NCBI GenBank assembly: GCA_028719205.1
Contig: JAQUKH010000003.1
Location: 1-64,000, forward strand
Direction of reading: 5' to 3'
Length of the DNA: 64,000 nucleotides
DNA from: a bacterium
Lineage (GTDB): Bacteria > JACRDZ01 > JAQUKH01
Part shown: piece by piece, positions 1-64,000 of the stretch
How the letters are laid out: each line of letters opens with the position of its first letter
Position numbering within the stretch: position 1 is the first letter of the stretch
Notes under the pieces: model-generated
What the model saw: only the letters and a program-made list of their open reading frames with translations
What the model was told of the DNA's origin: nothing
The model's database searches: none
Program-made: the position numbers and the translations under genes

Positions 1-429
1 CACGTAGATCGTAAGGCGGTACATGATGAAATACGCCGGCACGGCGAACAGCGGCGCCATGAGGACCCCCCCCAGTAGCAGCGGCATGGCGATGTCGCCC
101 CCTGTTCCTACGATATTGTAGATCGAGTAGTCGTGCAGGACGATGTCGTCGACGCGGGCGCCCAGCAACAACCTCCCCAAATGGTACTGGCTTACGTAGA
201 ACAGGGGGATCGTTACCGGATTGGAGATAAGCCACGAACCCAGATAGGCCGAGGTAATGTTGAGGCGAAACATGACCCCGAAGATGATGATCAGAACCGT
301 GTGGAACGGTATCGTCGGTGTCACGCCGATGAAGACTCCCAGGGCCATGCCCAGCGCGATCGTTCGGGGTTCGCCCTTCAGGCTGATAAACCTGCGGTAA
401 AACGTTATGAGCCACTGCTTGGGATTCAT
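1..429 (-). CDS. DUF2062-family membrane protein (3' end runs off the window)
   Basis: Manual minus-strand translation from ATG at 429: MNPKQWLITFYRRFISLKGEPRTIALGMALGVFIGVTPTIPFHT...WLISNPVTIPLFY. It has the P..IA.G.A.G.F.G..P and NP.T..P motifs. Not in the ORF track because there is no stop inside the window. Confidence 0.8.
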   Translation of the reverse strand, partial: MNPKQWLITFYRRFISLKGEPRTIALGMALGVFIGVTPTIPFHTVLIIIFGVMFRLNITSAYLGSWLISNPVTIPLFYVSQYHLGRLLLGARVDDIVLHDYSIYNIVGTGGDIAMPLLLGGVLMAPLFAVPAYFIMYRLTIYV

Positions 430-430
430 A

Positions 431-883
431 TCACGCGACGTCCAAAACGGGCCATCGGGAGACCGCGTTCAGCTCCAGGCCATGCCGTTTTCCCGAAGCG
501 AAGAGTCTGTCCCCGACCACCGCCACCATCGCCGCATTATCGGTGCAGAGGAAAGGCGGCGGCACCAGGACCTCGATGCCTGCCTCAGTCCCGTCTTCAC
601 GGAACCTCTGGCGCAGTCGGCTGTTCGAGGCCACCCCCCCGCATACGACGACCCTGTCCACCCCTTCCCTGCGGGCCGCCTGGATCGTCTTTTCCACCAG
701 GACCTCGCAGATGGCCTCCTGGTAACTCGCCACCAGATGGGGCAGTTCCTCCTCAGAAAAAGACCGCTTTTTTAAGGCCATCACCAGTGAAGTCTTCAGT
801 CCGCTGAAACTGAAATCGAGGCTGTCCCTCATCGCCCGGGGAAAGGGCCACCACGCCCGGTCGCCCCCCTGGGCCATCATCAT
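431..883 (-). CDS. tsaD: tRNA N6-adenosine threonylcarbamoyltransferase TsaD, C-terminal half only (truncated at junction)
   Basis: FPRAM..SLDFSFSGLKT, GGVASNSRLR and CTDNAAMVA motifs. The N-terminal half is absent and an in-frame stop lies just beyond the GC-to-AT junction. Confidence 0.9.
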   Translation of the reverse strand: MMMAQGGDRAWWPFPRAMRDSLDFSFSGLKTSLVMALKKRSFSEEELPHLVASYQEAICEVLVEKTIQAARREGVDRVVVCGGVASNSRLRQRFREDGTEAGIEVLVPPPFLCTDNAAMVAVVGDRLFASGKRHGLELNAVSRWPVLDVA

Positions 884-1312
884 AAAGAATTAATCCAAAA
901 ATTCGCGGCGGATAAAAAGGTGATAAGTCAACCCTGCCCCGGTATTGTAGAATTAATAGAAAAAAATAATATAGAGAAGAATGAAGTTGAAATAGAGAAA
1001 TTATTGCGGAAATATTTAACTCCGCTTCTTAAAGAAAAAATAGATGTTTTGGCGCTTGGTTGCACACATTATGCCCTTGTCCGTGATTTAATCCAGAAAA
1101 TAACCGGGCCGGATATTCTTGTTCTTGATTCAGGGGAAGCGGTTGCCTGCCAGGTAAAACGGGTTTTGACTAATAATAACCGGTTAAATGAAAAGAGAAA
1201 GCAGGTTTATAAATTTTACTGCAGTTCTTCGTCTGAAAATTTCGGTAAAATGGTAAGAACGATTTTTAAAACAGATAAAGTCGAGATTGATAAAATTGAT
1301 CTTGAAAAATAG
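881..1312 (+). CDS. murI: Glutamate racemase, C-terminal part only (truncated at junction)
   Basis: [27 protein letters not shown]...[10 protein letters not shown]...LDSGEAVA. It sits in the conserved murI-rph-rdgB order. Confidence 0.88.
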
Positions 1313-1329
1313 AAAGGCAGAGTTTTTAT

Positions 1330-2070
1330 ATGAGTAAAATACTACGTTCGGATGGCAGGAAATACAATGAATTAAGAGATGTAAAGGTAACGCGTAATTT
1401 TACTAAATACGCGGAAGGATCGGTGCTTTTTGAAATGGGTGAAACAAAAATAGTTTGTACCGCGTCAATTGAGGATAAAGTGCCGTCTTTTTTAAGGGAT
1501 TCAGGGCAGGGATGGATTTCCGCGGAATACAGCATGCTTCCACGTTCAGCGTTGACAAGGATTCCCCGCGAAGGGTCATCCTCAAAACCAAAAGGACGGA
1601 CCCAGGAGATCCAGAGGATAATTGGAAGGAGTATGCGCAGTATAGTAAATTTGGAGAATTTAGGCGAGAGGACGATCTGGCTGGATTGCGATGTTATTCA
1701 GGCTGACGGCGGGACCCGTGTAGCCTCTATTACAGGATCTTTCATTGCTTTATATGACGCGATAAGGCATATTAAAAAGGAAGGAAAGATCAAGGGGAGA
1801 ATTTTAAAGGATTTTATAGCCGGTGTCAGCGTTGGGAAAGAAAAAGAACAAAAATTATTAGATCTTTGTTTTAAAGAAGATTCGGCGTCTGATATGGACC
1901 TAAATGTTGTAATGACTGCGGAAGGCCAATTTGTTGAGATACAGGGTACAGGAGAAAAGCGGCCGTTTGAGAGACAGGAATTAGATGAACTCCTGGAACT
2001 TGCGCATAAAGGTATCAAAGAGCTTATAAAGATAGAAAAAGAGGTTCTAAAAACTGAGGAATTAATTTAG
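1330..2070 (+). CDS. rph: Ribonuclease PH
   Basis: [47 protein letters not shown] and EIQGTGE motifs. Confidence 0.97.
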
Positions 2071-2078
2071 GAGAAGTT

Positions 2079-2678
2079 TTGGATATAATCGTTGCAACCC
2101 GGAACAAAGGAAAACTGAAAGAAATTAAAGAACTTCTTAAAGATATACCAGTTAACTTGTTATCTTTAAATGATTTTAAAAATATACCTGAAGTAAAAGA
2201 AGATGGTTTTACTTTTCAGGAAAATGCCTTGATAAAAGCAAAGATCGTAGCTGAAATAACAGGATTTCCGGTCTTGTCAGATGATTCAGGCTTGGAGATC
2301 GATGCGCTGAACGGCCAGCCTGGAATACATTCCGCCAGATTTTCCGGGGATAACGCGAAAGACTCGGATAACATAAGAAAAGTGTTGGATCTGCTTGGAA
2401 AATTGCCTGAAAAAAAAAGGCTGGCGAGATTCAGGGCAGTGGCCTGCTTACATTTTCCGGATGGAAAAACAAAATTTACGGAAGGAACCTGTGAAGGTAA
2501 GATGATTTTTGCACCCCGTGGTGAAAATGGGTTTGGTTACGACCCGATTTTTATGCCAAAAGGATATAAAAAAACTTTCGCGGAACTGGATGAAACCATA
2601 AAAAATTGTATTAGCCATCGCGCGAAGGCAATGGAGAAAATGAAAAAGGTATTGAAAAAGATAAAAGATGCGCAATAA
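2079..2678 (+). CDS. rdgB: dITP/XTP pyrophosphatase (Ham1/RdgB)
   Basis: ATRNKGKLKE, ENALIKA, DDSGL, GFGYDPIF and ISHRAKA motifs. TTG start after AGGAG. Confidence 0.96.
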   Translation: MDIIVATRNKGKLKEIKELLKDIPVNLLSLNDFKNIPEVKEDGFTFQENALIKAKIVAEITGFPVLSDDSGLEIDALNGQPGIHSARFSGDNAKDSDNIRKVLDLLGKLPEKKRLARFRAVACLHFPDGKTKFTEGTCEGKMIFAPRGENGFGYDPIFMPKGYKKTFAELDETIKNCISHRAKAMEKMKKVLKKIKDAQ

Positions 2679-4407
2679 ACAGGCCTTTTTTTTATTAATC
2701 CTTTTTTCTTTTTGTTCTCCGGTCTTTGCTTTTACTTTTACAAACTGGAATGAGCAGGAAACAAATTCTGAGGAAGATATTTACCGGTTCTATCAGGAAG
2801 GCTCAATCGGGTATTTTGATTATTTGCGCCTTTTGGATATTTGGGAAAATAAGATCGATATTAACAGGGCGGAGATTGAGGATTTGCTTGATCTGCCCGG
2901 TGTTGATACAAGAATAGCGGAAGCTATTGTAGAATATCGCGATAAAACAGGTTTATTTGAAAAGATCTCAGATCTAGAGAATGTTCCTTTATTAACAAGA
3001 GATACGTACAAATACTTAAGAAATTTTGTTGAAGTGTTTCCTTCACAAAAAGGCGGATCATTGCGCGTCAAACTGGAAGAAGATCCGCTTGATGACGAAG
3101 GATTCTATATTTATCACAGGCTTCAGTATCAGACCTCACTGTTTGGTTTTGGGTACCTTCTGGAAAGGGATCAGGAAATAGAAGGATATTCAATAGAAAA
3201 TGGAACCCCCAAAAAAGCGGAAGAAGAGAACAAATTTCGTTTAAAAAAGAAATATATTTTGTTCAGGGATTGCTACGGTATAAAAGATATTATAATAGGA
3301 AATTATACGCTTAGGTTCGGGAAGGGGTTAGTTATTGGAAATTCTGACCGGAAAAACAAGATCGGCTCACTGCCGGATCTTTCCCTTTATGATAAATTTT
3401 TCGGAATAACCGGAAAACTAAAAATAAACCGCGTTACATTAACTCCTTTTATCTCAAAAGACACGCTTAATAACAACGCATTTCCGGATGTTTATCGGGA
3501 AGAAGTAAAAGGTTTAAATACAAGGTTTGATATAACAAAATATTTTAGTATGGGCGGCACATATTACAGATCGGAGATAAATAAAGATTTCGATTTTGAT
3601 CTTTCTGCTTATCCTGATGCGGCTAAAGCTGAAGTTTACGGCATAGATTTTTCTTACAGGTATGGGTTCCTGAAATTCTCAGGGGAAACGGCTAAGGTTA
3701 AGGCAAAAGGCAGGGGCAGCTATTTGGAATTATCGTATGATCTGAAAGAGATATTTTCTTTAATTTCTTTCCGCGATTTTGCGCCAAATTTTTACAATCC
3801 TCACAGCCAGTCTTTTGCGCAGGAGGATGATGAACCTAATGACAGGGATGAAAGAGGTTTTTACTTTGAGGAATATTTTAAATTCAGCAGGAAGTTCAGT
3901 TTAAGAACATCTTTTGACCAGTGGAGCCATCCAGGAAGGAAAATAACCGATAGGGAATTAGGAGGGCAGGCGGATTGTTACCCGGTGTCATTTTTTAACT
4001 TATCGGCAAGCCGCCGGATCAAAGATGAAGATATGTACAAAACGGGTGATAAGAAAATAAAAGATTATTTAAACGGAAGATTTTTACTTGGAAAAAAAAT
4101 TGAGCTGGCTGTTTTTTATGGGAAAGACAGGGCTAGCAATTCAGACATAGAAGATATTATTGATAACTTTTGGGGTTACCAGGTAAAATTGGATAATGAC
4201 AGGAATATTTTTCTTATACGAACAAAGTTGAGTGACGATAATACTGATATTGCCGGGGATAAAAAAAAAGAATATTTTTTTTATGCTAAATTGAAAGAAA
4301 TAAGACAAATTGCAATAGGTTTTAGTTTTAAGGCTGTGCATTCAAGTGAAGAAGTCTCCCCAAATACACAGGAGCTATACAGGTTTAGTTGTGATTATAT
4401 CTGGTAA
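2668..4407 (+). CDS. Secreted protein with N-terminal ComEA-like helix-hairpin-helix domain and probable outer-membrane beta-barrel
   Basis: Signal peptide. IDINRAEIEDLLDLPGV..RIAEAIVEYRDKTGLFEKISDLENV is an HhH_3 pattern. Amphipathic aromatic-rich strands follow, and the C-terminus is ...SCDYIW. Confidence 0.7.
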   Translation: MRNKQAFFLLILFSFCSPVFAFTFTNWNEQETNSEEDIYRFYQEGSIGYFDYLRLLDIWENKIDINRAEIEDLLDLPGVDTRIAEAIVEYRDKTGLFEKISDLENVPLLTRDTYKYLRNFVEVFPSQKGGSLRVKLEEDPLDDEGFYIYHRLQYQTSLFGFGYLLERDQEIEGYSIENGTPKKAEEENKFRLKKKYILFRDCYGIKDIIIGNYTLRFGKGLVIGNSDRKNKIGSLPDLSLYDKFFGITGKLKINRVTLTPFISKDTLNNNAFPDVYREEVKGLNTRFDITKYFSMGGTYYRSEINKDFDFDLSAYPDAAKAEVYGIDFSYRYGFLKFSGETAKVKAKGRGSYLELSYDLKEIFSLISFRDFAPNFYNPHSQSFAQEDDEPNDRDERGFYFEEYFKFSRKFSLRTSFDQWSHPGRKITDRELGGQADCYPVSFFNLSASRRIKDEDMYKTGDKKIKDYLNGRFLLGKKIELAVFYGKDRASNSDIEDIIDNFWGYQVKLDNDRNIFLIRTKLSDDNTDIAGDKKKEYFFYAKLKEIRQIAIGFSFKAVHSSEEVSPNTQELYRFSCDYIW

Positions 4408-4424
4408 TTTTTTCCATCAAATTA

Positions 4425-4453
4425 TTGACGAACAGTCAAAAAAGTGATATACT
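4425..4453 (+). promoter_or_regulatory. sigma70-type promoter for the dockerin-cohesin-hydrolase genes
   Basis: TTGACG-17 nt-TATACT with an extended -10 TG. Confidence 0.6.
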
Positions 4454-4483
4454 AACTTAAGAGGCGGGGTAAAAGCGCAATAT

Positions 4484-4867
4484 ATGTTATCCAGAGAAAA
4501 AATATATAAAATCAGAAATGCTGCAATAATTATTGTTCTTATAACTTTTTTTATCACATTGCAGTATAATGTTGTTGGTAAAAGTAATTCAAATTCTTTA
4601 ATTAATGATAATTTTTTAAGTGAAATTGCTTTTGCTGATACTGCAATGAGCTTTAATATTAAAGTTGGCTTGGTATTTAACGCTGATTTTGATGGTTCAA
4701 ATCTGGTTGATGGCAAGGATTTAGCATTGCTTATGTATTGTTTTGGCAGAAATGAGAGCGAATATATGCCCAACAGATATAATGTAAATCCTGATATTAA
4801 TGGAGACAAGATGGTTGATGGCGAAGATTTGGTAATTCTTGCAAGCCATTTTGGGTTAAAAAAATAA
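4484..4867 (+). CDS. Small membrane-anchored or secreted dockerin-like protein
   Basis: N-terminal hydrophobic helix, then two Ca-binding loop-helix repeats: ADFDGSNLVDGKDLALLMYCFG and PDINGDKMVDGEDLVILASHFG. Confidence 0.75.
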   Translation: MLSREKIYKIRNAAIIIVLITFFITLQYNVVGKSNSNSLINDNFLSEIAFADTAMSFNIKVGLVFNADFDGSNLVDGKDLALLMYCFGRNESEYMPNRYNVNPDINGDKMVDGEDLVILASHFGLKK

Positions 4868-4880
4868 GCGGGAAATTAAT

Positions 4881-5555
4881 TTGAAAAGAAATATTCTTTT
4901 TCTGGTTTTTACGTTATTTTTAGTATTGTTTTTCGGGTGCCATCGTGGCGGTGGCGATAATAGTATTAGTGGTAGTGATAATACCAGTGGTGGGACTGGT
5001 GGTAGTGGTGGGACTGGTGGAACTGGTGGAACCGGTGAGACTGGTGGAACCGGTGAGACTGGTGGAACCGGTGAGACTGGTGGTAGCGGTGAGAAAGGGA
5101 CAATTACTCCTGAAGTGAAAATAGTATTATCCGCAGTTCCTACACATCCTGGTGAATTTTCTATATATATTGAAATTTCAAATGCGGTGAATGCCGCAGG
5201 GATTTATTTCAGGTTAAATTATAATTCCAAAATTATACAGATTAAAAATATAAATATTCCGGAAAATAGTGTTACAAAAGGCGCATTTTTCACTAAGGGA
5301 GAAGCAGGAGTTGGTTTTCTTAACCAAAATCCTGATTCCGGATGTTTATTAGTAGGTTTATCCCGTGCCGGTGAAAATCCCGGGATTAATGGTTCAGGAA
5401 CAATAATGACATTTACATTTACCACTGTAAGCACAGGTTTTACTTCAGTTAAATTTAGCGAAACAGCGGAGGAAAATTCATTATTTACCCCGGAAAAACC
5501 ATTAGAAAGTATTTCTTCTGTCAAATGGACAAATGCGGAAGTGACCGTTAAGTAG
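4881..5555 (+). CDS. Lipoprotein with Gly/Thr linker and cohesin-like domain
   Basis: Lipobox-like LFFG-C, then a (GGT/GET)n linker. EFSIYIEISNAVNAAGIYFRLNYNSKII...VGLSRAG..PGINGSGTIMTFTF matches the cohesin strand pattern. Confidence 0.72.
   Translation: MKRNILFLVFTLFLVLFFGCHRGGGDNSISGSDNTSGGTGGSGGTGGTGGTGETGGTGETGGTGETGGSGEKGTITPEVKIVLSAVPTHPGEFSIYIEISNAVNAAGIYFRLNYNSKIIQIKNINIPENSVTKGAFFTKGEAGVGFLNQNPDSGCLLVGLSRAGENPGINGSGTIMTFTFTTVSTGFTSVKFSETAEENSLFTPEKPLESISSVKWTNAEVTVK
4986..5093 (+). repeat. Coding tandem repeat (9/18-bp period) encoding the Gly/Thr linker
   Basis: ACTGGTGGAACCGGTGAG occurs as 3 exact copies at 5022-5075, flanked by degenerate copies. Confidence 0.9.
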
Positions 5556-5611
5556 GATATTGAATGGAGAACGTCTGAATTATAAAGGGCAGATAAATAA
5601 CCCTTTAAAGG

Positions 5612-8600
5612 ATGAATATGTTTAAAAAAACAATATTTCTAATATTTTTGATTATTTTTATGAATAATATGGGTGTTTTTGCGGCTCCGTCTATTGTCAG
5701 CTTAACTGATAATAGAGCTGATTATACAGGCAGTCAAATCCCGAAATATGAGAAGTATGAAATAACTTTTACACTGGATTCCGCTTATTCAAATCCCTAT
5801 AATTTTGATACTTCAACAGGCGGGGTAAAAATTGACGCCTATTTTACTAATCCGGGAAGCGGTCTTACGGATACAGTTGCCGCCTTTTGGTTCCAGGATT
5901 ACGTAAGGTCAACGAGTGGATTAAATGAAGTATTGACTCTAACAGGAAGCCCCTGCTGGAAAGTCCGTTACGCGTCTGAAACTACAGGAGCTTTTAATTA
6001 TTCGCTGAAACTTAACGATTCGACAGGGGATTATATATTATCATTACCTGCTCTTACAGATACTACTTTTACGGTAGTGGACTCAAGCAATAAAGGCTTT
6101 ATACGGCTAAATCCAAGAAATAACCGTTATTTTGCTTATGAAAATGGAAATGATTTTTTTGGTATTGGTTTGGATGTAGCCTGGTGGCAGATCCCGGCAG
6201 GACACCAGACAAAAACTTATGCCTATGATGAATATTTTAGTTATATGAAACAAAATAAAATGAATTTTGCAAGGGTATGGATGGTTAATTCTATTTGGCA
6301 ATACCCTGATTGGGTGGTAACTATTCAGCAGGGGAAAAATAATATTGGATCCAATTATGATTTAGCCGATGCGTGGAGGATGGATAAAATTTTATCTTCA
6401 GCTAAAGATAATGGAATATATATACAACTTACTTTAGAGGATGTAAATAGTTTCGCGTATAATTGGGATGCAAATATTTATAATACCGTCAACAGCGGGC
6501 CGCTGGTTTATCGTTCAGAATTTTTTACTAATACTGCTGCGAAAAATTCATGGAAACAATTATTAAGATATTTAGTTGCCAGATATGGATATAATACAAA
6601 TATTTTGTCCTGGGAGTTGTGGAATGAAATAAACGAACTGCAATGGTCATTGGAGTTGGCGGAAAATTGGAATACAACTTGGGCAGATATTAAAACCTGG
6701 CATTCAGAAATGGCTCAAGATATAAAAAATATGGATGTAAATAAACACATGATTACCACAAGTACCGGTAGTTTTAAAACATTCTATGACTTATACAGTT
6801 TACCGGAAATAGAATATGCTCAAATTCACGGGTATTATGTAAAAAATTACACCGCTAATTATTCTCCGTCAGATATGTTTAAGCTTATTACATATTATTC
6901 AAAGGAATTGTATAAAACTGTTCCAAATAAACCAAATATTTTTGCGGAATTTGGGGCTTTAGGGTCATCCTGGACCTCTGCCGGAGGAGATTGTTATGAT
7001 GGGATTGCGCCTGATGATACTACTGGTATATATCTTCATAATGCTTTGTGGACTGGAACGATGCAGGGGTTAGCAACTACACCTTTATCATGGGCCTGGC
7101 CGGAACATTTAACTTATTTAGACTGGTGGCAAAACTATAAAATATTAAGCAATTATCTTGAAAGTGAAATTTCAAGTAAAAAGCTATGCGATACAACACT
7201 TGCTTTTGTAAATTCAACTTATGGCAATTTGCTTTCTAATCCGGGGTTTGAAAATGGTTTTACTGATTGGCTTAAGAATCCTACTACCACTATAAAATAT
7301 TCTATTGATACCACAATATCCCATAGTGGCGCAAAAAGTTTTAAATGGTCAAGTTCTGTGAATGAACCTATAACTTTCCAGCAAAGTGTTAGTTTGATAC
7401 CGAATTTATCTTATACAGTAAGCGGTTGGGTGAAAAAGGACACTATCGCAGGACCCGGGGTGCAAGTCTATGTTGCTACATCATCTAATGGTATTACTTG
7501 GACTAATTTCGCACTTTCCCCATATCTCAAGGGAACAAGTGATTGGGCACAATTTTCTTTTAATTTCACTGCGCCTGCGGCTACATCAGATAATTATCAG
7601 GCAAGAGTTGTTTTTGCTTTCACGGGGACATCAGGAACAATATGGATAGATGATGTACAGTTAGCGCCATCCGGGGTATACGCAACACCTTCTTCTGATA
7701 ATGCTAACTTGAGGATATTAGCGGGAAAAAACGATACTTCCGCGTTGGTTTGGGTCCAAAACAAGAATCACACATGGTACAATGTGGTTGTTTTAGATAC
7801 GGCTATAAACAGTGAGACAGGTTCTGTGAATATTCCAAGTATGAGCAATATGAATTATTCAGTTGAATGGTGGGATACATACTCTACAACCGGTACGTTA
7901 TTTAGAAAACAAAAAGCAAATGCCTCTGACGGCACTTTAAATATATTTTTACCGGTACCCTTAACAAAAGACATAGCGGCAAAAATAAAACCTCTTACAG
8001 ATTCAACTTTTTCTGTTCTGGATTGGACAGGGGAAATTGGATATACCAATGACGGAGTTAATCCTGAAAGCGGTTATAGTAATACTACTGTTTTTACTTT
8101 CAGGGTTAAATATACTGATCCCGGTAATTATTTCCCCGCTTATATGCGTTTATTGCTGGACAAAAATGGTGACGGTGATTATGCTGATAGCGGTGAAGTA
8201 ATTAATATGGATGAGGCTGATACTAATGATAATAATGTTACAGACGGGAAAATTTATACTAAGGATGTTACGATCCCTTTTTCCCCGGGATTCACGAATA
8301 TCTCTTATAAGTTCGAGGCGTATGATGGAATTTATCTTGCTTCAGGAACACCTGCAACGGCAATTAATTCGCCGGATTTGATATTAAATCTATCGCTGAC
8401 TATTTCATCCGCTGAAATTAATTTAAATAAACTCAATTTGGCCTCTTTTTCTCAACCTGCAAGTATTACTGTAAACAATACAGCCAATGAAGGTTTAGAG
8501 GCGTTTACGCTCCAGATCACCGGCGCGGGCGCTGATTGGGTTCCGGGTTCTGTTTCAGCAGGCAATACTTATGTGCTTAAAGCTCTTTTTACCGGAGAAA

Positions 8601-8827
8601 ATGATATTCCTGTCGCGGGAGATTTTAATGATGATGATATAGTTACAAGTGTAAATAAAACAGCAACTTCTACAATTTTCGGAGATCCTAAATTTTCGGC
8701 TAATGGAGCAAGTGTTCCTGCAGGCAGCGCTGTAAAACTTTGGTTACTATTTAAAACACCTAAGTCAAGTAATTCCCAAACAGAGCAAAATATCGCTCTT
8801 ACAATTGGGATTATTGATGCAAACTAG
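5612..8827 (+). CDS. Secreted multidomain glycoside hydrolase: DUF5060-like N-terminus, clan GH-A (GH5-like) barrel, CBM4/9-like module, C-terminal beta-sandwich domains
   Basis: Signal peptide. KYEKYEITF...NPY...WKVRY (DUF5060-like), WELWNE (acid/base), PNIFAEFG (nucleophile) and NLLSNPGFENG...IWIDDVQL (CBM4/9-like). Confidence 0.75.
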   Translation: MNMFKKTIFLIFLIIFMNNMGVFAAPSIVSLTDNRADYTGSQIPKYEKYEITFTLDSAYSNPYNFDTSTGGVKIDAYFTNPGSGLTDTVAAFWFQDYVRSTSGLNEVLTLTGSPCWKVRYASETTGAFNYSLKLNDSTGDYILSLPALTDTTFTVVDSSNKGFIRLNPRNNRYFAYENGNDFFGIGLDVAWWQIPAGHQTKTYAYDEYFSYMKQNKMNFARVWMVNSIWQYPDWVVTIQQGKNNIGSNYDLADAWRMDKILSSAKDNGIYIQLTLEDVNSFAYNWDANIYNTVNSGPLVYRSEFFTNTAAKNSWKQLLRYLVARYGYNTNILSWELWNEINELQWSLELAENWNTTWADIKTWHSEMAQDIKNMDVNKHMITTSTGSFKTFYDLYSLPEIEYAQIHGYYVKNYTANYSPSDMFKLITYYSKELYKTVPNKPNIFAEFGALGSSWTSAGGDCYDGIAPDDTTGIYLHNALWTGTMQGLATTPLSWAWPEHLTYLDWWQNYKILSNYLESEISSKKLCDTTLAFVNSTYGNLLSNPGFENGFTDWLKNPTTTIKYSIDTTISHSGAKSFKWSSSVNEPITFQQSVSLIPNLSYTVSGWVKKDTIAGPGVQVYVATSSNGITWTNFALSPYLKGTSDWAQFSFNFTAPAATSDNYQARVVFAFTGTSGTIWIDDVQLAPSGVYATPSSDNANLRILAGKNDTSALVWVQNKNHTWYNVVVLDTAINSETGSVNIPSMSNMNYSVEWWDTYSTTGTLFRKQKANASDGTLNIFLPVPLTKDIAAKIKPLTDSTFSVLDWTGEIGYTNDGVNPESGYSNTTVFTFRVKYTDPGNYFPAYMRLLLDKNGDGDYADSGEVINMDEADTNDNNVTDGKIYTKDVTIPFSPGFTNISYKFEAYDGIYLASGTPATAINSPDLILNLSLTISSAEINLNKLNLASFSQPASITVNNTANEGLEAFTLQITGAGADWVPGSVSAGNTYVLKALFTGENDIPVAGDFNDDDIVTSVNKTATSTIFGDPKFSANGASVPAGSAVKLWLLFKTPKSSNSQTEQNIALTIGIIDAN

Positions 8828-8844
8828 GCCTGCCCGCGGCAGGC
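8828..8844. repeat. REP-like palindrome, CCTGCC/GGCAGG family
   Basis: GCCTGCC-CGC-GGCAGGC directly after the stop codon. Relatives at 35284 and 62117. Confidence 0.65.
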
Positions 8845-8910
8845 AGATATTAGTCATTTTTTTAGGCAAAAGTCTTGGTCTGTAATTAGAATGTTCCCCC
8901 ATAATGCCGC

Positions 8911-8939
8911 TTGCGTAATCCTAAATTTTATGCTATAAT
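8911..8939 (+). promoter_or_regulatory. sigma70-type promoter of the polysaccharide operon
   Basis: TTGCGT-17 nt-TATAAT with an extended -10 TG. Confidence 0.65.
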
Positions 8940-9019
8940 AAACCTTTTAAAATCTGTGTAATCTCTTTTAAAGAATCGCTGTAATCAGCTGTAATTACCG
9001 TTATTTCAGGAGTAAATAA

Positions 9020-10444
9020 ATGGAACATTCGGATAAAATTGCTACAGGAAATTATTTAAATACAATAAAGCGTGTTCTTTTTAAACGCTGGTGGTTGATC
9101 CTTTTAATAACTTTTGTTGTTTCAATTTCTGCTTTTATCACCAGTAAAATTGTTGAGCCGGTTTACGAGGCCAGTACAAGTATTCGTGTGCAGTCTCCCG
9201 TTCAGTTAACGGGCGGAACATCGAATAGGCAGACGTTTGGACAAACTTCTCTGGGCCCGGAGGCTATGTGGTTAAGAAGCCGGTATTTACTTGAATTAGT
9301 TATGAAAAATCTGGGGATCGGGAATATAAACAATAAAGAAGAGTATGTTGCAATTATGGAAAAATTGGTAAGTAATATAAATGTGCAGACTTTTGAGGGC
9401 GCGAATACGCTTGTATTGACCGTGAGGTGGAATGATGCTGAGATGGTTGCTAAAATTACCAACACGCTTGCGGATACCTTTATTGAAAAATATCAATTGT
9501 TTAATAATGCCTTAGCTAAAGATAAAAGAGTTTACATTGAGGAACAACTGAATCTTATTCGTATAAAACTCGATGAAGTACAAAGAAATTTAAGTGATTT
9601 TCAGAAAAAAGAAGGTATTATTTCCCTTGATGAAGAAATAAAGGAAGTTACCAGCCGTATTGCCACGTGGGGAGCCAGGCGCTATCAGATAGAAATGGAT
9701 ATTAAGATCGCCCAGGCAAGATTTAATCAATTAAAAGAACAAATGCCTCAAACTAAAGGAGAAAGCGGCAAGGATTTGCAGGCTCTATTTTTTAAAGATA
9801 ATAGTGCCCTTTCGGCAATGCAGCAAAACATTTCCAATCTTGAAGCGGAAATAAATTCTATGAGTTATAAGTATACAGATGAATTCTCTCCGCTTTTAAT
9901 AAAGAAGAAAAAACTCGAGGAAATTAAATCTAGCTTTCAGGCTGAATTAACCAGGGCTACTTCCGGATATAAGTCTGATAATAATCCGAAAAATAAGGAT
10001 TTTATTTTAGACCTTGTTCAGACAGAAATGGAAATTGAGGCTAAACAAAATGAACAAATTTTTCTGGATGATCTGATAAAAAAAGAGCAGGAGAAGATAA
10101 AAACATTGCCGGAAAAACAGATCCGTTACATTGATATTTTAAGAGAAAATAAAGTTAATGAAGAACAGTACACCAATTTACTGAAAAGGCTGGCAGAGGC
10201 ACGGATCGAAGAGAACGTTGATATGTGGGATGTAAGAGTTTTTGACCGCGCGTATCAGCCTTTTCAGCCGTTAAAGCCCAGGCCGGTAAAAAATACTATT
10301 TTCGGCGCGATCATTGGATTGGTTTTAGGTATAGGATTATCCATGATATTTGAATATTTCGATGATTCATTTCATTCAGTAGATGAGGTGGAATTATTTT
10401 TAGGGTTGCCGGTTCTTGCGGCAATACCGAAGATGAAAAAGTAG
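9020..10444 (+). CDS. Polysaccharide co-polymerase (Wzc/GumC membrane and periplasmic part)
   Basis: N-terminal TM followed by PVYEASTSIRV, a long coiled coil, DRAYQPFQPLKPRP, a second TM, and EYFDDSFHSVDEVELFLGLPVLAAIP. Confidence 0.88.
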   Translation: MEHSDKIATGNYLNTIKRVLFKRWWLILLITFVVSISAFITSKIVEPVYEASTSIRVQSPVQLTGGTSNRQTFGQTSLGPEAMWLRSRYLLELVMKNLGIGNINNKEEYVAIMEKLVSNINVQTFEGANTLVLTVRWNDAEMVAKITNTLADTFIEKYQLFNNALAKDKRVYIEEQLNLIRIKLDEVQRNLSDFQKKEGIISLDEEIKEVTSRIATWGARRYQIEMDIKIAQARFNQLKEQMPQTKGESGKDLQALFFKDNSALSAMQQNISNLEAEINSMSYKYTDEFSPLLIKKKKLEEIKSSFQAELTRATSGYKSDNNPKNKDFILDLVQTEMEIEAKQNEQIFLDDLIKKEQEKIKTLPEKQIRYIDILRENKVNEEQYTNLLKRLAEARIEENVDMWDVRVFDRAYQPFQPLKPRPVKNTIFGAIIGLVLGIGLSMIFEYFDDSFHSVDEVELFLGLPVLAAIPKMKK

Positions 10445-10453
10445 GGAGTACTA

Positions 10454-11302
10454 ATGAAAAACGATTCAAGTAAAAAAGATCTGATCGGGCAAATCCTGAT
10501 CAACGCGGGTTTTATTACACATGAACAACTGATGTATGCGTTAAAAGAAAGGGAAAAGTCCGGCGGCCGTTTAGGTGAAACTTTAGTCCGTTTAGGTTAT
10601 ATATCAGCACAAACTATTGCCACTGTGCTTAAAAAGCAGCTTGCTTCTTCGCTTTTGGTTAATCATAAGATGCTGGAATCACCTGAATTCAGTGAATTCT
10701 ATCGGCTGCAGACCAGCATAAAAATGGCTCTTTTTTCTGATGACCCTATCAGATCAATAATGGTTACAAGCGCGGTTCCGGCGGAAGGAAAGAGTTTTAG
10801 TGTAAGTTATCTGGCGATGATCATGACTTCATTAATGAATAAAAGAACTCTCTTAATTGATGCCGATTTGCGGCGGCCTTCCATTCATTTGAAATTTGGA
10901 TTATCATTAATTCATGGATTGACGGACGTATTAGTGGATAATAAAAAAATAGATGAATGTTTACATGATACCGAGCAGGAGAATCTTAAAGTTTTAACCT
11001 CAGGTTCCCGCTGTACAAATACAACAGCTTTGTTGGGTTCCCAGAAAATGAAAAATCTGGTCGGCGAACTTAAAGAAAGATTTGATCTGCTGATTTTTGA
11101 TTCTTCTCCGCTTTATCCTTTAGCTGACTCGGTTCTATTGAGTTCTTATGTGGATGGAACAATTTTAGTTATAAAAGCCGGCGCCACCCGGAGAGGGATA
11201 GTGCAAAGGGCGGTAAATACATTGAAAGATACTAAAGGCAAAATTTTGGGAACTATTTTAAATCAAGTGGAATATGATGTTCCTAAATATGATTATTATT
11301 GA
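10454..11302 (+). CDS. CpsD/CapB-family bacterial tyrosine kinase with N-terminal MshEN module
   Basis: Walker A SAVPAEGKS, A' LLIDADLRRP, Walker B LLIFDSSP and a C-terminal Tyr cluster YDVPKYDYY. Residues 10-62 form a tandem MshEN-type motif. Confidence 0.88.
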   Translation: MKNDSSKKDLIGQILINAGFITHEQLMYALKEREKSGGRLGETLVRLGYISAQTIATVLKKQLASSLLVNHKMLESPEFSEFYRLQTSIKMALFSDDPIRSIMVTSAVPAEGKSFSVSYLAMIMTSLMNKRTLLIDADLRRPSIHLKFGLSLIHGLTDVLVDNKKIDECLHDTEQENLKVLTSGSRCTNTTALLGSQKMKNLVGELKERFDLLIFDSSPLYPLADSVLLSSYVDGTILVIKAGATRRGIVQRAVNTLKDTKGKILGTILNQVEYDVPKYDYY

Positions 11303-11341
11303 AATTAAAGCTATTAAACTTATCAAAAGGAGGCATTTGTA

Positions 11342-12337
11342 ATGAAAAAAATATTGGTTACGGGTGGAGCCGGTTTTATCGGCTCACATGTAGTTGACGA
11401 ACTTATAAAATCAGGCAAACAAGTAATTGTTTTAGACGACCTTAGCGGCGGTTTTAAAGAAAATGTAAACAAAAAAGCCAAATTTATTAAAGGAAGCATA
11501 ACGGATTATACACTTGTAAAGTCAATTTTTAAAAATAATCAAATAGAATATGTTTTCCATTTGGCTGCTTATGCCGCCGAAGGGTTGAGCCATTTTATAA
11601 AGAGATTTAATTATGAGAATAATCTTATTGGCAGTGTGAATTTGATCAATTGCGCTGTCAATTATAACGTAAAATGTTTCGTTTTTACTTCTTCCATTGC
11701 AGTTTACGGAAAAAATCAGCTTCCAATGAGAGAAGATATGATCCCTGTTCCGGAAGATTCGTACGGTATCGCGAAACTTGCCGTGGAACAGGAATTAGAA
11801 GCCAGCCATAAAATGTTCGGGCTGGATTACATTATTTTCAGGCCCCACAATGTTTATGGAGAAAAGCAGAACATCGGCGATAAATACAGAAATGTAATCG
11901 GCATTTTTATGAATCAGATCATGCATAAAAAGCCTATGAGTATTTTTGGCGATGGCACGCAATCAAGAGCTTTCAGTTATGTAGGAGATGTAGCCCCTAT
12001 AATGGTGGATTCGATAGCCAATAAAAACGCGTACAATAAAATATTTAATATTGGCGCTGATAAGCCCTATTCTGTTAAGGAGTTGGCGGAAAGAGTCGCT
12101 CTTGTAATGGGTACAACTCCTAAAATTAAATATTTAGAAGGAAGAAACGAAGTTTTACACGCCTACTCAGACCATTCAAAACTCCAAAAAGTATTTAAGT
12201 ATAAAGCAAGATTTGATTTAAATGAAGGCTTAAAAAGAATGGCTCAATGGGCTAAGAAAACCGGCAGCAAAGAAAGCAAGAAATTCAGTAATATTGAAAT
12301 AATAAAGAATTTGCCAAAAAGTTGGCGTGGAAAATGA
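11342..12337 (+). CDS. NAD-dependent nucleotide-sugar epimerase/dehydratase (extended SDR)
   Basis: TGGAGFIG, HLAAYAAEGLSH, YGIAK and RPHNVYG motifs. Confidence 0.9.
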   Translation: MKKILVTGGAGFIGSHVVDELIKSGKQVIVLDDLSGGFKENVNKKAKFIKGSITDYTLVKSIFKNNQIEYVFHLAAYAAEGLSHFIKRFNYENNLIGSVNLINCAVNYNVKCFVFTSSIAVYGKNQLPMREDMIPVPEDSYGIAKLAVEQELEASHKMFGLDYIIFRPHNVYGEKQNIGDKYRNVIGIFMNQIMHKKPMSIFGDGTQSRAFSYVGDVAPIMVDSIANKNAYNKIFNIGADKPYSVKELAERVALVMGTTPKIKYLEGRNEVLHAYSDHSKLQKVFKYKARFDLNEGLKRMAQWAKKTGSKESKKFSNIEIIKNLPKSWRGK

Positions 12338-12348
12338 TAAATTAGAAA

Positions 12349-13578
12349 ATGAAAATACTTTATCTGACATCCTGGCTTCCTTTTCCTCTTAGTACCGGTG
12401 CCAAAGTTCGGAATTATTATTTGCTTAAATATTTATCTGAAAAACATCAAATTGATCTTCTAACTTTTATTTTCAATAGAGAAGAAGAAAAAAATGTTTC
12501 AGCATTAGGCGGTATTTGCAAAAGAGTAAAAGCAGTGCTGGCTGTGGATAAAAAATTTAGCATTAATGAACACGTTTTAGCGCATTTTTCTGAAAAGCCA
12601 AAATCAATTCAATTTTCACGAAACGAGGAAATGGCAAAGCTTGTTTATGATTGGACAATAGAAAAAAGATATGATTTAATAATTATTGATCATATAATGA
12701 TGACAGATTATGTTTTAGGTTTAAAAGGTATTCCAAGAGTCATTGACCATCATAATATTGATGCCGTTATTTTAGAAAGAGACTATCAATTACAAAAATC
12801 ATCTCTAAAAAAAATAAGGCGATGGCTGACATGGCGAAAAGGTTTAAAATACGAGACAGGGGTAAGCGTTAAAATAGAGGCTCATACTTTTGTTTCTTCG
12901 GTGGATAAAGAGATTATGATGGGTTTAATTCCCAAAATAAAGCTTTTGGAAGTTGTCCCGAATGGAGTGGATCTGGATAATTATTTATACCGTGAATATA
13001 GTAAAAATGAAAGAAGTTCTCCTGTTATTATTTATAGCAGCCTTTTAAAATATCAGGCAAATCTTAACGGTTTAAAATATTTTCATGAAAGGATATTTCC
13101 CATTATAAAAGCTTCGCGCCCTGATATTAAACTTATAGTAACAGGAGATTATATCAATTTGCCTGTTAGAGATTTGCAAGATGATAAAAATATTGAATTC
13201 GTTGGATATGTAGATGATGTAAAAAAAGAAATATCAAAAGCAGGTGTTACCATTGTTCCTTTACAGGTCGGAAGCGGTACCCGTTTTAAAATATTAGAAT
13301 CAATGGCGATCGGTATACCTGTAGTTTCTACATCAATAGGCGCCGAAGGCATTGACGGCTTAAGGACAATAAATAGTTCGATGGTTCACGATTGTAACAT
13401 TTGGATTGCTGATGATCCTGAAGATTTTGCCAAAGGCGTTTTAGCTTTATTGTCTGATAGAGATTTAGCTGGAATATTATCAAAGAACGGAAGGAAATTA
13501 ATTGAAGAAAAATATGGTTGGGATAATATAGGAAAAAAAATGGATGAATTTATTGAAAAAGTTGTTAAGGGAGTATAA
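12349..13578 (+). CDS. GT4 glycosyltransferase (type associated with PEP-CTERM/exosortase loci)
   Basis: PFPLSTGAKVR, VPNGVD and GSGTRFKILESMAIGIPVVSTSIGAEGI motifs. Confidence 0.88.
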   Translation: MKILYLTSWLPFPLSTGAKVRNYYLLKYLSEKHQIDLLTFIFNREEEKNVSALGGICKRVKAVLAVDKKFSINEHVLAHFSEKPKSIQFSRNEEMAKLVYDWTIEKRYDLIIIDHIMMTDYVLGLKGIPRVIDHHNIDAVILERDYQLQKSSLKKIRRWLTWRKGLKYETGVSVKIEAHTFVSSVDKEIMMGLIPKIKLLEVVPNGVDLDNYLYREYSKNERSSPVIIYSSLLKYQANLNGLKYFHERIFPIIKASRPDIKLIVTGDYINLPVRDLQDDKNIEFVGYVDDVKKEISKAGVTIVPLQVGSGTRFKILESMAIGIPVVSTSIGAEGIDGLRTINSSMVHDCNIWIADDPEDFAKGVLALLSDRDLAGILSKNGRKLIEEKYGWDNIGKKMDEFIEKVVKGV

Positions 13579-13581
13579 ATT

Positions 13582-14985
13582 TTGGATTTTATATTAGGAG
13601 ATAAAAATAAGACACTTAAAATTTTATTTTTATCAATCGTTTTGGCAGTAATAATAGGTTTCCTAATTGGTATATTATCCCCGCTTTATGGTATATTTGT
13701 AATAGCTTTTTTAGCTTTTTTAACACTTACACTTTCTAATCTTCGTTTTGGGATAATATTTTGGATAGTTACAGGCGGAGTTTTTGCTGTTCCTATTTAT
13801 TCTGTTCGTAATGCGGCAATATACCCAAGTATAACTATTTTATCATTACTATTATTTATTTGGATCATTTTATCTTTAGAAAAAGGAACATTTGGGATTA
13901 ATAGATCCAGCTTATTCTGGCCTTTGACTTTTCTTCTTATTATTACTATTCTTTCCAGTTTAAAAGGTGTTATTCTCTATGACCCTGATGTACACGGTGA
14001 ACACAGGTTTATTTTAGTTCAGATTCTCGCTTCAATTTTAATTATTTTTTCCATTTTGACAGCTTTTATGATAGAAAGATTTTTTATAACAAAAGAACAA
14101 ATTTATTTAGTCTATTGTGCTGTTATAGCTATCGGAATCGAATTAACCATTAGCGCTTATTTTAATCTTGAGAAATTTGGGATTTCTCAAGGAGGATGGT
14201 TCCCAATGGTACAGGCGCATGCCCTTTCATTAGCTTTTGCCAGCTTAATATTTATACCTGAATTATCCTTACTAAAAAAAATTGGATTTGTTATCTTAAT
14301 CATTTTTTCCTGTGAATTTGTCTTTTGGCAATTTTTTCGCGCGGGAGCAGGACAATGGATCGCGGGATGGATCGCCATGGGTATTCCTTTAATTTATATA
14401 CTTTTCCAAAAGTCAAAAAAATGGGGTATTTATCTTTTAGTTTTGTTTTTAGTTTTATTTTTTATACTGGCTGCTTCAAAGATCGAAGATGTGTTTTCCC
14501 TGGCAGAGTCAGAAAGGGATTATGACCGTTTTATAATGTGGGGATTTGCTTATAAACTATGGCTTAAAAACCCATTTTTCGGAATAGGCCCGGGAAATTA
14601 TATGGATTATGCCTTAACTTATTCGACTGAAGGATTTAAATATACTGCTGCCCATAGCCAATACTTTCAAATATTATCTGAAGTGGGAGGTTTAGGATTT
14701 ATTTGCTTTTGCTGGGTAATTGTAAAGATATCTTTATTAGGAAGATATCTTATACATTCAGTTAAAGATAACTTTATAAAAGTATTTACTGTTGGAATAA
14801 TGGGAAGTATCTATGGCCAATTATGCGCAGGTGTTTTTGCCGATTATATTCTTCCATCCTATCATAATGGCGGGCTTAAAAATTTTTGTTCTACTGTTTA
14901 TTTTTGGGTTTTAGTGGGAAGTTTACTGGCTATTGAAAAAATTGTTAAAAAAGAGGAAAAGCTGGCTCAAGGGTGCAGGACATAA
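13582..14985 (+). CDS. O-antigen ligase / Wzy_C-family polytopic membrane protein
   Basis: About 12 hydrophobic segments, plus R..MW...LW.KNPFFGIGPGNY and AHSQYFQILSEVGGLG. Confidence 0.82.
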   Translation: MDFILGDKNKTLKILFLSIVLAVIIGFLIGILSPLYGIFVIAFLAFLTLTLSNLRFGIIFWIVTGGVFAVPIYSVRNAAIYPSITILSLLLFIWIILSLEKGTFGINRSSLFWPLTFLLIITILSSLKGVILYDPDVHGEHRFILVQILASILIIFSILTAFMIERFFITKEQIYLVYCAVIAIGIELTISAYFNLEKFGISQGGWFPMVQAHALSLAFASLIFIPELSLLKKIGFVILIIFSCEFVFWQFFRAGAGQWIAGWIAMGIPLIYILFQKSKKWGIYLLVLFLVLFFILAASKIEDVFSLAESERDYDRFIMWGFAYKLWLKNPFFGIGPGNYMDYALTYSTEGFKYTAAHSQYFQILSEVGGLGFICFCWVIVKISLLGRYLIHSVKDNFIKVFTVGIMGSIYGQLCAGVFADYILPSYHNGGLKNFCSTVYFWVLVGSLLAIEKIVKKEEKLAQGCRT

Positions 14986-15010
14986 AACCTGTTACAAAGG
15001 AGATTTTATT

Positions 15011-15922
15011 TTGGATTTATCTGTTGTTATTGTTAATACTAACACAAGAGACATGTTAAGGGATTGCTTAAAGTCTATTTTCCAGGAAACTAAAGGGATA
15101 GAATATGAGGTGATTGTTTCTGATAATAATTCTACGGATGGCAGTAAGGAAATGATGGAGAGGGAATTTCCTGAAGTTATAATAATTAAAAGCAGCGGGA
15201 ATATGGGTTTTTCCGGCGCGAATAATCTTGGATTCGGTATATCAAAGGGAAGATACATTTTAGCTCTTAATCCGGATACTATTGTTTTAAAAACAGCCTT
15301 ATCGGATATGGTAGGTTTTATGGATAATCATACTGAAGCGGGAGCCTGCGGATGTAAATTACTAAATGCCGATAAAACACTTCAGCCGTCATGGGAAAAT
15401 TTCCCGACTATTTTTTCGGAAATATTTTACGCGACTCCGTTTAATAAAATATTTACTCACAGCAGGAGAATGAACAGGGGAGATTTTTATGAAGTTGATT
15501 GGGTAATGGGAGCTTGTTTAATGGTAAGAAGAGAAGTTTTGGAAAAAACAGGCGGTTTTGATGAGATTTATAACCCAATTTATTCGGAAGAAACTGATTG
15601 GTGTTACCGTATTAAGAAGCTGGGCTGGAAAATATATTATTATCCGGAACCGGAAATAATCCATCTCTGGGGGCAGACAACCAAGAAAAAGGCTGTGTGG
15701 TTTTCTCTCCAGTTACAGCGGAATAAATATTTATTTTTCAAAAAAAATTATGGAATTATATATGCCAATGTTTATCGCGGCTGCAGGTTAATTATATATT
15801 CCTTACTTATAATCTATTATTCAGTTGCAAGTATTTTTGATAACGATAAATTAAATTCGTTAAAACAAAAATGGAAATTATTTATTTTATTTTTACATCC
15901 AAAGTTGAAAATGCCAAATTAA
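15011..15922 (+). CDS. GT2 glycosyltransferase
   Basis: DLSVVIVN, DNNSTDGS, NMGFSGANN, LNPDT, VMGACLMVRR and SEETDWC. Start reassigned to TTG 15011 behind AAGGAG. Confidence 0.9.
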   Translation: MDLSVVIVNTNTRDMLRDCLKSIFQETKGIEYEVIVSDNNSTDGSKEMMEREFPEVIIIKSSGNMGFSGANNLGFGISKGRYILALNPDTIVLKTALSDMVGFMDNHTEAGACGCKLLNADKTLQPSWENFPTIFSEIFYATPFNKIFTHSRRMNRGDFYEVDWVMGACLMVRREVLEKTGGFDEIYNPIYSEETDWCYRIKKLGWKIYYYPEPEIIHLWGQTTKKKAVWFSLQLQRNKYLFFKKNYGIIYANVYRGCRLIIYSLLIIYYSVASIFDNDKLNSLKQKWKLFILFLHPKLKMPN

Positions 15923-15929
15923 GGGTGAA

Positions 15930-16799
15930 ATGAAAAACCTAAAGGTTGTTTTTAAATGGTTTATAGTTAGTTGTTTATTTTTAGGATTATTTTTAATATT
16001 ATATCCGGTAACAAGAAGTTATGTAAAACCACCTTTTTGGGAAGTTCTCCATATGCCGAAATATGTGGCGATTACAGTAGATGCTGAAAGTATAAAAATA
16101 CCTGAAGGTATTGAAAGAATATCTGTTATAAGAGATATTCTTGAAAAAAAATATAACATTAAGATACCTATCACCTGGTTCGTTATGTATGATAAAAATT
16201 TTAATGGTTTTGAGCTAGCTTTGGATAAATGGACAGAACTTAAAAAAAGAGGAGATGAAATTGGGTGGCATTATCATGCATCCTCATTTAAAAAGGATCT
16301 AAGTTATGACAGCGCGTTAAATGAAACAGCACAGGATCTACAAACATTATTCCCACAAATTAAAAATAAATATAATTTTGATATTGAATCTTTCAGGTTT
16401 GGCTGGTTTTTTATTCCTGGTTTCAAGCTTTTTGACACTTTAAAAGCTCTGGGAATAAAAACAGATGCTTCATATTGCGACAGTGTTATTGGCCAAGAAT
16501 ATTATAATGGAAAGATCAGAATATCTTATGATAGAATAATAAAAAAACCACAAGAAGTAAATGGTATATTCGAGGTCCCCAGAATTGCAAATAATAAAAA
16601 CATTGAAGTTATTTTATTACACGATTGGACATTGCTGGAACACAATTTTAGCTGGCATAATCCTGATTTAAATGAAATTGTAAAAGCAGAAGTGGATTTT
16701 ATAGATGAGGTGGAAAAATATTTAAAATTCCACAGGTTATTTCCATCTTATTGTCAATTTATAACAATTAAGGGAGTTAAAAATGCTTACAGCAATTAA
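15930..16799 (+). CDS. Polysaccharide deacetylase-like (NodB/CE4-type fold) protein with N-terminal anchor
   Basis: AITVDAE, ITWF, GDEIGWHYH, SFRFGW and LLHDW resemble the CE4 metal-binding motifs. Confidence 0.55.
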   Translation: MKNLKVVFKWFIVSCLFLGLFLILYPVTRSYVKPPFWEVLHMPKYVAITVDAESIKIPEGIERISVIRDILEKKYNIKIPITWFVMYDKNFNGFELALDKWTELKKRGDEIGWHYHASSFKKDLSYDSALNETAQDLQTLFPQIKNKYNFDIESFRFGWFFIPGFKLFDTLKALGIKTDASYCDSVIGQEYYNGKIRISYDRIIKKPQEVNGIFEVPRIANNKNIEVILLHDWTLLEHNFSWHNPDLNEIVKAEVDFIDEVEKYLKFHRLFPSYCQFITIKGVKNAYSN

Positions 16800-17565
16800 G
16801 GACTTAATACAATATAGGGATCTTTTGTTTATTCTGGCAGCGCGTGATATTAAGGTGAGATATAAGCAAACCTTTATGGGTATTGCGTGGGCGCTATTGC
16901 AGCCGCTTTCATTAGTGATTATTTTTACCATTGTATTTTCTAAACTTGCAAGGGTTCCGTCAGAGGGCATTCCTTATCCAATATTTTCTTATTGTGCTAT
17001 TCTCCCGTGGATATTCTTTTCATCATCGGTTAATACCGGGGTTTCCAGTATTGTTAGTAATATGAATTTGGTTACAAAAATTTATTTTCCAAGAGAGGTA
17101 TTGCCATTTGCCACCATGATAGCCTGTTTATTTGATTTTCTTATCGCTTCGATAATATTTATCGGTATGATGATATTCTACAAGATAAGCCTGACAATTT
17201 ATATGTTTTGGGTTCCTTTGATAATACTGATCCAAATAATATTTACTTTAGGGTTTGTTTTATTAAGTTCAGCCGGAAATGTATTTTTTCGTGATGTGAA
17301 GCATGTTATGCCTATTTTAGTCCAGCTTTGGATGTATTTGACTCCAATAATTTATCCTTTAAGTTTAGTCCCCGAAAAATACAAGGTATTTTACATGCTT
17401 AATCCTATGGCCGGGATAATTGAAAGTTATAGAAATGTAATTCTTAAAGATCTCCCGCCGGATTATTTTTATCTGAGTTTAGCTTTTATTGTTTCGTTAG
17501 TTTTGTTTATTCTGGGATATACTTATTTTAAAAAATCAGAAAAAGTATTTGCAGATATAATTTAG
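16783..17565 (+). CDS. wzm: ABC-2 polysaccharide exporter permease
   Basis: RDIKVRYKQTFMGIAWALLQPL, LVTKIYFPRE, YLTPIIYP and LNPMAGIIESYR. Confidence 0.92.
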   Translation: MLTAIKDLIQYRDLLFILAARDIKVRYKQTFMGIAWALLQPLSLVIIFTIVFSKLARVPSEGIPYPIFSYCAILPWIFFSSSVNTGVSSIVSNMNLVTKIYFPREVLPFATMIACLFDFLIASIIFIGMMIFYKISLTIYMFWVPLIILIQIIFTLGFVLLSSAGNVFFRDVKHVMPILVQLWMYLTPIIYPLSLVPEKYKVFYMLNPMAGIIESYRNVILKDLPPDYFYLSLAFIVSLVLFILGYTYFKKSEKVFADII

Positions 17566-17573
17566 GAGAATTT

Positions 17574-18776
17574 ATGAACGCAATAGAATTTGAGAATGTA
17601 TCAAAAAAATATAAGATCGGTTTAAAAAAAGACAGCCTTAGAGACGCTATTCCGGCGGCATTGAAGGGTTTATTCAACCGGCGCCGGGAAGAGGAAGGCC
17701 TCCAGATGAATGAGTTCTGGGCATTAAAAGACATAAATTTTACAATTGCTAAAGGTGAGGCCCTTGGTATTATTGGTTCAAATGGCGCCGGTAAAAGTAC
17801 AATTTTGAAACTCCTGGCAAAAATAACTAAACAAACAAAGGGGAATATTAATATAAATGGAAAATTATCCGCTTTGATCGAGGTTGGAACCGGTTTTCAT
17901 CCTGATCTTACGGGGCGTGAAAATATTTATTTAAATGGTGCAATTATGGGATTAAAAAAAAAGGAAATTGATAAAAAGTTTGATAGTATAGTTGAATTCT
18001 CAGAATTAGAGAAATTCATTGACACACAGGTCAAAAGATATTCTTCGGGAATGTATGTGAGGTTAGGTTTTTCGGTAGCAGCACATATAAAACCGGATAT
18101 TTTGCTTGTTGATGAAGTGTTATCGGTTGGTGATATGAATTTTCAACGAAAATGCCTGAGAATGATAGAAGATCTCGTTAAAAATAATACAACAATAATT
18201 TTCATTTCGCATAATCTGGATATGGTTAGGAAAGTATGTTCCAAAGGAATATTTCTTAATAAAGGAGAAATTTCTTTTTATGGTAAGAGCGGAGAGGCTG
18301 TTGAAAATTATAAAAAAAGTGTTTATGAGTTAAATAATACACATGATCAAACGGGTGAAACAAAACAAACATATATTAAAGAAGTTAAAGTATTTGATGC
18401 CAATGGAAAAGAAATAAATGTTTTTTCTAAAGGCGAAAATATAAAAATAAGAATATATTTTAAGACAGGGAATGATATTAATGAAAAATTTGTGTTTGGA
18501 GTTTCTTTGTGGGCGTTCGATGGAACTAAATGTTTTGGTTACAATACAAAGAATGATGGTCTGATCATTGAACAAATTAAAAATGAAGGGATTGTTGAGT
18601 TGGAGCTGAAAAATGTGAATTTGTTATCCGACACATATCTGTTAAATGTTGGAATTTGGAATGAATTAGTTACTTATCCATATGATTTAAGAAACGGAAT
18701 TGCTGAAATTACAATAAAAAATTCAAGAAAAGGTGTGGGAGTAGTGGACTTAGATAGTGAATGGCATATTTATTAA
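17574..18776 (+). CDS. wzt: ABC polysaccharide exporter ATPase with C-terminal Wzt_C domain
   Basis: GSNGAGKST, GFHPDLTGRENI, YSSGMYVRLGF and LLVDEVLSVGD, plus a ~140 aa beta-rich C-terminal extension. Confidence 0.93.
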   Translation: MNAIEFENVSKKYKIGLKKDSLRDAIPAALKGLFNRRREEEGLQMNEFWALKDINFTIAKGEALGIIGSNGAGKSTILKLLAKITKQTKGNININGKLSALIEVGTGFHPDLTGRENIYLNGAIMGLKKKEIDKKFDSIVEFSELEKFIDTQVKRYSSGMYVRLGFSVAAHIKPDILLVDEVLSVGDMNFQRKCLRMIEDLVKNNTTIIFISHNLDMVRKVCSKGIFLNKGEISFYGKSGEAVENYKKSVYELNNTHDQTGETKQTYIKEVKVFDANGKEINVFSKGENIKIRIYFKTGNDINEKFVFGVSLWAFDGTKCFGYNTKNDGLIIEQIKNEGIVELELKNVNLLSDTYLLNVGIWNELVTYPYDLRNGIAEITIKNSRKGVGVVDLDSEWHIY

Positions 18777-18801
18777 TTGCAGGCGCTAGAAAAGATATAT
18801 T

Positions 18802-19965
18802 ATGAAAATTTTAATAGCAACTCCATCTTACTGGCCAAGAATAGGAGGAATAGAAAGAATTGGCCCATTGCTTGCTAAAGAAATAAGAAGCAGCGGTATT
18901 GATGTTGAAATATTAACGCACCTGCACACCAAGGATATAAAAAAATACACTCATGATGAATATGGAACAGAGATTAAATATATTGATTTTAAGCACCCGG
19001 CAGACAGATCAGTTCCAAAGTTTCGCAGGATAAAAATATATTTGTCTTTATTTGTTTTTGCATTTAGATCAAAGCCGGATATCCTATACATAAGATGGGT
19101 AGATTGGACATCATGGTATTTTTTAATAATAAAAAAAATATTACAAATACCGGCTGTTGTTTCGATCCATGGGTCTGATGTAAATAAATTACCTTTCGTA
19201 TCAGATTTTGGAAAACAATTTTTGATTGATACTCTTAAAAGCGCGGATAGAATAATATCCACCTCAAACATATTAATTAAAAAAGCTGAAGAGATAAGTA
19301 ATTTAGACTTAAGTAAAAAATATTATATTATTCCTAATGGTATTGATTTAAAAAGGTTTGATAATAAAGTTAAATATATTTCCGGTAAACCATATATTTT
19401 AGCTATTGGCCGTTTGGTTTACGCTAAAGGATTTGATCTGCTTTTAGAAGCATTTAAAAAATTATGTGAAAATGTACCAGAAATTGAGCTTATTATTGCC
19501 GGTGGTGGGGAAGAAAAGAATAATTTGATAGATAAAGCAAAAATACTTGGGATATCTGATAGAGTAAAATTAATTGGCCCTGTTGATGAATCAACAGTTG
19601 TTTCCTTGTTGAATGGTTGCAGATTGTTTGTATGTTCATCGAGATCTGAAGGTTTTGGTAATGTGATTTTGGAAGCAATGGCTGCTGGAAAGCCAATAGT
19701 GTCGTTTGGTGTTGGCGGGGTAGTTGAAATAATACAAGATGATATAAATGGTATTTTATGTGAACCGGGTAATATATGTGATTTAGTTAAGAATATATTA
19801 AACTTACTAAAATCAGAGGAAGAATGCAATAGGCTGGCAATGAACGGTTATTTATATGTAAAAGAAAATTATTCCTGTGAAGTGATGGCGAAAAGATATA
19901 TAAAAGTATTTAATAGTTTGATTGAAACCAAAAAGAGTCTAAAGGATGGGGAAAAAGCGGTTTGA
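18802..19965 (+). CDS. GT4 glycosyltransferase
   Basis: GGIE, IPNGID, GRLVYAKG and EGFGNVILEAMAAG. Confidence 0.9.
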   Translation: MKILIATPSYWPRIGGIERIGPLLAKEIRSSGIDVEILTHLHTKDIKKYTHDEYGTEIKYIDFKHPADRSVPKFRRIKIYLSLFVFAFRSKPDILYIRWVDWTSWYFLIIKKILQIPAVVSIHGSDVNKLPFVSDFGKQFLIDTLKSADRIISTSNILIKKAEEISNLDLSKKYYIIPNGIDLKRFDNKVKYISGKPYILAIGRLVYAKGFDLLLEAFKKLCENVPEIELIIAGGGEEKNNLIDKAKILGISDRVKLIGPVDESTVVSLLNGCRLFVCSSRSEGFGNVILEAMAAGKPIVSFGVGGVVEIIQDDINGILCEPGNICDLVKNILNLLKSEEECNRLAMNGYLYVKENYSCEVMAKRYIKVFNSLIETKKSLKDGEKAV

Positions 19966-20046
19966 TACGGATTTTAAGATGTCGGCGGTAAAAATGATAA
20001 CCAAGAAAGATAAGAGGCTTCCGGGGCGGCAAGGAGAGATCGAAAA

Positions 20047-20970
20047 ATGAATGCAGAAAAATTGCCTTTTATTTCGGTAATAGTTCCAGTTTATAATGAA
20101 AGAGAAACGATCAATGAATGTGTCGAATCACTTTTGGCCCAAACATATCCAAAAAATAAATATGAAATTATTATTGTTGATAATAATTCCTCTGACGACA
20201 CACCGGAAATAATTAAAAAATATCCTGTTGTTTTGTTATTTGAAAGAGAAGTACAGACTTCTTACGCCGCAAGGAATAAAGGTATTAAAAACGCTAAGGG
20301 AGATGTAATAGCTTTTACTGATGGAGATTGCATAGCTGAAAAAAACTGGTTGAAAGAATTAGCAGTAAATTATGATAACCAAAATATAGGTTGTTTTGCC
20401 GGCGATATACAAATTTATAAACCCGATTCAACATTCGAAGAATTTCTTGTAAGATCTAAAATATTTGGCCAAGGCAAAGGGGAAAATTCCGGATATTTAT
20501 CGGGCGCAGCAACTGCTAATGTTGCTTATAGACGGGAAGTATTTGATAAAATTGGTATGTTTGACGAGAACATTCCTACCGGTGCTGATGTTGAGTTTTC
20601 CTGGAGAGTGCAGGAAAAATTAAATCAAAAGATTGTTTTGAATAAAGCTGCGATTGTTTACCACCGCTCAGAAAGAAAAAGTGAATATTTTGAAAGATGG
20701 ATGCGTTATGGTTTAGGCCAAGAGATACATAAACTTAAAGATGATAATTACATAATAAAACCATTCCTAAAGGATATTTATAATTTCATTAAAACAATTT
20801 TTATTGGTATAAAATATTTCCCGATTAATTTTATAAATTATGAACGCCATAAAATAGATAAGGTGCAATTATATACTCACTTTTATTATTGTTATTTGGG
20901 ATTAGCACATATTACGGGAAGGTGTAAAGGTAAATTACTGATTTTATTTAAAAAATATAGGAAAATATGA
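20047..20970 (+). CDS. GT2 glycosyltransferase
   Basis: ISVIVPVYN, DNNSSD, AARNKG and FTDGD. Confidence 0.9.
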   Translation: MNAEKLPFISVIVPVYNERETINECVESLLAQTYPKNKYEIIIVDNNSSDDTPEIIKKYPVVLLFEREVQTSYAARNKGIKNAKGDVIAFTDGDCIAEKNWLKELAVNYDNQNIGCFAGDIQIYKPDSTFEEFLVRSKIFGQGKGENSGYLSGAATANVAYRREVFDKIGMFDENIPTGADVEFSWRVQEKLNQKIVLNKAAIVYHRSERKSEYFERWMRYGLGQEIHKLKDDNYIIKPFLKDIYNFIKTIFIGIKYFPINFINYERHKIDKVQLYTHFYYCYLGLAHITGRCKGKLLILFKKYRKI

Positions 20971-22130
20971 ATATTGGAATAATTCACAATTTTAATAGCT
21001 ATCCGCCTCAAAATGGGCGTTCAAGCCATTTTTATAATTTAGTTCTGCGATTAATAAAAAATGGCCATATAATTCATTCATTAGATCAGGAAAAGTTACC
21101 GGGCATTAAAAATTTATATCCTAATACAAAAGAAGGAATAATTGAAATATGTAACAAAGCCGATTTATTATATATAAGAGTAGATGGGAATATTGAAAAA
21201 CAAGTTATGCTGCGAAGCTTGTTTAAGAAAAAACCGATAATATGGGAGTTAAATGCCCCGTTAGAAGAAGAAATTGTCTGGTGGCAAAATATTCCAAGCC
21301 GTTTTAATCATCTCAGGTCAAGGATTGATTTAAGATATAATAATTTTATAAGAAAAAGATTAGCTTCTTTTGTGGATTATTCGATCTGTACCTGTTCGGA
21401 GCTGCAAAAATATTCAAAAGAATTTTTAAATATAAAAAACAGTTTTACAATAACCATGGGCGCGGATTATGAGCTGTTTAAGCCAGAGCTGAGAAAAGAG
21501 GATATTTTTGGTATACCTGAGGGAAAATATAAGGTTTTCTGGGCTGGTGATATTTTCCCATGGCAAAATTTTGATTTGATTTATGAAATAGCAAAAAATT
21601 TTTTAAAAACAGATCCGGATATTTATTTTATTCTATTAATGCCCAAGAGCAATAAATTACCTTTTATCCCTTTGAATAATATGAAGATATTTGAGAAAAT
21701 TGCCTATAAAGATATCCCAAATTATTTTGCTTCGGCGGATGTAAGCCTTTGCCTGTATTGTGATTCTTACTGGAGCCCTTGGGGCTTTACTCGTTCACCA
21801 ATAAAACTGTTTGATTATATGGCATCCGGTTCGCCGGTAATTGCTTCTGATATGGGACAGGTTGGCAGGATTATTAAAGATAACAAAAATGGTTTATTAA
21901 CAAATAATGATGTTAATGATATTATAAATAAAATAACTATTTTAAAGGGAAATAAACAACTTGCAAAAAATATCGCTATAAATGCAAGAGATGAAGTTGT
22001 TAAATATTATAATTGGGATAGAGTTGCGAAACAAACAGAAATTCTTTTAGAAATTGCTTTAAATAAAACAAATAATAGAAATTTAGATTTAATTGCTGAA
22101 AATAATTTTAGAGAGACAATTAGTTCTTAA
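20967..22130 (+). CDS. GT4 glycosyltransferase
   Basis: SPIKLFDYMASGSPVIASDMGQ and YNWDRVA. Confidence 0.85.
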   Translation: MNIGIIHNFNSYPPQNGRSSHFYNLVLRLIKNGHIIHSLDQEKLPGIKNLYPNTKEGIIEICNKADLLYIRVDGNIEKQVMLRSLFKKKPIIWELNAPLEEEIVWWQNIPSRFNHLRSRIDLRYNNFIRKRLASFVDYSICTCSELQKYSKEFLNIKNSFTITMGADYELFKPELRKEDIFGIPEGKYKVFWAGDIFPWQNFDLIYEIAKNFLKTDPDIYFILLMPKSNKLPFIPLNNMKIFEKIAYKDIPNYFASADVSLCLYCDSYWSPWGFTRSPIKLFDYMASGSPVIASDMGQVGRIIKDNKNGLLTNNDVNDIINKITILKGNKQLAKNIAINARDEVVKYYNWDRVAKQTEILLEIALNKTNNRNLDLIAENNFRETISS

Positions 22131-22171
22131 AATATAAATGCTGCTAAAAATACTCAAGAAGAAGACAAAGA

Positions 22172-23311
22172 ATGCCTTTAAATATTGCATATATTAATCA
22201 CTCTTCTAATATTGGCGGGGCTGAAACAAATCTATTAAATATTATGAGTGGCATTAATAATAATGATTTCATCCCTGCAATTGTTTTTTTACCGAGAAAC
22301 GGCCCATTATTGGTAGAAATTGAAAAGAGAGGGATCAAAGTTAGAATTATTTCCTATTATTCTTTGAAATTAAAAAATCCTTTCAGATATTTATCAACTT
22401 TGACTAATTTGATAGTGCCTTTGTTAAAAGAAAAAATAGATATAATCCACCTTAACCATCAGTACCTTATCGATCACTTATCCAGCGTTTCAAATTTGAT
22501 CAACAGGCCATTAATCTGTCATTGCCGGGGTTCAAATTTAGCATCTTTTTTTGAAAGCAAACAGAAATGGTTTATGAAAACGGATTGTTTTATTGCTGTT
22601 TCAAGATCAGTAGCTCTGGAATTATATTCTTTGGGAATAGATGAATCTAAAGTTGAAGTTATCTATGATGGGGTGGACTTAAATAAGTTCCATAGAACTA
22701 AAAAAACTTTTGTTTTAAGAAAAGAATTTAATTTCAGTGAAAATGATTTGATTATTGGTATCATAGGGCGCATAGAGCCTAAAAAAGGCAGTAGTGATAT
22801 TATTTATGCCGCGCGGGAAGTTAAAAAATATGTAAAAAATGTAAAAATTGTTTATATCGGTGAATCTGATATAAATGACAGGGATTACATTAATGAGTTA
22901 AAAACATTAGCCCGAAAATTGGAAGTTGACGAAATGTTCAGATTCGCGGGTTTTCGCAGTAATATTCCTGAAGTATTAAATGATCTGGATTTATTTGTTT
23001 TACCTTCCTGGGATGAAGCTTTGCCAAATGTGCTTTTGGAATCAATGGCTTCAGGTATTTTGACGATATCTACTAATGTTGGCGGTATATCTGAAATTAT
23101 TGAAAATAATAAGACAGGTTTCCTTGTTAACGCAAAAGACCCAAATGGGTTAGGTGCGGAAATTATAAGAGTATTGAAAATGAATTTACATGAAAAAGAA
23201 ATTATTATTTCGTCAGCAGAAAAGGTAATCGCGGAAAAATTCAGTTTGAACAGGCAGATCGTAAGAATAGAAGGTTTGTACGAAAAAATAAAAAACAATT
23301 ATAAAAAATAA
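22172..23311 (+). CDS. GT4 glycosyltransferase
   Basis: GGAE, IYDGVD, GRIEPKKG and EALPNVLLESMASG. Confidence 0.9.
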   Translation: MPLNIAYINHSSNIGGAETNLLNIMSGINNNDFIPAIVFLPRNGPLLVEIEKRGIKVRIISYYSLKLKNPFRYLSTLTNLIVPLLKEKIDIIHLNHQYLIDHLSSVSNLINRPLICHCRGSNLASFFESKQKWFMKTDCFIAVSRSVALELYSLGIDESKVEVIYDGVDLNKFHRTKKTFVLRKEFNFSENDLIIGIIGRIEPKKGSSDIIYAAREVKKYVKNVKIVYIGESDINDRDYINELKTLARKLEVDEMFRFAGFRSNIPEVLNDLDLFVLPSWDEALPNVLLESMASGILTISTNVGGISEIIENNKTGFLVNAKDPNGLGAEIIRVLKMNLHEKEIIISSAEKVIAEKFSLNRQIVRIEGLYEKIKNNYKK

Positions 23312-23335
23312 GATAAAAAGGATTTTAATAATAAA

Positions 23336-24016
23336 ATGAAAACAATTTCTAAATTTAACCGGGAAATGACTTTTGGAATAGAATTCAAAGAAAGCAGAAT
23401 AAAGAAATCAATTGAAATAATAAGAAAAATGACTCCCGGCCTTTTTTTGGATATAGGGTGTTCAGATGGAAGTTGGGGATCATACTGGAAGAACAAGGGT
23501 TGGAAATGTTTTGGGACTGACATCAATCCAGGTTCAATTGAATCAGCAGGGAATAAAGGAATTGAAGCAAAAATATGCGATTTAAATAAGGATCCACTTC
23601 CTTTTGGGGATAAAATATTTGATTTAATTTTTGCGGGGGAGGTTATTGAACATCTGATTGATACTGATGGATTTTTAAAGGAAATATACAGGTGTTTAAA
23701 ACCGGAGGGAAAACTTTTATTAACAACTCCAAATTTAGTTTCTTTTGAAAATAGATTAAGAATGTTTCTTGGCAGATACCCTATGTGGGTTGATTACAGT
23801 TTAAACGGGAGCGGGCATGTCAGGGCATATAACCCCAGAGTACTTAAAAAACAATTAATTGAGAATGGATTCTTAATTAAAATACATACCGGTAATTGGG
23901 TACCGTTTTTACCGCAGTCAATGGTAAATGATATAGATTTTCCCTGTATGTCAATAACAGGCACTTTATTTCCAAATATAGCCATGGATATAATTATCCT
24001 GGCTGAAAAAACATAG
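23336..24016 (+). CDS. Class I SAM-dependent methyltransferase
   Basis: LDIGCSDG, FDLIFAGEVIEHL and LKPEGKLLLTTPN. Confidence 0.88.
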   Translation: MKTISKFNREMTFGIEFKESRIKKSIEIIRKMTPGLFLDIGCSDGSWGSYWKNKGWKCFGTDINPGSIESAGNKGIEAKICDLNKDPLPFGDKIFDLIFAGEVIEHLIDTDGFLKEIYRCLKPEGKLLLTTPNLVSFENRLRMFLGRYPMWVDYSLNGSGHVRAYNPRVLKKQLIENGFLIKIHTGNWVPFLPQSMVNDIDFPCMSITGTLFPNIAMDIIILAEKT

Positions 24017-24030
24017 AAAATAAAAAGAAT

Positions 24031-25131
24031 ATGAAAATTAAATGTTTGTTAATCAGCCCTTTAGCAAAAAAAAATGAAGGATATAGCGGAGAAGATGCTT
24101 ATACAGAGAATTTGCTTAAACATCCACCCGAAGGAGTTGAATACTATTTTTATAAAGATTTAATAGCTAAAGGATATGCTAAAAGATTAAAATATAGAAG
24201 TATTATTATTGATAAATTATCTAAATGTTTTTTTAAACCATTATGGGCGGAATATTTTTCCTGTGATCTGGATTTTGATATTATTCATATCCATGCGTAT
24301 TCAGTATATTTAACAGGAGGAATTGTTAAAAAAAACATCCCTGTTATTTTAAGCGAAAGTTCCTGCAAGGGTTTTTATCAACGGGAATTCTATAAAACAA
24401 ATTATTATGATGCGCGAAGGCGTCTGTTCTTTAAAGTTTTCAAAATATATGATCAGACATTTAATATACAAAACGCGAAAAAGGTAATAGTATGGTCTTA
24501 TTGGGCAAAAAAATTGCATGAAGAAATGGGCATAAAGGATAATATGATCACTGTAGTTCCGCCTGGCATTCGTAACTCGAATAATAATATAGTTAAGGAA
24601 AATAAAAATGATGTCACCTTGTTGTTTATTGGAAATGATTTTGAAAGAAAAGGCGGCCATTTGCTTCTGAGCGCGTATAAAAAATTGCGGGGAAAATATA
24701 AAAACATAGAATTATTAATATTTTCTTCTTACCCTGCCGAATTGTCATCTTCTGAATATAATATTAAACATTCTAAAGATAAAGATAATGATTACATTTT
24801 TAAATATATTTATCCACAAGCGGATATATTTATTTTACCGGCATTAGCTGAAGGATTCGGGATTTCCATTATTGAAGCAATGATGTTTGGTTTACCAGTA
24901 ATAACTTCGGATATCGGGCCATTCCCGGAAATTGTTAAGGATGGAGAAAATGGATTTTTAATTGATCCAAAACATGAGGATGAAATTATTGCAAAATTGG
25001 ATTTATTAATAGGTAACCCTGAATTAAGAAAAAAATTAGGGAAGGCAAGCCGTATAAAATATGAAAATGAATTTTCAATAAAAAATACCAATAAAAAATT
25101 GGAAGAAGCTTATATTGATGTTTTAAAATGA
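24031..25131 (+). CDS. GT4 glycosyltransferase
   Basis: FIGNDFERKGG and EGFGISIIEAMMFGLPVI. Confidence 0.88.
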   Translation: MKIKCLLISPLAKKNEGYSGEDAYTENLLKHPPEGVEYYFYKDLIAKGYAKRLKYRSIIIDKLSKCFFKPLWAEYFSCDLDFDIIHIHAYSVYLTGGIVKKNIPVILSESSCKGFYQREFYKTNYYDARRRLFFKVFKIYDQTFNIQNAKKVIVWSYWAKKLHEEMGIKDNMITVVPPGIRNSNNNIVKENKNDVTLLFIGNDFERKGGHLLLSAYKKLRGKYKNIELLIFSSYPAELSSSEYNIKHSKDKDNDYIFKYIYPQADIFILPALAEGFGISIIEAMMFGLPVITSDIGPFPEIVKDGENGFLIDPKHEDEIIAKLDLLIGNPELRKKLGKASRIKYENEFSIKNTNKKLEEAYIDVLK

Positions 25132-25151
25132 AAAAATAAAAGGAGAATACA

Positions 25152-26402
25152 CTGGTTAATACAATAGATATAAATGACAGGTGCCGATGGCTTTTTAAAT
25201 TACAAAACGCGGCACATGATATTTTGTATAATTTTTTAAATAGTTCAGATTTAACACGCAGTGCCAAAATATTTTATCCAAATATTCCTAAAGTTGATTT
25301 AATGGCATATTCGAGAATTTCTGAATGTTTGGATATTCTGAAAATTATTCAGAAGCAGGAATATTTAGATTTAAATAAATCGATTGTTTTAATTGAAAAA
25401 TACCTCAATAACAAATTAACAATAAATAGCATCGCGGAAATAATAGTCCAACTTTATTCGGATTTAAAAATTGCTTTTAGTGAATTGGAAATTGGAACAA
25501 ATCCCTGTGAAATTAAGATCGGTGAAAATGCAGGTACTTTTGATGCAAGATACTATTCTGATATGGGGCTTCAAAATATCCTATTAATTAAAAAATACGC
25601 GGAAGATGAAACAAAAAATGATTTAATAGATTTTATTATCCATGGAAGCTATTCAACATTGGATTATGCGCCTGCCTTTAGCGATATAGATTTATTAGCT
25701 GTCATAAAAGATGAGGTCATAAAAGATCCGGTGAAGTTATTATCATTGAGAAAGAAAATGGCCGTAATAACAAAATATATTTATTATTCAGATCCATTCC
25801 AGCATCATGGTATAGCAGTAATTTCTGAATTTGATTTAAATTATTATGCTCAGCCGTATTTTCCTTTTATTATTTATAAATATTCAAAAAGTTTGTTTTC
25901 TGGGAATAGGAATACTCTTAAAATAAAAGAACGTCCATCGTATAATGAACGATTAGAGAGTTTTTATGGAATTACAGAATATTTGACAAAATGCAGAATA
26001 GAAAAGGTATCTAAAGGGCTCTACGACTTTAAAAGCTATTTATCCGCTTTAATGCTGATACCATGCAGTTATTTACAATTAAAGGAAGATTATACATATA
26101 AAAAATATTCGTTTGATAAATTAAAAAATGAGATCCCATGTGACTTATGGGAAGTTATCGATAAGGCATCATTAATAAGGGAAAAATGGCCGAATATAAT
26201 TGAAAATAAAAAGTGGTTAAAGCCAATAGAAAAATTGAACTCGAACCCCTTTCTTTTCCAAATGTTTTATTGTAAACTTAATGGCCGGATACCGCCTTAT
26301 TTAATGAATATATTAAATGATAATTATTTAGAGAAAGTTAAAATATTAATTGACTTTATTCTTCAAAAAGCAAGGAAAGAAGGTTACATCCCTAATGGAT
26401 AG
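25152..26402 (+). CDS. Pol-beta-type nucleotidyltransferase-fold protein (probable CTG start)
   Basis: IIHGSYSTLDYAPAFSDIDLLAV fits the hGS..DhD pattern. The frame is open back to TAA at 25137, and AAGGAG lies 6 nt before an in-frame CTG at 25152. Confidence 0.6.
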   Translation: MVNTIDINDRCRWLFKLQNAAHDILYNFLNSSDLTRSAKIFYPNIPKVDLMAYSRISECLDILKIIQKQEYLDLNKSIVLIEKYLNNKLTINSIAEIIVQLYSDLKIAFSELEIGTNPCEIKIGENAGTFDARYYSDMGLQNILLIKKYAEDETKNDLIDFIIHGSYSTLDYAPAFSDIDLLAVIKDEVIKDPVKLLSLRKKMAVITKYIYYSDPFQHHGIAVISEFDLNYYAQPYFPFIIYKYSKSLFSGNRNTLKIKERPSYNERLESFYGITEYLTKCRIEKVSKGLYDFKSYLSALMLIPCSYLQLKEDYTYKKYSFDKLKNEIPCDLWEVIDKASLIREKWPNIIENKKWLKPIEKLNSNPFLFQMFYCKLNGRIPPYLMNILNDNYLEKVKILIDFILQKARKEGYIPNG

Positions 26403-27639
26403 GCATATTCTAAACAAGCTGAATATTAATAAGATAGATTTTTGTAATGAACCGGTATTATATGATATTGGTGATTATTACAAAGCAATTGAACACTATC
26501 TGGATAAGATAATAAAAACAAATGAAGTTAAATCAGTTATTCAAGTAGGTGATATTTCGATCCCGGGGATTTCTGATATTGATCTGATACTTATTTTAGA
26601 AAAAGAAATAAAGACTATTAATACTGATATCTTTTCTATTTTTCAGTTAAGTAAAAAAGATATTCATCTTTTTTTGCACGAACCTATGATATTTAATATT
26701 GATTTAATAAAAAATATTTATTATTGGTCTCCATATCCAAAATTCAAATATATATATGGGGAAGACCTTAAAATAGATAGACCGGCTGAAGATGAAGCAG
26801 AAATAATTGCTACTATTATATTAATTGAATATTTTATTATGGGTTATCCGAGAAAAGCATTAGAAATGATCCTAAATAGAAGAATAAGAGTTCGTGAGGC
26901 ATTATGTTATATAAATGGTATCAAATATTCTATTGAAATACTTGAATCATTAACAGGTAAATCTTTAAATTATGGGAAATTTCTTAAAGATTATAACGAT
27001 TTTCGTTTTAACTGGTTCAATGAAAGCGATAGAAATAATATTTTGTTTAATTATTTACTGGAAACAATAGAAATATCTTTTAATTTGATAAATGTACTGA
27101 GTAACTATCTTAATAGAAAAAGCGATTTATCAAACAATGTCTCTGTTCCTCAATATCCTTTTGATTTTAAAGCATATTTAGACAGACAGTTTTTTACTGT
27201 TTTTTCTAATGGTATGACTATCGATAAATGGCTGGAGTGCATTATAGATTTCTATCAGGGAACAGGAATAGTTTCGGTTATTCTACCTGAAATGTTGTTC
27301 CCGCTTATAGAAACATATTCTAATATAAACCAGGGTATCGTAAGTAAACATATAAGCAGATTTTTATATGATCCAAATAATATGGGAACATATCAGCCCT
27401 TTGATGGCTTGATCAAAAAAACAGCAGAATATAAAATAAAATTTCTGGATGATCACATAAATTATCTTAAACATAATAAACTGTTAAATAGATCCAGTAA
27501 TATAAATTCTTTCGGATGCCCTATTGATGATAATAATTCTAAAAAATTATTAAGGCCGCTAAAGAAACAATATCATCAAATCAGAATGATCAGGGATTTA
27601 TATTTTATCAAAAAGCATAAAAAAATATGGGGATATTAG
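26395..27639 (+). CDS. Second nucleotidyltransferase-fold protein
   Basis: SVIQVGDISIPGISDIDLILIL motif. Start taken as ATG 26395, which overlaps the upstream stop. Confidence 0.55.
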   Translation: MDRHILNKLNINKIDFCNEPVLYDIGDYYKAIEHYLDKIIKTNEVKSVIQVGDISIPGISDIDLILILEKEIKTINTDIFSIFQLSKKDIHLFLHEPMIFNIDLIKNIYYWSPYPKFKYIYGEDLKIDRPAEDEAEIIATIILIEYFIMGYPRKALEMILNRRIRVREALCYINGIKYSIEILESLTGKSLNYGKFLKDYNDFRFNWFNESDRNNILFNYLLETIEISFNLINVLSNYLNRKSDLSNNVSVPQYPFDFKAYLDRQFFTVFSNGMTIDKWLECIIDFYQGTGIVSVILPEMLFPLIETYSNINQGIVSKHISRFLYDPNNMGTYQPFDGLIKKTAEYKIKFLDDHINYLKHNKLLNRSSNINSFGCPIDDNNSKKLLRPLKKQYHQIRMIRDLYFIKKHKKIWGY

Positions 27640-27652
27640 TTTAAGGGAGAAA

Positions 27653-28834
27653 ATGGATAATAAAAATAAACCTAAAATTGCCTTAACGAGAGGATTTTGG
27701 TTGAATCCTTTTGAAATGCAGTATTATGAGCCATTAAAGAAGTTTTACGACATTAAGGCTTTTACAACATATGACCATATATTTAATATTAATGAAATTG
27801 ATTTGCCTATTGAGAAATTCCATTCAGTTCGTGAGATCGGTATGGGTATACCTAAATTCCAGGGGCTTTGTGACCGGGCATTAAGAAAAATATTTAAATC
27901 TGAATTTTATAATTTAGGATTAACCTCTCGGCTGAAAGGATTTGATATTATCCATGCGGTAGAGACTTTTAATATATTTTCTTATCAGGCGGTCCGGGCT
28001 AAGAAAAAATACGGCGGGAAAGTAGTGCTTTCAGTCTCTGAAAACATACCTTTCATTAATGAAGATTGTCAAAATTCTGAAAAAATTAAATCATACGTCA
28101 GGGAAAATGCGGACTATTTTGTTGCGATTGCAGATAAGTCAAAACAATGCTTAATGATTGAAGGTGTTGATGAAAACAAAATTGAGGTTATCGGGCATGG
28201 TTTAGATATCGAAAAATTTTGTCCAAAAGAGAAAAGTGTTGAATTATTAAAACAATTTTCAATTTCCCCAAACGATATGGTTGTTTTATTCATAGGCCAG
28301 CTTCTTTGGCTGAAAGGAGTTTATGATATTATAGCTGCTGCAAAAAAAATAACTCAGGATAATGAATTAAAGGGCACTAATATTAAATTCCTTATTGTAG
28401 GGAAAGGGCCTGAGGAACACAGGTTGAGAGATATTATTAAAAAATTAAAACTAGATAATATTGTTAAATTAGTGGGTTTTTTCCCTTATTCAGAAATGGT
28501 AGAATTACATAATTTGGCGGATATCTTTATTCTGCCCAGTATACCCGTTAAAACATGGCAGGAGCAATTTGGAATGGTTTTAATTGAAAGTATGGCATGC
28601 GGACGTCCCGTTATTTCAACTAGTTGCGGGGCAATCCCGGAAATACTGGGAGATGCTGGTATTATTATTCCCCCGGCTGATCCTTACAAATTAGCGGAAA
28701 AAATTAAAGAGCTGGTAATTAGTAAGGATACGAGGTTACAGCTTGGTATCAAAGGACGCTTGCATGTTGAAAAATATTATGATAGATTTAAAATTGCTGA
28801 AAAAATTAAAAGTGTTTATGAAAAATTAATTTAG
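27653..28834 (+). CDS. GT4 glycosyltransferase
   Basis: GQLLWLKG and WQEQFGMVLIESMACG. Confidence 0.9.
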   Translation: MDNKNKPKIALTRGFWLNPFEMQYYEPLKKFYDIKAFTTYDHIFNINEIDLPIEKFHSVREIGMGIPKFQGLCDRALRKIFKSEFYNLGLTSRLKGFDIIHAVETFNIFSYQAVRAKKKYGGKVVLSVSENIPFINEDCQNSEKIKSYVRENADYFVAIADKSKQCLMIEGVDENKIEVIGHGLDIEKFCPKEKSVELLKQFSISPNDMVVLFIGQLLWLKGVYDIIAAAKKITQDNELKGTNIKFLIVGKGPEEHRLRDIIKKLKLDNIVKLVGFFPYSEMVELHNLADIFILPSIPVKTWQEQFGMVLIESMACGRPVISTSCGAIPEILGDAGIIIPPADPYKLAEKIKELVISKDTRLQLGIKGRLHVEKYYDRFKIAEKIKSVYEKLI

Positions 28835-28868
28835 AATAATGTATTTTCTATATTAGAGGAGTATTTTT

Positions 28869-29789
28869 ATGATATTGCCGAAAACAAAAAGTATAAAAGT
28901 CTATATAATTATTTTAAATTGGAATCAAAAAGAAGATACGCTAATTTGTCTTAATTCCGTAAAAAAACTTAAATATGACAATTATGAGGTTATTGTTGTC
29001 GATCAAAATTCAAAAGATGGGTCCAAAGAGGCTATTAAGAAGGATTATCCATGGGTAGATTTAATCGAAAATGATGATAATCTGGGTTTTGTTGAAGGAA
29101 ACAATGTTGGAATAAGAAAAGTCCTTGATATTGAAAAATATTCATATTTTTTCATACTTAACAATGATACTGTTGTTGATCCTGATTGTTTAGATGTTTT
29201 AGTAAATAAGGCTGAAAAAGATAAGAATATTGGAATTGCCGGGCCTAAAGTATTCTATTTCGATCCGCCAAATATGATCTTTTCAGCGGGTGCTATGATA
29301 GATTTAAAACATTTTGAGATCCATCATAGGCATGAAAAAGAATTAGATAAAGAAGATGAAACAGCACCGATTGAAGTTGATTATATTTCAGGTTGTTCAT
29401 TACTTATAAAAAAGGAAGTTATAGATAAAATTGGGTTAATGGATCCAAGATTTTTTATTTATTATGAAGAAACAGACTGGTGTTATAGAACAAGAAGAGC
29501 AGGCTATAAAGTTCTATATATACCTACATGTAAAATATGGCATCGGGTTTCTGCTGCAATGGGAAAAGCTTCTTTATCAACAATGTATTATATGACAAGA
29601 AATCAGTTCTTGTTTTTAAACAAAAATTTATCTCCTGCAAAAAGACTTTTGCCCTTTTTATTATGCTTTATTAGAGTTGTAAGAAATATTCTTTCAGCTT
29701 TAAAAAATGGAAGATATAAAGAAGCAAAAGTCAGGTTTGTCGCTTTCAATGATTATTTGTTTAATAGATTTGGCAAAAAACAACTGTAA
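28869..29789 (+). CDS. GT2 glycosyltransferase
   Basis: IIILNWN, NLGFVEGNNVG, LNNDT and YYEETDWC. Confidence 0.9.
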   Translation: MILPKTKSIKVYIIILNWNQKEDTLICLNSVKKLKYDNYEVIVVDQNSKDGSKEAIKKDYPWVDLIENDDNLGFVEGNNVGIRKVLDIEKYSYFFILNNDTVVDPDCLDVLVNKAEKDKNIGIAGPKVFYFDPPNMIFSAGAMIDLKHFEIHHRHEKELDKEDETAPIEVDYISGCSLLIKKEVIDKIGLMDPRFFIYYEETDWCYRTRRAGYKVLYIPTCKIWHRVSAAMGKASLSTMYYMTRNQFLFLNKNLSPAKRLLPFLLCFIRVVRNILSALKNGRYKEAKVRFVAFNDYLFNRFGKKQL

Positions 29790-29843
29790 TATTCAATATA
29801 AATATTAAAAACAACTAATAATGTAAATTCAACTGGGGGTATA

Positions 29844-31106
29844 ATTAAACTTTTATTTTTAACTCAGCTTTTCCCTTATCCGCTGGATAGCGGAGGGAAA
29901 ATAAAATCCTATTATTTTTTAAAGGCTTTAAGCCTGCAGCATGATATTGTTCTAATTTCGTTTATACGTTCAGAAGAGGAGAAGAAGTATTTTGAGTACC
30001 TCAAGCCTTTTTGTAAAAGGATTGAGGTCTGTAAAATAAAGAGGTCTTTTTTTAGAAATATAATTTTTGCATTTAAAAGTATTATTACGCGTAGATCTTT
30101 TATTGTTGGCCGTGACTATGTTCATGGAATGAAGTTAATGGTTGATAATATTGTAAATGATGAAGCCCCTGATTTTATACATATTGACCATCTCCAGATG
30201 GCACAGTATGTTGAAAATTGTAACAAGTCTAAAAAAATATTAGATGAGCATAATGTTGAGTCTTTTATAATTAGCAGGATTTCAATCATGGAAAGAAATC
30301 CTTTAAGGAAAATATTTACCCGATTGGAAAGTAAATCGCTTGAAGAATTTGAAAAGAAGGCAGTTTTGGGATCAAATATGGTATTAACCGTATCTGAAGT
30401 AGATAGAAAAACTTTAATTGATCTAACTGGCGAAAAAGAAAAAATAAGAGCAATTCCAATTGGAGTTGATATTGAATATTTTTATTATAAACCTTTGAAG
30501 AATAATAATTCAAATACAGTTGTTTTTATTGGAACGCTATATTGGCCTCCCAATATTGATGCTGTAAGGTGGTTTTATGAGCAGGTATGGAAAAATATCA
30601 GAAAGGATATTAGCGATCTAAAATGGAAAATTGTCGGATTAAACCCTGTTGAAGAAGTTTTAAAACTACCTGTGATGGATAAAAATATTGAGGTGCATGG
30701 AAGTGTTGATGATATACGGCCGTTTATGTGGGGAGAGGGGATTTTTACCGTTCCGCTTTTTTCTGGAAGCGGGATGAGGGTTAAAATACTAAATGCTATG
30801 TCCTGCGGTATTCCTGTTATTTCCACAACCATAGGAGCAGAAGGAATCGAAGGCCTTGTTCCAGTAAACACTTCAACGATTCAAGATTACAATATTTGGA
30901 TTGCGGATAGCCCTGAGGATTTTGCCTCAGCTATAACGAACTTACTTAAAAATAATGATTTAAGAGAACAGTTATCCAGAAATGGCCGGAAATTAATGGA
31001 AGAAAAATATAGTTGGGAAATACAGGGGGAAAAACTGCTAAAAGTGTATGAAGAAATTATAAATCTGCGGCTTGGACATTTGAAGAAAAAAACAGGAGCA
31101 TTTTAA
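29844..31106 (+). CDS. GT4 glycosyltransferase (exosortase-associated type), probable ATT start
   Basis: The frame extends 95 codons upstream of ATG 30129 as IKLLFLTQLFPYPLDSGGKIKS, which aligns with the N-terminus of the 12349 paralog. GSGMRVKILNAMSCG motif. Confidence 0.85.
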   Translation: MKLLFLTQLFPYPLDSGGKIKSYYFLKALSLQHDIVLISFIRSEEEKKYFEYLKPFCKRIEVCKIKRSFFRNIIFAFKSIITRRSFIVGRDYVHGMKLMVDNIVNDEAPDFIHIDHLQMAQYVENCNKSKKILDEHNVESFIISRISIMERNPLRKIFTRLESKSLEEFEKKAVLGSNMVLTVSEVDRKTLIDLTGEKEKIRAIPIGVDIEYFYYKPLKNNNSNTVVFIGTLYWPPNIDAVRWFYEQVWKNIRKDISDLKWKIVGLNPVEEVLKLPVMDKNIEVHGSVDDIRPFMWGEGIFTVPLFSGSGMRVKILNAMSCGIPVISTTIGAEGIEGLVPVNTSTIQDYNIWIADSPEDFASAITNLLKNNDLREQLSRNGRKLMEEKYSWEIQGEKLLKVYEEIINLRLGHLKKKTGAF

Positions 31107-31107
31107 T

Positions 31108-32325
31108 ATGAGAATTTTATTCATTGCCCCATATTTACCATCCCTTATAAGGGTGCGCTCCTTTAATTTCATTAAAGCCTTAAAAAAACAAGGACATTCT
31201 ATATACCTTGTTTGTCTTGTGCAGGAAAAAAATGAATTATCAGAAACACAAGAAATAGAAAAATATTGTGAAAAAGTCGAAAAATATTATCTGTTGAAGT
31301 ATCAGTCTTATTTAAATTGCCTTTTATATTTATTTACACTAGTGTCACTTCAATCAGCATATTGTTTTTCAAAAAAGATGAAAAAAAGAGTTGATGAGTT
31401 GCTTAAAAAAGAAAAATTTGATCTGGTTCACGTTGAATTCATAAGAGGTACCTATTTTTTACCTGAGGGAAATACCCTGCCGTCAGTTTTTGATTCAGTG
31501 GATTGTGTTACCAATTTATATAAACAATTTTCTGATGCTAACCATTCTTTTTTTATGCGGATAATCAGATATGTCGAATGGTTTAAGTTGGGCCATTATG
31601 AACCAAAAGTAGCCGGAAGGTTTGATAGAGTATTAGTGACTACAGAAAATGAAAAGCAAGAATTAAAAGCGTTAAACAATAAATTGCCGATTGAAGTTAT
31701 TGCCAATGGAGTCGACTTGGAATATTTTAAGCCGTTGGAGAATAAAATTGAACTATTTTCAATAGTTATGACCGGTAAGATGAGCTATATCGCTAATGAA
31801 CTGGCATTTATTTATTTCGCGGAGGAAATATGGCCTAAAGTTAAAACGGAAATACCTCAGGCAAAATTATATATCGTAGGAAATGAACCGGGCCCAAAAG
31901 TTAAAAAATATGAATCTTTAGATATTATTATTACAGGTTATGTTTCTGATTTGCGTTTATATCTGTCCAAAGCAAATGTTGTTGTAGCCCCGATTATTGC
32001 CGGAGGAGGGATACAAAATAAAATACTGGAGGCTATGAGTATGGCCAAACCGGTAGTGACAACTGGCAAAGGAGCAGAAGGAGTTGAAGGCCTTATTAAC
32101 GGCGGACAAGCACAATTCACGGGCCGCGATTCAAACATCTGTGTTGCTGATACCTCCGATGAATTTGCTACAGCTGTGGTGAATATATTGAAAGATGCGA
32201 AACTGGCAGAAAATTTAGGTGTAAAAGCGCGCGAATTTGTTGAAAGATATTATGACTGGGGTGATAAAGGGAAAAAATTGGCTGATATTTATATTAATGT
32301 TTTAAAAGAAAAATCTATTGGATAA
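31108..32325 (+). CDS. GT4 glycosyltransferase (exosortase-associated type)
   Basis: IANGVDLEYF, GKMSYIAN and GGGIQNKILEAMSMAKPVV. Confidence 0.88.
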   Translation: MRILFIAPYLPSLIRVRSFNFIKALKKQGHSIYLVCLVQEKNELSETQEIEKYCEKVEKYYLLKYQSYLNCLLYLFTLVSLQSAYCFSKKMKKRVDELLKKEKFDLVHVEFIRGTYFLPEGNTLPSVFDSVDCVTNLYKQFSDANHSFFMRIIRYVEWFKLGHYEPKVAGRFDRVLVTTENEKQELKALNNKLPIEVIANGVDLEYFKPLENKIELFSIVMTGKMSYIANELAFIYFAEEIWPKVKTEIPQAKLYIVGNEPGPKVKKYESLDIIITGYVSDLRLYLSKANVVVAPIIAGGGIQNKILEAMSMAKPVVTTGKGAEGVEGLINGGQAQFTGRDSNICVADTSDEFATAVVNILKDAKLAENLGVKAREFVERYYDWGDKGKKLADIYINVLKEKSIG

Positions 32326-32346
32326 AGTCAAATATAATGCTAAAAT
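32318..32346 (+). promoter_or_regulatory. Possible internal promoter for the priming transferase-exosortase module
   Basis: TTGGAT-17 nt-TAAAAT with an extended -10 TG. Confidence 0.4.
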
Positions 32347-32377
32347 CAACCAATAACCTAATTTAAGGCGTAAAATT

Positions 32378-33793
32378 ATGGAACCTGCAAACAGAAGGGC
32401 AATTTTTGTTTTTTATATGGTGGCAATGGACACTTTTTTGATAAGCTGCGCTTTTATTTTAGCATATAAATTGCGAGAAACTGTTTCTATATTTGGAATT
32501 GAAGCTGGACTTGGGAGTGCTAACTATAACACTATGTATCCTGTAATGCTTTTTTCATGGCTTACTATTCTTACCATAATGAGGCAGTATGAATCAAGAA
32601 GGAGATGGGGCGTAGATGAGATATTTTTTTCCATTTCGATCGCAGTCAGCCTGGAAATTCTTTTTATTCTGGCTTATTTTTACGCGACACATCAGCTTCT
32701 TTTCCAAAGGCTTATGTTGCTTTATTTATGGGCTTTTGGTATTATATTCTTAAGCAGTTCAAGGATTATTGCCCGTTATATTCTTAGAACGCTGGCGCGA
32801 AAAGGGGGGCAGATAGTAAAAAAGGTCCTTATCGCGGGGTGGGGAGAAGCTGCCAGAAAATTAGCATGGCAGTATAAATTTCACAGGGAGATGCTTTTTG
32901 AAGTAGTCGGTTTTGTTTTGGAAGAAGATCTGAAAGTGACTAAAGATATTGAAGAAAAGACTAAAGATCTTTCAAAAAAAGGGATAATTGGAACAGTCTC
33001 TGAGGTTTGCCAGGTGGCAATTAGAGAAAAAGTATCTTTAGTGATTTTAACAGGGTCAGCCCTTCGTAAAGAAAGATTGAAAGAAATATTTGAAACTTTG
33101 TGGAAAGAAAATATTGATTGCAGTTTGGTTCCTAATATTTATGAATTAGCGCCGAGATGCATGAGTTATGATGAGATCAGCGGTGTTCCTATGCTTTCTT
33201 TCAGGGATGTTCCTATGATAGGCTGGGAAGCAGTTGCGAAACGTATAATGGATATTATTGGTTCTGTTTTTGGATTGATTATTTTATCTCCGTTATTTAT
33301 TATTGTTGGGATATTAATTAAATTGGAATCACCCGGCCCTATTTTATTTAACCAGAAGAGAATCGGGCAGAATGGCCGTCCGTTCAAAATATATAAATTT
33401 CGAAGTATGGTGCAGGAAGCGGCTTCCGGGCCGCTGTATAAGGTTTTGAAAAATGATAACCGTGTTACCAAAATAGGTACTTTTATCCGTAAGACCAGCA
33501 TTGATGAACTGCCTCAACTGATTAATGTGTTAAAAGGAAATATGAGTTTAGTCGGGCCAAGGCCTGAAGCTACTATATTTGTTGAAGAATACAGTGAATG
33601 GAACAAGAGGCGGTTATATCTTAAGCCGGGGATAACCGGTTTGGCTCAGGCCAATGGCATTCGCGGTAATACTACTATCGATGAAAAAACTAAATATGAT
33701 CTGGAGTATATGGAACAGCAGTCGCTTCTTTTGGATATAAAGATTTTGTTTAAGACAGTGGTTACCTTACTTTCTCATAAGGAAGCATACTAA
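32378..33793 (+). CDS. Priming polyprenyl-phosphate sugar-phosphotransferase (WcaJ/WbaP type)
   Basis: Four N-terminal TMs, then KRIMDI, YKFRSM, RKTSIDELPQLINVLKGNMSLVGPRP and KPGITGLAQ. Confidence 0.93.
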   Translation: MEPANRRAIFVFYMVAMDTFLISCAFILAYKLRETVSIFGIEAGLGSANYNTMYPVMLFSWLTILTIMRQYESRRRWGVDEIFFSISIAVSLEILFILAYFYATHQLLFQRLMLLYLWAFGIIFLSSSRIIARYILRTLARKGGQIVKKVLIAGWGEAARKLAWQYKFHREMLFEVVGFVLEEDLKVTKDIEEKTKDLSKKGIIGTVSEVCQVAIREKVSLVILTGSALRKERLKEIFETLWKENIDCSLVPNIYELAPRCMSYDEISGVPMLSFRDVPMIGWEAVAKRIMDIIGSVFGLIILSPLFIIVGILIKLESPGPILFNQKRIGQNGRPFKIYKFRSMVQEAASGPLYKVLKNDNRVTKIGTFIRKTSIDELPQLINVLKGNMSLVGPRPEATIFVEEYSEWNKRRLYLKPGITGLAQANGIRGNTTIDEKTKYDLEYMEQQSLLLDIKILFKTVVTLLSHKEAY

Positions 33794-34641
33794 TGGATGA
33801 TCAAAAAAATATTGATCAAAACAGATTTTACACTATTCTTCTTTTTTCTTCTGTTTTTATACTTTATCTGCCGACATTTTATAAACTATATATGTGGTGG
33901 GAAAGTGACGTTAATTATAACCATGGGATTATTATTCCGTTAGCCGCGATTTATTTGATTTGGAAAAAAAGGGATATTTTAAAAACATTAAGAGCGGAAT
34001 CTTATACCCCGGGAATATACTTAATATTAGTGGGTATTATTTTTTATTTTATCGGAATAAGAATAGAATTTCTGAGAATAGCTATTTTTTCTTTTTTTTC
34101 TGTTCTTTTTGGGCTTCTTCTTTATTTTTACGGGAAGGAAGTTACGCGTGAATTATTATTTCCGATTTGTTTTCTTTTGTTAATGATCCCTATCCCTTAT
34201 ATCGATGGGCTTACCTTACCTTTAAAACTATTTGCGTCTATGGTATCAGCGGGATTTATTAAATTGATAGGGATACCGGTTATACGCAATGGAAATCTTA
34301 TTTACCTTAAAAATTTTACCTTTGAGGTAGCAACTTCGTGCAGCGGCCTGAAATCTATTGTTTTGGTTACAACAGTTGGAATATTCTATGCGTATATTAT
34401 GCAAAAAAGTTTATCAAGAAGATTATTTATTTCTATTTCATCAATTTTTATTGCTATTGTAGCCAATATTTCAAGGATTGTTTTAACCGCTCTTGTATCC
34501 TATTATTTTGGAGAAAAGCTGGCGTTTAAATTTACACACGATTTTTCAGGTATTTTTGTTTTTATAATAGCCGGAGCTATGCTGGTTATAACCGGGGAGG
34601 CTGTAAATTGGATATTTCGAGAAAAAACTACTGGATATTAA
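33793..34641 (+). CDS. Exosortase (EpsH/Xrt family)
   Basis: YNHGIIIP, and the catalytic triad context EVATSCSGL (Cys), ANISRI (Arg) and FTHDFSG (His). About 8 TMs. Confidence 0.92.
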   Translation: MDDQKNIDQNRFYTILLFSSVFILYLPTFYKLYMWWESDVNYNHGIIIPLAAIYLIWKKRDILKTLRAESYTPGIYLILVGIIFYFIGIRIEFLRIAIFSFFSVLFGLLLYFYGKEVTRELLFPICFLLLMIPIPYIDGLTLPLKLFASMVSAGFIKLIGIPVIRNGNLIYLKNFTFEVATSCSGLKSIVLVTTVGIFYAYIMQKSLSRRLFISISSIFIAIVANISRIVLTALVSYYFGEKLAFKFTHDFSGIFVFIIAGAMLVITGEAVNWIFREKTTGY

Positions 34642-35264
34642 CAGGAATATTTTTATTCCTGAGTATTATTATATATCCTATGTCACTAAATAAGGAAATG
34701 TGGCCGAAGGATCTTGACCTTTCGAGGTTTCCCCGTATAATAGGCGATTGGGAAGTTACTGAGGAATTACCTGTTACTGATGAATTATTGCCCACTGAAG
34801 TCAGGGAAGGCAGGGCAATTGGTTTTAAATCTTTCAGCAGAAAATATACAAATAAAGAGGGTAATTCTGTTTGGTTATATATAGGGTATTTCAATTATGA
34901 GAAAGGCGCTTATTCTCATAATCCTGCAAGATGTTATTTATCTCAGGGCTGGACAGTTATGGATGAAAAAATAGAAAAAATTGAAATGCCGGGGGATGTT
35001 AATGTAAATAGAATGTCCGCGCAAATGGGGCCGGTACAACAAATAGTTCTTTTTTGGTTCCAAATAGATAATGGAGTTTATACCGATAAATTCAAACATC
35101 GATTAAAAATTCTAAAAAATGCTTTATTTAATGGGCGGTTAGACGCGGTAATAATTAGTTTAACTTGTGATACTGAAAAGGATAACATTAACAACATAGT
35201 TCGATTTGAAAAAGATTTTGCAAAAGAGGTAATACCTGTTATTCCTAAATATCTACCCCAATAG
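34608..35264 (+). CDS. epsI: EpsI-family exosortase-associated protein
   Basis: FPRIIGDW, VWLYIGYF, HNPARCYLSQGW and VLFWFQ. Directly after the exosortase. Confidence 0.85.
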   Translation: MDISRKNYWILTGIFLFLSIIIYPMSLNKEMWPKDLDLSRFPRIIGDWEVTEELPVTDELLPTEVREGRAIGFKSFSRKYTNKEGNSVWLYIGYFNYEKGAYSHNPARCYLSQGWTVMDEKIEKIEMPGDVNVNRMSAQMGPVQQIVLFWFQIDNGVYTDKFKHRLKILKNALFNGRLDAVIISLTCDTEKDNINNIVRFEKDFAKEVIPVIPKYLPQ

Positions 35265-35283
35265 GAATGGGTGATTATACATA

Positions 35284-35302
35284 CCTGCCCGCTCCAGGCG
35301 GG
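35284..35302. repeat. REP-like palindrome, CCTGCC/GGCAGG family
   Basis: CCTGCC-CGCTCCA-GGCGGG, intergenic. Confidence 0.55.
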
Positions 35303-35341
35303 TTTTAGAAAGATTTTATAAATAAAAACAGGAGAAATAGA

Positions 35342-36664
35342 TTGATGGATTTTAATACTAAAAATATTAAAGAACAAAAAATTGCTGTTGTAGGGCTTGG
35401 ATATGTAGGATTACCGCTTGCGGTTGAGTTCGGAAAGATTCTCAAAACCATAGGTTTGGATATTAACAAAAACAGGATAAATGAGTTAAATAAAAATTAC
35501 GATTACAATAATGAAATCTCAAAGGAAACATTTAAATCAGCTTCACTTCTGGAGTTTTCGTATGATTTTAAACGGTTAAAAGAATCGAATTTTATAATAG
35601 TGGCAGTACCTACTCCAATAACAAAACATAACGTTCCAGATCTATATTGTTTAGAAAGCGCGACGGAACTTGTAGGTAAAAACATGGGAAAAGGAAGTAT
35701 TGTGGTATTTGAATCAACTGTTTATCCGGGAGTTACCGAAGATGTATGTGTTCCCATTTTAGAGAAATTTTCCAAATTAAAATACAAAAAGGATTTTAAA
35801 GTTGGTTACTCCCCTGAAAGGATTAATCCGGGAGATACCGAACATACAATTGCAAAAGTAATTAAAGTTGTTTCAGGTTGCGACAATGATACCCTTGATA
35901 ATGTAGCCGCTGTTTATGGTTTAATTGCAAAGGCGGGTGTGTATAAGGCGGAATCCATCAAATGCGCTGAAGCGGCAAAAGTTATAGAAAATACCCAGAG
36001 AGATTTGAATATCGCGCTTATGAATGAATTGGCAATAATTTTTAATAAGATGGGTATTGATACCAAATCTGTTCTTGAAGCTGCCGGGACAAAATGGAAT
36101 TTTATTAAAATGAACCCGGGGCTGGTTGGCGGGCATTGTATCGGTGTGGATCCATATTATCTTACATTTAAAGCCGAAGAGATCGGTTACAATCCTCAGG
36201 TTATACTTGCCGGCCGCAGAATAAATGACAATATGGGGAAATATATCGCTGAACAAACTGTTAAACTGTTGATTGAGGCAGGGAAAACTGTTAAAGATTC
36301 TAAGGTTTTAGTTTTGGGAATAACTTTTAAAGAGAATATTAAAGATATTCGCAACAGCAGGGTTATTGATATAATTAATGAGCTTAAGGAATATGGAATT
36401 AAAGTAATTGTGTGCGACCCTCTTGCGGGTAAGGAAGAAGTTGAACATGAGTATGGAATTAAACTTGAGAATTATGATGCAAAACTAAAGTCTGACGCGG
36501 TTATAATTGCGGTTAATCATGCTAAGTTTAAAAATATTTTAAATATACAAAAGTTAAAGAATCATATGTCTGGAAAAAACAAAAAAGGTGTAGTTGTTGA
36601 TGTTAAAGGAATGTTTGAACCGAAAGTTTTTAATGGTTCGGGAATGCTCTATTGGAGGCTGTAA
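35342..36664 (+). CDS. UDP-N-acetylhexosamine 6-dehydrogenase (WbpO/TviB type)
   Basis: GLGYVGLPLA, ESTVYPG, YSPERINPGD, KVIENTQRD and GGHCIGVDPYYL. Confidence 0.92.
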   Translation: MMDFNTKNIKEQKIAVVGLGYVGLPLAVEFGKILKTIGLDINKNRINELNKNYDYNNEISKETFKSASLLEFSYDFKRLKESNFIIVAVPTPITKHNVPDLYCLESATELVGKNMGKGSIVVFESTVYPGVTEDVCVPILEKFSKLKYKKDFKVGYSPERINPGDTEHTIAKVIKVVSGCDNDTLDNVAAVYGLIAKAGVYKAESIKCAEAAKVIENTQRDLNIALMNELAIIFNKMGIDTKSVLEAAGTKWNFIKMNPGLVGGHCIGVDPYYLTFKAEEIGYNPQVILAGRRINDNMGKYIAEQTVKLLIEAGKTVKDSKVLVLGITFKENIKDIRNSRVIDIINELKEYGIKVIVCDPLAGKEEVEHEYGIKLENYDAKLKSDAVIIAVNHAKFKNILNIQKLKNHMSGKNKKGVVVDVKGMFEPKVFNGSGMLYWRL

Positions 36665-36677
36665 AAAAAACATATAT

Positions 36678-37646
36678 ATGAAAACAATAATATTAACGGG
36701 TGCTGCAGGTTTTATCGGCGCGAATACTGCAGGAAAACTGCTTAAAAAAAATGTTCAAGTTATTGGAGTGGATAACTTAAATGATTATTATGACATCAGG
36801 CTGAAAACTTATCGCCTTGAGCAATTAAAAAAATTTAAAAATTTCAAATTTTACAAATTGGATATTGAGAATATTTCCGGTTTAAGAACTATTTTTAAAA
36901 AATATAAACCGGAAGCAGTAATTAATCTGGCTGCCCGAGCTGGAGTTCGATACAGCATGGAGAATCCTTTTGTGTATATGTCTACAAATGCCGTAGGGAC
37001 ATTAAATCTTCTGGAGATTTGTAAAGAATATGAAACTAAAAAATTTGTTTTGGCTTCGACTTCATCTTTATACGCTGGCCAAAAAATGCCTTTTAAAGAA
37101 ACATTAGCTGTAAACACGCCTATTTCTCCTTATGCCGCGAGCAAAAAGGCAGCAGAAGCTATGTGTTACACATATAATTATCTTTATGGTTTGGATATAA
37201 CAATTTTAAGATATTTTACTGTTTATGGGCCTGCCGGCCGTCCGGATATGAGTATTTTCAGGTTTATAAAATGGATAGACGAGGGAAAGCCTCTTGAACT
37301 TTTTGGAGATGGGAATCAAAGCAGGGATTTTACTTATGTGGATGATATTGCGAGAGGCACTATAAATGCTTTAAAAATGGTAAATTTTAAAGTAATAAAT
37401 CTCGGTGGAAATGATCCCTATAAATTAAATTATGTTATTAAACTTATAGAGAAATATTTACATAAAAAAGCAAATATAAAGAGTTTGCCTTTTCATAAAG
37501 CGGATATTATGGCAACTTGGGCTGATGTCGGTGAGGCAAGGAAGGTTTTAAATTGGCAGTCAAAAATTAAATTAGAGGAAGGAATAAAAAGAACAGTTAA
37601 TTGGTATACAGAAAACAAAGGCTGGCTTAAAAACATAAAAATATAA
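36678..37646 (+). CDS. UDP-hexuronate 4-epimerase-like SDR
   Basis: TGAAGFIG, LAARAGVRYS, YAASK and RYFTVYGPAGRPDM. Start reassigned to ATG 36678. Confidence 0.88.
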   Translation: MKTIILTGAAGFIGANTAGKLLKKNVQVIGVDNLNDYYDIRLKTYRLEQLKKFKNFKFYKLDIENISGLRTIFKKYKPEAVINLAARAGVRYSMENPFVYMSTNAVGTLNLLEICKEYETKKFVLASTSSLYAGQKMPFKETLAVNTPISPYAASKKAAEAMCYTYNYLYGLDITILRYFTVYGPAGRPDMSIFRFIKWIDEGKPLELFGDGNQSRDFTYVDDIARGTINALKMVNFKVINLGGNDPYKLNYVIKLIEKYLHKKANIKSLPFHKADIMATWADVGEARKVLNWQSKIKLEEGIKRTVNWYTENKGWLKNIKI

Positions 37647-37664
37647 ATTAAATGAAATTTTCTC

Positions 37665-37693
37665 TTGCATTAAATTGCGTTTTATGTTATTAT
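37665..37693 (+). promoter_or_regulatory. Possible promoter for the zinc-ribbon gene
   Basis: TTGCAT-17 nt-TATTAT with an extended -10 TG. Confidence 0.5.
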
Positions 37694-37719
37694 GTAGACA
37701 AGTTTAAATGGGGGTGGGA

Positions 37720-37911
37720 ATGAAATGTCCTGTTTGTAAAAAGACAATTATTTGCACTGAGGGTAAAAAACTGAAATTAAGAAGCAGGATTGTTATTTTT
37801 GACAATGGTAAAGCTACTGCTAAATGTATTAGCTGTAAGTCTGATGTGGAAATTCCTATTAGATTTAATCGCAGTTATGAATTAGCAAATAATAGTTTTC
37901 TCAGCAGATAA
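37720..37911 (+). CDS. Small basic zinc-ribbon protein (2x CxxC)
   Basis: MKCPVCKK...AKCISCKSDVEIP. GGGGTG SD precedes ATG 37720 and the gene has its own promoter candidate. Confidence 0.65.
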   Translation: MKCPVCKKTIICTEGKKLKLRSRIVIFDNGKATAKCISCKSDVEIPIRFNRSYELANNSFLSR

Positions 37912-37930
37912 AAAAATCTTTAAAAATAAC

Positions 37931-37959
37931 TTGACAAAAATAATAATTTAATTTATAAT
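37931..37959 (+). promoter_or_regulatory. Consensus sigma70 promoter of the PEP-CTERM genes
   Basis: Perfect TTGACA-17 nt-TATAAT. Confidence 0.8.
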
Positions 37960-38040
37960 ATTCATAGTTAAAGTAGATAGTTTATAGAGTTTAAAGGGCA
38001 TAGGTCATTCAACATTGTTAATCTTATAGGCAAAAAGGAC

Positions 38041-38075
38041 AAAAGCCGGTTAAGTAATAATTAACTGGCTTTTTT
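38041..38075 (+). terminator. Intrinsic terminator-like hairpin inside the PEP-CTERM leader
   Basis: AAAAGCCGGTTAA-GTAATAA-TTAACTGGCTTTTTT: a 13-bp stem with one G:U pair and a U-tract. Confidence 0.7.
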
Positions 38076-38130
38076 ATTTGTTGTGATCTTTTTAGAAAAA
38101 AATAATTTTATAAAAGAAGGGGGTGAAAAA

Positions 38131-38919
38131 ATGAAAAAAATGAAACTGGGTATATTTTTGAGTTTGATTATGGCTATGTTTGCAATATCAACTGCATCCG
38201 CGGATATAATTAAGTGGACAGATTGGGAAACAGCCACACTTTATAATCCCGTTACCCTCACTAATGGAACAGCCTCTGGTACAATGGCAGGTGTGGGAGT
38301 GACTTATAGCGGAGATCTTACATTTGCACAGTTGGGTGGTGGAGCTGGAGTTGGTTATATTAATCCTGGTTCAACTTTACCTCTAAAAGGTTATTCAACT
38401 AATTTTTGGACAGAACCAAGACCAGGTACTGGACCGTACAATGGCAGGCCGTACACCGGTAATCCATATGTAAGCAATGCGCCTACACCAGCAGAGATGA
38501 TTGCAATATCTTTAAGTGGAATTACTAATACAATCACTTTTGATAGAGCAGTACTTAATCCGATAATGACAATATTAAGTCAAGGCAATTATTATTCTCC
38601 AACCCCTACGGAAGTTGCATACGCTTTTGATATGCCGTTTGAACTTCTTAGTCAAGGTCGGGGATACTGGGGCTATGACCAGAACGGTGCTAGAATCTCT
38701 CTAGATAATAAGACTTTATATGGTGAAGAGTTACACGCTGCTATAAGGTTTAATGGCTTAGTAACTTCAATTAGTTGGGTAGCCAGTCCAGAGGAATATT
38801 GGCACGGATTTACGGTGGGTATTCCAATGGTTCCTGAACCAGGTACAATGTTTTTACTTGGCAGTTTAGCAACAGGTTTATTTGGTTTTGCTGGATTACG
38901 CAAGAGATTTACAAAGTAA
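38131..38919 (+). CDS. PEP-CTERM surface protein 1
   Basis: Signal peptide, Thr/Gly/Ser-rich body, and C-terminal VPEPGTMFLLGSLATGLFGFAGLRKRFTK. Start ATG 38131 behind AGGGGGTG. Confidence 0.92.
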   Translation: MKKMKLGIFLSLIMAMFAISTASADIIKWTDWETATLYNPVTLTNGTASGTMAGVGVTYSGDLTFAQLGGGAGVGYINPGSTLPLKGYSTNFWTEPRPGTGPYNGRPYTGNPYVSNAPTPAEMIAISLSGITNTITFDRAVLNPIMTILSQGNYYSPTPTEVAYAFDMPFELLSQGRGYWGYDQNGARISLDNKTLYGEELHAAIRFNGLVTSISWVASPEEYWHGFTVGIPMVPEPGTMFLLGSLATGLFGFAGLRKRFTK

Positions 38920-38973
38920 GTTAGTTGTGTTGAATGAGTCTTAAAAGACTCTAATTATTAATAAATAGAGTAA

Positions 38974-39004
38974 GAGAGAGGGTGTTTTAATAATACCCTC
39001 TCTC
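38974..39004. terminator. Intergenic hairpin between PEP-CTERM genes 1 and 2
   Basis: GAGAGAGGGTGTT...AATACCCTCTCTC. The U-tract is weak. Confidence 0.45.
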
Positions 39005-39112
39005 CTCATCTTTCTGGAAGCTAAGGGGATTAGAATATGAAAAAAAATAATTGTTTTTCATATTATAATGTGTTTAGTTATACATTATTAATAAAAATGT
39101 GAGGGATGAAAA

Positions 39113-39827
39113 ATGAAAAAAACATTACTGATTTTAGCTGTATGCGGATTTATTATTGCTGTTTCGTCTTCCGCTTTTGCGTATAGTTTTACGTTTACCG
39201 GAGGTAGTGGTGATGCTTTAGCGGAAATGGATCTTACGATTTCCGGTAATACGTTAAATATAATGTTGGATAATACATCTCCAAAGTATTCGGTTTTAGA
39301 CAGTACACACCTAAATATAGCCGCTATTACGGAATTTGGTTTTGATTTTGACAGTACTTCTGGACCTATTCAAACTCCTTCACCATGGCAAATGTCAGCA
39401 TACAGATATATTAATGGTGCATTATCTGATTCTGCAATTGTAATTGGCGGCAATCCAAATGCCAATCTTAATAAATGGACAATATCTTATGATCGTAATT
39501 TCCCTGGTGCTGGTATGAAATTAGACTACGTACCTGAAAATGGGATTGGAAATAAGAATGCTTTATATAATCCATTACTAGCTGGACAGTCTNNNNNNNN
39601 NNACAACTGCTTATTTAACAATGACTTTTGCTAATCCTTTTGAAGTTAATTTATCATCCATATGGTTAAAAATGCAGAGGGTCGGGCCTAATGAGAATAG
39701 TTTTGAAATGAATGGAGTGCCGCAAGAGCATCCACAAGTTCCAGAACCGGGTACAATGTTTTTATTGGGGAGTTTAGCTACAGGCTTATTTGGTTTCGCG
39801 GGATTACGCAAGAGATTTACAAGGTAA
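39113..39827 (+). CDS. PEP-CTERM surface protein 2 (single gene interrupted by a scaffold gap)
   Basis: Signal peptide at 39113. After the 10 Ns the frame resumes as TTAYLTMTFANP...VPEPGTMFLLGSLATGLFGFAGLRKRFTR. Confidence 0.85.
39593..39602. other. Assembly gap (10 N)
   Basis: Run of n characters. Confidence 0.99.
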
Positions 39828-39876
39828 GACAATTATCTGACAATATTGTGATTGTTACTTTCAAGGGGGATGGAAA

Positions 39877-40716
39877 ATGAAAAAATTATTGTTTTTGGTT
39901 ATTATAATGATGTTGAGTATTTATTCAGGGGCTTACGCGTCTCGGCTTTCAGTATTTGATTCAAGTTGGACACAATTTGCTGATGATGATGGATACCGGG
40001 GATGTACTGAAGGTTATGTTAATCCCGGGTATGGTGGACAGTTGTTTGATGCTGAATATCTTTTTTATAAACTTCAGGGCAGTATCCTTTCAATCGGATT
40101 ACAAACAGGTTTTAATTTAAATACCGGAAAAGTTACTTATGATAATGTTAATTATTATGCGGGTGATTTAGCACTGTCTTTTGACGGGAACTCCTCAACT
40201 TATGAATATGCGGCGGATTTTGGACTTTATACCAAAGATTATGTAACACCTGCTCCCGTTGGCGGTAATAAGGCTTCAGGGATCGATACGGCTGGAATAT
40301 ATAGAGTTAATAATCCTGGGACAACCGGATGGAACAAAGATGTTTATTTTACAGCCAGCAATCCATTTGCGATGAAATCTGGAAATCTTCTTACCGCGTT
40401 TGATAGTTCAACAAATTTAACCGGCAGTGACAGCACGACAGTTTATCATACTCATGTAGGTTCATATACGTATTATTATGGCGGATATAGTTATTATAGA
40501 ATAGTCAGCTTCCCTGTTACTCTTATATCTGAAATATCGGACAAGACAATTAATCTTGCCGCTCATTGGACCATGTCCTGTGGTAATGATGTTTTAAACG
40601 GCTCAGCGATAATTCAACGTCCTGTTGTGCCGGAACCCGATACGATGTTTTTACTTGGCAGTTTAGCGACCGGATTGTTTGGTTTGGCTGGATTACGCAA
40701 GAGATTTACAAAATAA
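39877..40716 (+). CDS. PEP-CTERM surface protein 3
   Basis: Signal peptide, PGYGGQLFDAE and HWTMSCGND motifs, and C-terminal VPEPDTMFLLGSLATGLFGLAGLRKRFTK. Confidence 0.92.
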   Translation: MKKLLFLVIIMMLSIYSGAYASRLSVFDSSWTQFADDDGYRGCTEGYVNPGYGGQLFDAEYLFYKLQGSILSIGLQTGFNLNTGKVTYDNVNYYAGDLALSFDGNSSTYEYAADFGLYTKDYVTPAPVGGNKASGIDTAGIYRVNNPGTTGWNKDVYFTASNPFAMKSGNLLTAFDSSTNLTGSDSTTVYHTHVGSYTYYYGGYSYYRIVSFPVTLISEISDKTINLAAHWTMSCGNDVLNGSAIIQRPVVPEPDTMFLLGSLATGLFGLAGLRKRFTK

Positions 40717-40746
40717 TAAAGAAGGAAAACATATATATACCAATAT

Positions 40747-40780
40747 AAGAGAGGACATTGTAAAAGATGTCCTCTCTTTT
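40747..40780. terminator. Terminator between convergent PEP-CTERM and TPR genes
   Basis: AAGAGAGGACAT-8 nt-ATGTCCTCTCTTTT. Confidence 0.75.
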
Positions 40781-40801
40781 CTATTTGTTAATAAGAAAAC
40801 C

Positions 40802-42871
40802 CTATTTAATTGAATTCAGTAATTTTCTTGCAGGTTCAGCATCAGGAAAGTTTGGAGATATGTCTAACGCGGCCTTTAATTCTTTTTGAGCTTCAGCAGT
40901 TTTCCCTAATTTAGAATACGTCATTCCCAAATGGTAACGAATACTTGGATTCTTAGGCATTTGTTCTACCGACTTTTTAAAAACATTTAAAGCCTCTTCA
41001 TAATTGCCTTTTTGAAAATAAACAAAACCCAAAGTATCAAGAATTGCGCCTTGTTTTGGAGATATTATAATGGCTTTTAACGCGTATTCCAAGGCTTTAT
41101 CAAGATTTTTATTTTCTTTAGCGTAAAGATAAGCCAGATTATTATATGGTACCGGAGAAGGTTGTTTTACTTTTTCTGTTAGCTTTATAGTCTCTTCGTA
41201 TTCTTTAATCGCCAGATCGTTCTTGTTTTGTATCTCATAGATAGTGGCCAGCGCGAAATGAAATTGCGGGAATTTAGGCTCAACAGCAATTCCTTTGTTG
41301 AAATAATTAACAGCATTTTCAACATCTTTTTTCCTCATATATAGATTAGCTATAGTCTGATAAGCCGGCAGATATTTTTCATTAATTTTTATAACTTCCT
41401 CGATTTTTTTAATAGCCAGATCATATTTTTCCTGCATTTCATATATTGAAGCAAGATTCATTCTGGCTGAAATGCTTTTTGGATTAGTTTTAATGGCATT
41501 TTCTAAACTTGACGAGGCTTGCGGAAAATCTTTTTTATTAAGTGACGCAAGGCTGATCATTGTCTGGGCAACTAAATTATTTGGGTCAACCGCAATAGCT
41601 TTTCTAGCGATTCTAATAGATTCATCATTTAAGCCTTTTCTTAAATAGAGGGAAGAAAGCGTAAGTATTGAATAAATAGATTTAGGATTTTCCTCAACCT
41701 TTTTCTTAAATTCATCAAGAACAATATCCACATTCCCTTTTGCAAGATAAGCGTTTAAAAGCAGGTTTTGAGCCTGCACATCTTCGGGCTTTTTTTCCAA
41801 TATTTTATGTCCTTCCAAAAGCGCCTGATCATATAATTCCTTTTTTATGAATAACATTCCTATGCTATAGTGCGCCCCGGAATGGTCGGGATCGATTTTT
41901 ATAGCTTCCTTAAATTCGTTCATTGCCTGTTCTTCCTGTCCTGCTCCCTGCAGGGCAATTCCAAGTACATAATGAGCTTCAGCAGAAGGGGATATTTCAA
42001 TTATTTTCCATATATATTCAGTGGCTTCTTTATATTTCATTTGATAAATTAATCCCATTGCTATTGCTTGATATATAGCAGGATTATTTGGATAGATTCC
42101 TAATAGTGCTTTTCCTTGAGCAATGGCCTGGTCATATTTGCCTGTTTTATTATAAATATCAGCTAACATCAGGTTTGCTGGTAAGTAACTGGGATTCTTT
42201 TTTAATGCGATTTTAAATTCAATCAGCGCATTGTCAATGTCTTTTTGCGCAAGGAATAATTCTCCTTTAACTGTATGGACGGCCGAGTTGTCAGGCGACA
42301 TTTTTAAGGCTTTGTTAACTTCTTCTTTAGCTTTTTCAATATTATTTATCTGCTGGTACATCTCAGCCAGGATCAAATAAGGTGTTACGGAATCAGGGGC
42401 GATAGTTTTAGCTTTTTCAAGTAATTTGATGGATTCGTCATATTTTTTCTGGACTATATAAATGTTGGCAATAAGGCTGAACGCAGGTATGTTTGCAGGT
42501 TCTATTTTTAATATTTCTTCACACGCTTTTATACTTTCATCAAAATTTCTTTCAAAAAAATATAAACCCGCTATTGCCAGCCTGGCATCTGTGAGTTTTG
42601 GATTTAATTTAACTGTTTCCTTAAATTCTTCTATAGCAAGTTTGTTTTGTCCCAGATCTTTGTATGTTAGCCCTAAATAATAATGAGCGTCCGCGAAACC
42701 GGGATCTAATTTGATGGCTTTCTTAAAAGATTCGACAGCTTCAGGTGTTTTTCCGCTTTTAATATAAAGCATACCCTGATCAAGAGCATTTTCTTTTTTA
42801 GATGATAACCCGCATCCTGAAACAAGAAAACACACAAATATAATTCCTGAAATAATCTTATTTTTCGGCAT
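40802..42871 (-). CDS. TPR-repeat lipoprotein, PrsT-like
   Basis: Lipobox LVSG-C and many TPRs. C-terminal YNNLAYLYA...AILDTLGFVYFQKG...IRYHLGM. Adjacent to the PEP-CTERM genes. Confidence 0.8.
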   Translation of the reverse strand: MPKNKIISGIIFVCFLVSGCGLSSKKENALDQGMLYIKSGKTPEAVESFKKAIKLDPGFADAHYYLGLTYKDLGQNKLAIEEFKETVKLNPKLTDARLAIAGLYFFERNFDESIKACEEILKIEPANIPAFSLIANIYIVQKKYDESIKLLEKAKTIAPDSVTPYLILAEMYQQINNIEKAKEEVNKALKMSPDNSAVHTVKGELFLAQKDIDNALIEFKIALKKNPSYLPANLMLADIYNKTGKYDQAIAQGKALLGIYPNNPAIYQAIAMGLIYQMKYKEATEYIWKIIEISPSAEAHYVLGIALQGAGQEEQAMNEFKEAIKIDPDHSGAHYSIGMLFIKKELYDQALLEGHKILEKKPEDVQAQNLLLNAYLAKGNVDIVLDEFKKKVEENPKSIYSILTLSSLYLRKGLNDESIRIARKAIAVDPNNLVAQTMISLASLNKKDFPQASSSLENAIKTNPKSISARMNLASIYEMQEKYDLAIKKIEEVIKINEKYLPAYQTIANLYMRKKDVENAVNYFNKGIAVEPKFPQFHFALATIYEIQNKNDLAIKEYEETIKLTEKVKQPSPVPYNNLAYLYAKENKNLDKALEYALKAIIISPKQGAILDTLGFVYFQKGNYEEALNVFKKSVEQMPKNPSIRYHLGMTYSKLGKTAEAQKELKAALDISPNFPDAEPARKLLNSIK

Positions 42872-42988
42872 AATTTTAATTAATAATATCAGTTTTTATT
42901 TTAAAAGTAAAGAATATTTTTGTTTGTACCGAAATAATGCGTTATAGATGAGGTTGTTGTGTTTTTGTTTATTTTATTTAATAAGTTA

Positions 42989-43017
42989 TTGACTTAATAT
43001 TTTATTTAATTTATAAT
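42989..43017 (+). promoter_or_regulatory. sigma70-type promoter upstream of rny
   Basis: TTGACT-17 nt-TATAAT. Confidence 0.6.
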
Positions 43018-43284
43018 ATACATATTCATATTTTTAATGAAGAAATATGTTTATATATAGATGGTTAGTAGGTACATTCGATTAAAAAATTTATCATATA
43101 TTTGATATTTTCTTTCTATAAAAATATGATAAATGTTAAATTCAGTAATCGGTTTTTATATACTTGGTCTTTATTTGTTTAAGTTTGTTCTTATCGAATT
43201 TCCTGTCTAATCATCATTTCATAACTTCATAATCATCAAATATTTACTGTCATTTTCATATTTTTGAAAGGAGTAATTTTAGTC

Positions 43285-44838
43285 ATGGATAAAATAATTT
43301 ATTTAATATTAGGCGGTGGGATCGGTGTTTTAATAGGTTACTATTTAAGAAAGATGGCTGCGGAGAATAAGGTGGTTTCGGCTGAAAGCAGGGCTAAAAA
43401 AATTGTTGAAGAAGCTGAGAAAGAAGCAGTAAATAAGAAAAAAGAGATCTTATTAGAGACTAAAGATACTTTAATTAAAGAAAAAATAGAACTTGAAAAA
43501 GAATTTAAGGGCAGGCGTACGGAATTAGTCGTATTTGAAAAACGGTTAAGACAAAAGGAAGAAAGTTTAGACCGGAAGACTGATGCTATAGAAAAAAAAG
43601 AAGAAGATATTAATCAAAAACTGAAGGATATTACTAAAAGATTAGAAAATCTTGATCAGAAAGACAAAGAAATTAAAGTATTGATAGAAGAGGAAAGAAA
43701 AAAATTGGAAATGATTTCCGGCTTAACAGTCGAGGATGCTAAAAAGATGCTTTTATTGGAATTAAAAGATGAGGTTACGCATGAATCCGGCCTTATGATA
43801 AAACAGATCCAGGATGAGGCAAAAGAGACAGCTGAAAAGAAGGCGCGTGATATTGTAACATTGGCCATTCAGAGATGCGCGGTTGACCAGGTAGTTGATT
43901 CTACAGTTTCTGTTATTTCACTTCCAAATGAGGAGATGAAGGGAAGGATTATCGGACGTGAAGGAAGAAATATAAGGGCCCTGGAGAACGCCACCGGTAT
44001 TAACTTAATTGTTGATGATACACCTGAGGCGGTAATTTTATCAGGATTTGACAGCGTCCGCAGGGAAATCGCAAGGATTACATTGGAAAAATTAATTTCT
44101 GACGGAAGAATACATCCGGCAAGAATAGAAGAATTAGTTGAAAAGGTTAAAAAAGAGGTTGAGGCTACAATTTATGAAGAAGGTGAAAATGCTGTTTTTG
44201 AAGCAGGCATACGCGGTATACATCCTGAGGAAATAAAGCTTTTGGGCCGTTTGAAATATCGTACAAGTTATGGGCAGAATGTGCTTCAGCATTCAAAAGA
44301 AGTGGCGCATTTAGCCGGAGTATTGGCTTCTGAATTAAAGGTAGATGTCACGATAGCAAAACGCGCGGGGTTGCTCCACGATATAGGAAAAGCAGTTGAC
44401 CATGACCAGGAAGGCACTCACCCTCAGCTTGGCGCGGATCTTGCTAAAAAATATAATGAGGCGCCTGTTATTGTTAACGCGATAGCTTCACACCATGATG
44501 ATATACCTCCGCAAAATATTGAAGCGGTACTTGTTCAGGTGGCAGATTCTATTTCAGGTTCAAGGCCGGGGGCAAGAAGAGAGACTCTTGAAAATTATGT
44601 TAAGAGATTAGAAAAACTGGAAAAAATTGCTGATACATTTGCAGGTGTGGAAAAAGCATTTGCTATTCAGGCCGGCAGGGAAGTAAGGGTAATAGTAAAA
44701 AGCGATATAGTTAATGACACGGATGCCGCGATTTTAGCAAGAGACCTTGCTAAAAAAGTCGAAGCTGAATTGGAATATCCCGGACAGATAAAAATAACGG
44801 TTATAAGGGAAACCAGAGTTGTTGATTACGCTAAATAG
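43285..44838 (+). CDS. rny: Ribonuclease Y
   Basis: N-terminal TM and coiled coil, KH domain ([14 protein letters not shown]) and HD domain (LLHDIGKA). Start ATG 43285 behind AAAGGAG. Confidence 0.97.
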
Positions 44839-44844
44839 AATTCT

Positions 44845-45636
44845 ATGAATATTCTAATAGTTGGCGATATTAACGGAAAAGCAGGCCGCAGGGCGGTTAA
44901 AGAATTATTACCTGTTGTTAAAAAAAAATTTGATATTGATTTTTGTGTGGCGAACGCGGAGAACGCGGCGGGCGGTTTTGGCTTGACATCTGAGATAGCT
45001 TCTAAACTTTTTTCCGATGGGGTTGATGTAATCACTATGGGCAATCATACCTGGGATAATAAAGAGTTAGAAGATATTATCGACTATGAGTCAAGGATCT
45101 TAAGGCCGTTGAATTATTCTCCCGGTAATCCCGGAAGCGGTTCGGTCATTATTGATATAAAAAACACGAAGATAGCGGTAATAAACCTTACGGGCAGGGT
45201 TTTTATGGGGAGTTATGATTGTCCCTTCAGGGCTATAGAAGCAGAATTGAAAAGGCTTAAAGAATGTAATCCGATGGTTATTGTTGATTTCCACGCGGAG
45301 GCTACTTCTGAAAAGATCGCGCTGGGATGGTTTTTAGATGGTAAAGTAAGCGCGATAATAGGTACACATACTCATGTCCAGACCGCCGATGAAACGATCT
45401 TACCCTGTGGAACGGCATATATAACCGATGTTGGTATGACAGGCGCGCACGATTCTGTGATCGGAATAAAAAAAGAATTAGCCATAAAAAAGTTTCTTAC
45501 CCAGATGCCTGTAAAATTTGAGGTTGCTTCTGATGATGTGAGGCTTAACGCTTTATTTGTGCAAGTAAATCCAACGGATAATAAAGCGGAAAAAATAGTC
45601 AGGATCCAGGAAAAGTTAACGCCTGTCACACAGTGA
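44845..45636 (+). CDS. ymdB: YmdB-family metallophosphoesterase
   Basis: GDINGKAGR, NAENAAGG, TMGNHTWD, DFHAEATSEK and GTHTHVQTAD. Follows rny. Confidence 0.92.
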   Translation: MNILIVGDINGKAGRRAVKELLPVVKKKFDIDFCVANAENAAGGFGLTSEIASKLFSDGVDVITMGNHTWDNKELEDIIDYESRILRPLNYSPGNPGSGSVIIDIKNTKIAVINLTGRVFMGSYDCPFRAIEAELKRLKECNPMVIVDFHAEATSEKIALGWFLDGKVSAIIGTHTHVQTADETILPCGTAYITDVGMTGAHDSVIGIKKELAIKKFLTQMPVKFEVASDDVRLNALFVQVNPTDNKAEKIVRIQEKLTPVTQ

Positions 45637-45654
45637 TCCGTTCCGGAAAAACTG

Positions 45655-46866
45655 ATGTTAAATAAAAAAATCCATGTCTATACGGTTAGCGAGATCAACC
45701 AGAGTATAAAACAAATTCTGGAAAGCAATTTCGGTAATATCTGGATAGAAGGTGAGATCTCTAACCTCAGGCAACCCACGTCAGGCCATATCTATTTTTC
45801 TCTCAAAGACAGCCAGAGCCAGATACGGGCAGTTGTATTCAGTTCGTTTTCCCAAAAAACAAGATTTAAGTTAGAAGATGGTATTCATATAATTGCTTCT
45901 TGTTCGCTTAGTTTGTATGAAAAAAGGGGTGAATATCAGGTAATTATTAATTATCTTGAGCCTAAGGGAATTGGCGCGCTGCAATTAGCCTTTGAACAAT
46001 TGAAGAAAAAACTTTTTCAGGAGGGGTTATTTGATCCCTCTCATAAAAAACTTATACCCGTTTTTCCTAAAAAGATCGCTATTGTAACTTCACCGACAGG
46101 AGCGGCTGTCAGAGATTTGATAAATGTTATCAGCCGGAGAGCCCCATGGGTTAAGCTTGTTGTTTATGGTGTTAAAGTCCAGGGAGAGGGCGCGAGGGAA
46201 GAGATAGCGGAGGCTATTTTTAGAGCGAATCAGGATAAAGAGGTGGATCTTTTAATAGTTGGCCGCGGAGGTGGTTCGATCGAAGATCTTTGGCCTTTTA
46301 ATGAAGAGATAGTGGCAAGAAGTATATATAATTCGGATGTACCGGTTATTTCCGCTGTAGGGCATGAGATCGATTTTTGCATCTCGGATTTTACGGCTGA
46401 CCTGCGCGCCCCGACTCCTTCCGCCGCGGGTGAGCTGGCGGTACCCGACAGGAAAGAGTTATTAAGGAAAATAGACGATCTGAATATCCGGATAAGACAA
46501 AGGTTGAATAATTTTATTGATAACAAAAGATTGAGGCTGGATAATTTAATTAATTCGCCGTCTTTTTCAATGCCGATAGAAAAGGTTAATGATTGCCGTC
46601 TGGAAATTGATGATTATTTGGATTCTCTGCAGAGAAATTACCTGCGTAATCTTGAGTTGAAAAAGAGGATGTTTCACGATATAATGAAAAAGTTGAATAT
46701 TTTAAATCCTTTGAATGTTCTTGCCAGGGGTTATTCCCTAAGTTATCTTATGCCGGAAGGGAATTTATTGAAGGATACGTGTCAAATTAAAGTTGGAGAT
46801 AAGATTAAGGTTAGATTATGCAAGGGTGAGATGCTGTGTCTTGTAGAAAAAACAAACCTCCTCTAG
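45655..46866 (+). CDS. xseA: Exodeoxyribonuclease VII large subunit
   Basis: WIEGEISN, SGHIYFSLKD, TSPTGAA, GRGGGSIEDLW and SAVGHE. Confidence 0.96.
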   Translation: MLNKKIHVYTVSEINQSIKQILESNFGNIWIEGEISNLRQPTSGHIYFSLKDSQSQIRAVVFSSFSQKTRFKLEDGIHIIASCSLSLYEKRGEYQVIINYLEPKGIGALQLAFEQLKKKLFQEGLFDPSHKKLIPVFPKKIAIVTSPTGAAVRDLINVISRRAPWVKLVVYGVKVQGEGAREEIAEAIFRANQDKEVDLLIVGRGGGSIEDLWPFNEEIVARSIYNSDVPVISAVGHEIDFCISDFTADLRAPTPSAAGELAVPDRKELLRKIDDLNIRIRQRLNNFIDNKRLRLDNLINSPSFSMPIEKVNDCRLEIDDYLDSLQRNYLRNLELKKRMFHDIMKKLNILNPLNVLARGYSLSYLMPEGNLLKDTCQIKVGDKIKVRLCKGEMLCLVEKTNLL

Positions 46867-46902
46867 TCCCCTCCTTTGTAAGGAGGAGATAAAGGGGTGG
46901 TT
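46855..46902. repeat. REP-like imperfect palindrome, CCCCT/AGGGG family
   Basis: AACCTCCTCTAGTCCCCTCCTT-TGT-AAGGAGGAGATAAAGGGGTGGTT. It overlaps the xseA stop codon. Confidence 0.6.
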
Positions 46903-46919
46903 ATGAAAGGAAGGTCGCG

Positions 46920-47162
46920 GTGAAAATTAAATTTGAAGATGCGATGAAGAAATTGGAAAATATAATTAAAAAATTTGAAACAGAAGAAGTTGACCTTGAT
47001 GATTCGGTAAAATTGTTTGAAGAGGGGATGAAGTTGTCGGTTGAATGTTCGAAAAAACTTGATGAAATTGAAAAGAAAATAGAATTTATTACCAAAAATA
47101 AAAATGGCGAATCTGTAATAAAGTCTTGTAGCCCGGACGGAATCGAGGATAAAGATGATTAA
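46920..47162 (+). CDS. xseB: Exodeoxyribonuclease VII small subunit
   Basis: FEDAMKKLENII...LDDSVKLFEEGM. Confidence 0.93.
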   Translation: MKIKFEDAMKKLENIIKKFETEEVDLDDSVKLFEEGMKLSVECSKKLDEIEKKIEFITKNKNGESVIKSCSPDGIEDKDD

Positions 47163-48024
47163 AAATAATATTACTAGTTATTTGGAAGCGAAAAGAAGAT
47201 TAGTGGATAAGGCTTTAAAAAAAAATCTTCCTAAACTCAGCGAATATCCTCCAATTATTCATGAAGCTATGCATTATAGCGTGTTTTCAGGCGGGAAAAG
47301 GATTAGGCCGGTTCTTTCTATGGCGGTTTATGAATTATTTGATCCTGATCCGAAAAAGATACTTAATTTTGCAAGCGCGATAGAATTTATTCATACATAT
47401 TCTCTGATCCATGACGATCTGCCGTGTATGGATAATGATGATTACCGCCGCGGTAAATTATCATGCCACAAGAAATTTGGAGAAGACATTGCCCTTTTGG
47501 CGGGTGACGCGCTTTTAACTTTGGCTTTTGAGGTATTGAGTTGTACTGATAAAAAAAATTTCTCATCAGAAAAGGTGTTAGAAGTAATAACTGAAGTTTC
47601 CAGGGCTGTTGGAACAAAAGGAATGATAGGCGGGCAGGTAGTTGATTGCCGGACGAAAATGAAAGGGATAGATGTTCCTCTGCTGCAATACATTCATATT
47701 CATAAAACAGGCGAGTTTTTTCTCGCGGCTGTTAAAGCAGGAGCTATTTTGGGAGGAGCAAATAAGGATGAATATTTATGTCTTTCCCGTTTTGGAGAGA
47801 ATATTGGTTTGGCGTTTCAGATCGTAGATGATATACTTGACAAAGATACCGATAATATCCTGGAAAAAAGCAAAATTACTTATCCTGCTGTTTTTGGTGA
47901 ATCGGGATCCCGAAAAAGGGCTAGAGATCTTATTGATACGGCTAAAAAACAGCTTGAAATTTTTGAGGAAAAAGGCGAAATCCTGCAAAATATAGCGGAA
48001 TATATTATTCAAAAGGTTAAATAA
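47155..48024 (+). CDS. ispA: Farnesyl/geranylgeranyl diphosphate synthase
   Basis: GGKRIRP, SLIHDDLPCMDNDDYRRG and FQIVDDILD. Confidence 0.93.
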   Translation: MIKNNITSYLEAKRRLVDKALKKNLPKLSEYPPIIHEAMHYSVFSGGKRIRPVLSMAVYELFDPDPKKILNFASAIEFIHTYSLIHDDLPCMDNDDYRRGKLSCHKKFGEDIALLAGDALLTLAFEVLSCTDKKNFSSEKVLEVITEVSRAVGTKGMIGGQVVDCRTKMKGIDVPLLQYIHIHKTGEFFLAAVKAGAILGGANKDEYLCLSRFGENIGLAFQIVDDILDKDTDNILEKSKITYPAVFGESGSRKRARDLIDTAKKQLEIFEEKGEILQNIAEYIIQKVK

Positions 48025-48032
48025 AAGATAAT

Positions 48033-49925
48033 ATGAAAAGAATTTTGGATGACATTAACGGTCCTGAGGATCTGAAAAAATTACCTCTTTGGAAATTAAA
48101 AATTCTCGCGAAAGAAATAAGGGAAGAAATAATTCAGACAGTTTCCAAAACCGGGGGACATTTGGCGGCGAATCTGGGTGTAATTGAGCTTACTATCGCG
48201 CTTCTCTATGTTTTTGATTTCCCAAAAGATAAGGTTATCTGGGATGTCGGGCATCAATGCTATACTTATAAAATTTTGACAGGCCGGAAAGATAAATTTA
48301 ATACTTTGCGGCAATTCGGCGGGCTCAGCGGTTTTCCCTGCCGGAGTGAATGTTTGTACGATGCCTTTGGGACAGGCCACAGCAGTACTTCGGTTTCAGC
48401 CGGGGCAGGTATTGCCACAGGCTTGAAATTAGATAAAAAAAACGACAATACAATAGCTGTGATAGGTGACGGCGCGTTGACCGCAGGGATGTCATTTGAA
48501 GGGTTGAATTTTTCAGGGCATATCAGAAGCAATCTTAAGGTCATTGTTAACGACAATGCCATGTCAATATCTCCTAATGTGGGCGCTCTGGGTGGATATT
48601 TAAGCCGTATTACAACCGCCCCATGGTATAACAGGATGAGAAGTGATATGGAAAAGAGGCTGAAGGAAAAAAGCCCTGGAATGCTTTTCGCTTTAAAAAA
48701 AATGGAAGAGAGCCTAAAAACTCTTTTTACACCCGGTGTTTTATTTGAGGAATTGGGCTTCCGATATTTTGGGCCGATCGATGGCCATGATATTAATATA
48801 TTAATAACTACTTTCAACAGGATAAAAAATTTTAACGGGCCGATACTGGTCCATATTTTGACTAAAAAAGGGAAAGGATATTTGCCCGCGGAAAGTAACC
48901 CTGAAAGATTTCACGGGATCGGGAAATTTGATCCTGTGACCGGAGGGGATATTGATACAGGCAAAAAGAAAAAAACGTTTACTGATGTTTTTAGCGAGGC
49001 GATAATCAAACTCGCTAGGGAAAATGACAAAATTGTCGCTTTAACAGCAGCTATGCCGGATGGTACTGGCCTTTCTGATTTTGCTAAAGAGTTTCCTGAA
49101 AGATTTTATGATGTCGGGATAGCGGAACAAAATGCCGCTACTTTCGCGGCAGGGTTAGCCTGCGGCGGCTATAAACCTATAGTCGCGATATATTCGACTT
49201 TTTTACAAAGGGCTTATGACCAGGTCATTCATGATGTCTGTATCCAGAATCTGCCTGTAATATTTTGTCTTGACAGGGCAGGGATCGTCGGAGCGGATGG
49301 CGTAACTCATCAGGGGATCTTTGATATTTCCTTTTTGCGTTTGGTTCCTAATATAACGATCATGGTGCCGAAAGACGAGAATGAGTTGCTTGCGATGTTA
49401 AAGACCGCGCTCGCGCTGAATCGTCCAGTTGTTATCAGGTATCCGCGAGGGGAAGTCAGGGGAAATGATATTGACAAGATAATTGATATTATTCCCTTTG
49501 GGCGCGCGGAGATATTAAAAGAGGGATATGACGCGGTGATCTTGGCCGTAGGCCCGATAGTTTACGACGCTTTAACAGTATCGGATGAATTCGAAAGACA
49601 AGGGAAAAAGATCGGTGTGGTTAATATGAGATTTGTAAAACCTCTTGACAGGGAGTTGATAAAAGAGGTTTGCGGAAAAACAAAAAATATTTTAACCTTA
49701 GAAGAAAATGTCCTTGCCGGCGGTTTCGGCAGCGCGGTTTTAGAGGTAATTTCTGAAGAGGGGCTTTCAGTCAAAACAGCATTAATAGGGCTTCCTGATA
49801 CTTTTATTGAACATGGTTCTCAGGGAATTTTAAGAGAAAAATACGGGTTGGATAAAAAACATATCATGGAAAAGCTTGAAATACTATTAAAATCCGGTAA
49901 TAATTATGCCAAAGATAAGGCTTGA
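48033..49925 (+). CDS. dxs: 1-deoxy-D-xylulose-5-phosphate synthase
   Basis: GGHLAANLG, WDVGHQ, GDGALTAG, DVGIAEQ and YSTFLQRAYDQ. Confidence 0.97.
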   Translation: MKRILDDINGPEDLKKLPLWKLKILAKEIREEIIQTVSKTGGHLAANLGVIELTIALLYVFDFPKDKVIWDVGHQCYTYKILTGRKDKFNTLRQFGGLSGFPCRSECLYDAFGTGHSSTSVSAGAGIATGLKLDKKNDNTIAVIGDGALTAGMSFEGLNFSGHIRSNLKVIVNDNAMSISPNVGALGGYLSRITTAPWYNRMRSDMEKRLKEKSPGMLFALKKMEESLKTLFTPGVLFEELGFRYFGPIDGHDINILITTFNRIKNFNGPILVHILTKKGKGYLPAESNPERFHGIGKFDPVTGGDIDTGKKKKTFTDVFSEAIIKLARENDKIVALTAAMPDGTGLSDFAKEFPERFYDVGIAEQNAATFAAGLACGGYKPIVAIYSTFLQRAYDQVIHDVCIQNLPVIFCLDRAGIVGADGVTHQGIFDISFLRLVPNITIMVPKDENELLAMLKTALALNRPVVIRYPRGEVRGNDIDKIIDIIPFGRAEILKEGYDAVILAVGPIVYDALTVSDEFERQGKKIGVVNMRFVKPLDRELIKEVCGKTKNILTLEENVLAGGFGSAVLEVISEEGLSVKTALIGLPDTFIEHGSQGILREKYGLDKKHIMEKLEILLKSGNNYAKDKA

Positions 49926-50637
49926 TGAATTCCTTCTGAAAAAAGGCTATTGTTCAAGTATAAAAGACGCGTTAGGATTAATACTCGCGGGAGAAGTTTT
50001 TAAGGATGGCCAAAGATTAGATAAACCGGGCATACTTGTAGATGACGGAAGTATTATTAATATAAATATAAAGAAAAAATATGTAAGCCGCGGGGGAGAA
50101 AAATTAGAAAAAGCGCTGGATGAGTTTAAGCCTGATATTAAAGATAAAATAGCAATTGATGTCGGGGCATCTTCAGGAGGATTTTCTGATTGCCTTTTAA
50201 AGAATGGCATAAAGAAAATATATTGTATTGATGTCGGGTATGGTCAGTTAGATTGGAACCTGCGGAATGACCCGAGAGTGGTTTTAAAAGAGAAAACAAA
50301 TATACGTTACTTAAAAAAAGAAGATTTTGAAGACGCAATTGATCTTGCGGTTATCGATGTTTCTTTTATTTCATTAAAAAAGGTGATACCGGTTGTTCTG
50401 GATATATTAAAGCCGGATGGTGAAATCATAGCCTTGATAAAGCCGCAATTTGAGGTTGAAGCTAAAAATGTAAAGAGAGGCGGCGTGGTAATAGATGAAA
50501 ATTGCCGGAAAGAGGCAGTTGACGGTATTTTAGATTTTGCCGAAAAAAATAACTTAAAGAATAAAGGTGTTGTTACTTCGCCGATAAAAGGGCCCGCGGG
50601 AAATGTGGAATATCTTTGCTATTTGGGAAAGAAGTAG
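49906..50637 (+). CDS. tlyA: TlyA-family RNA 2'-O-methyltransferase
   Basis: S4 domain, YVSRGGEKL, DVGASSGGF, DVSFISL and KPQFE. Confidence 0.94.
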   Translation: MPKIRLDEFLLKKGYCSSIKDALGLILAGEVFKDGQRLDKPGILVDDGSIININIKKKYVSRGGEKLEKALDEFKPDIKDKIAIDVGASSGGFSDCLLKNGIKKIYCIDVGYGQLDWNLRNDPRVVLKEKTNIRYLKKEDFEDAIDLAVIDVSFISLKKVIPVVLDILKPDGEIIALIKPQFEVEAKNVKRGGVVIDENCRKEAVDGILDFAEKNNLKNKGVVTSPIKGPAGNVEYLCYLGKK

Positions 50638-50649
50638 TAAGATAATATG

Positions 50650-50738
50650 AACTCCTCCCAGCCTCCTCTTTAAAAAAAAGAGGAGGAGTAAGAGTATTGT
50701 TTTCCCCTCTTTTTTTAAAGAGGGGATCAAGGGGAGTT
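50650..50738. repeat. Inverted pair of REP-like palindromes (BIME-like), CCCCT/AGGGG family
   Basis: AACTCC...CCTCCTCTTT-AAAGAGGAGG, a spacer, then TCCCCTCTTT-AAAGAGGGGA...GGAGTT. Confidence 0.65.
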
Positions 50739-50762
50739 CGGATTAATATAGCAGGAGAACAA

Positions 50763-51212
50763 ATGATAAGAAAAGCTTATGTTCATGAAATAAAAGAGAT
50801 ATATAAGATCATCCAGAAAAATTCTGAAGCCGGAAAACTTTTGCCAAGGTCCTATAACCAGCTTTATGAAAATATCAGGGATTTTTTTGTATTTGAAAAA
50901 GATAAAAGTATAATCGGGATATGCGCCCTGCATATCAGCTGGGAAAATCTGGCTGAGATAAAGTCCCTGGCGGTATTGGAATCCGAAAGAAAAAACGGTA
51001 TCGGCACTGAATTATTAAAAGCCTGCTTAAAAGAAGCCCGTGATCTGGGGATAAAACAGGTTTTTACGTTGACTTATGTAGTGGAATTTTTTGAGAAAAA
51101 CGGTTTTAAACAGGTAGAAAAAAACAGTTTGCCGCATAAGATCTGGAGTGAATGTGTCAATTGCGTGCATTTTCCGGATTGTGATGAAATTGCGTTAATG
51201 ATCGATCTATAG
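50763..51212 (+). CDS. GNAT N-acetyltransferase (short ArgA-like)
   Basis: LLPRS..QLYENIRDF, LAEIKSLAV and LPHKIWSECVNC. Start ATG 50763 behind AGGAG. Confidence 0.85.
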   Translation: MIRKAYVHEIKEIYKIIQKNSEAGKLLPRSYNQLYENIRDFFVFEKDKSIIGICALHISWENLAEIKSLAVLESERKNGIGTELLKACLKEARDLGIKQVFTLTYVVEFFEKNGFKQVEKNSLPHKIWSECVNCVHFPDCDEIALMIDL

Positions 51213-51229
51213 AAAGAGGAGCTGCAATA

Positions 51230-53308
51230 ATGAAAAAAATTTATTTATTAATTTTAATTATGTGTTTGTTGACAACCAGAGGTTTTGCGGAAGAAACCGC
51301 GATAACCGCAAGTATGCCTTCTGAGGAGATCGGAGATGCGCTATCGGCTAAAGCTCAAAGCACTGCCGAGAAGATCAAGCAGATCATTTCGGAACGGGGG
51401 AAAGACCTTCTGATACTGTCGAAAGGTATAACTTCTTTCGGGCAGGCGGGCAGGCAGGAATGGGCGAAGGGGATCGTAAGTTTTTCCAAGGAATTTAAGG
51501 ATTATTCATTAATAAGGATAATAAATACCAGAGGCGTTGAGGAAATGAAAGTGGCTTACGGCAGGGAAATAAAATCAGGATACGCGGATGTAAGCTCCGA
51601 TGAATTTTTTAAGGAATGTATTAAATTAAATAAGGATCAGATCTCTGTTTCTTCCCTGGAATTTAATTCTGAAGGTGTTGTGGTCCTTCGGATGTCTACC
51701 CCAATCTATGGCTTATCCGGTATGGAAAAGGCGATCTTGAGTTTTGACTGGGATATCAGCGAGATAACCGAATTAATAAAAAAACTTAAAGTTTCCGATG
51801 CAAGTTATGGTTTTATTATTAATCCCGAAGGCAAAATATTAGTACATCCTGAAAAGAGTAAAATGTTAAAGGAAAAACTTGAAACGGATATAAATCCCGA
51901 ATACAAGGCTATAGCTCAGAGGATGCAGTTAGGGGAGAGCGGCTGGGGGAAATATAATTTACAGGATAAGGAATATATCATTGGTTTCTATTTTTATCCT
52001 GAATTGGACTGGTCTGTAGGTATTTCTTATCTTCGCGGGGATAAAGTTGCTGATGCCGGGGAGGCACAGGCAAATATCTCTCCTTCGGTTTCCGTTCAGG
52101 CAACGGAACCTGTTAAACAGATTACTCAGGAGTTAAAGCCTGTTCAGGCGGTTGTTCCGGTTGTTCTTGCTCAATCTGAGGCCTTGCCGTTATCCGCGCT
52201 TTCATTAAAAATATTAAAGGGTTCACTGAGATCCAGAAATATAGAGAACTTTAAGGCTAATATAAAAATAGAAGGTAAAATATCCCCTGAATTAACGAAC
52301 ACAATAATTCTTAAGCTGCAGGGTGTGCATTCTAACCCATCAGAGCATTTACTTGCCTTGTGGAAAATAAATGAGAATTCATATAAACAATTCCGCTGGG
52401 AGATAACAAGCCCGGATCTGATGGCAGAAGTAAGGGTTTTGAACGAAAACGAGTCATTTATTTATTATCCCTTAGAAAAGAAATTAATGATGTTTAATAA
52501 AGAAGATTTTATCGAATATTTTAAAATAAATTCAGGAAAAGAGAATAAAATGTTATTGCCCCTGCAGTCAATAGATATCGAAAATTATTGTAATGATAAA
52601 ATTGATATGCAGACAGAGAACGACAAGATGTTTTATGTACTTGAGATGGATATGAAAACTCCTTTGGAATATTTTGGAGTTTCTTTAAAACGGGTTAAAA
52701 TGAAGATCGGTAATGAATATTTTCTGCCGGTTTTAATAGAGTGGTATACAGGTGAAAAGGAAAAAATAGTTTCCGCCAGTATGGAAGATTATAATATTAA
52801 CACGGATTCATCTATGGATTTTTCCTATTTGCCGAAACCGGATGATAATATTGTGAAATATCAGGATGTTAAGGCGCAATTACTAAAAGAAGCGGGATTA
52901 TCAGTTGAACCGAAAAAAGAGAATGAAGTACAATTGAATTCTTCAACAGTTAAAGGGCTTTTGCAGGAAGAAATAAAAAAACGCGGGTTAATAACGGCTA
53001 GAATTTTAGCTTCAGGAAGCAATAATTTTATTTTAAATAAAAATATAGAAGAATTGAAAAACGTATTGTTAAGTGTCTGGAGCGAGGATTGGGTTGATTA
53101 TATCGCTATTTTAGACAATGAAGGGAAAAAAGTCATTCAGACAGGCGTAAAAGAATCTTTAAAAAATGATGAGGTAACTGTAAGATATCAAAGAGAGGAA
53201 TTATCGGTTCCTGTTATTTATCAGGGCAGGCCGGTTGGTTCTGTAAAAATTGGAGTTAATCTGGAAAAAGCGGATTATATTTTAAAAGAATTTCTAAAAG
53301 GTAAGTAA
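51230..53308 (+). CDS. Secreted multidomain protein: dCache-like, LolA-like and a second periplasmic sensor-like domain
   Basis: Signal peptide. YGFIINPEGKILVHP...GESGWGKY...ELDWSVG is Cache-like. A P/Q/V linker leads to a beta-rich middle region. The C-terminus reads VDYIAILDNEGK...VPVIYQGRPVGSVKIG. Confidence 0.55.
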   Translation: MKKIYLLILIMCLLTTRGFAEETAITASMPSEEIGDALSAKAQSTAEKIKQIISERGKDLLILSKGITSFGQAGRQEWAKGIVSFSKEFKDYSLIRIINTRGVEEMKVAYGREIKSGYADVSSDEFFKECIKLNKDQISVSSLEFNSEGVVVLRMSTPIYGLSGMEKAILSFDWDISEITELIKKLKVSDASYGFIINPEGKILVHPEKSKMLKEKLETDINPEYKAIAQRMQLGESGWGKYNLQDKEYIIGFYFYPELDWSVGISYLRGDKVADAGEAQANISPSVSVQATEPVKQITQELKPVQAVVPVVLAQSEALPLSALSLKILKGSLRSRNIENFKANIKIEGKISPELTNTIILKLQGVHSNPSEHLLALWKINENSYKQFRWEITSPDLMAEVRVLNENESFIYYPLEKKLMMFNKEDFIEYFKINSGKENKMLLPLQSIDIENYCNDKIDMQTENDKMFYVLEMDMKTPLEYFGVSLKRVKMKIGNEYFLPVLIEWYTGEKEKIVSASMEDYNINTDSSMDFSYLPKPDDNIVKYQDVKAQLLKEAGLSVEPKKENEVQLNSSTVKGLLQEEIKKRGLITARILASGSNNFILNKNIEELKNVLLSVWSEDWVDYIAILDNEGKKVIQTGVKESLKNDEVTVRYQREELSVPVIYQGRPVGSVKIGVNLEKADYILKEFLKGK

Positions 53309-53425
53309 AAGAAGATTTCTTAATTATTTTGTAAAAGTTTGATATAACTTTCTTTAAATAAGAGTATATATTAAGTAATGGTGTATTAATTGAAAGAAAG
53401 CTTCTTATTTCGGGGAAAACTTCAC

Positions 53426-53453
53426 TTGACAATTCTATAAATTGGTTTATAAT
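53426..53453 (+). promoter_or_regulatory. sigma70-type promoter
   Basis: TTGACA-16 nt-TATAAT. Confidence 0.65.
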
Positions 53454-53502
53454 CCCGTATTATATTTTATAGTTACAAATTGCCTTAAACATATACTTAA
53501 TT

Positions 53503-53901
53503 ATGAAAAATTTAAATAAGAAAAAAATACTTATTGCTGACGATGAAAAAGATATTCGCACTTTAGTCTCCCAGATTTTAGGTGAAGAAAATTATAAGAT
53601 TTATTTCGCAAAGAATGGCCGTGAGGCTATAGATGCCGCGAATGAGAATATGCCTGATTTACTGATACTTGATCTTATGATGCCTGAGATTGACGGTATT
53701 GAGGTCTGTAAGTGTTTGAAGCAAAATAAAAACACGAAAAAGATACCGATCATCATGTTGACCGCGAAAACCGGTGTCGCTGATAAAATTGAAGGTTTTG
53801 TTACAGGTGCTGATGAATATATTACAAAACCTTTTGATCCCTTAAAACTCGAAATTGCTGTTGAAAAGGTTCTTCGCCGGGCTGAAAAAGATAACCGCTA
53901 A
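53503..53901 (+). CDS. Single-domain response regulator (receiver only)
   Basis: ILIADDE, LILDLMMPEIDG, IIMLTAK and YITKPFD. No output domain. Confidence 0.92.
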   Translation: MKNLNKKKILIADDEKDIRTLVSQILGEENYKIYFAKNGREAIDAANENMPDLLILDLMMPEIDGIEVCKCLKQNKNTKKIPIIMLTAKTGVADKIEGFVTGADEYITKPFDPLKLEIAVEKVLRRAEKDNR

Positions 53902-53990
53902 AAAACTTCTATTTCAATTCCAGTACTCAACTATTTTCCTGAAATGCCGATTATAATATTTATAATTTAAAGATATTTCAGGAGATCAGA

Positions 53991-54290
53991 ATGAAAAAAA
54001 ATTCTATAAGATTAGTAAGGGTTATAAGAACTCCAAATTCTGAGCAATATTATATCCGCAGGGATGAAGAAAATTTAGGACAGCTTGATATCCATTACCA
54101 GAATGAGATCCACGCGACATTTATACTGTTATCTAAAAATATGTCTATTGGAGATATTGCGTTTCTTCTGAAGAAGATAGAAGAGCTATTAGTAAAAGAG
54201 GATGCCAATTCTAAAAGTTTCGTCGTTACAGTTTATAAAGCTGAAGATATCGGTGATAAGATCTCTGAATATATCAAATCCAATCCCTAA
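53991..54290 (+). CDS. Hypothetical protein
   Basis: 99 aa ORF with an AGGAG SD. No recognised family. Confidence 0.65.
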   Translation: MKKNSIRLVRVIRTPNSEQYYIRRDEENLGQLDIHYQNEIHATFILLSKNMSIGDIAFLLKKIEELLVKEDANSKSFVVTVYKAEDIGDKISEYIKSNP

Positions 54291-54292
54291 GT

Positions 54293-54619
54293 TTATTTAC
54301 CGCCCTGTATATTAGCAATAGCAGATCTTGTGACGTCTAAATTCACTTTATCAGCAACTTCTAAGGTTACAATATTATTATTTTCTCCCTTAAAACCGGA
54401 TATTGTCCCGTATATTCCGCCGCCCGTAATTACTTTATCACCCTTTTTTAAATTTTTTAATAATTCCTGATGTTTTTTCTGCTGCTGCATTTGCGGGCGC
54501 ATTAAAAGAAAATAGAATATTACAAAAATAATAATGAGCGGTAAAAAACTTAATATTGTTCCCTGCGTTGATTCTCCGCCTGCGGCGGACTGTCCCATTG
54601 CGTAAACCATACTGATCAT
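54293..54619 (-). CDS. yajC: Preprotein translocase subunit YajC
   Basis: FLPLIIIFVIFYFLLMRPQ..QQKKHQELLKNLKKGDKVITGGGIYG. Confidence 0.95.
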   Translation of the reverse strand: MISMVYAMGQSAAGGESTQGTILSFLPLIIIFVIFYFLLMRPQMQQQKKHQELLKNLKKGDKVITGGGIYGTISGFKGENNNIVTLEVADKVNLDVTRSAIANIQGGK

Positions 54620-54647
54620 TGGATCTCCTTTTTAATTATAATTTAAT

Positions 54648-54675
54648 ATTGTATCAGTATAAATATTTTTGTCAA
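54648..54675 (-). promoter_or_regulatory. Promoter candidate for yajC
   Basis: Minus strand TTGACA-16 nt-TACAAT. Confidence 0.55.
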
Positions 54676-54701
54676 GATTTTATTAGCTTTTATGGTAAAC
54701 T

Positions 54702-55661
54702 ATGGCGATTATGAAGAAAAAAGTCGGTATACCGAGATGTTTATTGTATTACAATTATTACACGGTTTATGAGACATTTTTCAGGGAAATAGGTGCTGAA
54801 ATTGTGTTATCAAATCCTGCTAATATTACTCTCGAAAAGGGTTTAAAATTGGTGCCTGATGAGGTATGCCTGCCTATTAAAAATTGTTTTGGCCACATTC
54901 TTGACTTAAAAGAGAAAAATACTGATTTTATTTTCCTGCCGCGTTTTATGAGGGTTGAAAAACATACTACGTTTTGTCCGAAAATAATCGGACTGCCTGA
55001 TCTTGTGAAAAATATTATTCCAAACCTTCCTCCTTTAATTGAGCTTGATATTAATTTTTCAAAAAAAATAAAGTTTTATAATGATATTAATAATATTGGC
55101 GGATTATTCAATTCGGGTCTGATAAATAATTATAGGGCTTGGAAAATGGCGCTAAAAGATCATCATGCATACAGAAATTCTTTAACAAATAAGAAAATCC
55201 TTCCTTCTTCCTTTGTTAATACACCGGCCCATCAACTAAATATTGCTGTTGTCGGCCATCCCTATAATATCTATGATCCAAATTTGAATTTAGATCTTAT
55301 GGATAAACTGAAAAAAAAGAATGTCGCCATTTACACGCCCGATATGATTCCAATGGAAATCATTATGAATGAATCAAATGAACTGCCTAAAAGGATATTT
55401 TGGACATTGAGCCGCGATATTGTCGGGGCATCTAAATATTTTATAAAGCATCCTGATATCGATGGAATAATTAATATAGCGTCTTTCGCTTGCGGGCCTG
55501 ATTCGATAATAGGTGAGTTGATAAGTTTTTTAGTCAAGGAATATGGCAAAAAACCCTATTTACTTTTAATTCTTGATGAGCATACCGGTTCCGCGGGCCT
55601 GGAGACGAGAATAGAAGCTTTTATTGAAATGATCAGAATGGTGAAAGACAGGAATTCATAA
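54702..55661 (+). CDS. Acyl-CoA dehydratase activase-related protein (DUF2229-like)
   Basis: VGIPRCLLYY, EVCLPIK, FCPKIIGLPD, GHPYN, FACGPDS and DEHTGSAGLETRIEAF. Confidence 0.82.
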   Translation: MAIMKKKVGIPRCLLYYNYYTVYETFFREIGAEIVLSNPANITLEKGLKLVPDEVCLPIKNCFGHILDLKEKNTDFIFLPRFMRVEKHTTFCPKIIGLPDLVKNIIPNLPPLIELDINFSKKIKFYNDINNIGGLFNSGLINNYRAWKMALKDHHAYRNSLTNKKILPSSFVNTPAHQLNIAVVGHPYNIYDPNLNLDLMDKLKKKNVAIYTPDMIPMEIIMNESNELPKRIFWTLSRDIVGASKYFIKHPDIDGIINIASFACGPDSIIGELISFLVKEYGKKPYLLLILDEHTGSAGLETRIEAFIEMIRMVKDRNS

Positions 55662-55662
55662 A

Positions 55663-56748
55663 ATGCCGGTTATTACTTTCCCCCACATGGGCTATGTTTA
55701 TATAGCTTTAAAATCAATTTTCAAAACTTTAGGCGGCGAGGTTGTTGTACCGCCGCGTCCGAATAAAAATACAATCACACTTGCCTCAAAATACGCGCCT
55801 GAGCTTGTCTGTCTGCCGTTAAAAATAAATCTTGGGAATTTTATTGAAGCGATAAATTTAGGAGCAAATCTAATTGTCACAGGCGGCGGCGAAGGGCCGT
55901 GCAGATATGGGTATTATGGTGAGATTCAGAGAAGGATCCTTAAGGATCTAGGTTATGATTTTGACCTTGTTATGGTTAATCAGACAAAGGGAATAGAGAT
56001 TATAAAAAAGTTTAAATATATAACTAAAACAAAATCCACGTGGGATACTTTAAAAGCATTGTATTTTGGATGGAATAAAATGAAATTAATAGAACTAGCG
56101 GAGGATAATTTAAGAGCGAGCCGACCTTTTGAAATGGTTGAAGGGGAGAGCGAGAGGGTATTCCTTAAAATATTGCAGGAGATCGATAATATGAAAATTT
56201 TAAAAGAAATAAAAGATTTCAGCGGATATATTAATGAAAGTTTTTCAAAGATTAATATTGAAAAGAAAGACGGTTATCTGAAGATAGCGATAGTTGGTGA
56301 AGTTTTTATGGTTTTGGAACCGTTTGTAAATTTTAATATTGAAAAAAGGCTCGCGGAGATGGGGATATTTGTAGACAGGACCGTGAAAATCACGAACTGG
56401 TTGAAACGGGTATGGCTGTTTGATAGTGAAGCCCGGTCTGAAATTAAAATGATAAAAGAACTTGCGAAACCCTATCTTAAAGAGCATATCGGCGGGGAGG
56501 GAATATATTCCATCGGCCAGAGTATTTTATCCAAGGCGCGTGGTTATGACGGTGTAATACAAATCGCGCCTTTTACCTGTATGCCGGAGATCGTAGCTTA
56601 TAGTATTTTCCCTAAGGTCATGCAAAAAGAAAAAATACCGGTTCTTTCGTTATTTTTGGATGAACATTCCGTTGAGACCGGGATAATGACCAGGGTAGAA
56701 GCTTTTGTCGATCTAATAAAAAGGCAGGGTAAAAATAAACATCAATAA
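55663..56748 (+). CDS. 2-hydroxyacyl-CoA dehydratase / CoA-activase-related protein
   Basis: TFPHMG, PELVCLPLKINLGN, GPCRYGYY, PFTCMPE and TRVEAFVD. Confidence 0.82.
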   Translation: MPVITFPHMGYVYIALKSIFKTLGGEVVVPPRPNKNTITLASKYAPELVCLPLKINLGNFIEAINLGANLIVTGGGEGPCRYGYYGEIQRRILKDLGYDFDLVMVNQTKGIEIIKKFKYITKTKSTWDTLKALYFGWNKMKLIELAEDNLRASRPFEMVEGESERVFLKILQEIDNMKILKEIKDFSGYINESFSKINIEKKDGYLKIAIVGEVFMVLEPFVNFNIEKRLAEMGIFVDRTVKITNWLKRVWLFDSEARSEIKMIKELAKPYLKEHIGGEGIYSIGQSILSKARGYDGVIQIAPFTCMPEIVAYSIFPKVMQKEKIPVLSLFLDEHSVETGIMTRVEAFVDLIKRQGKNKHQ

Positions 56749-56790
56749 AAAAACCGTCTGATAAACAATATGTTATATCAGACGGTTTTT
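56749..56790. terminator. Bidirectional intrinsic terminator
   Basis: AAAAACCGTCTGATA...TATCAGACGGTTTTT between convergent genes. Confidence 0.85.
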
Positions 56791-56803
56791 GATTTATAAT
56801 ATG

Positions 56804-57196
56804 TTAATAGCTGCTACGGCCGCCTCTATCGCCGCCGCCGCGTCCGCCGCCGCCGAATCCGCCTCTGCTCCCGCCAGCTCCGCCGCCAAATCCGCCTCTG
56901 CCGCCACCAGCTCCGCCGCCGAATCCGCCTCTACCGCCGCCAGCCGGGCGAGCTTCACGAGGACGAGCCTCGTTTACATTAAGGTTTCTGCCTTTTAAAT
57001 CCTGGCCATTTAAGCCGGCGATAGCAGCTTTAGCTTCTGCTTCAGTTGGCATCTCTACAAACGCGAATCCTTTAGATTTACCGCTATATTTGTCTATTAT
57101 GATGCTAGCTGATTCAACCGTTCCGAATTGTGAAAAAGCCTGCTTTAATTCATCTTCGGTGGTCTCGTACGATAAGTTCCCTGCGTAAATCTTCAT
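56804..57196 (-). CDS. RRM RNA-binding protein with Gly/Arg-rich tail
   Basis: RNP2 IYAGNL, RNP1 KGFAFVEM, and a tail of about 3 copies of GGGRGGFGGGA. Confidence 0.95.
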   Translation of the reverse strand: MKIYAGNLSYETTEDELKQAFSQFGTVESASIIIDKYSGKSKGFAFVEMPTEAEAKAAIAGLNGQDLKGRNLNVNEARPREARPAGGGRGGFGGGAGGGRGGFGGGAGGSRGGFGGGGRGGGDRGGRSSY

Positions 57197-57255
57197 TTTC
57201 TTCTCCTTTTGTAAAAATTATAGTAATATTCGAAATAAATAACCACTATTAATAT

Positions 57256-57284
57256 ATTTTAGTTTAATATTTAAGATATGTCAA
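57256..57284 (-). promoter_or_regulatory. Promoter candidate for the RRM gene
   Basis: Minus strand TTGACA-17 nt-TAAAAT. Confidence 0.6.
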
Positions 57285-57292
57285 GTAATTTA

Positions 57293-58069
57293 CTATGCAA
57301 ATTTAATTTTATTTTTTCTGAGAATTAAAAGCATAATGACAGCCGTTAATCCGGTAAAAATACTGATCCATTGTGAAGTAGAGAATATCCAGTATATTCC
57401 TCTTTCAACATCTCCCCTTAAGATTTCATTCATACTGCGGAGAATTGAATAAAGAAGAATAAACAACCAGAATAACTGTCCATGAAATTTTTTATATTTT
57501 TTTAAAACAATAAGTAATATAAATAATAAAAAACAATATGTAAATTCATAAAGTTGAGTAGGGTGAATAAATACATTTTTTCCATAAAAAGTTCCGGCAG
57601 GGCTGTCAATAGTACAATTTATTCCAAAGATAGAATTAGTTTCTTTTCCAAAACAACAGCCGTTTAAAAAACATCCTATTCTTGTAATACTTATACCCAG
57701 AGCTAAATAGGGCGCAATTAAATCAGATATCTGCCAGGTTTGCAAATTATGTTTATTAATATAGATATATGAGGCAATGAACGCGCCGATAAGGCCGCCG
57801 TAAAATACCAATCCGCCATGGTTAAAAAGTATGATCTCTAACGGGTTTTCCAAGAAGAATTTAATGTTTACAATAATATAAAGGATCCTGGCCCCGATAA
57901 TAGCTGATAAAACGATATAAAAACCAAGATCAAATAAATAATCTTTTCTAATGCCTTCTTTTTCCGCGTCAGAAGCTGCCCTGTAAATGCCTATCATGAA
58001 AGCTATAGCCAGCATAGTTCCATAAGCGTATATTTTAATCGGCCCTAATTGAAAAAGGATCGGGTGCAT
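57293..58069 (-). CDS. lgt: Prolipoprotein diacylglyceryl transferase
   Basis: MHPILF, IGARILY, GGLVFYGG, RIGCFLNGCCFG and HPTQLYE. Start reassigned to ATG 58069. Confidence 0.95.
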   Translation of the reverse strand: MHPILFQLGPIKIYAYGTMLAIAFMIGIYRAASDAEKEGIRKDYLFDLGFYIVLSAIIGARILYIIVNIKFFLENPLEIILFNHGGLVFYGGLIGAFIASYIYINKHNLQTWQISDLIAPYLALGISITRIGCFLNGCCFGKETNSIFGINCTIDSPAGTFYGKNVFIHPTQLYEFTYCFLLFILLIVLKKYKKFHGQLFWLFILLYSILRSMNEILRGDVERGIYWIFSTSQWISIFTGLTAVIMLLILRKNKIKFA

Positions 58070-58511
58070 CTTTTTCCCTTTCTTTTGTAAAAAATATAAT
58101 AATGAATAATATAACCACTCCAATTACAATAAAAGCATCAGCCAGATTAAATACGGGCCAAACTCGAAAATCAATAAAATCAATTACAACATTATACTGT
58201 ATGCGGTCAAGGAGATTTCCGGCCGCGCCGCTTACGATGAAAATTAATGCTGTTCTTATCCATAAATTGCCTGAATTTGTTTTTCTATAAATGGAAAAAA
58301 GCAAAAAAATAGTAACTATGGACAAAATAATTATTATTATGTTCATTTTAGGAAATAGCCCAAACGCTATGCCCGGATTACGGACATAAGTAAAATGAAG
58401 TATTCCATCAATAACCGGTATGGATTGGCCCAGATCTAATTTGTCTGTTATTAACAATTTAGTAACCTGGTCAATGATGATAAGGATAATTCCCAATATA
58501 TAAAAAAACAT
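58035..58511 (-). CDS. lspA: Lipoprotein signal peptidase II
   Basis: DQVTK, NPGIAFG, GAAGNLLDR, VIDFID and WPVFNLAD. Confidence 0.95.
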   Translation of the reverse strand: MFFYILGIILIIIDQVTKLLITDKLDLGQSIPVIDGILHFTYVRNPGIAFGLFPKMNIIIIILSIVTIFLLFSIYRKTNSGNLWIRTALIFIVSGAAGNLLDRIQYNVVIDFIDFRVWPVFNLADAFIVIGVVILFIIIFFTKEREKDAPDPFSIRAD

Positions 58512-58521
58512 GAGAGGTTTA

Positions 58522-58914
58522 TTATTCCAGCGAATTTTGTCTTTCTTGTTTACACTTTAGGCAGTAAGACGCGCACAAGACCGCTTTCAATCGTTCCTTA
58601 CTTATCGGTTTTCCACAACCAGCGCAAATCCCAAAGGTACCGCTTTTTATTTTATTCAGAGATTCCTCTAGTTTATAAAAATATTTCTCGGTTTTTTCTC
58701 TGAAAAGAAGTAATTTTTCTGTTTCGTTAGTGTCTGTTCCCTGGTCCGCCAAATGAATACTGTACGCGGACAGGTCCCCAGCGTCATCACGCGGGCTTTT
58801 TTTAATATTCTCTTCAGTTTTTCGCAAATTTTTACGGATTTCATCAAGTTCGTTTTCAATTAAAACTTTAAATTTAGTAAGTTCTTTTTTATTTAATTTA
58901 GATGGTGTTGGCAT
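58522..58914 (-). CDS. TraR/DksA C4 zinc-finger family protein
   Basis: Coiled coil with HLADQGTD tip, then GTFGICAGCGKPISKERLKA...CLKC. Confidence 0.9.
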   Translation of the reverse strand: MPTPSKLNKKELTKFKVLIENELDEIRKNLRKTEENIKKSPRDDAGDLSAYSIHLADQGTDTNETEKLLLFREKTEKYFYKLEESLNKIKSGTFGICAGCGKPISKERLKAVLCASYCLKCKQERQNSLE

Positions 58915-61721
58915 TAGAGTAATTCTCCTTCCTTAATAATTTTTAAGCATTTAGGGCACAAATCGGGATGTTCCTTATCAATTCCTGAATCTTTTGTATA
59001 GGTCCAACAGCGTTCGCATTTTTTCCCCTGGGATTTTTCAATATATATTTTTAAATTAGGAATGCTAACCGCGGTGAATAAATTATCTGCGTCGTTTTTA
59101 ATATTCGAAATATCTACTGATGATACAATGAAAATTGTCGGGAGTTCATTTTTATATTTATTAAGAATTGTCTCAAGTTTTTTGTCTTCAACGTAGAGTG
59201 TAACGTTTGCTTCAAGGGACTTAGCGATTGTTTTAGACTGACGGGCAATTTCTAAAGCGGAATAGACCTCTTTTCTTATGGAAAATAAATTTGTCCAGTT
59301 TTCTTCAAGGTGCTTTTGCATATAATCTTCATTTAGCTTGGGCATTTCGGTTAAATGAATACTTATTTCTTTGCCGTGGGATTTTGGTATATACTGCCAA
59401 ACCTCATCAGCTGTGTGACACATAATAGGGGCGATAACTTTTGTGAGATTTGTAATTATTTCGTATAGAACGGTTTGAGCCGCGCGTCTTTCAGTTGATT
59501 TTCTCCCGCTTGTATATAACCGGTCTTTTAATATGTCAAGGTAAAAAGCGCTTAGATCATTAACGCAATAATTATATAACGCGTGATAAAAATAATGGAA
59601 TTGAAAAGAATTGTATCCCTGCATGCTTTTTTCCAATAGTTTCTGCAATTGAAGAAGGGCAAACTGGTCTATTTCCAGGAGATTGCTATAATCAATTTTA
59701 TCAGTTTCCGGATTAAAATCATGAAGATTACCCAGAATATATTTACATGTATTCCTGATTTTGCGGTAAGCGTCTGTAAGCCTGACCAGAATTTCATCTG
59801 ATATCTTTATATCATTTTGATAATTTTCCGCCGCGACCCATAACCGGAGGATATCAGCTCCATATTTTTCTATTATTTCCTGCGGGGCAATCACATTTCC
59901 GGTGGATTTGGACATTTTTTTACCTTCTCCGTCCACGACAAATCCATGGGTAAGCACACTTTTATAAGGAGCCGTTTTTTCCACAGCTACCGATGTGAGC
60001 AGTGAACTGTGGAACCAGCCGCGGTGCTGGTCACTTCCTTCAAGATAAAGATCCGCTGGCCATGACAGTTCAGGCCTTTGTCTGAGTACTGCCGCATGGC
60101 TGACTCCCGAGTCAAACCATACATCAAGAATATCTGTTTCTTTCCTGAATTTTTTTCCGTGGCATTCAGGGCAGGATTTATTCTCGGGTATTAATTCTTC
60201 AGCGCTCATAGTGAACCAGATATCAGCCCCGTGTTTTTTTACAAGGTTATGAACTCGAATCATGGTGTCATCATCAATAAAATCGCGATTGCAGTTTTCA
60301 CAGAAAAATACAGGTATAGGAACACCCCATGCCCGCTGTCTGGAAATACACCAGTCAGGGCGGTTCGCGATCATTAAGGAGATTCTTTCTTCACCCCATG
60401 AAGGGATCCAAACTACTTTTTTTATTTCTTCAAGAGCGTTTTTCCTTAAATAATTTTCACCGTCGAGCCTGATAAACCATTGTTTTGTAGCCCTGAAAAT
60501 AACAGGTTGTTTACATCTCCAGCAGTGAGGGTATGAATGTGAAAATTTTTCAGAAAAAATTAAAACTTTTTTTTGAGCCAGCAGGTTAATAATCCCCGGA
60601 TTGGCCTCCAAAACTTTTTGTCCAGCGAATAGTTCAACATCAGCTGTGAAACATCCTTTTCCGTTGACAGGCGCTATTACCGGAAGGTTATACTTTTGCC
60701 CGACTTCAAAATCTTCTTCGCCATGCCCCGGGGCAATATGAACACAGCCGGAACCTGTTACCATATCAACAAAATCAGCAAGAATTATCTGGCCGGTCCG
60801 GTCTATAAAAGGATGTTTATATATTAATCCTTCTAAAGCTTTCCCTTTCCATGTTTCGAGGGTGTCTTCAGGTTTTTTATTTATCTTTCCAAAAAAATTA
60901 TTTTCTAATTCATCAGCAATAATTAATATTTCATTTCCGACTTTATACGCGCTGTAATCTTTATCGGGATGAATAGCGACAGCTACATTCCCCGGAAGGG
61001 TCCATGGCGTGGTAGTCCAGATGACAATATAAATATTTTCTTTTCCATCCAGATCAGGCAGAAGTTCCTGAGGGTTAGCCAGCTGGAATTTTACATAAAC
61101 AGAGTCTGTAGTGTCATCTTCATATTCTATTTCAGCTTCCGCCAGCGCGGTTTCACAGGTTCCGCACCAATAAATAGGTTTTACACCATGATAGATATAA
61201 CCAAGATTAGCTAATTTTCTGAATTGATCGATTATTGTAGCCTCATATTCAAAGTTCATAGTGAGGTAAGGATGGTCCCAATCGCCGTAATTGCCTAATC
61301 TTTTAAATTCCTCTCTCTGGATACTGACAAATTTAGCGGCATATTCTCTGCATTTTTTTCTGATCTCAATAACAGGTGTTTTATCTTTATCTTTTAAATC
61401 TTTGGTAACATGATGTTCTACCGGCAATCCATGGCAGTCCCATCCCGGCACATAAGGGGCATCGTATCCCTGCATGGATTTATAACGGACTATTATGTCT
61501 TTTAATATCTTATTAAACGCCGTACCGATATGGATATGCCCGTTCGCGTATGGAGGGCCGTCATGAAGGATATATTTTGTTTTGCCGGCCTTTTTTTCAC
61601 GTAATTTATTATAGATTTCCTCTTTATGCCAAACTTTAATCATCTCCGGCTCGCGTTTTGCAAGTTCAGCTCGCATAGGGAAATCCGTATGAGGTAAGTT
61701 TATAGTTTTTTCATAGGTCAT
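58914..61721 (-). CDS. ileS: Isoleucine--tRNA ligase (type 1)
   Basis: [43 protein letters not shown] and a C-terminal CERC..CPKC zinc finger. Confidence 0.98.
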
Positions 61722-61749
61722 AATAGTTCCTTAAATATTAAGATTCAAA

Positions 61750-61777
61750 ATTATAACATATTAGTATTTATTGTCAA
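61750..61777 (-). promoter_or_regulatory. Promoter for the ileS operon
   Basis: Minus strand TTGACA-16 nt-TATAAT with an extended TG. Confidence 0.65.
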
Positions 61778-61802
61778 CAATATTACAAAAAATGGAAATT
61801 TA

Positions 61803-61830
61803 TTGACAAAAAAATAATTTGAGATATAAT
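61803..61830 (+). promoter_or_regulatory. Promoter for tRNA-Ala/leuS
   Basis: TTGACA-16 nt-TATAAT. Confidence 0.7.
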
Positions 61831-61861
61831 ATTTTTTTATAATTCATGATAGTAATTTGTC

Positions 61862-61931
61862 TATAGTGGGGTCCTGATAGCATCGGGATTGGGAGAGCGT
61901 CCCGATGTGATAATCGGGAAGGTCGTCAGTT
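61862..61931 (+). pseudogene. Degenerate partial copy of the downstream tRNA-Ala, with two segments replaced by TCCYGAT/ATCGGGA palindromes
   Basis: The blocks TATAGTGGGG, TTGGGAGAGCG and AGGTCGTCAGTT are identical to, and collinear with, the intact tRNA locus. Confidence 0.75.
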
Positions 61932-61958
61932 AAGATTAAGAAACAAGAAATATATAGT

Positions 61959-62034
<76 letters not shown>

Positions 62035-62059
62035 GATTTTCTGCCGGAGGCAGAAAATC
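62035..62059. terminator. Perfect hairpin immediately 3' of the tRNA
   Basis: GATTTTCTGCC-GGA-GGCAGAAAATC. There is no plus-strand U-tract, so it may be a processing or REP-derived hairpin. Confidence 0.45.
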
Positions 62060-62116
62060 AGAGCAATCGAAAATAGAAAATCGAGATTTGATTCAAAAAG
62101 CTTTTCGATTGCGGTC

Positions 62117-62135
62117 CCTGCCTGCGGTAGGCAGG
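62117..62135. repeat. REP-like palindrome, CCTGCC/GGCAGG family
   Basis: CCTGCCTGC-G-GTAGGCAGG. Confidence 0.65.
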
Positions 62136-62198
62136 AATTCTCGATTATCGATTTTCAAAAGAGTTATACATAGATTGAGATTTAGCAGGGAGTTCCAT

Positions 62199-64000
62199 TT
62201 GGAAAATAATTATCCTTTCAAAGAAATAGAATCAAAATGGCAGAAAAATTGGCTGGATAGAGGCCAGTTCAAGACTGAAGAAAAAAATAAATATAAAAAA
62301 TATTATGTCCTGGAGATGTTTCCATACCCATCAGGGCGTATACATATGGGACATGTCCGGAATTATACCATTGGTGATGTTATTGCCAGATATAAAGCAA
62401 TGCAGGGATTTAATGTTCTGCATCCGATGGGATGGGACGCGTTCGGGCTGCCTGCGGAAAACGCGGCCATTAAAAATAAGATACCGCCCGCAAAGTGGAC
62501 CAATGAAAATATTAATTTTATGCGCGCACAGCTTAAAAAACTGGGATTCAGCTACGACTGGGAAAGGGAGATAAATACTTCTTCACCGGAATACTATAAA
62601 TGGAATCAATGGTTGTTTCAGAAATTTTTTGAAAAGGGACTGGTATACCGCAAAAAGTCCGCTGTTAACTGGTGCCCTTCCTGTAATACGGTTCTGGCAA
62701 ATGAACAGGTGGTGGATGGTAAATGCTGGCGCTGCCAGAGTGTTGTGGTCCAAAAAGATATTGAGCAATGGTTTTTGAAAATAACAGCTTACAGCGACGA
62801 ATTACTCGCGGATCTTGAAAATTTAAAGACATCCTGGCCTGAACAGGTTCTTGTTATGCAGAAGAACTGGATCGGGAAAAGTCAGGGGGTTGAAGTTAAA
62901 TTTTCTATTAAAGATTCCAAAGATGACCTTATTATTTTTACCACACGGCCTGATACTCTTTGCGGTGTTACATTTATGGTTTTAGCGCCGGAACATCCTT
63001 TATTATTAAAACTAATTAAAGGAAAACCTCAGGAAAAAGAGGTAACTGGTTTTATAGAAAAGGTAAAAAAAGAGGATCTGACCGTAGGGACATCCTTAAA
63101 AAAAGACAAAAAGGGACTATTTACCGGATCATTTGCTGTTAATCCCATAACAAAGGAAGAGATCCCGATATGGGTGGGAAATTTTGTCTTGATGGAATAT
63201 GGTACCGGCGCGATCATGGCTGTGCCGGCTCATGATGAAAGAGATTTCCAATTCGCTAAAGAGTATAATATCCCGATAAAGGTCGTTATTCAAAATAAAG
63301 ACAGGTCACTTGATGCGGATAAAATGACGGGCGCTTATGAAGATGAAGGGGTATTGGTAAATTCTCTCTCATTTGATAATATCCAAAGCTCATCCGCTAA
63401 AGATAATATCTCTCAATGGCTTGAAAAGAAAAATCTTGGCGCTAAAAAAACAATTTATCGCCTCAGGGATTGGGGAGTTTCAAGACAGAGATATTGGGGA
63501 ACTCCTATTCCAGTTATTTATTGTGATAAATGCGGAGTAGTGCTTGTGCCTGAAAAAGATCTTCCTGTAAAATTACCTGTTGATGTGGAATTTTCAGGTA
63601 CTAATTTATCGCCTCTTTTACAGGATAAAGCTTTTTTGAATGTTGAATGCCCAAAGTGCGGCGGGAAAGGAAGAAGAGAGACTGATACTCTGGATACCTT
63701 TTTTGATTCTTCATGGTATTACCTGAGATACACTAGCCCGAAGGAAAACAAGTCTCTTTTTAACAGTAAATCCATTGAATTTTGGATGCCGGTTGATCAA
63801 TATATTGGCGGGATCGAGCATGCCATTTTGCATTTGCTATATTCCCGTTTTTTTACAAAGGCGATGGCTGATGTTGGCCTTTTTGATATCCGTGAACCGT
63901 TCAAAAATTTATTAACTCAGGGAATGGTGATAAAAGACGGCTATAAGATGTCGAAATCCAGGGGGAATACAGTTGATCCGGACAGTATCCTTGATTATTA
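62199..64000 (+). CDS. leuS: Leucine--tRNA ligase (3' end beyond the window)
   Basis: Manual translation from TTG 62199: [16 protein letters not shown]...[22 protein letters not shown]...FTTRPDT...[15 protein letters not shown]...KMSKS. Confidence 0.97.

Follow-up and report, generated by a model that had tools for sequence, protein, structure and literature searches.

In the 64-kb window (the whole stretch of DNA analysed, from an uncultured bacterium), one gene joins an N-terminal module, supported by curated profile and predicted fold as an MshEN_N-type c-di-GMP motif, to a BY-kinase that looks catalytically intact. An EpsG-type fusion of this kind has already been recorded. What is new is a clade variant in which the kinase looks intact and the oligomerisation motif (O-motif) is changed. 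We consider it probable that the protein is the cytoplasmic half of a split co-polymerase/BY-kinase pair, in which the N-terminal bundle would bind c-di-GMP and gate the cycle of an active kinase. Features of the gene and its locus are listed in Table 1.

Table 1. Features of the MshEN_N-BY-kinase gene and of the surrounding locus (positions in the window).
Feature	Position	Strand	Basis
Complete gene for the 282-aa MshEN_N-BY-kinase; span includes the stop codon	10454..11302	+	ORF listing, ATG start
Ribosome-binding-like site GGGAG, 5 nt 5' of ATG, overlapping the PCP stop	10444..10448	+	Read from sequence
Putative c-di-GMP motif 1, residues 10-33; key positions L, I, G, L, L, R	10481..10552	+	Regex; NF053729; MshE 5htl alignment (offset -1)
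5-residue spacer, residues 34-38	10553..10567	+	Regex
Putative c-di-GMP motif 2, residues 39-62; key positions R, L, G, I, L, Q	10568..10639	+	Regex; NF053729; 5htl alignment
Low-confidence linker from sensor module to kinase, residues 63-80	10640..10693	+	Full-length model pLDDT
O-motif position on helix before P-loop, residues 81-87, EFYRLQT	10694..10714	+	Motif definition, PMC9800525 (available part)
BY-kinase catalytic domain, residues 86-282	10709..11299	+	TIGR01007, 153.6 bits; Foldseek VpsO
Walker A / P-loop, residues 106-114, SAVPAEGKS, catalytic Lys113	10769..10795	+	Sequence
Walker A', residues 133-140, LLIDADLR	10850..10873	+	Sequence; definition, PMC9800525 (available part)
Walker B, residues 212-219, LLIFDSSP	11087..11110	+	Sequence; definition, PMC9800525 (available part)
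C-terminal tyrosine cluster, residues 274-282: Y274, Y279, Y281, Y282	11273..11299	+	Sequence
Polysaccharide co-polymerase (PCP), 474 aa, membrane partner of kinase	9020..10444	+	Pfam Wzz 40.2 bits, GNVR 41.5 bits
Wzy_C-type polymerase, same locus	13582..14985	+	Pfam Wzy_C 52.5 bits
Priming polyprenyl glycosylphosphotransferase	32378..33793	+	Bac_transf 233.2 bits; TIGR03025 418.4 bits
Exosortase (33793-34641) and EpsI-family partner (34608-35264)	33793..35264	+	Pfam Exosortase_EpsH 215.6 bits, DUF3485 98.6 bits
UDP-glucose/GDP-mannose dehydrogenase, possible second kinase substrate	35342..36664	+	Three UDPG_MGDP_dh domains

The N-terminal module resembles c-di-GMP-binding MshEN_N bundles

The original prediction described two 24-residue motifs joined by a 5-residue linker across residues 10-62 and assigned them to an MshEN-type module. 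Both points were confirmed. A relaxed half-motif regular expression, with the MshEN motif definition taken from the available text of Wang et al. 2016 (PMC5013675), recovers the two motifs and the spacer at nt 10481-10639. The curated profile NF053729 (c-di-GMP_motif, MshE-related) agrees, aligning positions 2-53 of its 53 to residues 11-62 and scoring 68.7 bits (E 2.7e-19; curated cut-off 38). Genome-wide the module is the top of five NF053729 matches (70.9 bits in the genome search), and a phmmer search of PDB sequences with residues 1-75 returned PilF 6f8l (3e-19) and MshE 5htl (7.6e-7).

Predicted structure points the same way. A 75-residue model (pLDDT 79.6) has four helices, at residues 10-17, 23-36, 40-47 and 52-74, and its Foldseek matches against the PDB at ranks 1-13 are all MshEN/GSPII chains. 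The top match, 5htl_B (MshE with c-di-GMP), has an rmsd of 1.0 Å over 54 columns with 35% identity and probability 1.00; its E-value of 2.9e-3, the best obtained, is modest, for a small module. Model confidence is moderate for both the 75-residue and the full-length structures (pLDDT ~79). In the full-length model, helix 4 runs into a low-confidence linker (mean pLDDT 50 for residues 61-70 and 49 for 71-80) and then into the kinase, and the C-terminal beta subdomain is absent. The Pfam scan gave no T2SSE_N match at E ≤ 0.1 in the kinase protein. Since the first three helices lie outside the Pfam model (supplement of PMC5013675, available part), this miss is explained by model boundaries and is not evidence against the module. 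Taken with the missing beta-sheet subdomain, the lack of a T2SSE_N match indicates that the module is MshEN_N only, which is also how the available text of Wang et al. 2016 (PMC5013675) describes EpsG.

The module shares the 24+5+24 motif layout and the four-helix bundle with MshE of V. cholerae (5HTL) and PilF GSPII-B of T. thermophilus (8PDK), at rmsd 1.0-1.5 Å over 52-54 columns and 35-38% identity. It differs from both in comprising the MshEN_N half without the C-terminal beta subdomain, in ending motif 1 with Arg rather than Gln, and in being attached to a BY-kinase, whereas theirs are attached to a secretion or pilus ATPase. In MshE itself, residues 1-62 (MshEN_N alone) bind c-di-GMP no less well than the complete MshEN domain does (PMC5013675, available part).

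At the key ligand positions (1, 2, 3, 17, 21 and 24 of each motif) 8/12 residues are exact, or 9/12 under the extended R/K/L consensus; the deviations are I11 and I55 for Leu and R33 for Gln. Turn glycines G19 and G48 are both present. In MshE, G11L abolishes c-di-GMP binding and G40I lowers it 72-fold, and at the key Leu positions the available text reports measurements for Ala and Val substitutions, not Ile (PMC5013675). The equivalents of G11 and G40 are present here (Gly12, Gly41) and are kept across 21 N-terminal-type relatives (20/20 aligned and 21/21). All of these relatives (21/21) have Leu at position 17 of motif 1, and all (21/21) have Leu at position 21 of motif 2; these nucleotide-contacting positions (motif glycines, paired leucines) are the most conserved in the clade. 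The last position of motif 1 varies (K 7/21, R 5/21, Q only 4/21).

The original prediction cautioned that binding may be weakened because motif 1 begins with Leu and ends with Arg. For the leading Leu, this caution has the direction reversed. PilF GSPII-B binds with a KD of 6 nM and has Lys and Leu at its first motif positions, the Leu matching that of the window module; changing the Lys and the Leu to Arg lowers affinity 25-fold and 4-fold, and the authors widen the consensus to (R/K/L)LG... (JBC 2024, available part). The second half stands, as MshE Q32A loses binding 9-fold (PMC5013675, available part), and of the departures noted, only the Arg that closes motif 1 in place of Gln is left as a possible weakening. 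We infer that the N-terminal module would bind c-di-GMP.

It is unlikely that the bundle is a degenerate MshEN-like domain without c-di-GMP binding that docks or dimerises, for example with the cytoplasmic parts of the co-polymerase or another partner, much as the protein-binding N-terminal domains of some secretion ATPases do. Such non-binding domains exist (XpsE, and PilF GSPII-A; JBC 2024, available part, for the latter), and the N-terminus of X. citri PilB in complex with PilZ (7lkm) is a weaker fold match, at rank 14. Motif 1 also deviates at its first and last positions. However, the NF053729 score is nearly twice the cut-off and the best in the genome, conservation in the clade is highest exactly at the nucleotide-contacting glycines and paired leucines, and the first-position Leu is a documented high-affinity variant (JBC 2024, available part). 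Furthermore, the nearest solved structures are ligand-bound MshE and PilF GSPII-B.

The kinase part keeps its catalytic motifs and has an altered O-motif

Residues 86-282 exceed the TIGR01007 cut-off of 108.05, and the window kinase is the only protein in the genome above it. Foldseek places the kinase closest to VpsO 6u1q (E 2.7e-19; TM 0.83, normalised by target length). CapB and Wzc come next, and E-values across these matches run from 2.7e-19 to 1e-13. Sequence searches returned VpsO 6u1q (1e-31) and CapB chimeras (~1e-25). The available part of a BY-kinase review (PMC9800525) defines Walker A as GX5GK[ST], Walker A' as four hydrophobic residues followed by DXDXR, and Walker B as four hydrophobic residues followed by DX2P. 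Lys113, both Walker A' aspartates and the Walker B Asp and Pro are present in the window protein. The first Walker A position is Ser, as it is in 236/236 module-free relatives. Four tyrosines lie within the last 25 residues, all four of them in the last 9. The proposal of an intact CpsD/CapB kinase with Walker A, A' and B motifs and a Tyr cluster thus agrees with the profile score and with the motifs as read. The kinase looks catalytically intact, and autophosphorylation is predicted. One LMW-PTP phosphatase gene is present in the genome.

The O-motif, EX2RX2R, lies on the helix before the P-loop (PMC9800525, available part). It is incomplete in the window protein, where Thr replaces the final Arg. 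The same Thr is found in 19/21 clade members and P0121; among module-free relatives (n = 236) Thr occurs in 2 and Arg in 183. The split BY-kinase CapA/CapB of S. aureus and the kinase domains of VpsO of V. cholerae and Wzc of E. coli share the kinase fold and Walker motifs, and share the arrangement of a separate membrane co-polymerase with a cytoplasmic tail. Unlike the window protein, CapB, VpsO and Wzc have the full EX2RX2R motif and are without a second-messenger module.

Two more specific families do not include the protein. It scores 142.9 bits with TIGR03018 (XrtA-associated tyrosine autokinase), below the cut-off of 230.65, and 105.2 bits with TIGR03029 (EpsG, equivalog) against a cut-off of 313.8. 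The TIGR03029 alignment nevertheless spans both domains, with residues 11-271 matched to profile positions 5-274 of 274.

The kinase gene lies in an exosortase-linked EPS locus

The co-polymerase stop codon is at 10442-10444, leaving 9 nt between the co-polymerase and kinase genes. A promoter/terminator scan of 8700-12400 turned up no + strand terminator-like site and 14 promoter-like sites, compared with 12.1 ± 4.0 in shuffles. The scan is only mildly consistent with co-transcription of the two genes. The cytoplasmic C-terminal tail of the co-polymerase, after its last membrane helix, comprises approximately residues 444-474 (nt 10349-10441); against TIGR03007 (pepcterm_ChnLen) this protein scores 179.5 bits, below the cut-off of 278.85. 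The exosortase scores 185.6 bits with TIGR02602 (cut-off 105.55) and 188.6 bits with XrtA, under the cut-off of 208, and its partner scores 80.9 bits with EpsI_fam. The pairing of an exosortase with an EpsI-family protein marks the locus as exosortase-linked EPS.

The genome has 18 GGDEF matches, all above the Pfam cut-off, which supports an organism with a large predicted c-di-GMP network. The 64-kb window itself has no diguanylate cyclase; the nearest one on this contig is ~100 kb distant, which gives no hint of signalling at the locus.

UDP-sugar dehydrogenases of the UDPG_MGDP_dh kind are BY-kinase substrates, and a gene of this kind is present in the same locus. It is conceivable, but quite unlikely in our view, that c-di-GMP is bound while the output is kinase location or substrate choice, for example of this dehydrogenase, tuning precursor supply. 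The flexible, low-confidence linker modelled between module and kinase would suit such an output. By contrast, the conserved pairing with a co-polymerase points to the core machine, while leaving room for a side substrate. The position of the module at a co-polymerase/kinase junction and the clade-specific O-motif change point to the core machine as well.

Relatives form a rare clade that is distinct from EpsG

The window kinase belongs to a rare clade in which the P-loop Lys and tyrosine cluster are kept and the O-motif change is clade-specific. GK[ST] and at least two tyrosines in the last 25 residues are found in 21/21 members (20 of the N-terminal type plus P0121). P0121 (781 aa) carries co-polymerase, module and kinase in one chain, in that order, and nests inside the clade. 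Where upstream DNA is available, the co-polymerase gene lies directly upstream of the fused kinase (3/3 relatives: L014, L174 and L176). Related-locus scans with kinase-domain patterns gave a full-length fused relative at 1 among 80 listed genome loci (L014) and at 1 among 80 listed loci from metagenome contigs (L094). A word-indexed search with residues 5-70 returned five proteins, all close relatives, and is of no use as an architecture census. Four long proteins that align from query positions 5-29 (P0244, P0158, P0180 and P0188) had no N-terminal HMM match and were not counted as fused. An exosortase is present in 4/4 genomes with the fusion versus 0/1 without it; in that comparison, neither the fused kinase nor an exosortase was found in the same-genus genome G005 (92% complete).

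MshEN_N is fused to BY-kinases in at least two mutually incompatible ways, either at the N-terminus or as an insertion within the domain. Fused proteins pre-selected with our own N-terminal HMM match both NF053729 and TIGR01007 at E ≤ 1e-3 in 32/32 cases. The inserted type, in which a PATAN (DUF4388) domain accompanies MshEN_N (P0032, P0078, P0124 and others), combines the same sensor with the same enzyme family, and all of these proteins match NF053729 and TIGR01007. They differ from the window protein in that the module sits mid-kinase-domain with PATAN, whereas the window module is N-terminal. The sensor thus occurs with a BY-kinase in three arrangements, at the N-terminus, at the junction of co-polymerase and kinase, and as an insertion, which argues for a functional link over a chance one.

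The original prediction knew of no characterised example of such a fusion. As regards experiment this holds, since no test of c-di-GMP binding or control was found for any BY-kinase in the papers searched. As regards architecture it does not, because the combination was catalogued in 2016: Supplementary Table 4 of Wang et al. (PMC5013675, available part) lists 'MshEN_N - AAA_31, Methylobacillus sp. EpsG', and M. flagellatus EpsG is a predicted c-di-GMP binder in Supplementary Table 3. EpsG (Methylobacillus sp. 12S / M. flagellatus, TIGR03029) has a domain order identical to that of the window protein and a similar length. We compared nine EpsG-like proteins sampled from 401 Pseudomonadota genomes; in five proteobacterial genomes reached via loci, 0/5 had a TIGR03029 match above cut-off. 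A co-polymerase gene lies upstream in 6/9 of the sampled loci, as in the window. The catalytic features differ, however. Six of the nine lack the P-loop Lys, none has the tyrosine cluster, Asn takes the place of the second Walker A' Asp in 4/9, and Ala takes the place of the Walker B Pro in 6/9, whereas the window clade keeps Lys, tyrosines, Asp and Pro.

In a FastTree kinase tree the window clade and the EpsG clade are separate, with supports of 0.997 and 0.93. This tree does not unite the two fusion types as a single origin would. The tree is midpoint-rooted on 207 columns with long EpsG branches, its 237 module-free sequences are the best matches to a window-type profile, and nine inserted-type proteins fell below the 150-column filter and are absent from it. 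Given the rooting, the number of columns, the long EpsG branches and the choice of sequences, a single ancient fusion may still underlie both types.

It is very improbable that the window protein is a pseudokinase like most of the EpsG family, a nucleotide-binding scaffold that receives signals through the c-di-GMP module alone: the end-to-end architecture is common to EpsG, the losses of Lys and tyrosines are frequent there and the window O-motif is incomplete, but the protein has Lys113, both aspartates of Walker A', Asp and Pro in Walker B and four tyrosines at its C-terminus, catalytic features are conserved in 21/21 clade members, the protein passes TIGR01007 and fails TIGR03029, and the kinase tree places it apart from the EpsG clade.

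Proposed role of the module

In the reading we prefer, co-polymerase and kinase would make up a split pair encoded in a Wzy-type EPS locus that is linked to an exosortase, and the kinase would be the cytoplasmic half of that pair. Residues 1-62 would form an MshEN_N four-helix bundle binding one c-di-GMP molecule, followed, after a flexible linker of ~18 residues, by an active tyrosine autokinase. The bundle would adjoin both the O-motif helix and the site at which the kinase contacts the co-polymerase tail. Occupancy by c-di-GMP could alter engagement of the kinase with that tail, assembly of the ring, or both. In the ring, BY-kinases phosphorylate one another's C-terminal tyrosines, and c-di-GMP would in this way gate the cycle of phosphorylation by which polymerisation and export are paced. 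The coupling of c-di-GMP to kinase activity is something we infer, and the sign and route of any regulation are purely conjectural; our guess from other EPS systems is that high c-di-GMP would favour polymer production. A narrower version of this reading is that c-di-GMP decides whether the ring forms on the co-polymerase, the last O-motif Arg having been given up because assembly is ligand-dependent. We regard this version as possible but rather doubtful. A complex prediction with the kinase domain (80-282), c-di-GMP and the module (1-75) scored 0.00 against a mark of 0.32, and counts neither way.

Most capsules and many polymers of biofilms are products of Wzy-dependent pathways, which are paced by BY-kinases. 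No small-molecule input to BY-kinases was found in the papers searched. The EpsG family mostly looks catalytically dead, making a kinase read-out impossible there. Here, the same sensor is carried by a kinase predicted to autophosphorylate, so the hypothesis is open to a simple in vitro assay. If c-di-GMP does decide ring formation in this clade, a Wzy-type polysaccharide pathway (here an exosortase-linked one) would for the first time have a control point on which a second messenger acts directly, and control would be distinct from that exerted through the synthase-type receptors PilZ, PelD, PgaCD and NfrB. In the available portion of a review from 2021 on how c-di-GMP controls EPS post-translationally (PMC8461298), all characterised cases are synthase-dependent (cellulose, alginate, Pel and PNAG), and that portion makes no mention of MshEN, tyrosine or Wzy. 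NfrB of E. coli adds one more synthase-type case. This glycosyltransferase, reported to be activated by c-di-GMP, carries an MshEN domain at its C-terminus and, like the window protein with its candidate receptor, has an MshEN-type receptor fused to a polysaccharide biosynthesis enzyme. NfrB is a synthase-type enzyme, whereas the candidate receptor in the window is on a regulator of a Wzy-type pathway. The two sensor regions can be aligned directly: residues 478-537 of the NfrB profile NF008411 match residues 5-65 of the window protein.

The N-terminal module and its ligand-contacting positions

The window protein, the product of the ORF downstream of a polysaccharide co-polymerase gene, had been predicted from sequence to join an MshEN module at nt 10481-10639 to a BY-kinase. 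A regular-expression search with a relaxed form of the half-motif from Wang et al. found two motifs at exactly these coordinates. A Pfam scan returned no match for the N-terminus; its hits were AAA_31 (33.1 bits) plus ParA and CbiA below threshold. The Pfam T2SSE_N model lacks the binding site because helices one to three are left out of it (Wang et al. 2016, PMC5013675). Although Pfam is blind to the module, both halves of the predicted fusion passed the cut-offs of dedicated profiles: NF053729 ('c-di-GMP_motif', MshE-related) aligned residues 11-62 with profile positions 2-53 of 53 (68.7 bits, E 2.7e-19; curated cut-off 38 bits), and TIGR01007 covered residues 86-282 (153.6 bits, cut-off 108.05). 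Genome-wide, the module is the best of five NF053729 matches (70.9 bits), ahead of those in three long frames of 570-636 aa, probable pilus or secretion ATPases.

Structural comparison gave the same identity. Against PDB sequences, residues 1-75 matched three GSPII repeats of PilF (6f8l, 3e-19) and also MshE (5htl, 7.6e-7). An AlphaFold2 model of these residues, built with 18 aligned relatives, had four helices (pLDDT 79.6). When this model was compared with the PDB by Foldseek, MshEN/GSPII chains filled ranks 1 to 13, led by 5htl_B (MshE with c-di-GMP; rmsd 1.0 A over 54 columns, 35% identity), with E-values that are modest given the small domain (best 2.9e-3).

Positions of features of the window protein and its gene
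Feature	Position	Strand	Basis or remark
Upstream co-polymerase gene	9020-10444	+	Wzz and GNVR domains
Upstream co-polymerase stop codon	10442-10444	+	9 nt between it and the kinase gene
GGGAG, ribosome-site-like	10444-10448	+	5 bases ahead of ATG
Window protein gene	10454..11302	+	ORF listing, ATG start, 282 aa
Motif 1	residues 10-33	+	regex for relaxed half-motif of Wang et al.
Spacer	five residues between motifs 1 and 2	+	same regex
Motif 2	residues 39-62	+	regex for relaxed half-motif of Wang et al.
Oligomerisation motif EFYRLQT	10694-10714, residues 81-87	+	Thr at last position instead of Arg
P-loop SAVPAEGKS	residues 106-114	+	read from window protein
Walker A' LLIDADLR	residues 133-140	+	read from window protein
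Walker B LLIFDSSP	residues 212-219	+	read from window protein

At the twelve positions that Wang et al. define as key (MshE numbering with a -1 offset), the window protein has L10, I11, G12, L26, L30 and R33 in motif 1 and R39, L40, G41, I55, L59 and Q62 in motif 2. Eight of the twelve are identical to the consensus, and the turn glycines G19 and G48 are both there. The original prediction feared that Leu in place of the leading Arg would weaken binding; the opposite is reported for PilF GSPII-B (JBC 2024, PMC11731258), where the first positions are Lys and Leu and the KD is 6 nM. Arg in place of the Lys or the Leu raised that KD 25-fold and 4-fold, respectively, and in the K167L variant the Leu stacked on guanine. 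The same article widens the consensus to (R/K/L)LG... and proposes that very high affinity can be predicted from a hydrophobic residue at the first position. In the work of Wang et al. (PMC5013675), MshE 1-62 by itself bound no worse than 1-145, and a variant domain with R1M/R30K retained c-di-GMP binding (2.6 uM; supplement). Substitutions in MshE were costly to different degrees, with binding abolished by G11L, cut 72-fold by G40I and reduced 9-fold by Q32A. The Arg ending motif 1 and the two Ile-for-Leu changes may be weak points of the predicted site.

The kinase domain

The predicted kinase was intact, with Walker A, A' and B motifs and a tyrosine cluster all found; four tyrosines lie within the final nine residues. 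The full-length model (pLDDT 78.7) resembles the kinase domains of VpsO, CapB and Wzc, with a linker of low confidence around residues 63-80. No other TIGR01007 match exceeded the cut-off in the window's own genome. This genome also has a single LMW-PTP phosphatase gene (contig 52) and a single Poly_export outer-membrane export gene (contig 8), both outside this locus.

BY-kinases carry an oligomerisation motif, EX2RX2R, on the helix that precedes the P-loop; through it they assemble into an octameric ring whose tyrosine tails undergo trans-phosphorylation (PMC9800525). The Thr that ends this motif in the window protein recurs in 19 of the 21 N-terminal-type members and in P0121, a single-chain relative, while the same position in 236 module-free relatives is Arg in 183 and Thr in 2. 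This is an almost fixed, clade-specific change.

Relationship to EpsG

The architecture is not new. Wang et al. record 'MshEN_N - AAA_31' for EpsG of Methylobacillus sp. in Supplementary Table 4 and count M. flagellatus EpsG among predicted c-di-GMP binders in Supplementary Table 3, noting its earlier proposal as a chain-length-determinant tyrosine kinase (PMC5013675). The TIGR03029 (EpsG) profile aligned nearly full-length to residues 11-271, scoring 105.2 bits where the cut-off is 313.8. Because of the 2016 catalogue and this sub-cut-off score, we regard the module-kinase architecture as already recorded and the window protein, judged by its sequence, as distinct from the EpsG equivalog.

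The accompanying statement that no characterised fusion was known holds for experiment, whereas the architecture itself had been catalogued. We found no published test of c-di-GMP binding or control in any BY-kinase in the non-subscription literature. Among the matches listed, none that paired MshEN with tyrosine kinases, autokinases, Wzc, chain-length determinants or PEP-CTERM contained such a test, and neither did those that paired c-di-GMP with BY-kinase, EpsG, MshEN_N, tyrosine autokinase or co-polymerase. The EpsG/methanolan literature examined does not mention c-di-GMP, and MshEN, tyrosine and Wzy are all absent from the available text of a 2021 review on how c-di-GMP controls EPS post-translationally.

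We compared the two types using 401 evenly drawn genomes of Pseudomonadota (the phylum of genome G010). EpsG-like genes (full-length match, E <= 1e-50) were present in nine, three of them above the TIGR03029 cut-off. Only 3/9 of these proteins (L188-L196) keep the P-loop GK[ST], the Lys being replaced by R, A, T or C in the other six, whereas it is kept in all 21 examined members of the window-type clade (P0001-P0019, P0122 and P0121). Asn replaces the second Walker A' Asp in four EpsG-likes and Ala replaces the Walker B Pro in six. Near the C-terminus the EpsG-likes have at most one tyrosine each, in contrast to two to five in the last 25 residues of all 21 window-type members examined. Our N-terminal HMM, a profile made to find module-bearing proteins, detected the module in 8/9 EpsG-likes; L194 has no detectable sensor motif.

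A midpoint-rooted FastTree computed from 207 kinase-domain match columns of 269 sequences placed all nine EpsG-likes, on long branches, in one clade (support 0.997) and the window type in a separate clade of 22 tips (support 0.93). The sister group of the latter, weakly supported at 0.599, comprises 29 ordinary module-free kinases; the module-free sequences in this tree are best hits to the window-type profile, and nine inserted-type proteins (below) fell under the column filter and are absent. By these comparisons the window protein is a catalytically intact-looking BY-kinase with a predicted sensor, in a rare clade that lies apart from the EpsG family, and a new variant.

Distribution of fused kinases

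The window-type clade is rare. Full-length fused forms made up 19 of the best 120 of 805 proteins (E <= 1e-5) in a 90%-clustered collection. Four window-type clusters (P0014, P0019, P0122 and P0121) are among the best 150 hits in a library clustered at 50% (1.84 billion representatives), and of the best 120 long relatives P0121 alone extends over the N-terminus. The closest named relatives among the matches listed are labelled Candidatus Omnitrophica or Omnitrophota, and within the GTDB phylum of the window's genome the fused gene occurs in three of the six species genomes covered. A co-polymerase gene lies directly upstream in all three relatives with upstream DNA (L014, L174 and L176). An exosortase is present in 4/4 fusion-bearing genomes checked, a small number of related genomes, and is absent from the single genome of the same genus that lacks the fusion.

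The N-terminal HMM also matches 11 BY-kinases with the two-motif module inside the catalytic domain (P0032, P0078, P0124, P0130, P0147, P0148, P0150, P0159, P0195, P0199 and P0220), two of which, P0032 and P0078, are annotated with PF14332 (DUF4388/PATAN). P0121 (781 aa) carries a co-polymerase, a connector of ~20 residues, the MshEN_N module and the kinase in one chain (junction region at residues about 440-580) and nests within the window-type clade; the single chain may reflect a genuine gene fusion or a read-through call. All 32 proteins pre-selected with the N-terminal HMM matched both NF053729 and TIGR01007 at E <= 1e-3. Since N-terminal and internal positions are not interconvertible by simple descent, the sensor has been joined to BY-kinases at least twice.

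Locus context and possible control by c-di-GMP

Domain identities, conserved ligand-contacting positions and an intact catalytic apparatus occur together in the window protein, whose module adjoins the oligomerisation-motif helix and sits at the co-polymerase/kinase junction. The genome, 92.7% complete at 2.59 Mb in 68 contigs, encodes c-di-GMP synthases, with 18 GGDEF matches, every one above the Pfam cut-off; the same Pfam search found none in the 64-kb window. The proposed control of a BY-kinase by c-di-GMP is a well-founded idea, but its architecture was on record by 2016 and later work reverses the caveat about Leu. We suggest that c-di-GMP would bind the module, and that occupancy would alter how the kinase docks to the co-polymerase tail, how the ring assembles, or both. 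This could change the phosphorylation cycle, with high c-di-GMP favouring polymer output.

Downstream on the same strand, many glycosyltransferase genes are accompanied by those for an epimerase, a UDP-sugar dehydrogenase, a priming phosphotransferase and a Wzy_C polymerase, by an ABC-2/Wzt pair, and by an exosortase together with EpsI, its partner. The ABC-2 permease and Wzt-type ATPase (Wzt_C domain; 16783-18776) lie beside the Wzy_C polymerase and the co-polymerase/kinase pair. Because parts of two export routes are present together, the locus may make two polymers. UDP-glucose/GDP-mannose dehydrogenases are known BY-kinase substrates, so the one encoded at 35342-36664 is a possible second kinase target.

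Two proteins are encoded directly upstream of the EPS genes. The 1071-aa product of 5612-8827 combines a signal-like N-terminus with DUF5060 and a carbohydrate-binding CBM_4_9 domain, and the 224-aa product of 4881-5555 has a cohesin domain. Downstream of the exosortase, three ORFs (173-279 aa; 38083-40716) without a Pfam family are candidate exosortase substrates; one, at 39113-39634, weakly resembles XDD4 exosortase-dependent surface proteins (30.8 bits, cut-off 40).
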